A stretch of DNA of 32,000 nucleotides. Source: Geotalea uraniireducens Rf4. Its GTDB lineage: Bacteria; Desulfobacterota; Desulfuromonadia; Geobacterales; Geobacteraceae. The notes beneath the pieces are model-generated. The model did not search any database and had not been told where the DNA came from. It worked only from the letters and a program-made list of their open reading frames with translations. The stretch spans positions 4,680,001 to 4,712,000 of the forward strand of contig NC_009483.1 of the NCBI RefSeq assembly GCF_000016745.1. The letters run 5' to 3'. Below are positions 1 through 32,000 of this stretch, in pieces; positions within the stretch are counted from its first letter, which is position 1, and the number at the start of each line of letters is the position of its first letter. Position numbers and translations under genes: made by a program.

Positions 1-399
1 GACTGCGGCAAGATCGGTGTGCCTGAGGCGATTCTCAATGCCAACCGTAAACTGACTGACGAGGAGTTCGAGCTGATAAAGAAGCACTCGGCTTGGGGGT
101 GCAGCGTGGTACGCAAGGCAAATCTTTCCATAACGGTGCAGAATATCGTTCTCTATCACCACGAACGCTACGACGGCAAGGGATACCCCTCCGGCCTCCA
201 TGGCGACAACATTCCCCTGGAAGCCCGGATCGTTGCCGTTGCGGATGTTTACGATGCACTCTCTGTGGACAGACCTTATCGCAAAAAATTATCCCGGGAA
301 AACATCATGGAAACCATGGTAGAAATGCGGGGGACCAACCTCGATCCCGAGATTGTAGATGCACTGTTTGCAATCCTCAAGGTTGATTTTCAGGACTAA
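1..399 (+). CDS. HD-GYP domain protein, C-terminal part (5' end lies outside the window)
   Basis: Frame 1 is open from nt 1. The translation DCGKIGVPEAIL...YHHERYDGKGYPSGL...VADVYDAL carries the HD-GYP signature. Stop codon at 397-399. Confidence 0.8.
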   Translation, partial: DCGKIGVPEAILNANRKLTDEEFELIKKHSAWGCSVVRKANLSITVQNIVLYHHERYDGKGYPSGLHGDNIPLEARIVAVADVYDALSVDRPYRKKLSRENIMETMVEMRGTNLDPEIVDALFAILKVDFQD

Positions 400-583
400 A
401 CTAAAGCGATCAAATCGGCACATCCTGCCGACGTCCGCAGAAATTCCGCCAAAGCCTTGTCCATCTGGCTGATATGGTTCCTGAGCCAATCGAATACCGT
501 TTTGTTGATCTGCATCATCAAAATCAGGGTCGCCACTTCCCCGGCAAGAAAAGAATTCACGTTAAAGCAGAATCTCCAAAATA

Positions 584-1675
584 TCAGAGCAGTCCATCGA
601 TAGCCTCAAAATCGATAACGGACTCCGCCAGGGAGGTGATAAGGGAAAGCTTCTCTTCGTCTTGCGCCGAGATCTTCGACACATGATCCGAAAGTCGCGT
701 AAAGGCATCGGCGGTTCTCTCCTCGGTACGGATATAGGGTATCCGGCTGTCGTCAAGGATTTTCTGACTGATGGCAGATATGGGCGCATAGCCGGGGATG
801 ACAAGCCCAGCAAGCTTCTGCCGAAAGTCTGGAATCTGATACAGGGAGGAAGCCGTGACGATCAGTTCGTCCCGGGAACTGGTGGTGATGAGGAGGGTCG
901 ATTCCAGCAGGCCGTCGATTACCCGCTGGGAGGAGGCGGCCCCGAGCTGCACATGGTGGACGATGCGTCCTTTTTCCCCGGCATCGCCATGGAGGGGAAG
1001 TCCGAACAGCCGGGAGATGCTTTGGAGGGTCGGGTTGGCAAGGACGGGGGAATAGTCGAATGCCCCGGCAACGCTTAGCTCCCGCCCACTGAAAGCACGC
1101 TGCAGGTAATCCAGTGAGCAGGTGCGCTTTTCCGCAAGCAGCTTGTTGACCAGTATTTGCCGGACGTCAACGCCGTCCTGCTTATACAAGGCAAGATTCA
1201 GTTGCACGGAATCTATCACGTTTCCAATGCCGCCGCCGGTTACCATCACTACCGGCGCATTGAGCAGTTTCGCAACCCGGGCGTTGTTCAGGCCGATGAC
1301 CGAGCCAACCCCGCCATGTCCTGCCCCTTCGATGATAAGGAAATCGTTCTTTTTTTCCAACTCCGCACAGGAACGGGCGATGGCATCTTCGTGGTAGCAG
1401 GACGGTATTTCACCGTCCAGAAATCTCTTGGTGGAGCCCTTCCCCAGCACCACCGGCGACATGAAGGCGGCATCGTCCTCAAGGCCGTAGATTTTAGCCA
1501 TGAGCGCCGCATCCTTGTCCATGGTAATGCCGTTGAATTCGGTGCATTTAGGGCCGATCGGCTTGATGAAGCCGACCCGTCCATATTTTTTTCTGGCCAG
1601 ATGCATCAGCGAAACGCTGATGGTGGTTTTCCCGCAATGCTGGCCCGTCGCCGCAATAAAGATTTTCTTGCACAT
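584..1675 (-). CDS. BioD/CobQ-like P-loop protein with a DRTGG-like C-terminal domain (resembles the N-terminal regulatory half of phosphotransacetylase)
   Basis: The ORF runs 584..1744. I prefer the ATG at 1675 (MCKKIFIAATGQHCGKTT) because an AGGGGA RBS sits just upstream. It has a GxxxGKT P-loop, an IIEGAGHGGVGS motif and a C-terminal LLITTSSRDE segment similar to DRTGG domains. Confidence 0.55.
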   Translation of the reverse strand: MCKKIFIAATGQHCGKTTISVSLMHLARKKYGRVGFIKPIGPKCTEFNGITMDKDAALMAKIYGLEDDAAFMSPVVLGKGSTKRFLDGEIPSCYHEDAIARSCAELEKKNDFLIIEGAGHGGVGSVIGLNNARVAKLLNAPVVMVTGGGIGNVIDSVQLNLALYKQDGVDVRQILVNKLLAEKRTCSLDYLQRAFSGRELSVAGAFDYSPVLANPTLQSISRLFGLPLHGDAGEKGRIVHHVQLGAASSQRVIDGLLESTLLITTSSRDELIVTASSLYQIPDFRQKLAGLVIPGYAPISAISQKILDDSRIPYIRTEERTADAFTRLSDHVSKISAQDEEKLSLITSLAESVIDFEAIDGLL

Positions 1676-1872
1676 CCCTGAATCCCCTGTCGCACCCGTT
1701 GACTGTAAAAATCTCCTCGTGTATGTAAATATAGTGGGATGCATACACAGGGTACAAGGACGTATACGGAATGTGCAGTATACGTTTTCAGGACAGGGGA
1801 AATTCGCCGGGCTTTCGGCGCCAGATAAGAGTTACGCTGGTAAGATTTGAGCCGACTCCGACCTGAGCGACG

Positions 1873-1907
1873 AAAAAAAAGCCCCATGGAAATTCCATGG
1901 GGCTTTT
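1873..1907 (-). terminator. Rho-independent terminator downstream of the CoA-transferase gene
   Basis: GCCCCATGG (1881-1889) pairs with CCATGGGGC (1895-1903). The A8 run at 1873-1880 reads as U8 on the minus-strand transcript directly after the stem. Confidence 0.8.
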
Positions 1908-1937
1908 GCATTACATCGCGTTATCACTCGATACTTG

Positions 1938-3533
1938 TTACTCGCAAAGGTCGACCTTTACATCCCAGTTCTTGATCTTCATGGTGCCGTTGCGCTCCAG
2001 GTTGAGGTGCATCTTGAAGGCGCGGTCCCACAGTTGCGGTTCGTGGCCAACCTTTCTCCTGAGGCAGTCCGCGGAGGCAATTTCCAGGTACTCGGAAAGG
2101 ATCGGCTTGTAATCCGGGTGGGCGCACTTTTCGATGATCCGCTTGGCGCGCTCCTTCGGTGCCATCCCGCGCAGGTCGGCCAGACCCTGCTCGGTAACGA
2201 CGCAGTCAAGGTCGTGCTCAGTGTGGTCGATGTGAGAGCAATGCGGCACCACGCAAGAAATGCCGTTCGGATCGGTCTTGGAGGGACGTGACGACGGCGT
2301 GTGCATAATCTTCAGGAAGCCGTTGCGCAGGAAGTCGCCGGAACCGCCAAGGCCGTTGATCATCCTTGTGCCACCGACCAGGGTCGAATTGGCGTGGGCA
2401 TAGATGTCGATTTCAACCGGGGTATTCATGGCGATACAACCCAGACGACGGATCGGCTCCGGCGCGTTGGAGATGGATAGCGGCCGCAGGGTAATCTTGT
2501 CGAAGTACTTGTCCATGTTCTCGAAAAAGCGCGGGAAGCCCGGCGACGCGGAGAGGGAGAGCGAACAGGAAGAGGCGTGGTCCAGCTTGCCCGAGTCGAA
2601 CAGGTCGAGCATGGTATCCTGGAGCACCTCGGTGTAGACGGTCAGATTTGAGAAGGGCCCCTTGGCCAGGCCGCCGATGACGGCGTTGGCGATTGAGCCG
2701 ACCCCAGACTGGAGCGGCAGCAGGTTCTTCGGCAGACGGCCCGCCTTCACTTCGTGGGTGAAGAACTCGATGACGTGGCCGGCGATCGCTTCCGAGGTGT
2801 CGTCCTGCTCGGCAAAGGCGCGCCCCTGGTCGCGGAGTTTGGACTCGACCACGGCGATGATCTTGCTCGGGTCACACGGAATCGAGGTCGAACCGATGCG
2901 GGAACCGGCCTTGACGATATTGAACGGCTGGCGGTTGGGGGGGGTCGCCGGGGTGAGCAGGTCATGGATACCTTCGAAGGAGGGCTCGCCTGTGTTGACC
3001 TCGATGATGATCCTGTCACAGATCATCAGGATTTCCGGGATGACGCCGCAGGATGAAGTCGGGACCAGGCCGCCGTCTTCGGTTATGGCCGAAACTTCGA
3101 TAATGGCGAGGTCAAGCTTGCCGCTTTCCGAGTCCTTGGTATAGAAGCCGTAGCCCAGGTCCTGGGCAAACAGTGAAAGATGCTTGTCACCCATGCGGAT
3201 GCGGCCTTCGTTGATGCCGGCGGCGATGTTCTTGCCGGTCTGATACGGCCAGCGGCGGTCGATCATGTCGAGGGTGGCCCAGCGGTCCTCAGTCTCGGCA
3301 CCGACGGAAGCGCCGATGAACAGGTTGAACTTCAGCTTGCCCTGCAGTCCGTTTTTCTCTACGTGGTCAGCCAAAGCGATGGGTACCACCTTCGGATAAC
3401 CGGCAGGGGTGAAGCCGGACCAGCCGAGGTTCATGCCGTTCTTGAAGAACTGCACGGTCTCCTCGGGCTTCATGACCTTGTTCAAAAGGGACTTGCAACG
3501 TACGCGGTCTTGCAGTGTGCCGTACTCAGACAT
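1938..3533 (-). CDS. Acetyl-CoA hydrolase/transferase family enzyme (succinyl-CoA:acetate CoA-transferase type)
   Basis: 531 aa full-length ORF. The N-terminus [11 protein letters not shown]...[12 protein letters not shown] and overall length are typical of the Ach1/AarC-like CoA-transferase family. GGAGG RBS upstream of the ATG at 3533. Confidence 0.9.
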
Positions 3534-4073
3534 TTTCTTCCTCCTGTTTTGTTTTGATGTTTACACAAGATCCCAAAGACCTTGAAATTGGACCGCCAGC
3601 GCAGCTGTTCATGGTGATTTAATCATTGGCAAGCGGTGTGTATACAAAATGACAGGACCTGGATTTTACTCAACAGCCCCCCTTTAGTCAAGCTAAAAAA
3701 CGCTCGACTACGATTTGCACCATTGCCGGCTGATTTTAAAAAAAACAACAAAATAGCTCATTTAGACAGTCGTGCGACTGAAGAGTTTTGCATTTCCCCC
3801 TCTATTCGGAGAGCAACGACTCAAATTATTTCAAGCTGATAATTATACATAACAAGTGACAGCCGGACAGGGGTGCGTCTTTTCAAGGTGTCCTGCACAT
3901 CGAGAGTGAACTGCTGTTTTATTTGATTTGCTGAAGATCAATGGCCGCTTCGCCTCCGTTGCGAAGGGCGCTTCTTGAACAGGAAGCTACATCAGAAGCA
4001 ATGGTGAGCAGCGTCGTCATACTCCTCTTATCTGTCAACCAGTGTTGCCGGTGGCCGAAATTGGCGATACCCG

Positions 4074-4101
4074 TTGACAACAAAGGTGAATTGTATAGTA
4101 T
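4074..4101 (+). promoter_or_regulatory. Putative sigma70-type promoter for the REC-DHp gene
   Basis: Perfect TTGACA at 4074-4079. The -10 candidates are TAGTAT at 4096-4101 (16-nt spacer) or TATAGT at 4094-4099 (14-nt spacer). It lies about 45 nt upstream of the preferred start at 4146. Confidence 0.35.
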
Positions 4102-4145
4102 TAGGGCAATTTTTACTTGATATGGCGATGCTGGAGAACCCTTGC

Positions 4146-4796
4146 ATGGGAAAAATTCTGATAATAGAAGACAGTAAGGTCGCACAAGCCCAGTTGGCGG
4201 ATATTCTGGAAAAGGAATTTTCGCTGGAGTTTCGGGAAAACGGCCGGCAAGGGATTTCATCTGCCCACAGCAACTTGCCGGATCTTATTCTGCTCGATAT
4301 CCACCTGCCGCGCATGAATGGCTACGACGTCTGCAAGCTTCTGAAAAATGATGCCGACACACGGGAAATCCCGATAATTTTCATCACGGCCATGGATGCG
4401 GAAAAGGAAAGGGTGAAGGGATTCGAAGCCGGCGCCGTAGACTATATCGTCAAGCCGTTTTACCCGCAGGAGCTGCTGGCCAGGGTCAGGACCCACATGG
4501 CCGCCATAAGGGAAAACAGACAGGCCCTCGAACTGGAAAAGCTGAAGTTGTTCAAAGAGATGTCCGTCGCCCTCAGCCACGAGATAAACAACCCGTTGAC
4601 CGCGGTTTACGGCTTTCTCTATGTGCTGGAAAAAGAGCTCGTCGAACCGGAGGAAAAAATCAAGACATCCCTGCTGCACATCCGCAAAGAAGTGGAAAGG
4701 ATCAGGGACATTGTCGCAAAACTGGCAAATGCCTCACGGATCTCCCAAACCGATTATGCCGGCGATGCCAAAATGATCGACCTGCACGATATCTAA
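4146..4796 (+). CDS. Response-regulator receiver domain fused to a HisKA/DHp dimerisation-phosphoacceptor domain, with no HATPase domain
   Basis: The ORF runs 4074..4796. I prefer the ATG at 4146 (MGKILIIEDS), which has a GGAGAA RBS 8 nt upstream. REC motifs are DLILLDIHLPRMNG and KPF. The H-box SHEINNPLTAV is followed by only about 70 aa before the stop. Confidence 0.75.
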   Translation: MGKILIIEDSKVAQAQLADILEKEFSLEFRENGRQGISSAHSNLPDLILLDIHLPRMNGYDVCKLLKNDADTREIPIIFITAMDAEKERVKGFEAGAVDYIVKPFYPQELLARVRTHMAAIRENRQALELEKLKLFKEMSVALSHEINNPLTAVYGFLYVLEKELVEPEEKIKTSLLHIRKEVERIRDIVAKLANASRISQTDYAGDAKMIDLHDI

Positions 4797-4863
4797 GATT
4801 ACGTGGAATCAGCCAGCCGATAAGGCTTTGCTGACTCCGGTGGAGGGGAAATCGGGGGGTGCA

Positions 4864-6393
4864 TTAGAGGGGTTTTCTGTCAAGGCTCCTGTATTGAATC
4901 GCCTCTGAAATATGATTTTCTTTGATCCCGTCATTTCCGTCAAGATCGGCGATGGTCCTCGCCACCTTGAGAATGCGGTTATAGGTTCGTGCAGAGAGCC
5001 CCATGCGGTCGGTGACCAGTTCCAGCATACGGTTGCCGGCGGCATCGGTCTCGCAGAATTTCTTGATAAATCGGGGCGTCATATGGGCGTTGCAGTGCAC
5101 CTTGCTCCCCTTGAAGCGCTCCCGCTGGAGGTCCCGCGAGCGCTCCACCCTCAGGCTTATTTCCTGTGAACTCTCACCGTCGCTCCGGTCGGCAAGATCC
5201 CGGTATTTGACCGCCGGCACTTCGATGTGCAGGTCGATACGGTCCAGTAGCGGGCCTGAAATGCGTGAACGATAACGCTGAATCATCAAAGGCGTGCACG
5301 AACAGGGATGAAGGGGATCGCCGAGATAGCCGCAGGGGCAGGGATTCATCGCCGTAACCAGCATGATGCGTGATGGATAAGTCACCGACATAAGTGCCCG
5401 GGAAATGGTTACCCGCCCGTCTTCCAACGGCTGCCGCAACACTTCGAGAACATGTTTTTTAAATTCGGGAAGTTCATCGAGGAAGAGGACTCCATTGTGT
5501 GACAGGGAAACCTCCCCCGGCCGCGGGGTGTTGCTGCCGCCGATCAGACCTATGTCGGAGATGGTATGATGTGGTGAACGAAACGGCCGATTGGCAATAA
5601 GCGCCCTCTCCTTTTCCAGGAGCCCCATGACGCTGTAAATCTTGGTGGTTTCAATCGCTTCGTCGAAGGACATGCGCGGCAGGATCGATGGAATGCGCCG
5701 GGCCAGCATAGTCTTGCCGGAACCTGGCGGCCCGATCATCAGAATATTATGTGCACCTGCAGCAGCGACTTCCAGCGCCCGTTTGGCATGCTCCTGCCCC
5801 TTGACCTCGGAAAAGTCTTCACCGTAATCGAAATTTTGCTGAAACAGCTCGTGAAGATCGACTTGGCTGGGGAGAATGGCGCGTTCGCCGTTGAGAAACT
5901 CCACCACTTCCGCCAACTCCGTGACGCCGATAACGTCAATCCCCTCAACCACTGCACCTTCGCAGGCATTTTCCCGAGGGACGATGACTCCGCGGAAACC
6001 TGCATTCTTTGCCGCCACGGTAACGGGCAGGCAACCGCGCACCGGCTTTACTCCGCCATCCAGCGAAAGTTCTCCCAGCAGCAAATATTCCTTGATATGC
6101 TGTGCTTTGACTACACCGGTTGCTGCGAGGATGCCGATAGAAATAGGTAGATCGAAAGCGGCTCCCTCTTTTTTCACATCGGCAGGAGCCAGGTTAACTG
6201 TTATCTTCCGGTTCGGAAATTCATAGCCCGAGTTCTTCAGCGCCGACTTGACCCGGTCCTTGCTTTCCTTCACCGCCCCATCGGGGAGTCCGACGGTCGC
6301 AAACTGCGGCAACCCCTGGGCAATATCCACCTCCACATCCACCATGATGGCATCGATGCCCAGAAGGGCGCTGCTGAGGACTTTTGCGAGCAT
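4864..6393 (-). CDS. comM: YifB/ComM family Mg-chelatase-like AAA+ ATPase
   Basis: 509 aa. The N-terminus MLAKVLSSALLGIDAIMVDVEVD is followed by a Lon-protease-like N-domain, Walker A GPPGSGKTM and Walker B LFLDELPEF. Confidence 0.9.
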   Translation of the reverse strand: MLAKVLSSALLGIDAIMVDVEVDIAQGLPQFATVGLPDGAVKESKDRVKSALKNSGYEFPNRKITVNLAPADVKKEGAAFDLPISIGILAATGVVKAQHIKEYLLLGELSLDGGVKPVRGCLPVTVAAKNAGFRGVIVPRENACEGAVVEGIDVIGVTELAEVVEFLNGERAILPSQVDLHELFQQNFDYGEDFSEVKGQEHAKRALEVAAAGAHNILMIGPPGSGKTMLARRIPSILPRMSFDEAIETTKIYSVMGLLEKERALIANRPFRSPHHTISDIGLIGGSNTPRPGEVSLSHNGVLFLDELPEFKKHVLEVLRQPLEDGRVTISRALMSVTYPSRIMLVTAMNPCPCGYLGDPLHPCSCTPLMIQRYRSRISGPLLDRIDLHIEVPAVKYRDLADRSDGESSQEISLRVERSRDLQRERFKGSKVHCNAHMTPRFIKKFCETDAAGNRMLELVTDRMGLSARTYNRILKVARTIADLDGNDGIKENHISEAIQYRSLDRKPL

Positions 6394-6407
6394 TTAACCC
6401 CCGTGAA

Positions 6408-6439
6408 CAGTAAGTCGTGAGTAGGTTCACTACTTACTG
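6408..6439 (-). other. Stable hairpin in the 49-nt trxB-comM spacer
   Basis: The minus-strand RNA CAGUAAGUAGUGA-ACCUAC-UCACGACUUACUG folds into 12 bp with one mismatch. No U-tract follows. Confidence 0.4.
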
Positions 6440-6442
6440 ATG

Positions 6443-7471
<1,029 letters not shown>

Positions 7472-7544
7472 TCATTGACCGTGCACCGGCGCTCTGTTAA
7501 ACTTCCAACTACAATATATACATACTGTTATCAAGGAGGAAGTA

Positions 7545-8297
7545 ATGCGTAAGCAGTTTTTTGTCGCCCTGTGCCTGGGGCTGCTGTTCGCCGGGAACGC
7601 CGCGGCCAGGGACATCAATTTTATCACGGGACTCGCACAAGGGGAATTCAAGGATTTAAGCAAGGAGGCCGGCGCCGCCATTGCTTACAGAAATACGGCC
7701 CCCGCAGCACCGCTGGGCATAACCGGCTTTGACGCCGGTGTCGAGGTATCTGCCGTAGATATCAAGACCGGCAACCAAAATTACTGGGAAAAAGCCTTTG
7801 GCGACAAGGCACCGTCTTTTCTCTACATCCCAAAAATCCGGGTGAGAAAAGGCCTTCCGTTCGGTATTGATGTGGGCGCTATGTACTCTTACGTGCCTGA
7901 CTCCAACATTAAAATCTACGGCGCCGAGGTCAGCAAAGCCATTCTGGAGGGGAGCGCCGCCACTCCGGCCCTGGGCGTCCGCGCCACCTATACCAGACTT
8001 GCCGGCGTGAACGACCTCAGCCTGCAAACAGTAGGGGTTGACGCCTCCATCAGCAAGGGTTTCCTCATTTTCACCCCCTATGCCGGCGTCGGCGGCATCT
8101 GGATCGACAGCGAAGCTAAAGGGGCACTCAAGGCAGGAACACTTCCCGGCGGGATTCCCCTGGCGGAGGAAAAGATCTGGCAGCCACGCGGTTTTGCCGG
8201 AATAAAAATTACACCGCTGCCGCTGATCGGCATCACTGCCGAGGCGGAATACTCGGCACGGCCGATCTATTCGCTGAAAGCGGCCGTGAACTTTTAA
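7545..8297 (+). CDS. Secreted outer-membrane beta-barrel protein (hypothetical)
   Basis: AGGAGG RBS upstream. The signal peptide is MRKQFFVALCLGLLFAGNAAA|RD. The sequence has an alternating amphipathic pattern and a C-terminal aromatic residue (AAVNF), typical of OMPs. Confidence 0.6.
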   Translation: MRKQFFVALCLGLLFAGNAAARDINFITGLAQGEFKDLSKEAGAAIAYRNTAPAAPLGITGFDAGVEVSAVDIKTGNQNYWEKAFGDKAPSFLYIPKIRVRKGLPFGIDVGAMYSYVPDSNIKIYGAEVSKAILEGSAATPALGVRATYTRLAGVNDLSLQTVGVDASISKGFLIFTPYAGVGGIWIDSEAKGALKAGTLPGGIPLAEEKIWQPRGFAGIKITPLPLIGITAEAEYSARPIYSLKAAVNF

Positions 8298-8307
8298 GCT
8301 GAAATGC

Positions 8308-8336
8308 CCGCAGGAGAACCGTCGGCTCTCCTGCGG
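8308..8336 (+). terminator. Hairpin after the OMP gene (weak terminator or attenuator)
   Basis: CCGCAGGAGA (8308-8317) pairs perfectly with TCTCCTGCGG (8327-8336) around a 9-nt loop. There is no clear T-tract, so terminator function is uncertain. Confidence 0.35.
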
Positions 8337-8360
8337 CAACCGACAGTTCCGGAGTCGTCC

Positions 8361-9341
8361 ATGACCGCTGAACATCATCTCGACAAGAGCATCGCCGGCA
8401 GGTTCAAATATGCCATCATTCTCACCGCCCTCACCCTGGTGGCCGAGGTTATCGGCGGCATCTGGACCAACTCCCTGGCGCTTTTATCGGATGCAGCCCA
8501 TGTTTTTCTCGACCTGTTCGCCCTGTTTCTGTCGTTGGGAGCCATCAAACTCTCTTCATATCCGGTCTCGGAGACCCGCACCTTCGGCTGGCACCGTACG
8601 GAGGTTTTTGCCTCGCTGATCAACGGGGTTTCGGTTTTTCTCATTTCGATCGGAATATTCTATGAAGCCTGGGGACGGCTCTTCCAACCGGAAGAGGTAA
8701 AGAGCCTCCCCATGTTCGTCATCGCCTTCATCGGCCTCGTCATGAACCTGGTGGCGGCCTCTGCCCTCCACAGCCATTCCCACGACGATCTTAACGTGCA
8801 CAGCGCCTTTCTCCACGTGATCGGCGACGCCGCGGCCTCGGTCGGGGTGATCGTCGGCGGCCTGATCATGTATTTCACCGGCTGGTTCGTGCTCGACGCC
8901 ATCATTTCCGTCGGCATCGGTTTCGTCATCTTCTGGGGCTCCTGGCGGGTGATACGGGAAGCGGTCCATATTCTCCTCGAAGGGGTGCCGCGCGGCATGA
9001 CCATTGCCGAGGTATCGGATGCCATCCGCAACGTCGAAGGGGTAAACGACGTCCATCACCTCAACATCTGGACCATCTGTTCCCATATCCTGGCCCTTTC
9101 CGCCCACATCGACATCATTCCGGAGTATAAAGTGGAGCAGGCAGAGGTTTTGCGCAGGATCGAGGAACTCCTGTTCGACAGATACCATATATCCCATACG
9201 ACCCTCCAGGCAGAGTGCACCATGTGCATCGAAGGACCGGTAATCAAGGAAATGCGCCACCGTCCCCGCGCAGCCCGGCACCCGCACAAGCATGAACACG
9301 GTCACGGCCCATGCGGCCATGACCATCATCACCCCCATTAA
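8361..9341 (+). CDS. Cation diffusion facilitator (CDF) family metal efflux transporter (CzcD/ZitB-like)
   Basis: The ATG at 8361 has a GGAG RBS at 8351. It shows six TM segments, the CDF motifs LLSDAAHVFLD and HVIGDAAASVGV, and a His-rich tail HPHKHEHGHGPCGHDHHHPH. Confidence 0.85.
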   Translation: MTAEHHLDKSIAGRFKYAIILTALTLVAEVIGGIWTNSLALLSDAAHVFLDLFALFLSLGAIKLSSYPVSETRTFGWHRTEVFASLINGVSVFLISIGIFYEAWGRLFQPEEVKSLPMFVIAFIGLVMNLVAASALHSHSHDDLNVHSAFLHVIGDAAASVGVIVGGLIMYFTGWFVLDAIISVGIGFVIFWGSWRVIREAVHILLEGVPRGMTIAEVSDAIRNVEGVNDVHHLNIWTICSHILALSAHIDIIPEYKVEQAEVLRRIEELLFDRYHISHTTLQAECTMCIEGPVIKEMRHRPRAARHPHKHEHGHGPCGHDHHHPH

Positions 9342-9368
9342 TGGCAGAATCCGCCGGAGCCAACCCCT

Positions 9369-10577
9369 ATGCTGACCTACAATTTAATTCACGAAGCCGC
9401 CGACCGGCTGAAAAAAAGGGTGCGGCGCACCGAGCTCATCCACTCCCACCACTTCAGCGAAAAGCTCGGCATCCCCATCTTTTTCAAATGCGAAAACCTG
9501 CAGCGGACCGGCGCATTCAAAATTCGCGGCGCCCTCAACTTCATGACCGCCCAGCCGCGGGAAAACCTCAGGAACGGTGTGATCACCGCATCAGCAGGGA
9601 ACCATGCCCAGGGGGTCGCCTTTTCCGCCGATCTGCTGGGGGTGAAGTCGATGGTGTTCATGCCGGAAAGCACCCCGCCCCAGAAGGTCTTTGCCACCAG
9701 GGATTACGGCGCGGAAGTGGTATTGACGGGAAAGAACTTCGACGAAGCCTACGCAGCGGCACTTAAGGCTCAGAAAGAAACCGGCGCCCTTTTTGTCCAT
9801 CCTTTTGACGATCCGCTGGTAATGGCGGGTCAAGGGACCATCGGCCTGGAGATACTCGACGAGCTGCCGGACCTGGCCAACATCCTTGTCCCCATCGGCG
9901 GTGGCGGGCTTATCGCCGGCATTGCCACTGCCATCAAGCAGACCCGTCCCCGGGTGAGGATCATCGGCGTCGAATCGGCCGCTGCCCCGTCCATGCACTT
10001 TTCCCTGGAAAAGGGTAAAATCACCGAAACACCCCTCTCCGTCACCCTGGCCGACGGCATTGCCGTAAAACGGGTGGGAAAGAACACCTTCCCCATTGTC
10101 CGTGAACTGGTTGATGAAGTGGTGCTGGTAGAGGAAGAGGAGATCGCCCAGGCGATCGTCGCCCTTCTGGAGCGGAGCAAACTCCTCGTCGAAGGCGCCG
10201 GGGCGGTCACCCTGGCGGCACTGATGAACGGCAAGGTTGAGCATGTGACAGGCAAGACCGTCTGCCTTTTGTCGGGCGGCAACATCGACGTAAAGACCAT
10301 CGCTATCGTGGTGGAAAGGGGGCTCCTGGCAGCGGGACGCTACCTGAAGCTGAAGGTGGAGTTGGATGATGTGCCGGGATCGCTGGCGAAACTCTCGACT
10401 GATATCGCGGCAACCAACGCCAACATCTCGCTGATCACCCACGACCGGCGCTCCAAAGCGCTCCCCATCGGCCGGGCCGAGGTGCTGCTGGAGCTGGAGA
10501 CGCGGGGGTTTGACCATATTCGGGAGGTGGTGGGTTACCTGGGCGAGCGGGGGTATGAGGTGGAGGTGCTGAAGTAA
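9369..10577 (+). CDS. ilvA: Threonine ammonia-lyase (threonine dehydratase), short form with one C-terminal ACT-like domain
   Basis: 402 aa. It has the PLP-lysine region FKCENLQRTGAFKIRGA, ASAGNHAQGVA and the glycine loop PIGGGGLIAG. Confidence 0.9.
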   Translation: MLTYNLIHEAADRLKKRVRRTELIHSHHFSEKLGIPIFFKCENLQRTGAFKIRGALNFMTAQPRENLRNGVITASAGNHAQGVAFSADLLGVKSMVFMPESTPPQKVFATRDYGAEVVLTGKNFDEAYAAALKAQKETGALFVHPFDDPLVMAGQGTIGLEILDELPDLANILVPIGGGGLIAGIATAIKQTRPRVRIIGVESAAAPSMHFSLEKGKITETPLSVTLADGIAVKRVGKNTFPIVRELVDEVVLVEEEEIAQAIVALLERSKLLVEGAGAVTLAALMNGKVEHVTGKTVCLLSGGNIDVKTIAIVVERGLLAAGRYLKLKVELDDVPGSLAKLSTDIAATNANISLITHDRRSKALPIGRAEVLLELETRGFDHIREVVGYLGERGYEVEVLK

Positions 10578-10773
10578 GGCAGGTCAAGGTCAGGTTTATT
10601 GTCAGTCGAAGAGCTTCAGTTTTGAATGGCGAGCGGTTTCCGCGAAATGCCCGTCGCGGGTGAAAAGATGGAAGGTTACCTTCTTCCGCCGGGTTACGAA
10701 AATCCGCAGAGAGCGGGCTTTTTGTGGGATCGCGCGGGGAGGAAGGAAATATCAATGGCCGTCAATTGTGTAA

Positions 10774-10845
10774 AACGAGAGAACTGAAGTAATCGCGGTC
10801 ATGCGCGACAAGCTGATCCGTGAGTACTTCAATGGCCACACCTGA
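10774..10845 (+). pseudogene. Possible C-terminal remnant of a HepT/DUF86-type toxin gene
   Basis: A short open frame reads NERTEVIAVMRDKLIREYFNGHT*. It resembles the conserved R-x4-H-x-Y region (MRNKLIHEYF-like) of DUF86/HepT proteins. There is no start codon and no upstream body. Confidence 0.3.
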
Positions 10846-11016
10846 CCTGGAATATAGTGCCGGTTCGCACGTGCCAATGTTAATGGCCCTTTTTTGCCTG
10901 CAAAAACGTGTCTCTAAGGCTGGAAATGGGGTCTATTATGGCCAATTTGTCTATTAATTATAGCAGGTTAGCTTGGTCCGACCCCAGAAGAACCCAGCAA
11001 CATACAGCTTCATGCC

Positions 11017-11721
11017 TCAAACATCCAACCCCGCCCCATGCTTCCTCAGCCACTCCTTCCGTTCGCGGTATGCAGGAATGACCTTGTCCACCTCGTTCCA
11101 AAAGGCATCGGTGTGGTCCAGGTAATGGAAGTGGCAGAGTTCGTGGACCACGATGTAGTCTATGATCGTCTGCGGGGCCATCATGCACTTCCAGTGGAAG
11201 GCAAGGTTGACGCTGGGTGAGCATGAGGCCCAGCGATTGCCCAGTTCTCGGACATCTATGTCACGAGGGGTGACCCCAACCTTGGGCGCGTAGTAGTTCA
11301 CGCGTTGGGTTATCCTTTCTGCTCCACGGGCAATGTAGTAGTTACGAAAGGCTGCTTTTGCAGCCGCTATCGCCCCTGTATCCACCAGGTCACGCCGCAG
11401 GCAGAAACGTCCGTTCTTCAGCAGCAACGGTTCCGTCTGATCCGCCACGAGCAGCAGCCGGTAGGAGCGCCCCAAGTAGAGAAACCCCTCGCCGTTCTTA
11501 TATTCCCGCAGCACGCGGGTGGCGTTGAGATCGCGCCACTCGGCGAGGTTCTTGTAAATCCAGTAGCGCTTGGCCTCGACCATGTACTCTATCCGCTCAT
11601 CGGGGATCGACTCGGGCGCCCGGACCAGTACACGACCATCGCGTTCAATGACGATGTCCGCCGTGGCGCGGTTGCTACGCACAATTTCGTATGAGATGTC
11701 CTTGGCCCAGGTCGCCTTCAT
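11017..11721 (-). CDS. DUF45/YgjP-like (M48/SprT-type) zinc metallopeptidase
   Basis: 234 aa with an HELCH (HExxH) motif near the C-terminus (VVHELCHFHYLDHTDAFW). Its ATG overlaps the hsdR stop in an ATGA at 11718-11721. Confidence 0.85.
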   Translation of the reverse strand: MKATWAKDISYEIVRSNRATADIVIERDGRVLVRAPESIPDERIEYMVEAKRYWIYKNLAEWRDLNATRVLREYKNGEGFLYLGRSYRLLLVADQTEPLLLKNGRFCLRRDLVDTGAIAAAKAAFRNYYIARGAERITQRVNYYAPKVGVTPRDIDVRELGNRWASCSPSVNLAFHWKCMMAPQTIIDYIVVHELCHFHYLDHTDAFWNEVDKVIPAYRERKEWLRKHGAGLDV

Positions 11722-14700
11722 CGTGTCAGCTCCTGGTGGCGTTTTTCGGCGAGCTTCACAATCTCCACCGCGATCCGTTCGTGTTTGTCGATGAGTTGCG
11801 GGATCTCGGTCAGCAGGATCTCGGTGTCGATGTTCCCCCGAAGTTTCTTTACCTCGATTGGCTTCTTCCAGAAGTCGATGATGCCGATAGTACCTTGCAA
11901 CATCTCCACGATGCCAGCCATCAGCCTCTTCAACTGATGCCGATGATTCCCGGGCACTTCGCCATTCTCGAAAGCGAGCTGCACCACGTAGTCGTAGAAG
12001 GTGGTAGCCTCCCTGGTCAAGCCTTCCTCAGCATCCGTCCGGCCCGCCAGGGCTTCGCTTCTGAGTTGTTCATACCCCTCGGCCAGCACCTCCCATTGGT
12101 TCTTGTGCTCCTGGATCAGCTTTTCCAGCTTCTCGCTCAGCCGCTTGTAGAAGGCCGGGTCTTCGTCGAAGTGGATTGTGCAGTGTTTGCGGATGGCATG
12201 CTCCATCTCACTCGCCTTCGCCTCCGGGTTTCCCTGGGAATGCTTCTGCACATTGGAGATGAAGTCGTCCGACAGAAGCTCTATGGGGGGGATCTTGGGA
12301 TTTATCCCCAGGTCGATAAGGTGCTCGTTGATCAGCGCTTTCACCTTCTCACCGGCGTCGGAGATGTCGAGGGAGTCGTCCTTGTAGCGCTCCTTGACCA
12401 TGCGGAGGAGATAGCCGAAACGCCTTGCCGGGCCGCGGTAGGGATGCCCCGACGCGTGGGGGAGGATCAGGTTCAGGCTTTGGAGATACTTCTTCAGGTA
12501 GACCTCGAAGTCCGCCCGGCGCTTGATGTCCTGCATCGCTCCCACAGCCGCATGCACCACGGCCACGTCAGACTCTGGTGTTGCCAGTTCACCCTTTACG
12601 AAGGCTTCGATCTCCCCTACCCCGGCTGCGCGGAAATGCTGCAGGAGACGCTGATAGCGTTCTTCCAGAATCGGCAGTTCGGTGAGCCGGTTTTTCAGCC
12701 CTTGCTGGATGTCTTCTGCATCCTCATCGGAATAGATGCTGAGCGCCTCCATCAGGTGGTTGGCCAGGCCGATGTAATCGACGATGAACCCCCGGTGCTT
12801 GTTCTTCGTCACCCGGTTCACCCGGGCAATGGCCTGTAGCAGGTTGTGCTCGCGCAAACGCTTGTCGATATACATCACCTGCTCAACCGGGGCGTCGAAG
12901 CCGGTCAGCAGCATGTCACAGACGATCAGGAAGGCGATTCCAGTCAGATCCTTGTCCGGGTCGTCCAGATCAAAAGGTTTGCAGAAGTTCTCCACCGCGT
13001 TCCAGCGTTTCGCCTCCTTGCGCGCCTCGGTGATGGCGGCCAGTTCGTTGGTGGCGTCAGCGGAAACCACTACCACGGCCTTCAGGAAGGCGATGCGGCG
13101 AATCAGTTCGGTGTCGGGCTTCTGTTTGAGCTTCTCCACGTCAAGGCGCTCGGCCAGGGCTTCACGGATCGATTTCTGATAGCGGATCGCCGCCAGCTTG
13201 GAGTGGCAGACAACCTGCGCCTTGAAACCGTCGGGGAGGATGTTGTCGACGTAGTGCGTCACCAAGTCGCGGGCAATGGCCGCAATGCGCTGCTCGGCTT
13301 CCAGGATGTCGCCGCTGGCGCCATATTTCTTCTTGATGACGAGGAGTTCTTCTTCGCTCCGGTTCTTGAAGAGGTCTTCGAACTTGGTGTCGAAGCCGTG
13401 CTTGTCCTTCAACGCCGTGTCCGCCGTGCGTCCTTCGTAGAGAATCTGCAGCGTCGCGCCGTCATGCACCGCGTCCATCAGCTTGTAGGTGTCGATGTAT
13501 TCGCCGAAACGCTTCACCGTGCGCTTGCTGCCGTGTTGCTCGGAGATAAGCGGGGTGCCGGTGAAGGCGATGCGGGTAGCGTTGGGGAATGCCTCGAAAA
13601 TGTTTTCACCCAGGTCGGAGCCTTGCGTCCTGTGCGCCTCGTCAATCATCAGCAGGATGCGTTCGGACGGATTGACCACGCCAAAAGTTGCTCCGGACGG
13701 CGGCGGGCGGTAGGCTGCAAGCGCCTCGGCAACCATGGTCGGCAGCGCTTCGGCACGTTCCATGAACTTGTGTACCATCACCATGTTAATGTCGGAGGTA
13801 TCGGTACTCAGGTGCTCGCGCAACGCTGCCGTACTCTCAATCACATTAACCTTGCCGCCGATCAGCTTGGCAGTGGCTGCAAGTTGATCCTCCAGATCGA
13901 CGCGGTCGTTGACCAGCAGGATCTTGAAGTCGGCCAGGTCTTGTGATGCCCGCAGCATGCGGGCCACGAAAACCATAGTCAGTGACTTGCCCGAGCCCTG
14001 GGTGTGCCAGACGACGCCAGAGCGCTCCTCTGATGTCTTGCCGGTGCGCAGGCGCTCAACGATCCGGTGGGCAGCGCGGTACTGTTGGTAACGGCAGACC
14101 ACCTTCACCCGCTTGCCGGAGTCGGTATCCATGAAGACCGTGCAGGTGCGCAGCACATCCAGGAGCGTCGTTGGGGCGAGCAGCCCCTGGATCAGCCGCT
14201 CCTGTTCGCGCTCGATCCCCAGCGGCGGCGTGTAATTGCGGTTCTCCTCCGGCCAAATGTCCTTCCAGGCGTAGAAGTGCTCGTGGCCCGAGGTGATGCT
14301 GCCAAACTCCGCTTTCTCGCCACAGGTGCGTATCAGCAGCAAATTCGTGTGGAACAGGCGCGGCTCTCCTTCGCGCAGGCCGGCAGCAGCCGTTTCCGGG
14401 CGGCCGTTGCGGTAGCGAAGCAGTTGCTCGAAGGCGGCGTGCATCGGGTTGGCCGTGGTGGCGTCGCCGATCTTGGCCTCGATCACCACCAGCGGGATGC
14501 CGTTCACAAAGAGTACGATATCCGGGATGATGCATTTCTTCACGTAGCCGGGCGTGTCGATGCGGAACTGGTTGATGGCGTGGAACTGATTGCGCTCGGG
14601 GTGGGAGAAGTCAATGAGCTGGACCACAGGATCTGGCTCGCCGCTGATCTCATTGCGATCCACTTGTGCCTTGAGGAAGAGCGCCTGTACCGCCTCGTTG

Positions 14701-14972
14701 GCTTCAAGCAGGGTACGGTTTGGCTGGCGCAGGATTTGTGACCGGAGGTCATCGAGTTGGCGATCGGTCAGCCAGGGGGTACCGTCGGCGGTGCGGTTGA
14801 TGGCGCGCACGGCATTGTGGAAGACATCAGGGAGCAGCCATTCGCGGAAGGTGTCGCGCAGGCTGGCCGTAGGATCGGAGGGGATAAACCCCTGACCTTG
14901 GTCGATTACCGTCCAGCCCAGTGCGGCGAGCTGGTCAAGGAATGGTTTTTCTACGTGGAGATATTCAGACAT
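11718..14972 (-). CDS. hsdR: Type I restriction endonuclease subunit R
   Basis: The preferred start is the ATG at 14972 (MSEYLHVEKPFLDQLAALGW). The N-terminal nuclease motif is DIVLFVNGIPLVVIEAK. Helicase motif I is HTQGSGKSLT and the DEAH box is LLMIDEAHRTQ. The long C-terminal domain is typical of HsdR. The 69 codons upstream (to 15179) overlap the PIN-like gene and look non-coding. Confidence 0.95.
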   Translation of the reverse strand: MSEYLHVEKPFLDQLAALGWTVIDQGQGFIPSDPTASLRDTFREWLLPDVFHNAVRAINRTADGTPWLTDRQLDDLRSQILRQPNRTLLEANEAVQALFLKAQVDRNEISGEPDPVVQLIDFSHPERNQFHAINQFRIDTPGYVKKCIIPDIVLFVNGIPLVVIEAKIGDATTANPMHAAFEQLLRYRNGRPETAAAGLREGEPRLFHTNLLLIRTCGEKAEFGSITSGHEHFYAWKDIWPEENRNYTPPLGIEREQERLIQGLLAPTTLLDVLRTCTVFMDTDSGKRVKVVCRYQQYRAAHRIVERLRTGKTSEERSGVVWHTQGSGKSLTMVFVARMLRASQDLADFKILLVNDRVDLEDQLAATAKLIGGKVNVIESTAALREHLSTDTSDINMVMVHKFMERAEALPTMVAEALAAYRPPPSGATFGVVNPSERILLMIDEAHRTQGSDLGENIFEAFPNATRIAFTGTPLISEQHGSKRTVKRFGEYIDTYKLMDAVHDGATLQILYEGRTADTALKDKHGFDTKFEDLFKNRSEEELLVIKKKYGASGDILEAEQRIAAIARDLVTHYVDNILPDGFKAQVVCHSKLAAIRYQKSIREALAERLDVEKLKQKPDTELIRRIAFLKAVVVVSADATNELAAITEARKEAKRWNAVENFCKPFDLDDPDKDLTGIAFLIVCDMLLTGFDAPVEQVMYIDKRLREHNLLQAIARVNRVTKNKHRGFIVDYIGLANHLMEALSIYSDEDAEDIQQGLKNRLTELPILEERYQRLLQHFRAAGVGEIEAFVKGELATPESDVAVVHAAVGAMQDIKRRADFEVYLKKYLQSLNLILPHASGHPYRGPARRFGYLLRMVKERYKDDSLDISDAGEKVKALINEHLIDLGINPKIPPIELLSDDFISNVQKHSQGNPEAKASEMEHAIRKHCTIHFDEDPAFYKRLSEKLEKLIQEHKNQWEVLAEGYEQLRSEALAGRTDAEEGLTREATTFYDYVVQLAFENGEVPGNHRHQLKRLMAGIVEMLQGTIGIIDFWKKPIEVKKLRGNIDTEILLTEIPQLIDKHERIAVEIVKLAEKRHQELTR

Positions 14973-15000
14973 GATTTTCCAATCAAAAAAACGACCCAAG

Positions 15001-15507
15001 TTACCTGCGCCACTTTTTGATCCTAAGTTCACATTCGTGCAGAGGGAGGCGACTGGTCCCTCTCTCAATAAGCTTTTCCAGGCGATCGGCCGCCACGCCG
15101 GGGAGCAGCGCACCACGGGCGAGAAGTATATCAAAAACCCACAGCAGCCCATGTGTTTCGATACCGCGTTCCTCGGCATGCTGCCTCAACCTCTTGTCAC
15201 CGGTCAGCAGGATGCTTTCCAGCTTGCCGGCAAAATACAGGGCCGAGACATCTTCGATTGTTACCCGCGACGAGAGAAGCGCCTGAAGTTGCACGATCTC
15301 GGTAAGAGCCTGCGCCCCCACCGCTTCGATCCCGAACCGGCCCTCATCCACAAATCGCTTCAGTTTGATCTTCTGGTTCTTGCGGTTGACCTCACGCCAG
15401 ACGAGCGTGGTCGTGCGCAGATCAAATCCCAGCCCGAACCAGGCGTCCAGCAGGTCACAGTCAGCCATGTCAATGAGGACCGATGCATCCTGGATGATGA
15501 CTTTCAC
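15001..15507 (-). CDS. PIN-like domain nuclease (DUF3368/DUF4411-like), candidate toxin/effector
   Basis: The GTG start at 15507 overlaps the upstream stop in a GTGA. The N-terminus VKVIIQDASVLIDM, later REV, EDVSAL and LLTGDKRL give the four spaced acidic positions typical of PIN folds. About 168 aa. Confidence 0.65.
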   Translation of the reverse strand: MKVIIQDASVLIDMADCDLLDAWFGLGFDLRTTTLVWREVNRKNQKIKLKRFVDEGRFGIEAVGAQALTEIVQLQALLSSRVTIEDVSALYFAGKLESILLTGDKRLRQHAEERGIETHGLLWVFDILLARGALLPGVAADRLEKLIERGTSRLPLHECELRIKKWRR

Positions 15508-16586
15508 AGAAACTCGCTCAACGTCTGTTGGAACTCCACCAACGACACGTTGAGCAGGGCAGCGCCCTTGTCGAAGCTGATCTGTTCTTCCGCCGTAGCC
15601 CGCAGGACCAGCTGTTCGAAGCGGCTGGATTGCTCGGTGCCGATGTATTTCCCCGGCTCGTCGCGATGCCACCCCTTTTTCTTGCGGATGATGCTGAACT
15701 GGCGGTACGTGGAATCGTCGATCAGCTTCAGGTCGTGGGCTCGGTGCATGATAGCCGCGATCGACATGCCATAACGCCGCTTCAGGTCAATCAGTTCCTC
15801 CAGGCTGATCCGGTGCCGGAAGCCGCCCCAATCCGACGTAAAGACCTCCTTGGGGATCAGCATGGCTCCTGCGAAGCGGTTGCAGAACGCTTCGAGTTCC
15901 TTGCCGCTCAGGTCGGTGTGCGGGGCCACCAACAGATGCGCCGCCTCGTGCAGAGTTGTGAAGCGCTTGCGGGGCATGTCCTTATTCAGCCAGGTTGCCA
16001 GCACGATCACTGGGTGGCCGTCGGCCCACCCCGAGAAGCCGTCGAAGCTCTCCGGCGCCTCAACCTCGAAGATCTTGAAGCCGTTGGTCTCCAGGGTTTC
16101 GATGACATTCGGCAGCGGGTCCTCTCCCAGCTTCCAGTGTAAGCGGACCTTGACAGCTGCCTCCTCCGCCTCTTCGGGTCGGGTGTACCTGACATGCCCC
16201 AAGGGATCGCGGAAGCGGGAGGGGAGCCCCAGAATCTGTTCGATCTCGCAGTACCGCTCGAAAAAGTCGGTGGCCAGCTCCTTGACCGCATCCTCGGACT
16301 TGGCCCCCAGGCCGGTGGTCTTGCGGAAGCGCAGCTCCCGCAGTTCCACCGTGAAGGGGCGGAAGAAGAAGTCCAGCGGCTTGTCCAGCACATCCGCCAC
16401 CGGAATCAGGACATCGTCGCTCGGCATCATCTCCCCGCACTCGTAACGGTGCAGGGCGTTGTAGGAGACCTTACCTCCGATGGCCTCGGCCACGGCCCGC
16501 AGTGACATGCCGCGCATGCGTCGCGCCTGCGAAAGCCGCCGGCCGAAAATCTCTTTCGGGTCCTGTTGTTTCATGGTCGTCTCCAT
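15504..16586 (-). CDS. XRE-family HTH domain fused to an ImmA/IrrE (COG2856) zinc metallopeptidase domain
   Basis: 360 aa. The N-terminal HTH is FGRRLSQARRMRGMSLRAVAEAIG..SYNALHRYECG. The HEAAH (HExxH) motif is at residues 213-217, in the LHEAAHLLV context typical of ImmA/IrrE. Confidence 0.85.
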   Translation of the reverse strand: METTMKQQDPKEIFGRRLSQARRMRGMSLRAVAEAIGGKVSYNALHRYECGEMMPSDDVLIPVADVLDKPLDFFFRPFTVELRELRFRKTTGLGAKSEDAVKELATDFFERYCEIEQILGLPSRFRDPLGHVRYTRPEEAEEAAVKVRLHWKLGEDPLPNVIETLETNGFKIFEVEAPESFDGFSGWADGHPVIVLATWLNKDMPRKRFTTLHEAAHLLVAPHTDLSGKELEAFCNRFAGAMLIPKEVFTSDWGGFRHRISLEELIDLKRRYGMSIAAIMHRAHDLKLIDDSTYRQFSIIRKKKGWHRDEPGKYIGTEQSSRFEQLVLRATAEEQISFDKGAALLNVSLVEFQQTLSEFL

Positions 16587-16626
16587 TTTCTGTTCCCGCC
16601 TCGGTGTACAGAAAACATTTCATTGC

Positions 16627-16666
16627 ATGTTGACAAATTTATCATTATTTTATATTTTGTCAACAT
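16627..16666. promoter_or_regulatory. Symmetric divergent promoter/operator
   Basis: Perfect 11-bp inverted repeat: ATGTTGACAAA (16627-16637) and TTTGTCAACAT (16656-16666), with an 18-nt AT-rich spacer. Each arm contains a consensus TTGACA -35 box facing outward. The -10-like TATATT/TATTTT (+) and TAAATT/ATAAAT (-) lie in the spacer. Confidence 0.5.
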
Positions 16667-16693
16667 AACCATTTCACATTAGGGAGAATGATC

Positions 16694-16909
16694 ATGGCCA
16701 AAGATGCACCCGGAATGCGCGGCATTCGCAGCAGGAACGAGGATGAACAGCTTCGCCAGAAGCGGGGCGATACCCACGTCGGAACTATTGAGAAGATGTA
16801 CGGTCTGGACTTTGATGCCCGCAGTGATATGCACCTTCATACCTTGCTCCAGCGTGAGGGGGTTCAGTCGCTGCATGAGTTGATTGAGAGTGGCAGCGAC
16901 CGCAATTAA
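16694..16909 (+). CDS. Small hypothetical protein (71 aa), divergent from the XRE-ImmA gene
   Basis: A GGGAG RBS at 16682-16686 sits 7 nt before the ATG at 16694 (MAKDAPGMRG...). I recognise no family. The stop is 14 nt from the pAgo stop (convergent). Confidence 0.45.
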   Translation: MAKDAPGMRGIRSRNEDEQLRQKRGDTHVGTIEKMYGLDFDARSDMHLHTLLQREGVQSLHELIESGSDRN

Positions 16910-16923
16910 TCACTTCGAATAGG

Positions 16924-18345
16924 TTACATGAAAAACCGGAATTGATAGGGCGCACTCCCCAATCCACTCATGCGTTTAACAACCCGTGCAAGCACCTTTG
17001 AGTACCCGATGGTTACGGGTAGTGGGTCATACAAGGCGTCGTTATTCCAGTTCATCTTAGTAAGCGCAAGAATAGCGAGTGCAGCCTCATCCCAAGACCC
17101 ATGGCCAGCGTGTCGCACCAAGCGCAACGGCCGAGGAGTGCTTCGAGCCCCTTGAAAATATGCCCCCCGATCACTGATTCCGCGGACATCACCATGCGTC
17201 CACAATAATGCTTCACGCGATCCCAAGCCAATGAGGGTGCCCCGTGAGACAGGGAAAGAAGCAGGTTTGCCTTTTTTAGTCTCTTTATCGAGGTCGATCC
17301 GGATGCCACGCCATCCAACGTCTTCGACGATTTGCACCAAGTCAACCGCCTCGCACAGGTGAAGGGCCTCCATACAACCGTCAATCTCGTCTTGTTTGAA
17401 TTCGGTGGTCTTGTGGACCATCACACGTCGGGGGGAGCGGCCCGCATGCCGACGGCGGTATAGATCAACGGAGCGAGTCATAACTCTGAACATCTCAGTA
17501 CGCGAGAGGAATGGATTTTCGCGCTGAACTTCAACCTCATGGGCATCGTAAGCGACGAACTCCAGGCCAGAGCCCTCAGCATCGAAGACCTGACTACAAC
17601 AAGTAACAAAGCGCGAACGGCCCGAGTCTGGCGGGCGAACTGCGTAAGATATGCCTATATAGGCCGTCTCAGCATCGGTCTCTGCCAGCTTCCAAGGTAC
17701 TCCACCAGCTTTTGCGTAGAGCGCCAGCCCAATACGCCACATTACGCTGGCGCGGTGCGGGTAGGCTAGAGCTTTGTCCTCGCGCACAAACTGAACGGGG
17801 AGTCGACGTGCAGCTGTGGCGGCCTTCAGATGGTCGTGCAGATCAAAATCCTCGCCATGACTTCCTGTGTAGCCGGGGGTCCAGCGCTGGGGAATATAGA
17901 TAAACAGCACATCAAATTTGTCACGGTGTGCTTCGAGTGCCTGGATCTTACGGATTAAGCGGTCAGCTAGTACAATGTGCGGCGTTGAGGAAGCATGAAA
18001 CTCGGCCTCAAATTCTGTGTCGAGTTCTATGTGACAGCCCGCACCAGCCCCTCGCATATGGAGGCCGAAGACGCTATGAAAACCCGGCCACTCTGGAAGA
18101 TATTCGGCACGTTCGGTCGCCTTGACTACAGAGTTGAGTTCTTTCATAAAACCGTAAAGGTGGCGACTCTCGCCGGCTGGGGCTATGGTGGCAACCCGGA
18201 TTGGGTCAGGCACCAGACCACTTGAATGTGGTCCGAATCTCAGCAGTCCGCGTAAAGGATGAATATCTTGATCTGATTGACGATCCGGATGAAAAGCCAG
18301 TTTAGGTTCTGGTAGCCAAATGTGAGTGGAAATTTCGCTACTCAT
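16924..18345 (-). CDS. Short prokaryotic Argonaute (MID + PIWI only), predicted catalytically inactive
   Basis: At 473 aa it is too short for N/PAZ domains. The MID-like 5'-end pocket segment is DLHDHLKAATAARRLPVQFVREDK (H/K/Q/K pattern). PIWI landmarks are AKAGGVPWKL and YIGISY. By eye, the positions of the DEDX catalytic residues read S233 (IGIS instead of IGID), T313 (HKTT instead of HRDG) and K450 (YSKVLA instead of YA[D/H]LLA). The ATG overlaps the SIR2-APAZ stop (ATGA at 18342-18345). Confidence 0.9.
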   Translation of the reverse strand: MSSEISTHIWLPEPKLAFHPDRQSDQDIHPLRGLLRFGPHSSGLVPDPIRVATIAPAGESRHLYGFMKELNSVVKATERAEYLPEWPGFHSVFGLHMRGAGAGCHIELDTEFEAEFHASSTPHIVLADRLIRKIQALEAHRDKFDVLFIYIPQRWTPGYTGSHGEDFDLHDHLKAATAARRLPVQFVREDKALAYPHRASVMWRIGLALYAKAGGVPWKLAETDAETAYIGISYAVRPPDSGRSRFVTCCSQVFDAEGSGLEFVAYDAHEVEVQRENPFLSRTEMFRVMTRSVDLYRRRHAGRSPRRVMVHKTTEFKQDEIDGCMEALHLCEAVDLVQIVEDVGWRGIRIDLDKETKKGKPASFPVSRGTLIGLGSREALLWTHGDVRGISDRGAYFQGARSTPRPLRLVRHAGHGSWDEAALAILALTKMNWNNDALYDPLPVTIGYSKVLARVVKRMSGLGSAPYQFRFFM

Positions 18346-20081
18346 ACCCCAGCCCTCCTTGAAAAACCTGTAATATTGGAAAGGCTAAAGACGGCATCGA
18401 CCCCACCTCCGATATCTAACGCACGCAGGTCTCCTCCGCCGGAGAGCAGATCAGCCCAAAATACGATTAGATCGTTGAGTTGCTTATTATAACGCTTGAC
18501 AGTTCGCTCACGGGCGAAATCGGCGGCAGCCGCCTTGTTCTCGTCGTTAATGCCGTCGAAGACCGTGCGGGGTTCTATCAGAAGCCACAAGCGTTCATCA
18601 GCCCAGTCAAGCCGAGTACCGATTCCTTCGCGCCAATGCAAACCGGGGAAACCGCTGACCGTACCGTTAAGTGATCCTACAAGCTGCTTTAGAGGTGCCC
18701 AGACACTCTCTCTTGGGTCCGATGGTGCTAACAAATCAGCACTTCTCCGACGAGTTGCGTCCAATCGATGATGGCGTTCTAAAGCACGGGTAAGTGCACT
18801 GCGTAACAGGCCACGCTCGCCGGAATCGTAGCGCAGTCGCTTGTTGTCGATGGTATGTAGGTCAAAATCAGTAATGTTGTAACCACCAAAAGCTGCACGC
18901 ACGTCGCCATCGGCTCCAAAGGCCAACACGCCAGCCCGAGTGCGAGCAACGAGGACGTCAACGCCAGCCTGCTTGACAGCTTCCCGTGCTTCTGCGTGGC
19001 CGCCGATCTCACAGACAACGCGTCGACATACTGTTGGAATTTGTACGACAGGTATTGCATTGAGGCGCACCACCGGCCAGCCTCGTTTTCCTCCTGGCGG
19101 CGGGGCGCTACTCCAGCGGCGGCGCTCGGCTGCGAAGGTGTCGAGTATCGTGGTGTCGATGCTTTTTACCATTCGCACCAAGTCTCGCATTGCCTCATCG
19201 AAGTTTTGAACCCTTATCAGTGCTGACTCCACTCCAGCCTGTTTCGCTCGCGCCAGCAATTGTTCAACTCGGGCGAGCGGTGGATCTTCCCCGCGATGCA
19301 GCCAGAACAATCCGGAAGGGTAAGCGCCATTTTGTTCCAGCACCTCCTCCAGTGCATCCATAATGGAATCGTCACGGCCACTGTACCCGACTACAACAAG
19401 TCCAAAGCGTTTGCAGGAATCTACTAGAAGTTGCCTTAAACGTTGATCTTGGTAACGCAATTCATCACCAGTGTTTTTGAGTCGCCGAGATCTGAAGTCT
19501 CCATGCAACTTTACCTCGATTGGCCATCTTCCTCCTCCTATGCACTGAGCAGCTAAATCAGGCGCTTCGAGAGCAACAGTCGTGAGTGGTCCTGTTCCGT
19601 CATATACCTTCGCACAAGCATCCGCCACGAGTGGATCGAAGTTGGTTGTCCACACCAAACGCGTAAGTTGTGCATGCATCAGAGAAGCGAGGGCCAAGTG
19701 TCCATAGGACAACTTTGCTCCACCCATTTTGGCATCCAAATAGGCGCGACGATCCGACTCTGCAGGATAAACTGCTTCAAAAAGTGCTGCGTACTCGTCC
19801 GGGGAGCCGGGAGAAGGCAAACTCCCTGAGGAATCAACGTAGGCCTGTAACTGAGCACGAATTGTGGGATTCGACAGATCGGCCATAGACTGGTGCGAAA
19901 CTCGTCGTTGGCTGATGAATAGTTGCTGCTTAAACTCCCAGACCATATCTCCGGCAGTGGGTATCCCAGCTGAGGCCGATGCACCGGCACCGAGTAGCCA
20001 CATCAGGTTCCCAGCCCGTAAAGAAAAACGTCGAGCAAAATCATCCGCTTCTATCGTAGGCACATTGTTCCCTTTACCCAT
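18342..20081 (-). CDS. SIR2-APAZ fusion protein (SIR2_2-type NADase domain + APAZ domain), partner of the short pAgo
   Basis: 579 aa. SIR2_2 landmarks are the glycine-rich LLGAGASASAGIP (31-35), TTNFD (145-149), KLHGD with His193, and VGYSGRDD (231-238). The C-terminal ~280 aa has no recognisable enzymatic motifs, consistent with APAZ. It lies 23 nt downstream of hsdS. Confidence 0.9.
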   Translation of the reverse strand: MGKGNNVPTIEADDFARRFSLRAGNLMWLLGAGASASAGIPTAGDMVWEFKQQLFISQRRVSHQSMADLSNPTIRAQLQAYVDSSGSLPSPGSPDEYAALFEAVYPAESDRRAYLDAKMGGAKLSYGHLALASLMHAQLTRLVWTTNFDPLVADACAKVYDGTGPLTTVALEAPDLAAQCIGGGRWPIEVKLHGDFRSRRLKNTGDELRYQDQRLRQLLVDSCKRFGLVVVGYSGRDDSIMDALEEVLEQNGAYPSGLFWLHRGEDPPLARVEQLLARAKQAGVESALIRVQNFDEAMRDLVRMVKSIDTTILDTFAAERRRWSSAPPPGGKRGWPVVRLNAIPVVQIPTVCRRVVCEIGGHAEAREAVKQAGVDVLVARTRAGVLAFGADGDVRAAFGGYNITDFDLHTIDNKRLRYDSGERGLLRSALTRALERHHRLDATRRRSADLLAPSDPRESVWAPLKQLVGSLNGTVSGFPGLHWREGIGTRLDWADERLWLLIEPRTVFDGINDENKAAAADFARERTVKRYNKQLNDLIVFWADLLSGGGDLRALDIGGGVDAVFSLSNITGFSRRAGV

Positions 20082-20104
20082 AGCAATTCATCCTTGCTGG
20101 AAGG

Positions 20105-21391
20105 TTAAATTTCGGTACGTTCAAACACTTGCACGTTACCTGTCATGAGGTCGTGCATGAGGCCGCGTTTGATTAGTCGATTCACGGACTGACTTTCATT
20201 AAGAGCACAAATATTCATTTCCATCCATTCCAGCCGCTCAACAATTCGCACCTGTTCATCTAAATCACAAAAAGGAAAAAACAACCCTTCCATAACCGAG
20301 TTGTTTAAACTCGGCATTGTGGTTCCAACGGCTCTGCCTACGATCTGCCGCTGCACAAAATCTTGTCGGTAAACTTGAGCTGCAAAGTCTGCCGTCAAGG
20401 CGCTCTGTCCTAAGCGTAGTAAGAAGCACCCTGTCCCACAAACCCAACCCTGCTCTGACTCTCTGATTGCTGCTGCACGTGAAAGATCGCCTCGTCTGGC
20501 AATTACCATGTCACCAAGACTCATTCGATGCCGCGCTAAATCATTGGCACGTGCCTCGTGAATTCGGGCGATATTCTCTGTGCCAATCAATCCATTGTTG
20601 ATGTCTTGGGGCATCACGACTGGAACACCTTCGGCCTGATATTCATGAGCATGGAGCTGACTGCCAAAAGGCCCAGTCTGAAGGTATCCACCGCATTTAC
20701 GTAAGATGTTTCCCAGTCTTTCGACCTCCCACTCCTTCGGAATCCACCCAAGCGGAGATTCTTTGTAGAGGCCGGGCGCATGTTCGCGTGTGGGACGAAG
20801 GTGGCCGTCGGGGGTGACGCCACGGGTGAACAGGTCGTGCATCAGCCCAGCCTTGACCTGCTGCATCTTCGCAATCAGCACCTCGGTCTGCTCAATTGTT
20901 TCGTCCAGTGTTGAGAGGATTTCAGCGATGCGGCGCTGCTGAGGAAGTGCTGGCAACTCCACCAAGTAAGCAACGAGGTCGGAGCGGATTATCCCATTAA
21001 TGCTCGTTCCTTGGTTCAGTTTTTTGAGGTCTTCCACTCCCTGACGCATTCGATGAAAAAGGAACGATGTAGCAACCTGATTATCATCGACGTAAACTCC
21101 AGTGATGTCTTGGCTGATGGCGATGTCACATGGGGCAATGGCAATTTTTCCGACTCCTGTGCGGGTGACCAATAACAATTGACCTTGTTGAATCACATTT
21201 GTAGCCGACTGCCTGACAGCCTCCTCCGAGACGAAGCGCCTGAATTCCCCGATGCCAGATGGCGTGAAGTCGGCTCCAGTTATCCAAGGTATGTTTCCAT
21301 TCCAGTAACGGTCTATATCAGTCGACGGGGTTCCACCGTTTACAATCTTTTTGGCAATTTGACCAAACGGAACAGTAGACCACTCACTCAT
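20105..21391 (-). CDS. hsdS: Type I restriction-modification specificity subunit S
   Basis: 428 aa with two target-recognition halves. Each half is followed by the conserved helical spacer ([25 protein letters not shown]...[11 protein letters not shown] and [14 protein letters not shown]...[11 protein letters not shown]). The start overlaps the hsdM end by 8 nt. Confidence 0.9.
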
Positions 21392-23858
21392 ACCCCAACT
21401 CCACCAAAAACCCCTTCAACTTCTCCGCAGCCAAATCCCGCCTGGCCTCAATGTCCTTGACAGTAACGGCATATTTCCCATGCAGATTCTCCAGCGCAGC
21501 AAGACACGCCCGCTGGTCGGCCTGCAGATACCCTTCATAGGTCTGCACCAGCAGGCGACGCAGCCGGTCGAGGATGACACGACGGGCTGCATCGTGGTCG
21601 ATCTTGTCTCGGGCGGCAGCAACGAGATCCTCCTGTTTCTTCTCCGTGGCACGCAGCTCTGCTTTCAACTGCTTCCCCTCATCCTCCAGCGCTTTGTGCC
21701 GGGCAAGACGTGCCTCCGCGGCTTGGGCGCGGGCTGTGAAAGCCGTGGCGTCCCGGTTTTCCCGTTTCGCCAGCTTGGCCTGGGCATTGGCCTCCTTGAG
21801 TTCGGACTTGAGCGCCTTGACATCCTCGGCGGGGAGGACTCCGGTGTCGTCGCTGTCTTCGTAATCCTCTTCATCGGCGGCGGCAAAGAGAGCCGAGAGT
21901 TCGGCTAACCGCAGGCGCTTCTGTTCCATGTCGGCCAGGAGTTCCGGGAACTGGCTCTCCAGGATGTCGGCGTCGGGAATCAGTTCCGGCCCCCAGCCGC
22001 TGGCGGCGATGGATTTGAGATCTGCCTTCAGGTCATCCATATACCGGGCAAAGGCACCACGAATCTGGTGTTCGGTCAACAGGCCCTGCCCAGAAAAGGT
22101 CAAGGCGATGGTGGCAAGAAGCCCACGGCGCAGTTCATAGACATTCCCCTTCTGGCCGTTCCTGGGGGCGAGATCTTCAATCAGCGGCAGGTTCTCCACC
22201 CACCACGTTTCCAGTGTCTGCAAAAAGCGGCTCTGCGCCACCACCACGCCAGGGTCGGTTTTGACCAGTTCGGCCAAAGTTCGTCGATCGGTGACGGCAG
22301 GGGTGAAATCGGCATAGAGGGAATCGCCCGGACGCGGTACAAAACAGCGCTCTCGCAGACCAGGATAGTTGGTCCAGTAACGGGCCATGGCCTCAATCTC
22401 AACGGTCGGAACCCCGCCGTGCAGGTGGGCACGCACGTCGTGGGGCTCGGGCGGCGGGGCGTTGTCCACATAGCGGCGGATATTGCAGTTGTAATCCTCG
22501 ACTTTGATCTCGCTCACCGGCACCCGGCGAGCGTAGCCGGGCACGTCCGCCATGGTACGGTAGGCGTGGACGATCTTGGAAATATCCTCTGGACGCAGGA
22601 AATTCTGCGCCTTCCCTTCACGATATTCCCGGTCGGCATTGATGAAGAAGACGTGGTCGCGCACGTTATCACCCGAACCGGCGTCCTTTTTGTTCATCAC
22701 CAACACGCAGGCAGGGATGCCTGTGCCGTAAAAGAGCCCTGCGGGTAGACCGATTACCGCCTCCAGCCAGCCGTGCTCTATGAAGTGCCTGCGCGCCGCC
22801 TTTTCCTCGCCTCCCCGGAAGAGCACGCCGTGGGGCATGACGGTGGCCATCTTGCCGTCGGCCTTGAGCACGGCCAGCATGTGCTGGACAAACATCAGGT
22901 CGGCCTTTTTTCCCTTTTCCGGAAGCCAGACGGCGAAACGGCCGGGATAGTCGATGTCTTTTTTTATGTAGTTCTGACTGAAGGGGGGATTGGCAAGGAC
23001 GCGGTCGTGTCGTTGCAGTTCATTGTTCTCTGCCTTGTGTTGCGGGTGACGCAGGGTGTCCTCCTGGCGGATGTCGGCGTGCTCGATGCCGTGGAGGAGC
23101 ATGTTCATCTTGCAGATGGACCAGGTGGTGCCGATGCTTTCCTGCCCGGCAAGGGCGAGGTCGCGAGGATCACCGCCACATTCGCGGACATAGTCGCGGG
23201 TCTGGATGAGCATGCCACCCGAGCCGCAGGTGGGGTCGTACACACTCATGCCAGGCTGGGGATCAACGATCTCGACCAGGGTGCGCACCACATCGGCCGG
23301 AGAGTAGAACTCTCCCGCCTTCTTGCCGGCGGAATCAGCGAAATATTTGATCAGGTATTCGTAAGCCGCCCCGAGCAGGTCAGGGAACTCAAAGTTTTCG
23401 TCGCGAAGCGGGATCTTCTCGAAGTTCTGGATGAAGTTGGCAAGTGTATCGTCGTCAAGGGAACGCTGGCCGATCTTCTTGTTGAAGTTGATCCCCTTGA
23501 GCACGTCCTGCAGAGCATCAACGTTTGCGTCCTCCAGCGCTTCCAGCGCCTTGTTGAGATTAGTGCCGACATTGGTCTTGAGGTGGCGGATATTAGACCA
23601 GTGAGCCTCTTCCGGCACGAAAAAAGTGTATTTATCCGGGTTGTTAAGCTGGCCAGCGATGACCGCCTCGGCCATCCCCTTTTCTTTTAAATCTTTGGCG
23701 AGCTGTTCCCGCTCCTGGTCGAAGAGGTCGGAGAGGCGTTTCAGGAATAGCATTCCGAAGATATATTCTTTATATTCAGAGGCGTCCATGTTGCCGCGCA
23801 GGTCGTCGCAGGCGCGGAAGAGAAGGCTGGAAAGTTGGCTGAGGGTGAGTTTGGACAT
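21384..23858 (-). CDS. hsdM: Type I restriction-modification N6-adenine DNA methyltransferase subunit M, with a ~355-aa C-terminal extension
   Basis: The HsdM_N-like N-terminus is [32 protein letters not shown]. The AdoMet motif is [12 protein letters not shown] (206-217) and the catalytic NPPF is at 290-293. The canonical end NIRRYVDN is at about residue 466. An extra region through residue 824 follows and is rich in charged heptad-like sequence. Confidence 0.95.
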
Positions 23859-24002
23859 CAGGTAATTACTCCGGAGTTATTGGCAGGGGTGTTATACTGG
23901 GTGCAAATGTAGCGCTCGGAGAGGGATTTTTCATGGATAGGCACAATTAACAAAATAATGTCAAAATTACAAGAAGATAACCTACTGTCAGCACCACCGG
24001 CT

Positions 24003-24692
24003 TTAAGCCGGTATGCTGAATGGTGGCAGTTTTTTGATAAACTCTCTGGTCATCGGTGCTCCACTCCCTTTATCCAGCAGCCCCGGACGCCGCAAATCCT
24101 CGACAGTGTCCACATCATACCAGCCAGGGAGCAGTCCAATAGTGATCCCCGCCTCTGCCCCCCTGGCCAGGCTCAGGTTCAGTACCTGGTCGCTGCTCCA
24201 GGGGACATCCCGAAACAATCGGCAATACACTCGTTTCATTGCCAACAGGTAATACCCCCCGTCCTCTGTTGGGCCAATAACCACATCGACGCCGTTCTTC
24301 TCCAGCCTCTGAAAAGCTACATCCAGGAACCCAACCGGCAGGTCCGGCGAATCGGTGCCGATGATTGCCACTGATTCGTAGCCATGTTCAAATGTGCGCT
24401 GAAATGCATCCATCATCCTCTCGCCCAGATTGTTACCACGCTGGGGGACGGTCTCCATACCGGCGGCTATCGTTGCGAAATAGGATGCCGCGTCTCCATT
24501 GCCTTCAAAAAACAGGTAAATATCTACACCCTCAAGCTGCTTAACCTTGGACAAGGTGTCGATGAGCATGCAGCGATATAGTTCCGCCGCTTCTTCGGGT
24601 GATAAAACCGTAGTAAGTCGGGTTTTAACCTTTCCTGCAATTGGCTGCTTGGCAAAAACAATTAACGCGTTATTATTATGTCGCATTTTCAA
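24003..24692 (-). CDS. DUF2064 / TIGR04282-family glycosyltransferase-like (nucleotidyltransferase-fold) protein
   Basis: 229 aa. The N-terminus ALIVFAKQPIAGKVKTRL and internal VAIIGTDSPDLP are characteristic of DUF2064. It lies 30 nt downstream of folE2. Confidence 0.7.
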   Translation of the reverse strand: MKMRHNNNALIVFAKQPIAGKVKTRLTTVLSPEEAAELYRCMLIDTLSKVKQLEGVDIYLFFEGNGDAASYFATIAAGMETVPQRGNNLGERMMDAFQRTFEHGYESVAIIGTDSPDLPVGFLDVAFQRLEKNGVDVVIGPTEDGGYYLLAMKRVYCRLFRDVPWSSDQVLNLSLARGAEAGITIGLLPGWYDVDTVEDLRRPGLLDKGSGAPMTREFIKKLPPFSIPA

Positions 24693-24722
24693 TACAGGGC
24701 CATGAAGGCAAAATATTTAGCC

Positions 24723-25595
24723 TTATCCACAATTTCCGGGCTTATCAACAGGGTTATCAACACCCTTCTCCCGTTTGTCTCTTTCTATCGCTGCATAGGC
24801 GGAATGATTGTGGATCGACTCGAAGTTCTCCGCTTCCACGGAAAACCAGGTGATTTTTTCCATTGCCAAAAGCTTCTGGGTCGCCTCGCGCACCATGTCT
24901 TCCACAAACTTGGGATTCTCGTAGGCCTTTTCGGTGACGAACTTTTCGTCTTCCCGTTTAAGCAGGGAATAAACCGGGCTGGAACCGCACCCCTCGACGA
25001 TCTCGATGAGGTCCTCGATCCAGACGAATTCCCGATAGCGAACCCGTACGGTCATTATGCTCCGCTGGTTGTGGGCTCCGTAGTGGGAAAGCTCCTTGCT
25101 GCATGGGCATAGAGAGGTGACCGGAACCTTGATGCCGAGGATGAAATCGAATTCCGAGGAGAGGCTCGCACTGAACTCGCAGGTATACTCCATAAGGCTT
25201 TTGGCGCCGGAGGCAGGCGCCTTTTTTTCGATAAAGTAGGGGAATTCGATCTCCACATGGGCGCTTCCTGCGCCTAGTTTTTCCTTCATCCGCTGCAGCA
25301 TAGCCTCCATGTTGTCGAGGGCAATCTTTTCCCGATAAACGTTGAGGATCTCGATGAAGCGGCTCATGTGTGTCCCCTTGAAGTGGTGGGGAAGGTCCAC
25401 GTACATGTTGATGCGCGCCACGGTGTGCTGGATCGATTTGTTCTTGTCCATTATGACGATGGGGTAGGAAATGTCCTTCACCCCTACCTTGCTGATGGGG
25501 ATGTTGCGGGTGTCGCGGGACTTCTGGACATCGCTCAGGGACTGCGGTGAATGGGGAGAACCCTTATCCTTGTTTTCCATATCTTTTCTCTTCAC
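24723..25595 (-). CDS. folE2: GTP cyclohydrolase I type 2 (FolE2/MptA family)
   Basis: The segments [10 protein letters not shown]...[15 protein letters not shown]...SLCPCSKE...GAHNQRS match the FolE2 family. The start is either the GTG at 25595 (GTGA overlap with the queC stop) or the ATG at 25580. Confidence 0.85.
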
Positions 25596-26278
25596 TTTTC
25601 ACCCTTCACGTATTTCACAGGGTCTGTCATCCCCGCCTCGGCAAACCCCTTCAACCTCAACCGGCAGGAATCGCAGCGACCGCAGGCGAGCTCGTCAGCG
25701 GTGGGATCGTAGCAGGAATGGGTGCGGCCGTAATCAACACCGAGCGAAAGCCCTTTCCTGATGATCTCCGCCTTGGTGAGATGGATGAGCGGCGTATGGA
25801 TGGTGAACCGACCGGCGCCCTCAACCCCGGCCTTTGTCGCCAGGTTCGCCATAGTCTCAAATGCGGCGATATATTCAGGCCGGCAATCGGGATAACCGGA
25901 ATAATCAAGGGCATTGACGCCGATGAAGATGTCGAAGGCGCCGAGGGTTTCCGCCCAGCCGAGGGCAAAGGAGAGGAAGATGGTATTCCTGGCCGGGACG
26001 TAGGTCACCGGTATGTCATTACCCACTCCCTCCTTGGGGACGTCGATCTCCGCAGTCAGGGCGCTACCCCCCATCTTGCGCAGGTCGAACTCCACCACCA
26101 TGTGCTCCACGGCACCCATCGGCTTCGCATTGCCCTTCGCCAGCTCAAGCTCTGCCTTGTGACGCTGGCCGTAGGCAAAGCTCATGGCGTACGGCTCGAA
26201 CCCCTCGGCTTTGGCAATGGCCATGCATGTGGTCGAATCGAGACCACCGCTGTACAGGATTACCGCTTTTTTCGGCAT
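25592..26278 (-). CDS. queC: 7-cyano-7-deazaguanine (preQ0) synthase
   Basis: 228 aa. The PP-loop is [12 protein letters not shown]. The C-terminal zinc cysteines are [20 protein letters not shown]. Confidence 0.9.
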
Positions 26279-26333
26279 CTTTCTACCTCGTGATTATATT
26301 TTCTCCGAACGGAGGTTAATTGCGCGCCAAACT

Positions 26334-26367
26334 AAAAGGCCGCGCCGGTCTGCCGGTGCGGCCTTTT
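26334..26367 (-). terminator. Rho-independent terminator downstream of rpoD
   Basis: GGCCGCGCCGG (26338-26348) pairs with CCGGTGCGGCC (26353-26363). It is flanked by AAAA and TTTT, so it could act on either strand. It lies 16 nt after the rpoD stop. Confidence 0.7.
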
Positions 26368-26382
26368 GCAATAGGGAACTAA

Positions 26383-28143
26383 CTATTCCACGAAGCTCTT
26401 GAGTTTCTTTGCCCGGCTCGGATGGCGGAGCTTCCGCAGCGCCTTGGCCTCTATCTGCCGGATACGCTCACGGGTCACCTCGAAATCCTGACCGACCTCC
26501 TCCAGGGTATGGTCGCTCTTCTCACCGATGCCGAAACGCATCCGCAGCACCTTTTCTTCGCGCGGGGTGAGGGTGGACAGCACCCGCGAGGTCTGTTCGG
26601 AAAGGTTGGCCTTGATGACCGCCTCCAGGGGAGAAACAACCCCCTTGTCCTCGATGAAGTCCCCCAGGTGGGAATCTTCTTCCTCGCCGATGGGTGTCTC
26701 CAGGGAGATCGGCTCCTTGGCGATCTTGAGGACCTTGCGCACCTTGTCCAGCGGCAGGCTCATCCGTTCGGCAATCTCCTCCGGCGACGGCTCGCGGCCA
26801 ATCTCCTGGACCAGCTGGCGGCTGGTGCGGATCAGTTTGTTGATGGTCTCGATCATGTGGACCGGAATGCGAATGGTGCGGGCCTGGTCGGCAATGGCGC
26901 GGGTAATGGCCTGCCGGATCCACCAGGTGGCGTAGGTCGAGAATTTGTAGCCGCGCTGGTACTCGAACTTGTCCACCGCCTTCATCAGGCCGATATTCCC
27001 TTCCTGGATCAGATCGAGAAACTGCAGGCCACGGTTTGTGTACTTCTTGGCGATGGAAACTACGAGACGGAGGTTGGCCTCCACCAGTTCCGACTTGGCC
27101 AGCTTGGCCTTCCTTTCGCCCTCTTCAATGGCCAGCAGGGCGGTGGAAAGCTCGGTCGCCTGGAAGCCGGACTCCTGCTCTATCTTTTTCAGCTTTTTCT
27201 CGGCGTTCCTGAATCTTTTCTCCAGCTTCTGCGCTTCTTCCAGAGAAATCCCGAGTTTCTTTAAGACCTTCTTCTCCTCATCCGCACCTTTATGCATCTT
27301 GTCCAGCATAGGCATCAGATCAGCAGGGGCAACACCGGCTTCCTTCTCCAGGTCGGCGATCTCCTGCATCACCTTGTCCACCTTCCAGGAAAGCTCCTTC
27401 AGCCGCTGGGATATCTTCTCAATATGGCGGTCCTTGAGGCGGAGGGATTTCAGAAGATCGGCCATTTTCGCCTTCAATTCCTGCTGTTCCGCCAAAATAT
27501 TTTCCCGCTCGCTTTTGGTTACTGTCTCCTGCTCAAGGGCGGCATGAAGCTCTTCCATGCGCGTGTCATCGGCACGAATCTCATCGATTACGGTCAGGAG
27601 CCTGGTCGCCTGGACATCTTCCTCACCTTCCTCGAGCTCTTCCTCTTCGACCTCTTTGCTTATCTCTATGGCCGCAATCTGCAACTTGCGCAGCTTATCC
27701 CCAAGCGAGATCACTTCTTTGACCGTGATCGGGGTGTTGAGGATAACACTCGCCACATCCCTCTCGCCGACCTCGATCCTCTTGGCTATTTCCACCTCGC
27801 CTTCACGGGTCAGAAGGGAAACGGAACCCATTTCCCGCAGGTACATCCGGACAGGGTCGCTGGTCCGTCCGAGCGTCCCCGGCTCAAACTCCACCTCTTC
27901 CTGTTCGCCTTCCAGTTCCTCTTCATCTTCAAGGTCAAGCTTGACCTTGGGAATCTTAACCTTTTGCGCGGAATCGACTATTTCGATATCCATGTCCCCG
28001 AACATACTCATGACGTCGTCAATCTGCTCGGAAGAAACAATGTCCGGGGGGAGGAGATCGTTGACCTCCTCATAGGTAAGAAATCCTTTTTCCTTACCCA
28101 GATCAATCAGTTGTTTTACTTCATCCATATTTTTTTTGGCCAT
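26383..28143 (-). CDS. rpoD: RNA polymerase primary sigma factor (sigma-70)
   Basis: 586 aa with an acidic region 1, region 2.4/2.3 ([27 protein letters not shown]) and region 4.2 ([30 protein letters not shown]). Confidence 0.95.
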
Positions 28144-28170
28144 TTACTCCACCTCTTTACAGCATCATAT

Positions 28171-29934
28171 CTATAGTAATTGCGATTTTTTATTTCGCAA
28201 GGCATCGAGTATCTTTAATATCTCCCAATAGCGCTCGGAGTCCGAATCCAGCTGTGCCAACTCCCTCTTCAACTCCTTTACGTCCTTATCCTTCAGCGTT
28301 GAGCGATCCCGGCTCATACGACACTGATCGAAGGCCTTGTTGGCGTCGATCTCTTCCAGGTGGCAGTCATTCATGAACAACGCAGCAAGGCGGCTCCGCT
28401 CCTCAGCCGACCCGACCTGCTCCATGATCACACCCCAATCGACCTCGCTGCCGGCGTCCGTCTGAGTCATGATGGTTTCCACCACCGGCAACAAATCGGG
28501 ACCGAACAGGTTTGCCGCCCCATATTCCCGGACCCGCTTTACCACCTCCGGGTATTTCCCCATCAGTGAAACGAGCATCTCTTCCGGCCCGATGCCGCGT
28601 TTTTTCCGCTCCGGCGGAGAAGCCAAATCCGCCGTTGAAATGGGCGACCGACCGATCTTTTTCTGCAGTTGCCGCAGGTCGACACCGAGCATCCTGGATA
28701 TCTCCTTGAGATACAAATCCCGTTCGATGGGGTTGGCAATCTTCATGAGACGCGGCGTCAACAGCTCGATGATCTGCACTTTCCCCTCGACGGTTCTGCT
28801 GTCGAACTGGTGCATCAGGTCGTAAAGGAAAAACTCGAATATCGGGCGCGCCTTGGCCACCTGCCCGGCAAAAGCTTCACTACCTTCCTTCTTCAGGTAG
28901 CTGTCCGGGTCATCGCCTGCAGGGAGTTCGATCACGTGAGCGGCATATTTTTCTTCCAGAAAAAGTTCCATGCTGCGCAAGGTCGCTTTTTTCCCGGCGT
29001 TGTCCCCGTCGAACAGGGTGTAGACCTTGCCCGCATAGCGCTGCAAGAGTTTAACGTGGCCGGCAGTCATGGCAGTGCCGCAGGTGGCGACGACATTTCT
29101 CACCCCTGCCTGGAATAGGGCCAGATGATCAAAGTACCCTTCGACTATGATCGCCGTTCCCTGCTCGCGCATGGCCTGCTTGGCCAGATTTAAACCGAAA
29201 AGCACCTCGCTCTTATGGTAGATCGGAGATTCCGGCGAATTTATGTATTTCGGCAACGAATCGTCGAGCACCCGTCCACCGAAGCCGATCGGTCGACCAT
29301 GCATATCGGCAATGACAAACAGCAGACGGTTGCGAAATGTGTCGTAGTAACCGCCAGAGTCTCTGAGCTTAACCAGTCCAAGCTTTTCCGCCAGCGGCAA
29401 CGGCACCCGCTGCTGCTCCAGATATCTTGTAAGGCCGTCCCATTTATCCGGCGCAAACCCGATGCAATACGCCTCTGAGGTAGCGGCATCCACTCCACGC
29501 CGCTCGAGATAACGTCGACCCGCTTCCCCTGCCGGTTCCTGAACCAGGACCCGGCGGTAAAACTTTGCCGCCTGTTCATTTATTCTGAAAAACAGCTCCC
29601 GTTCATCGGTCTGCCGCTTTTCCGTTGCGGTCAGGGGACGCTCTTCTATGATCACACCGACCCGCTTTGCAAGGAACTTCACCGCTTCGGGAAATGTAAG
29701 ACCTTCAATTTTCATGATGAAGGTGATGGCGTTCCCACCAACCCCGCAACCGAAACAGTGAAATATGCCCCTTCCAGGGTTGACATTGAAGGAAGGTGTT
29801 TTTTCGCCGTGAAACGGGCAGAGCCCTTGGTAATTCGCACCCGACTTCCTGAGGCTTACGTAGTCGGAGATAACATCCAGGATTGCCGCACGTTCACGTA
29901 CTTCACTGACCTTATCGTCCGGAATCATCGACAT
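28171..29934 (-). CDS. dnaG: DNA primase
   Basis: 587 aa. The zinc ribbon is CPFHGEKTPSFNVNPGRGIFHCFGCG. The TOPRIM region is IIVEGYFD...LFDGDNAGKKA. Confidence 0.95.
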   Translation of the reverse strand: MSMIPDDKVSEVRERAAILDVISDYVSLRKSGANYQGLCPFHGEKTPSFNVNPGRGIFHCFGCGVGGNAITFIMKIEGLTFPEAVKFLAKRVGVIIEERPLTATEKRQTDERELFFRINEQAAKFYRRVLVQEPAGEAGRRYLERRGVDAATSEAYCIGFAPDKWDGLTRYLEQQRVPLPLAEKLGLVKLRDSGGYYDTFRNRLLFVIADMHGRPIGFGGRVLDDSLPKYINSPESPIYHKSEVLFGLNLAKQAMREQGTAIIVEGYFDHLALFQAGVRNVVATCGTAMTAGHVKLLQRYAGKVYTLFDGDNAGKKATLRSMELFLEEKYAAHVIELPAGDDPDSYLKKEGSEAFAGQVAKARPIFEFFLYDLMHQFDSRTVEGKVQIIELLTPRLMKIANPIERDLYLKEISRMLGVDLRQLQKKIGRSPISTADLASPPERKKRGIGPEEMLVSLMGKYPEVVKRVREYGAANLFGPDLLPVVETIMTQTDAGSEVDWGVIMEQVGSAEERSRLAALFMNDCHLEEIDANKAFDQCRMSRDRSTLKDKDVKELKRELAQLDSDSERYWEILKILDALRNKKSQLL

Positions 29935-29959
29935 CTTGAACCTTCATGTATGCTGCTGA

Positions 29960-30469
29960 CTAATTGTGCCGTACCGCTGCCTTCCTCTGTTTTGCAGCAC
30001 CATCCCAACCGGAGATGATCTCTTTCCCTGAGTGGATGAAAGATTGGGCTGTCTTTGACTTCTGGAGATATCCCTTGATCTTTTCCGGAACCGGCTTTGT
30101 CGTGCCGAAATACAATATCATGCAGAGGATAAAAGCCCCTTCCAGGAAGCCGAAGACAACGCCGCCAATGCGGTTTATCCCCCCAAGCAGCATGATCTTG
30201 AAGATAGCGGTGAGCAGGTGTCCGAAAAAGTAGAAAAGCAGGCCGAGGATCAGGAAGATGAGGATAAACGACAGGACCAGCGCCACATGTTGAGGAAGGT
30301 GAATAAAAGGCCTGATAGCCTCTGCTAGATACGAATAATACTTAAAGGCAGCCCAGCCGCCCGTAACAAGGCCGAGGAGAGAGCAAACCTCTCTCACCAA
30401 ACCTTTCATGAAACCCTTTACCACAAAACCGAGCAGAAAGGCCCAGATAAGGATATCAAGAAGGATCAT
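29960..30469 (-). CDS. cvpA: CvpA-family membrane protein
   Basis: 169 aa. The N-terminus ILLDILIWAFLLGFVVKGFMKGLVREV and four predicted TM segments are typical of colicin V production protein family members. Confidence 0.8.
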   Translation of the reverse strand: MILLDILIWAFLLGFVVKGFMKGLVREVCSLLGLVTGGWAAFKYYSYLAEAIRPFIHLPQHVALVLSFILIFLILGLLFYFFGHLLTAIFKIMLLGGINRIGGVVFGFLEGAFILCMILYFGTTKPVPEKIKGYLQKSKTAQSFIHSGKEIISGWDGAAKQRKAAVRHN

Positions 30470-30489
30470 TCAAGCACCTGACATTAGCC

Positions 30490-30527
30490 ATAAAGTAAAA
30501 GTAGGGGCAATCACAAGAATCGCCCCC
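30490..30527 (-). terminator. Possible terminator after yqeY
   Basis: An imperfect hairpin joins GGGGC..AAT and ATT..GCCCC (30504-30526). On the minus strand it is followed by UACUUUUACUUUA. The stem is weak. Confidence 0.3.
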
Positions 30528-30580
30528 ACCATTAAAAAGTCTGCTTATCCGGCCCAAGAAAATTGACCCGCGCCAAATTG

Positions 30581-31024
30581 CTAAGCGAGTTTCTCCTTGA
30601 CCACTTCGCTGACCAGTTTGCCGTCTGCACGGCCGGCGACGCCGGGCTGCAGAGCTTTCATCACCCTGCCCATGTCCTTACTACCCTGTGCGCCACATTC
30701 GGCAATAGTCTTCATAACAAGTTCTTCAAGTTCTTCGCGGGTCAGTTGCTGCGGTAAAAAATCGAGCAGCAGCGCCAACTCCTTCTCTTCCTTATCCACC
30801 AGGTCTTGTCGACTTGCTTCCCTAAAGAGCCGGATGGATTCCCTGCGCTGCTTGCACAGGGTGCTGATAATCTCGATGATTTCCCGATCATCCAGCTCAT
30901 GCTTCAGATCGATTTCCCGGTTCTTCATCGACGAGCGAATCATGCGGATTACGGAAAGTTTCAGTTCGTCCTTACTCTTCATGGACGACTTAAGCTCATC
31001 ATTCAGCCTTTCACGTAACGACAT
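30581..31024 (-). CDS. yqeY: GatB/YqeY domain protein
   Basis: 147 aa. The segments LNDELKSSMKSKDELKLSVIRMIRSSMKNREID ... GSKDMGRVMKAL are characteristic of the YqeY family. Confidence 0.85.
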   Translation of the reverse strand: MSLRERLNDELKSSMKSKDELKLSVIRMIRSSMKNREIDLKHELDDREIIEIISTLCKQRRESIRLFREASRQDLVDKEEKELALLLDFLPQQLTREELEELVMKTIAECGAQGSKDMGRVMKALQPGVAGRADGKLVSEVVKEKLA

Positions 31025-31034
31025 AAATCCTCTT

Positions 31035-31232
31035 TTAATCTACCATCTTACGCTGTTTTTTTAAGGCTCTCTTGCGAGCAGCAATGGCCTTTTTCTTCTT
31101 CTTGATACTCGGTTTTTCGTAGTGCTCTCTTTTGCGGACCTCAGAAAGAATCCCCGCTTTTTCGCACTGTTTCTTGAACTTTTTCAACGCAAGCTCAAAC
31201 GGCTCAGCTTCTTTTACCTTTACTCCCGGCAT
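31035..31232 (-). CDS. rpsU: 30S ribosomal protein S21
   Basis: 65 aa and very basic. [42 protein letters not shown] is a classic bS21 sequence. GGAGGGAGGGG RBS region upstream. Confidence 0.95.
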
Positions 31233-31368
31233 CCATATTCCCCTCCCTCCTGTATATAAATTTACTTATTTATAGATCAAGGTCAGGCCGGCAGACAATT
31301 TACAAGGAATAGGCATAATAGCACCGACTAATATATTGTCAAGAGAAATTTGTGTTTTTTCAACTATT

Positions 31369-31692
31369 TCACTTTTCCCGTGACTCTTTTTCAGCAATGC
31401 CGGAAATCCCGAAGCGACGACGCAGCTCAGCATAGACCTCGTCAGGAACGATATCGTAATAGCCAAGGAGAACCAGTGTATGAAAAAACAAATCAGCCGT
31501 CTCGTAGACAATCTCGTCCCGTGACCCGCCCTTGCCGGCAACCACCAATTCGGTCGCCTCCTCCCCGAGCTTCTTGAGGATCTTATCAATTCCCTTGGCC
31601 ATCAGGGAAGCGGTGTAAGACTGCTCCGACGGGTTGGCCTTCCGCTCCCGAATGACCTGATAAACGGCCTGAAGAATATCATCATTTTGCAT
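31369..31692 (-). CDS. hisE: Phosphoribosyl-ATP pyrophosphatase
   Basis: The ATG at 31692 gives MQNDDILQAVYQVIRERK...SYTASLMAKGIDKILKKLGEEATELVVA...EIVYETADLFFHTLVLL. The TTG start at 31734 in the track would run into the intergenic hairpin. Confidence 0.85.
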   Translation of the reverse strand: MQNDDILQAVYQVIRERKANPSEQSYTASLMAKGIDKILKKLGEEATELVVAGKGGSRDEIVYETADLFFHTLVLLGYYDIVPDEVYAELRRRFGISGIAEKESREK

Positions 31693-31713
31693 AATCGCGT
31701 TCCTTTTTAAAAA

Positions 31714-31761
31714 GGCACGAGGATAAAGGTACAAGGTCCGAGGTTTTGAAATCCTCGTGCC
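31714..31761. other. Strong hairpin between hisF and hisE
   Basis: GGCACGAGGAT (31714-31724) pairs perfectly with ATCCTCGTGCC (31751-31761) around a 26-nt loop. It is flanked by T/A runs on both sides: TTTTTAAAAA upstream and CCTTTTTCC downstream. Confidence 0.45.
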
Positions 31762-31791
31762 CCTTTTTCCTCGTACCTCGTACCTCGAACC

Positions 31792-32000
31792 TTAAATCCT
31801 TACCGGTACGCCTCTTTCCCTGAGGTATTCTTTCGCCTCCTGAATGGTGTACTCACGGTAATGGAAGATGGAAGCCGCCAGACAGGCACTTGCCCCTCCC
31901 TTGGTAAAACCGTCGTAGAGATGCTCCAGGTTCCCCACGCCGCCGGAAGCGATGACGGGAATTGAAACCGCGTCGGCCACAGCCCTGGTCAGCGGCAGGT
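31792..32000 (-). CDS. hisF: Imidazole glycerol phosphate synthase cyclase subunit, C-terminal part (5' end outside the window)
   Basis: The frame is open to the window edge. [44 protein letters not shown] is the conserved HisF C-terminus. Stop at 31792-31794. Confidence 0.9.

Follow-up and report, generated by a model that had tools for sequence, protein, structure and literature searches.

The window, a 32,000-nt stretch of Geotalea uraniireducens Rf4 (NC_009483.1, positions 4,680,001 to 4,712,000), contains a locus that is best read as a Type I restriction-modification (R-M) carrier with two defense cassettes lying end to end at a recombination hotspot, the hsdS|hsdR junction. One cassette is a SPARSA block (SIR2-APAZ and short pAgo) and the other a Rosmer-like XRE-ImmA/PIN module. 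We give a probability of roughly 0.78 to this reading, in which the systems act in parallel and are expressed as at least two units. Along the minus strand, hsdM is followed by hsdS, SIR2-APAZ, short pAgo, a small ORF on the opposite strand, XRE-ImmA, PIN, hsdR, and a YgjP/DUF45 peptidase gene. By ORF coordinates, hsdM and hsdS overlap by 8 nt, hsdS and SIR2 are separated by 23 nt, there are 4-nt overlaps at SIR2/pAgo and at ImmA/PIN, a 28-nt gap lies between PIN and hsdR, and hsdR overlaps the DUF45 peptidase gene by 4 nt; the distance from hsdS to hsdR is 5132 nt. These nine genes and all of these spacings had been given in an earlier note on this DNA, and were found to be correct when ORF coordinates and profile matches were re-checked. 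The features discussed below are:

23864-23966, minus strand: region upstream of hsdM, a candidate promoter or regulatory site, with TTGACA at 23966-23961 as read from the sequence
21384-23858, minus strand: hsdM, methyltransferase subunit, 824 aa, a long form with a C-terminal extension of ~350 aa
20105-21391, minus strand: hsdS, specificity subunit, Pfam Methylase_S in two stretches corresponding to two target-recognition domains
16924-20165, minus strand: cassette 1, the SPARSA block, comprising the hsdS 3' tail, SIR2-APAZ and short pAgo, from the blastn identity profile
18342-20081, minus strand: SIR2-APAZ, by homology an NADase effector with a pAgo-binding domain, 579 aa, Pfam SIR2_2
16924-18345, minus strand: short pAgo (MID-PIWI), 473 aa, PADLOC pAgo_I with E 5e-199
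14998-16911, minus strand: cassette 2, the three-gene Rosmer-like module of small ORF, XRE-ImmA and PIN
16688-16909, plus strand: small ORF, 71-73 aa across loci, divergent from immA
16626-16666, no strand assigned: predicted palindromic operator ATGTTGACA-N21-TGTCAACAT, within which lie the -35 boxes of a divergent pair of sigma-70-like promoters
15504-16586, minus strand: XRE-HTH and M78 (ImmA/IrrE) zinc peptidase, an RmrA-like antitoxin/repressor, Pfam HTH_3 and Peptidase_M78
15001-15507, minus strand: PIN-like nuclease (DUF3368 family), putative toxin/effector, GTG start
14984-15012, minus strand: weak hairpin followed by U7, a possible leaky terminator, fold energy -7.1 kcal/mol
11718-14972, minus strand: hsdR, restriction and translocase subunit, 1084 aa
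11017-11721, minus strand: YgjP-like/DUF45 zinc metallopeptidase, Pfam YgjP-like with E 1e-55, HELCH at residue 193

Judged by its domains and motifs, the hsdM-hsdS-hsdR set is a Type I R-M system. HsdM carries Pfam N6_Mtase (E 4e-96) and HsdM_N domains with NPPF at residue 290, and matches PADLOC MTase_I over its full length (E 1e-246), while PADLOC Specificity_I spans residues 2-421 of HsdS. HsdR combines the Pfam domains HSDR_N, SWI2_SNF2, ResIII and T1R_D3-like with DEAH at residue 444, and scores 428.6 bits against a cutoff of 284.55 with the NCBIfam hsdR model (E 4.5e-128). The hsdR start was placed at ATG 14972 (MSEYLHVEKPF...), which aligns with the start of every homolog; the longest ORF begins at 15179. 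Identity to the HsdR homologs (n=80) ranges from 71 to 93%.

The arrangement hsdM-hsdS-[variable]-hsdR-YgjP characterizes a Type I family that is widely transferred and occurs in many phyla, as seen in a comparison set of 80 related loci, 55 of which were assessable at the hsdS|hsdR junction. The earlier note had proposed looking for 'empty' orthologous loci, and 15 of the 55 are indeed empty, with hsdS and hsdR overlapping or ≤10 nt apart (an 8-nt overlap in 11 of them); the other 40 hold cargo of 758-9176 nt (median 2.6 kb). Cargo ORFs run co-directionally in 107 cases vs 23 in the opposite orientation, and the cargo families found elsewhere include AbiEi/AbiEii, Dsr1, GmrSD-like (HEC-05/06), PDC-M05A/B, NsnAB and Schlafen-ATPase, with a C1-C0 gene pair adjoining hsdR in 11-12 loci. 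The YgjP peptidase gene lies 3' of hsdR in essentially every related locus with a long enough contig. Two loci with the hsdS and hsdR nearest to those of the window, L004 and L067 (hsdS 83-84% and HsdR 91-93% identical at the aa level), carry wholly different cargo. Remnants of the hsdR 5' end occur within the cargo of L005, L008 and L075, and L175 holds a Fic-like_C remnant. As for an integron-like array, the island encodes no integrase, and neither its ends nor the cassette junctions showed repeats.

The two cassettes have separate histories. The SIR2-pAgo block is 96.5% identical in nucleotide sequence to that of L014 and about 95-100% identical per 200-nt bin to that of L172 (one bin at 90%), whereas the flanking hsdM and hsdR are only about 81-84% identical. 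The last ~60 nt of hsdS (20105-20165) move with SIR2-pAgo, as shown by a blastn breakpoint at 20165 in L014, L172 and L092, and the right edge of the cassette is exactly the pAgo stop, where identity to L172 falls from about 95-100% to about 72-86% per 200-nt bin. What accompanies SIR2-pAgo also varies, being a TIR protein in L014, a Schlafen-ATPase in L088/L089 and a 445-aa protein in L090/L091. Cassette 2 aligns as a single block (window 16911-14998) to the stand-alone L173 at 79% nucleotide identity, and also to L175, L005 and L057; in L173 and L174 the ImmA-PIN module is complete and stands away from R-M genes. Because homologous junctions are empty or differently filled and the cassettes are independent, the proposal that hsdR has been parted from hsdMS by foreign cargo is supported. 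On these sequence comparisons, both blocks are embedded cassettes, lying between R-M subunit genes at a site that is empty or otherwise occupied in homologs. The breakpoints and scars suggest that the cassettes arrived independently of each other and that diverged R-M carriers swap cassettes, with the conserved 3' end of hsdS and 5' end of hsdR serving as recombination arms.

Cassette 1 has the hallmarks of SPARSA, with a short pAgo gene directly downstream of SIR2-APAZ. The SIR2-APAZ protein matches PADLOC Aga_SIR2-PNTD1-PNTD2 (E 5e-199) over model positions 1-557 of 558, and its residues 13-550 align to GsSir2-APAZ (E 6e-72). The catalytic Asn/His dyad is retained as N147 (TTNFD) and H193 (HGDF) in alignment with 8jl0_A/8in8_B, corresponding to N142/H186 in Gs. 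The APAZ region is C-terminal to SIR2, with homology to GsSir2-APAZ extending to residue 550 of 579 (the Gs APAZ comprises residues 331-587). The pAgo matches the Piwi protein of PDB 8in8_C over its full length (E 1e-111), residues 3-473 aligning with GsAgo 6-473. The dyad residues of the characterized GsSir2/Ago, and its activation by an RNA guide and a DNA target, have been described (PMC10781750). By homology with GsSir2/Ago, the SIR2-APAZ/short-pAgo heterodimer would load small RNA guides and recognize complementary invader DNA, and once activated would deplete NAD+ and cause abortive infection.

In cassette 2, the XRE-ImmA protein matches PADLOC RmrA (E 4.5e-55, residues 16-355) and carries HEAAH at residue 213; a match to the NCBIfam spr1629 repressor/antitoxin model (E 1e-30) is under that model's cutoff. 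Its partner gave no match in a direct Pfam scan; however, PF11848 is present on 75 of 75 homologs in precomputed matches, and the protein is 100% identical to the record 'PIN domain-containing protein [Geotalea uraniireducens]'. Among its acidic residues, D7, E39 and D86 never vary, D126 hardly varies, and position 104 holds either D or E (D104 in the window). An AlphaFold model (pLDDT 93.3) compared with the PDB returned PIN/VapC-type proteins at ranks 1-17 and RNA-free RNase P from rank 18. The earlier designation of this protein as PIN-like is thus borne out by PF11848 in homologs, the acidic residues and the predicted fold matches. In PADLOC the PIN protein matches no RmrT model and gives a single marginal match, to PDC-S70 (E 1e-3), so that the module has the HTH and zinc peptidase antitoxin of RosmerTA and lacks an RmrT-family partner. 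Nor does the PIN gene have a VapB-type antitoxin partner, the upstream partner being the XRE-M78 peptidase protein. That protein probably binds the palindromic operator and probably neutralizes the PIN-like nuclease until a phage cue frees it. The small divergent gene, which would complete the cassette, is constant in position and 76-92% identical (aa) in L005, L172, L173 and L175, and has no Pfam, PADLOC or NCBIfam match. The earlier note described it as convergent, which holds with respect to pAgo; it is divergent from immA and a member of the ImmA-PIN module.

The earlier note also envisaged a single co-transcribed or co-regulated island, and here the data point elsewhere. Promoters and terminators were called by consensus matching only. 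A divergent pair between the small ORF and immA (10/12 matches each, at 16630-16658 on the plus strand and 16663-16636 on the minus strand) comprises the only strong sigma-70-like promoters found by consensus scan in 14 kb, sigma-70 rules possibly fitting Geobacterales poorly, and the enclosing palindrome is kept in 7/7 loci with the ImmA-PIN module. This conserved palindrome with divergent promoters suggests that immA-PIN, and probably hsdR-YgjP, have a repressible promoter of their own. Because this promoter lies inside the island, upstream of immA-PIN-hsdR, a single co-regulated unit is doubtful; it is not established and is partly contradicted. The small gene also runs against the pAgo unit. 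As to terminators, their reported absence inside the runs stands in the consensus scan (12 sites against a chance expectation of 13.0 ± 3.7), but the stretch from the PIN stop to the hsdR start contains a weak hairpin with U7. This hairpin was not called by the consensus terminator scan and is not visibly conserved in the folded PIN-downstream regions of L057, L175 and L005; as predicted from sequence, it could limit read-through and leave hsdR poorly expressed. The region upstream of hsdM gave no match in the promoter scan, and a 10-nt palindrome, ACTCCGGAGT (repeat I21), covers the hsdM RBS. Most likely, hsdM-hsdS-SIR2-pAgo is transcribed from P(hsdM), and immA-PIN from an auto-repressed P(immA) that the cassette itself brings, with transcripts reading through into hsdR-YgjP.

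We considered whether XRE-ImmA/PIN might mainly be a switch for restriction, with hsdR-YgjP induced together with the PIN toxin from P(immA) once infection or DNA damage is sensed by the peptidase. On the minus strand, P(immA) is the one consensus-like promoter that precedes hsdR, the PIN-hsdR gap is short, and in the window, L057, L175, L005 and L172 the module lies upstream of and near hsdR or what remains of it. However, the stand-alone modules of L173 and L174 have no R-M genes beside them, genes or remnants intervene between PIN and hsdR in L005, L172 and L175, the weak hairpin precedes hsdR, and empty loci with hsdR translationally coupled to hsdS need no such regulator; we regard this explanation as unlikely.

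Another hypothesis joins R-M, SPARSA and ImmA-PIN into a single co-regulated pathway, with pAgo loaded or activated by substrates or signals arising from restriction of invading DNA. The tight co-directional spacing and the lack of a strong terminator are consistent with this, as is the finding that one pAgo sub-lineage (85-99% identity) directly follows hsdS in six or more related R-M loci (L014, L172, L092, L088/L089 and L090/L091). The stable linkage of this sub-lineage with the R-M family is real, and its repeated occurrence (≥85% identity) might be due to selection for functional synergy and not to hitch-hiking. However, more distant pAgo homologs, at 72-84% identity, almost never occur in this family: 28 of 29 assessable metagenomic loci lie outside it, and in four of four genomes with homologs at 82-84% no Type I genes were found nearby. 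Among the 55 HsdR-anchored loci only one holds a pAgo, and the internal promoter and convergent gene part the two halves of the locus. The suggestion in the earlier note that restriction fragments feed guide acquisition finds no support, since the characterized SPARSA homolog is activated by guide RNA and target DNA rather than by DNA-fragment guides and 28 of the 29 pAgo relatives are found elsewhere. A single pathway is accordingly improbable. We are similarly doubtful that the resident pAgo lineage is retained by epistasis, either through HsdR cleavage and resection exposing ssDNA targets that lower the SPARSA threshold or through hsdR being under a phage-sensing XRE-ImmA switch; if true, the island would be one integrated inducible immune circuit instead of three parallel systems.

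It is very improbable that the insertions, by uncoupling hsdR from hsdMS, are turning the R-M into a methylase-only system with unrelated cargo: L172, which keeps the same two cassettes with a shortened hsdS and an hsdR of 38 codons, indicates that such arrays can lose hsdR, but in the window hsdM, hsdS, hsdR and YgjP are full length with NPPF, DEAH and HELCH intact, HsdR is 87-93% identical to its closest full-length homologs, and intact architecture coexists with cargo in 40 loci. On the preferred reading, of two cassettes embedded in a four-gene Type I carrier, the three systems would act side by side as layers of immunity, inherited and transferred together as a block, rather than as a mechanistically dependent pathway.

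Given that hsdS-hsdR embedding, SPARSA and ImmA-protease/PIN modules have all been described already, the window is a clear example of documented embedding and not a new kind of system. Its value lies in being a clean natural case of defense stacking and cassette exchange in a Type I R-M operon, with exact boundaries, empty reference sites and recombination scars, in what is apparently a cultivable, genetically studied Geobacterales species. It offers a tractable setting for asking whether embedded systems share transcription with their carrier and whether physical linkage brings synergy, and the R-M family, spread across many phyla, provides a ready list of uncharacterized embedded defense candidates, such as the C1-C0 pair.

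Coupling between the nuclease PrrC and its R-M system is both physical and functional; nothing in the window indicates such a tie to the R-M. EcoprrI/PrrC and the Campylobacter rlo loci are classic precedents, in which a Type I hsd operon hosts a nuclease or Abi gene; PrrC occurs almost only within Type I R-M (as cited in Payne et al., 10.1101/2024.01.29.577857), and RloF, of the Campylobacter rlo genes inside hsd loci, is cited in the TgvAB paper (bioRxiv 10.1101/2024.04.04.588119). The latter describes TgvAB inside a Type I R-M cluster of Vibrio cholerae VPI-2, and Payne et al. (2024), in their 'guilt-by-embedding' survey, report frequent embedding in Type I R-M, BREX and DISARM, with 17,432 embedded genes. 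The window resembles these cases in having a second, mechanistically independent defense system within a Type I R-M cluster, and GmrSD-like cargo, as found there, also occurs in relatives of the window R-M; the cargo types of the window itself differ, and a term search of the main text of Payne et al. found neither pAgo nor RosmerTA named among the embedded cargo.

The EPEC E2348/69 RRDM island (RptR-HsdM-HsdS-DarT/DarG2-HsdR-M48 metallopeptidase), whose hsdS|hsdR site has already been termed a potential recombination hotspot (PMC12255303), likewise has a toxin-antitoxin-type module between hsdS and hsdR and a zinc metallopeptidase gene after hsdR. Unlike RRDM, with its DarTG2 cargo, the window has two stacked cassettes (SPARSA and ImmA-PIN), one of which carries its own bidirectional promoter, and has no rptR upstream of hsdM, where 144 nt separate it from the neighboring gene.

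The GsSir2/Ago SPARSA of Geobacter sulfurreducens (PDB 8in8 and related; PMC10781750, PMC11452484) shares with cassette 1 an overlapping two-gene operon and the Asn/His dyad, with similar sizes (SIR2-APAZ of 579 aa vs 587 aa in Gs, pAgo of 473 aa in both). In contrast, the predicted SPARSA of the window is a clearly diverged, distinct ortholog and sits directly after hsdS in an R-M operon. In RosmerTA, RmrT toxins of various kinds are paired with RmrA, an HTH-Zn-peptidase antitoxin (Millman et al. 2022; Ernits et al. 2023, PMC10440598), and the NetFlax network associates ImmA-protease antitoxins with PIN-like domains. Cassette 2 resembles RosmerTA in that its XRE-HTH and M78 protein matches RmrA and its gene shares 4 nt with the toxin-like gene downstream, and differs in its PIN/DUF3368 partner, a putative toxin outside the PADLOC RmrT models, and in its third, small conserved gene, which is divergent.

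The reading of the island (11017-23858) put forward in the earlier note is partly supported: insertion into a Type I R-M operon at a hotspot holds, co-regulation is unproven, and the feeding of guides to pAgo by restriction is unlikely. Every reported gene and spacing was borne out when ORFs were listed, domains scanned for and the sequence itself inspected.

21384-23858, minus strand, hsdM (824 aa)
20105-21391, minus strand, hsdS
18342-20081, minus strand, SIR2-APAZ
16924-18345, minus strand, short pAgo
16688-16909, plus strand, small ORF
15504-16586, minus strand, XRE-HTH/M78 peptidase (XRE-ImmA)
15001-15507, minus strand, PIN-like protein (GTG start)
11718-14972, minus strand, hsdR
11017-11721, minus strand, YgjP/DUF45 peptidase

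Within the island there are overlaps of 8, 4, 4 and 4 nt and gaps of 23 and 28 nt, and hsdS lies 5132 nt from hsdR. The hsdR start was placed at the ATG at 14972, which matches residue 1 of all homologs; the longest-ORF start at 15179 was ruled out because the homolog alignment begins at this ATG. The motifs NPPF (HsdM), DEAH (HsdR), HEAAH (ImmA) and HELCH (YgjP) are undamaged. Pfam domains of HsdM stop at residue 466 of 824, and the C-terminal ∼350 aa (21384-22460), without a Pfam match, are conserved within the R-M family; the PADLOC model MTase_I PDLC03031 matched full-length. Almost every related locus, in a wide range of phyla, has the YgjP/DUF45 zinc peptidase gene overlapping hsdR or no more than a few tens of nucleotides away from it; the gene behaves like one for a fourth subunit of these Type I systems. 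Housekeeping genes flank the island, ilvA-like on one side and DUF2064, folE2, queC, rpoD and dnaG on the other. DUF2064, folE2 (GTP cyclohydrolase) and queC adjoin it (24003-26278), with rpoD and dnaG beyond, and the adjoining three are probably housekeeping genes of queuosine or 7-deazaguanine synthesis. The window holds no tRNA genes and no Rfam families, and thus no evidence of a tRNA-targeted integrative element.

An HsdR-anchored scan with one genome per species yielded 80 loci (HsdR identity 71-93%) from Desulfuromonadales, Geobacterales, Nitrospirota, Verrucomicrobiota, Planctomycetota, Acidobacteria, Myxococcota, Spirochaetota and others, as well as the proteobacterial groups Thiobacillus, Burkholderiales and Thiocapsa. 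They share the frame hsdM-hsdS-(variable)-hsdR-YgjP, and the flanking synteny of the window (ilvA-like, DUF2064, folE2) is absent from all 80. At the 55 loci where hsdS and hsdR are both visible, the junction is empty in 15, of which 11 have an 8-nt overlap of hsdS stop and hsdR start (ATGTCTGA) and the remaining 4 a spacing of -1 to 10 nt. Cargo fills the other 40 junctions; it spans 758-9176 nt, with a median of 2.6 kb, and naive ORF calling gives 107 cargo ORFs in the direction of the R-M genes versus 23 opposite. This cargo is modular, the same cassettes reappearing in differing combinations; C1-C0, AbiEi-AbiEii, PDC-M05A/B, split Dsr1, GmrSD-like genes and a Schlafen/AlbA_2-HATPase_c_4-Fic-like_C protein recur. 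L004 and L067 (hsdS 83-84% and HsdR 91-93% at the amino acid level), the R-M relatives that come nearest in these two genes, have cargo wholly unlike that of the window: L004 carries Dsr1 and GmrSD-like genes, L067 a split Dsr1 and others. With the junction empty at some related hsd loci, the kind that the earlier note had proposed to seek, and differently filled at others, its view of an operon split open by insertions is correct, and the gene order of the window is not ancestral.

The first insertion is a SPARSA cassette. Its pAgo matches the Argonaute of Geobacter sulfurreducens SPARSA full-length (PDB ID: 8in8_C, E 1e-111), and SIR2-APAZ aligns to GsSir2-APAZ over residues 13-550 (E 6e-72) and keeps, as its N147 and H193, the SIR2 catalytic dyad defined in PMC10781750. 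Window positions 20165-16924 are 96.5% identical at the nucleotide level to the related locus L014, versus 81.9% for hsdM and 81.4% for hsdR-YgjP; against the related locus L172, SIR2-pAgo is ∼95-100% identical per 200-nt bin, with one bin at 90%, and identity is ∼72-86% past the pAgo stop. The left breakpoint falls within the conserved 3′ end of hsdS, ∼60 nt in, and the right one at the pAgo stop codon. Its neighbor varies between R-M loci: a TIR protein in L014, a Schlafen-ATPase in L088/L089 and a 445-aa protein in L090/L091.

The second cassette, small ORF-ImmA-PIN (16911-14998), aligns as a single block to L173, a stand-alone copy with transposase and ParE genes around it and R-M absent nearby. 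Another copy, L174, lies beside a DDE transposase, and R-M hotspots hold it in L005, L057, L172 and L175. Its XRE-M78 protein matches the PADLOC models of RmrA, the RosmerTA antitoxin (E 4.5e-55). The partner protein had no Pfam match in our own scans at E up to 5, and its assignment as a predicted PIN-like nuclease comes from homologs and a structure model: PF11848 is precomputed on all 75 homologs, their alignment has invariant D7, E39 and D86 and only D or E at position 104, and in searches with the model (pLDDT 93) the top 17 PDB matches are all VapC/PIN-type and RNA-free RNase P enters at rank 18. It is 100% identical to a database entry, 'PIN domain-containing protein [Geotalea uraniireducens]', and PIN-like domains paired with ImmA-protease antitoxins have been noted previously (PMC10440598). 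The small ORF encodes 71-73 aa, is always divergent from the XRE-ImmA gene and has orthologs of 76-92% identity in L005, L172, L173 and L175. Searches of Pfam, PADLOC and NCBIfam matched it to no family; the module seems to have it as a third component.

Remnants at the hsdR side point to how cassettes may be exchanged. Truncated hsdR 5′ ends lie within the cargo arrays of three related loci, L005 (4503-4814, 107 codons), L008 (8177-8426) and L075 (4332-4403); in L172 hsdR is reduced to 38 codons (8782-8895) with both cassettes retained, and in L175 a Fic-like_C remnant of 63 aa adjoins hsdR (8287-8478). These pieces resemble scars left where recombination replaced one cassette by another, from which we infer that exchange may proceed through the conserved hsdS 3′ and hsdR 5′ sequences. 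An integron-like mechanism was rejected because no integrase is present and no meaningful direct, inverted, att-like or attC-like repeats flank the island or the cassettes.

The earlier note had also raised co-regulation of the whole 12.8 kb. In a consensus scan of 10500-24500, the sole strong sigma-70-like matches are a divergent pair at 16630-16663, within a palindrome, ATGTTGACA-N21-TGTCAACAT, that provides both -35 boxes. The palindrome is kept in 7 of 7 loci with the module, L174 included despite 54-69% protein identity, and is predicted to be the operator through which the XRE domain would be expected to regulate its own gene. A predicted promoter of its own thus serves the downstream half of the island, and the small gene reads toward the pAgo 3′ end; expression as one co-regulated unit is accordingly unproven and in part contradicted. 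Read-through within the island may occur, and there is no terminator between pAgo and the small ORF. The 28 nt between PIN and hsdR contain a weak hairpin (-7.1 kcal/mol, an imperfect 7-bp stem followed by U7; 14984-15012), not called by the consensus terminator scan, that could reduce the transcription reaching hsdR from upstream. Terminator-like matches in that scan were at chance level and inside coding sequence and were not counted as transcription-unit ends. At the other end of the island (23864-23966), a consensus TTGACA lies ∼100 nt 5′ of hsdM and a perfect 10-nt palindrome, ACTCCGGAGT, covers the hsdM ribosome-binding site; L014 and L004 conserve the ∼20 nt directly 5′ of hsdM. Elements in this stretch may control translation or transcription.

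Whether pAgo profits from R-M was judged from its relatives. All examined pAgo homologs of at least 87% identity directly follow hsdS in the R-M family of the window; this placement is found in the window, L014, L172, L092, L088/L089 and, at 85%, L090/L091, and the L093 homolog (86%) lies outside the family. One SPARSA lineage was therefore captured and then spread with or among R-M carriers, a pattern that fits hitch-hiking on a mobile carrier but would also allow selected synergy. Real epistasis between R-M and the embedded systems, or inducible control that they share, seems to us improbable. A general association of SIR2-pAgo with R-M was rejected after pAgo-anchored scans: in 4 genomes with homologs at 82-84% the pair sits beside giant helicases, integrases or housekeeping genes, and of the metagenomic loci whose upstream sequence is long enough, 29 in all, only L092 (89% identity) belongs to the window's R-M family. 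Restriction fragments are unlikely to feed guides to pAgo, as the earlier note had suggested they might, since characterized SPARSA uses guide RNA and target DNA (PMC10781750).

The insertion of cargo at the hsdS/hsdR site is already known, as are SPARSA and Rosmer-like ImmA/PIN modules. The EPEC RRDM island carries cargo between hsdS and hsdR, with an M48-type peptidase downstream at the position taken here by YgjP/DUF45, and its authors called the site a potential recombination hotspot (PMC12255303); TgvAB of V. cholerae is likewise embedded in Type I R-M (bioRxiv 10.1101/2024.04.04.588119), and a survey of BREX, DISARM and Type I R-M systems counted 17,432 embedded genes (10.1101/2024.01.29.577857). 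Newly added are the exact boundaries and the stacking of two cassettes, a near-identical SPARSA cassette common to diverged carriers, the hsdR 5′ scars within cargo arrays and a predicted cassette-borne promoter upstream of hsdR.

Further embedded candidates are the 351-aa TIR_2-domain protein of L014 (8916-9971) and the 445-aa protein of L090 (6480-7817) and L091, which has no confident family match. The commonest cargo, the C1-C0 pair, always abuts hsdR and occurs mostly in Verrucomicrobiota (L027:8127-9997, L042, L044, L030, L034, L036, L055, L059 and others); it encodes proteins of ∼348 aa, with a weak MarR/IclR-type HTH, and ∼281 aa, without a Pfam, PADLOC or NCBIfam match, and is an embedded defence candidate.

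Follow-up and report, generated by a model that had tools for sequence, protein, structure and literature searches.

Two overlapping genes on the minus strand of the Geotalea uraniireducens Rf4 genome, encoding proteins of 579 and 473 residues, raise the question of whether this bacterium carries a short Argonaute defence system of the SPARSA type and, if so, how closely that system follows the one known from Geobacter sulfurreducens. SPARSA kills infected cells through NAD+ destruction. We analysed the pair within a 32,000-nucleotide stretch of the genome (NC_009483.1:4680001–4712000; hereafter the window), whose features are collected in Table 1. An initial annotation had read the locus as a SIR2-APAZ protein paired with a catalytically dead MID-PIWI short Argonaute, and each sequence-level defining feature of that assignment that we tested was found. 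Both open reading frames are intact and full length and share the ATGA ascribed to them, a Shine-Dalgarno sequence for ago (AAGGAGG) lies at 18354–18360, and the motifs picked out in the two proteins all sit where they had been placed (GAGAS 31–35, TTNFD 145–149, KLHGD 191–195 with H193, and GYSGRD 232–237 in the first; DLHDHLK 168–174 and PVQFVREDK 183–191 in the second). We put at roughly 0.88 the probability that the Rf4 genes form an intact abortive-infection system of the SPARSA type, in which a SIR2-APAZ protein partners a short prokaryotic Argonaute.

Table 1. Features of the sir2-ago locus and its surroundings, in window coordinates
Feature	Position	Strand	Details
hsdM, methyltransferase	21384..23858	-	824 aa; Pfam N6_Mtase E 4e-96, HsdM_N E 5e-32; 8-bp overlap with hsdS
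hsdS, specificity subunit	20105..21391	-	Pfam Methylase_S, two stretches, E 6e-28; upstream of sir2, co-oriented
hsdS-sir2 junction	20082..20104	-	23 bp; AAGGA 9 nt ahead of ATG
SIR2-APAZ effector gene	18342..20081	-	579 aa; ABQ28185/WP_011940822, NCBI name 'SIR2 family protein'; exact sequence present in NCBI
Sir2 NADase domain	19134..20081	-	~aa 1–316; GAGAS 31–35, N147, D149, H193-G-D195, D237; boundary transferred from GsSir2 residue 309
APAZ region	18345..19070	-	~aa 338–579; aligned to GsSir2 APAZ (Gs 331–587) as part of one HMMER domain; PADLOC match takes it in through PNTD1-PNTD2
ATGA stop/start overlap, sir2-apaz/ago	18342..18345	-	Direct sequence reading
Short pAgo gene	16924..18345	-	473 aa, MID+PIWI only; ABQ28184/WP_011940821, NCBI name 'argonaute/piwi family protein'
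MID 5'-phosphate pocket segment	17710..17838	-	H170, K174, Q185, K212; hhalign to TtAgo
PIWI sensor loop	17503..17547	-	aa 267–281, tip N277 and F279; mapped to GsAgo sensor loop D261–S276
ORF73	16688-16909	+	Part of second embedded module
Divergent promoter-like pair	16630-16663	.	Promoter scan
RmrA-like antitoxin, XRE-HTH/M78 peptidase	15504-16586	-	PADLOC RmrA E 4.5e-55; Pfam HTH_3, Peptidase_M78
Putative toxin	15001-15507	-	168 aa; overlaps RmrA-like gene, downstream
hsdR	11718-14972	-	1084 aa; Pfam HSDR_N, SWI2_SNF2, T1R_D3-like; TIGR00348 E 5e-128
YgjP-like metallopeptidase gene	11017-11721	-	Pfam YgjP-like; translationally coupled to hsdR; closes the type I R-M operon

The assignment draws on matches that run the length of both proteins. 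Pfam SIR2_2, one of the profiles by which the initial annotation had proposed to judge the pair, matches the 579-aa protein significantly (E 4.3e-13; 50 bits against a cut-off of 24.5); its companion, Pfam Piwi, scores the Argonaute at 18.7 bits, below the curated cut-off of 28.9, and taken alone would look negative. PADLOC models match both proteins at full length, pAgo_I over Argonaute residues 2–473 (E 4.8e-199) and Aga_SIR2-PNTD1-PNTD2 over residues 19–577 of the Sir2-APAZ protein (E 5.4e-199). Homology to the characterised G. sulfurreducens pair is likewise end to end: Argonaute residues 3–473 align to 6–473 of the 473-aa GsAgo chain 8in8_C (E 1e-111), and Sir2-APAZ residues 13–550 to 7–552 of GsSir2-APAZ chain 8in8_B (E 5.8e-72). 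Being collinear with GsAgo over its whole length, the Rf4 Argonaute consists of MID and PIWI only, with neither N nor PAZ domain, and the co-oriented gene that adjoins it upstream encodes SIR2 fused to APAZ, as the SIR2_2, GsSir2-APAZ and full-length PADLOC matches indicate. It is this end-to-end homology, together with the PADLOC matches, the conserved residues and the loss of the DEDX tetrad, that supports the SPARSA reading. The further suggestion that the locus may be the G. sulfurreducens system itself or a close orthologue is ruled out by BLASTP, which found homology at 41% identity for the Argonaute and 29% for Sir2-APAZ, and by the host, which is G. uraniireducens Rf4. G. sulfurreducens supplied the sole solved or characterised relative found in this analysis.

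Aligning the family profile to TtAgo with hhalign (probability 94.9%) places D478, D546 and D660 on S233, T313 and K450, upholding all three losses previously called by eye; three positions of the DEDX tetrad of four are thus lost, which leaves PIWI unable to cut. Across the family alignment of 76 homologues S233 is invariant, position 313 is T, S or N, and position 450 is mainly K, Q or H; positions 233 and 313 are never acidic, and E occurs at 450 in 1 of 77 sequences. The glutamate-finger position, TtAgo E512, aligns to E272, which varies in the family and lies within the present sensor loop, a remnant of the loop that carries the glutamate finger in slicing Argonautes. The GsAgo sensor loop spans D261–S276, with N272 and Y274 at its tip (PMC11452484, PMC10474274); in the Rf4 family N277 at the tip never varies, and F stands at position 279 in 72 of the 76 homologues, Y in the other 4.

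The 5'-phosphate pocket is retained. H170, K174, Q185 and K212 pair with TtAgo R418, K422, Q433 and K457, so that three of the four pocket residues originally proposed stand (H170, K174 and Q185, counterparts of GsAgo H166, K170 and Q181; PMC10781750), and the fourth, the pocket lysine, is K212 rather than K191. None of the four varies across the 76 homologues, nor does the C-terminal M473; N434, kept as N in 75 of them, makes up the metal site with the C-terminal carboxylate. Conservation of the effector is equally strict at its active site: all 60 homologues keep N147, D149, H193-G-D195 and D237, and of these N147, H193 and D237 correspond to GsSir2 N142, H186 and D230, residues whose mutation abolishes NADase activity or defence (PMC10781750; bioRxiv 10.1101/2021.12.14.472599). 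The GsSir2 boundary used to delimit this domain is a published one (PMC10781750). The APAZ region beyond it is the counterpart of the N/L1/L2 segment in long Argonautes.

The Rf4 pair belongs to a separate clade that has spread by horizontal transfer. Argonaute identity within the clade is 63–87% across more than a dozen phyla, the closest relatives, from many phyla, lying at 63–99%, and the APAZ region has a median family identity of 60% against 25% to G. sulfurreducens. The order of the two genes is maintained: of 80 related loci, 78 have sir2-apaz immediately upstream of ago, and the remaining two are cut by contig ends. Low dN/dS values (ago 0.07 and sir2 0.13 against the related locus L004; 0.06–0.08 against L005) point to purifying selection, and a GC3 of 0.49–0.52 in sir2, ago and hsdS, compared with 0.66–0.83 in neighbouring genes, marks these three as foreign DNA. 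The tenfold lower dS of the cassette (0.1, against ~1.1 for hsdM/hsdR) shows that it was exchanged recently and independently of hsdM and hsdR. Our literature search found no publication or experimental study of the Rf4 sir2-ago locus or of its clade.

The pair lies in an island of the order hsdM-hsdS-[sir2-ago]-[RosmerTA-like pair]-hsdR-ygjP, which Pfam and TIGRFAM matches for HsdM, HsdS and HsdR identify as a type I restriction-modification (R-M) operon, its hsd genes flanking the embedded cargo in one orientation. A promoter scan of the minus strand of the hsdS-sir2 junction gave no promoter-like site; because of this and the 23-bp spacing, sir2-ago probably makes up the downstream half of an hsdM-hsdS-sir2-ago unit within the R-M operon, and probably not the free-standing two-gene operon first described. 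The junction is equally tight elsewhere (23 bp in L004, 18 bp in L005). A second defence module is embedded between hsdS and hsdR, at 15001–16909. RosmerTA systems comprise an antitoxin, RmrA, with an HTH and an M78/ImmA-type peptidase, followed by a variable toxin. The 168-aa putative toxin has no significant family match in Pfam, PHROGs or PDB; DUF3368 was listed for it only among precomputed Pfam hits, and hmmscan did not reproduce that match.

How far might the Rf4 pair depart from the rules of GsSPARSA? The Sir2-Sir2 tetramer-interface residues H158, Y168 and N244 are needed for GsSPARSA activity; none of these, nor Gs D153 or Q297, is conserved in the Rf4 family; of the tetramer-interface residues, those that are conserved are the pAgo-pAgo contact H105 (Gs H104) and Sir2 R303 (Gs R296). 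The two structural papers on the Gs complex disagree as to whether it oligomerises at all (PMC10474274 versus PMC11452484). On the guide side, GsAgo contacts 2'-OH groups through Y240, H310 and K396 and reads U2 through R190 (PMC11452484), positions occupied here by F246, E315, Q398 and Y195, with S200 in place of N195, all near-invariant among the 76 homologues. Of the GsAgo determinants of an RNA guide and a 5'-AU end (Y240, H310, K396, D164 and R190), only the A1-reading aspartate is retained (D168, equal to Gs D164), which leaves family membership unaffected. The description of the system as RNA-guided is carried over by homology only; with the GsAgo 2'-OH contacts and U2 reader replaced throughout the clade, a preference for RNA guides and for a 5'-AU end need not hold here. 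These replacements and the unconserved Sir2 interface residues, together with the distance to G. sulfurreducens (41%/30%) relative to the Argonaute identity inside the clade, would fit a SPARSA variant of the same architecture that uses other guides (a different 5' dinucleotide, or DNA for RNA), another Sir2 oligomeric interface, or both. We consider such a variant unlikely, if far from negligible: the 5'-phosphate pocket, D168, the sensor-loop tip, H105 and R303 are all conserved, and neighbouring residues may compensate for some swaps (Y to F or K to Q, for example).

The setting of the genes invites another explanation, that sir2-ago is functionally integrated with type I R-M, taking restriction products or HsdR-stalled DNA as targets or guides, or forming with it a co-regulated layered system. 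Besides the close, co-oriented junction with hsdS, in which no promoter-like site was found, the recurrence of the arrangement speaks for it: hsdM-hsdS-[sir2-ago]-...-hsdR is found also in L004, L005 and L011, and embedding with an unrelated type I R-M family (22–25% identity) in L049 and L050. Enrichment of HsdS near pAgos was noted earlier as a statistical association (PMC6299218), the one such link that we found in the literature on pAgos and embedded cassettes, where SPARSA as an embedded cassette was not found described. Yet in about 65 of the 80 related loci tblastn detected no type I R-M gene within 10 kb, exchange of the cassette has been independent of hsdM and hsdR, and GsSPARSA functions alone in E. 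coli (bioRxiv 10.1101/2021.12.14.472599). Cargo differs on the same scaffold among L004, L005, L011 and L049, and the presence of unrelated defence genes inside type I R-M operons is a general phenomenon (bioRxiv 10.1101/2024.01.29.577857; PMC11411939). Functional integration is very improbable. The foreign-looking GC3 and the failure of the promoter scan to find a promoter of the pair's own could also be expected of a decaying or silent relic with no present defence role; intact full-length frames, retention of every catalytic and pocket residue, dN/dS of 0.06–0.13 and the tight translational coupling that has been kept make this highly improbable.

Under the preferred reading, an intact SPARSA-type system, the coupled genes would yield a heterodimer in which, by homology with the G. 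sulfurreducens complex, APAZ replaces the missing N/L1/L2 lobe. The MID pocket (H170, K174, Q185, K212, N434 and the M473 carboxylate with a divalent ion) would hold the 5'-phosphate of a short guide, most probably RNA from invader transcripts, and pairing of that guide with complementary invader single-stranded DNA would displace the PIWI sensor loop. The ensuing rearrangement, probably with oligomerisation, may then open or align the Sir2 pocket (N147, H193, D237), whose hydrolysis of NAD+ would stop the infected or plasmid-bearing cell, with no cutting by PIWI. The pairing of the Rf4 proteins as a heterodimer, their type of guide, the triggering of NADase activity by a target and their oligomerisation are all attributed by homology only.

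What the locus adds conceptually is little: SPARSA is characterised and its structures solved, RefSeq already names both proteins, and PADLOC recognises both. Its interest lies in standing for a large clade that shares just 41%/30% identity with the one SPARSA whose structure has been studied, and, since its guide-contact residues differ systematically, the clade is a sensible second model for learning which SPARSA rules are general. A more ambitious proposal, which we hold very tentatively and think quite unlikely, is that this strongly conserved cross-phylum clade chooses its guides and is switched on in ways that differ from GsSPARSA, and that it moves inside type I R-M operons as a recombining cassette, co-transcribed with hsdMS to give a second immune layer. 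On that proposal, with Y195, S200, F246, E315 and Q398 and a different Sir2 interface, its members could load DNA guides or guides with other 5' ends and fire through another assembly. The locus is also a clean example of defence-cassette exchange in a type I R-M scaffold, in which the cargo of the neighbouring slot varies between genomes, and it shows that a host from the Geobacter family need not carry the G. sulfurreducens system, as had been assumed.

Among known systems, the nearest is GsSir2/Ago (PDB 8IN8, 8JKZ, 8JL0, 8Y7Z, 8Y80, 8Y82), which has the same overlapping two-gene sir2-apaz/ago layout, an Argonaute of equal length (473 aa) and a collinear Sir2-linker-APAZ protein, and which shares the Asn/His/Asp Sir2 residues, the HK-type MID pocket, the C-terminal RFFM, the Asn-tipped sensor loop and the dead PIWI. 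Identity to it is 41% for the Argonaute and 29–30% for Sir2-APAZ (34% in the Sir2 domain, 25% in APAZ), and the gene overlap is 4 bp in Rf4 compared with 11 bp in G. sulfurreducens; the Rf4 pair departs from it in the replaced guide 2'-OH contacts and U2 reader, in largely different Sir2 tetramer-interface residues, in its Geotalea host and in being embedded in a type I R-M operon. SPARTA, a short pAgo with TIR-APAZ (for example PDB 8FEX, 8IFK), has in common an inactive MID-PIWI Argonaute, an APAZ-fused NADase and the same logic of guide/target sensing through the PIWI sensor loop, with Argonaute homology at E ~1e-20; the effector here is SIR2_2 rather than TIR, and the Argonaute similarity is far weaker than that to GsAgo. 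Long active pAgos such as TtAgo have a homologous MID-PIWI lobe with equivalent 5'-phosphate pocket positions, whereas the Rf4 protein lacks N and PAZ as well as the DEDX aspartates, and its output would come from the associated NADase in place of slicing. As for genomic setting, PrrC, TgvAB and HEC/PDC are likewise defence genes embedded in type I R-M operons, unrelated cassettes of variable cargo between hsdS and hsdR; the cargo here is instead a SPARSA pair and a RosmerTA-like pair.

A mechanical list of open reading frames (ORFs) places the two genes of the pair, sir2-apaz and ago, on the minus strand exactly where the initial annotation had drawn them, and direct reading of the sequence bears out the proposed ATGA overlap: the reverse-strand junction reads ...AAGGAGGGCTGGGGTATGAGT..., so that the ago ATG (18345-18343) and the sir2-apaz TGA (18344-18342) share four bases. 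A strong Shine-Dalgarno sequence lies 8 nt 5' of the ago ATG, and all the protein motifs that had been picked out by eye fall at the residues assigned to them. The Pfam SIR2_2 match expected of the 579-aa protein is significant (E 4.3e-13, residues 142-271); the Piwi match expected of the 473-aa protein is sub-threshold (18.7 bits, where the gathering score is 28.9), making that model unusable as sole evidence for ago, and no NCBIfam model matches either protein. Both are assigned unambiguously by the defence-specific PADLOC models Aga_SIR2-PNTD1-PNTD2 (579-aa protein, E 5.4e-199, residues 19-577) and pAgo_I (473-aa protein, E 4.8e-199, residues 2-473). The NCBI entries with exactly these sequences are named 'argonaute/piwi family protein' (ABQ28184/WP_011940821) and 'SIR2 family protein' (ABQ28185/WP_011940822); our literature search found no paper naming G. 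uraniireducens with Argonaute, nor the accessions of the pair.

Searching all PDB sequences, we found that the best matches of the two proteins are two chains of one complex, with Ago 3-473 aligning to 8in8_C 6-473 (E 1e-111) and Sir2-APAZ 13-550 to 8in8_B 7-552 (E 6e-72). According to the depositing papers, 8IN8, 8JKZ/8JL0 and 8Y7Z/8Y80/8Y82 are the SIR2-APAZ/Ago (SPARSA) complex of Geobacter sulfurreducens (Gs). Because the Sir2-APAZ match is a single collinear domain running through the APAZ region of GsSir2 (331-587; PMC10781750), the C-terminal ~240 aa, formerly called only APAZ-like, are APAZ by homology and more than a motif-free stretch. Similarly, the Ago equals GsAgo in length and aligns with it end to end, and thus lacks N and PAZ domains, in keeping with its description as MID and PIWI only.

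We then placed the functional residues using HMMER alignments together with homologues drawn from related loci (76 Ago and 60 Sir2-APAZ sequences) and aligned by MAFFT. By both methods, N142, H186 and D230 of GsSir2, mutation of which abolishes NADase activity or defence (PMC10781750; bioRxiv 10.1101/2021.12.14.472599), correspond to N147, H193 and D237 here; all 60 of the 60 homologues keep these three residues, D149 and the H-G-D loop unchanged. In the MID pocket, GsAgo H166, K170 and Q181 correspond to H170, K174 and Q185. An asparagine and a C-terminal residue equivalent to N434 and M473 hold the divalent ion on the guide 5'-phosphate (PMC11452484). Both are kept in the window's Ago, M473 being invariant and position 434 an asparagine in 75 of the 76 homologues.

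For the slicer site, our reference was TtAgo taken from pTT27 (L084:22997-25054), whose catalytic residues we take to be D478, E512, D546 and D660 and whose pocket residues we take to be R418, K422, Q433 and K457. Profile alignment of the Ago family to TtAgo by hhalign (probability 94.9%, E 4e-8) pairs D478, D546 and D660 with S233, T313 and K450, the very replacements of the DEDX tetrad proposed by eye, and E512 with E272. Family-wide, the serine at 233 never varies, T, S or N occupies position 313, and position 450 is mainly K, Q or H. The four TtAgo pocket residues pair with H170, K174, Q185 and K212; the H/K/Q/K pocket of the initial annotation therefore stands in its first three members, and K191 as the fourth is ruled out in favour of K212, within YAKAGG, which pairs with K457. 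E272 falls inside the sensor loop, identified in both Gs structural papers with the former catalytic loop (PMC10474274; PMC11452484); at the tip of this loop N277 (Gs N272) never varies, and F or Y stands at position 279 (Gs Y274).

The pair had been described as a two-gene operon, but it is not isolated: it sits in an hsdM-hsdS-sir2-ago ... hsdR-ygjP array entirely on the minus strand (see table). We found no promoter or terminator belonging to sir2-ago itself and no sigma-70-like promoter 5' of sir2, and for want of such a promoter the simplest reading makes SPARSA the distal half of a transcript running hsdM-hsdS-sir2-ago. Promoter-like sites occur only at 16630-16663, where a divergent pair serves the RmrA-like gene and a convergent ORF of 73 codons (ORF73). 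Housekeeping genes flank the island, with DUF2064/folE2/queC/rpoD/dnaG to one side and a PALP threonine-dehydratase-like gene to the other; the window contains no tRNA gene, the flanks show no convincing direct repeats beyond short families at chance level, and the intergenic ends have no att sites recognisable on reading. HsdM is unusually long (824 aa), with Pfam domains stopping near residue 466 and a charged, coiled-coil-like C-terminal stretch of ~350 aa that matches no family. As listed mechanically, the hsdR ORF (1153 aa) starts at 15179 and runs into the upstream 168-aa gene; the true hsdR start is likely the ATG at 14972 (MSEYLHVEKPF..., 1084 aa), matching Logan gene calls and the related loci L004 and L005.

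Features of the island in the window, and cargo of the ago-hsdR slot in related loci
Feature	Coordinates	Strand	Remarks
hsdM	21384-23858	-	
hsdS	20105-21391	-	overlaps hsdM by 8 bp
hsdS-sir2 junction	20082-20104	-	23-bp gap, AAGGA ribosome-binding site
sir2-apaz	18342-20081	-	579 aa
ago	16924-18345	-	473 aa
spacer	16587-16923		337 bp
ORF73	16688-16909	+	putative, 73 codons, divergently promoted
XRE-HTH/M78 peptidase gene	15504-16586	-	PADLOC RmrA, E 4.5e-55
168-aa gene	15001-15507	-	overlaps RmrA-like gene
hsdR	11718-14972	-	
ygjP-like metallopeptidase gene	11017-11721	-	PF01863; overlaps hsdR stop codon by 4 bp
slot cargo, window			ORF73 and RosmerTA-like pair
slot cargo, L004	L004:11458-12513		351-aa TIR-domain protein
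slot cargo, L005 / L011	L005:5792-7351; L011:2884-4467		AlbA_2/HATPase_c_4/Fic-C proteins
slot cargo, L049	L049:11499-14466		IS fragment, DUF1828 protein, DarT and macrodomain (DarG-like) protein

The same hsdM-hsdS-[sir2-ago]-...-hsdR-ygjP arrangement occurs in three metagenome-assembled genomes (MAGs), from Deltaproteobacteria (L004), Betaproteobacteria (L005) and Gammaproteobacteria (L011), and the same embedding is found in L049 and L050 with type I restriction-modification (R-M) systems only 22-25% identical. Among 80 loci searched by tblastn, about six more carry a complete R-M system just 5' of the pair, and ~65 of the 80 showed none with the window's proteins as queries. That type I R-M operons carry embedded defence genes is well established (bioRxiv 10.1101/2024.01.29.577857; PMC11411939), and HsdS and AlbA_2 proteins were earlier listed as enriched near pAgos (PMC6299218). 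The YgjP-like gene is kept 3' of hsdR in L004, L005 and L011 (61-85% identity), and thus travels with this R-M family.

Comparison with L004, otherwise the closest island, reveals that the cassette and its scaffold have different histories. Positions 16924-20165, comprising ago and sir2 with the terminal 60 bp of hsdS, are 96.5% identical in DNA to L004:8181-11422, whereas hsdM and hsdR/ygjP are only ~81% identical, and no similarity extends beyond 11017-23879; one breakpoint coincides with the stop codon of ago, and the other lies 60 bp into the 3' end of hsdS. Synonymous divergence (Nei-Gojobori dS) follows the same division, with ago and sir2 at 0.09-0.10 and hsdM, hsdR and ygjP at 1.0-1.3, while against L005 it is 1.1-1.8 for all genes; GC3 is lower in sir2, ago and hsdS (0.49-0.52) than in hsdM and hsdR (0.73-0.78) or host genes (0.66-0.76). 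Taken together, these contrasts show that the SPARSA cassette was recently exchanged between two anciently diverged copies of one R-M scaffold. With dN/dS of 0.06-0.13, sir2 and ago are under purifying selection, which shows that they are functional. HsdS itself is only 31% identical to its L004 counterpart (L004:6997-8241), against 88-90% for HsdM and HsdR, with similarity confined to the middle of the gene (20724-20929) and its conserved 3' region; this is typical target-recognition domain swapping, and implies that the two R-M specificities differ.

Between ago and hsdR lies a second defence-like module (15001-16909), consisting of the XRE-HTH/M78 peptidase gene, the overlapping gene for a putative 168-aa toxin and ORF73. 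The gene pair resembles the described RosmerTA system (PMC10440598) and is a second, self-promoted embedded module; L004 lacks the whole of 15001-16909. The 168-aa protein finds only PIN-like proteins in the PDB (E ~0.4) and PADLOC PDC-S70 at E 1e-3; a DUF3368 assignment present in precomputed hits was not reproduced by hmmscan. ORF73 has no homologues in Pfam, PHROGs or the compared loci beyond identical contigs. In a Bacteroidetes MAG (L036:451-1976), an XRE-M78 gene (39% identity) and a homologue of the 168-aa protein (30% identity) stand beside a SPARSA pair, upstream and divergent, a second and differently arranged co-occurrence of both modules.

More widely, sequence comparison places the pair in a large clade distinct from the Gs system, with 2,818 proteins scoring E<=1e-20. 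The best 80 genome loci (Ago identity 63-99%) span Desulfobacterota, Beta-, Gamma- and Alphaproteobacteria, Acidobacteriota, Verrucomicrobiota, Planctomycetota, Actinomycetota, Chloroflexota, Nitrospirota, Bacteroidota, Ignavibacteriota, Poribacteria, Patescibacteria and others, a distribution that is the signature of horizontal spread, as previously noted for pAgos (PMC6299218). In 78 of these 80 loci sir2-apaz lies immediately 5' of ago (tblastn with the window's proteins), the other two being truncated at contig ends, and Ago is more conserved than its partner in 58/58 loci (medians 73% and 64%). In a Rhodobacteraceae MAG (L040), sir2-apaz matches at 927-2225 and 9591-10001 lie ~7.4 kb apart, which suggests an insertion disrupting the effector gene.

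Gene structure, homology, residue conservation and tetrad loss, all observed at the locus itself along with purifying selection, support the core of the initial annotation, a translationally coupled SIR2-APAZ and catalytically dead short pAgo of SPARSA type. We consider it very probable (roughly 0.88) that guide-directed recognition of invader DNA would release the Sir2 NADase, leading to abortive-infection-like NAD+ depletion. Heterodimer formation, guide type, trigger and oligomerisation would follow by analogy with the Gs system.

The suggestion that this locus may be, or be closely orthologous to, the G. sulfurreducens system is refuted by the low BLASTP identity (Ago 41%, Sir2-APAZ 29%; within the latter protein, Sir2 domain 34% and APAZ 25%) and by the host, the exact sequence lying in the 5.14-Mb chromosome of Geotalea (formerly Geobacter) uraniireducens Rf4. 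GsAgo Y240, H310 and K396, reported to hydrogen-bond guide 2'-OH groups, are replaced by F246, E315 and Q398, the U2-reading R190 of GsAgo is replaced by Y195 and its N195 by S200, all five replacements being invariant or nearly so across the clade, whereas the A1-reading D164 is retained as D168. Tetramer-dependent activation of GsSPARSA is impaired by interface mutations including H104, R296, H158, Y168, N244, D153 and Q297; of these, H104 and R296 are conserved here (H105 and R303), but Gs H158, Y168, N244, D153 and Q297 are not conserved in the clade, and the Gs structures themselves conflict over oligomerisation (PMC10474274 vs PMC11452484). Since guide-contact and several interface residues differ, 'RNA-guided, 5'-AU, tetramer-activated' is an extrapolation for this clade, beyond what its sequences show. 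The pair is thus an uncharacterised addition to the known SPARSA kind, which standard annotation already recognises, and its value, though modest, lies in guide-contact residues that are replaced throughout the clade and in the dynamics of a cassette inside a type I R-M operon.
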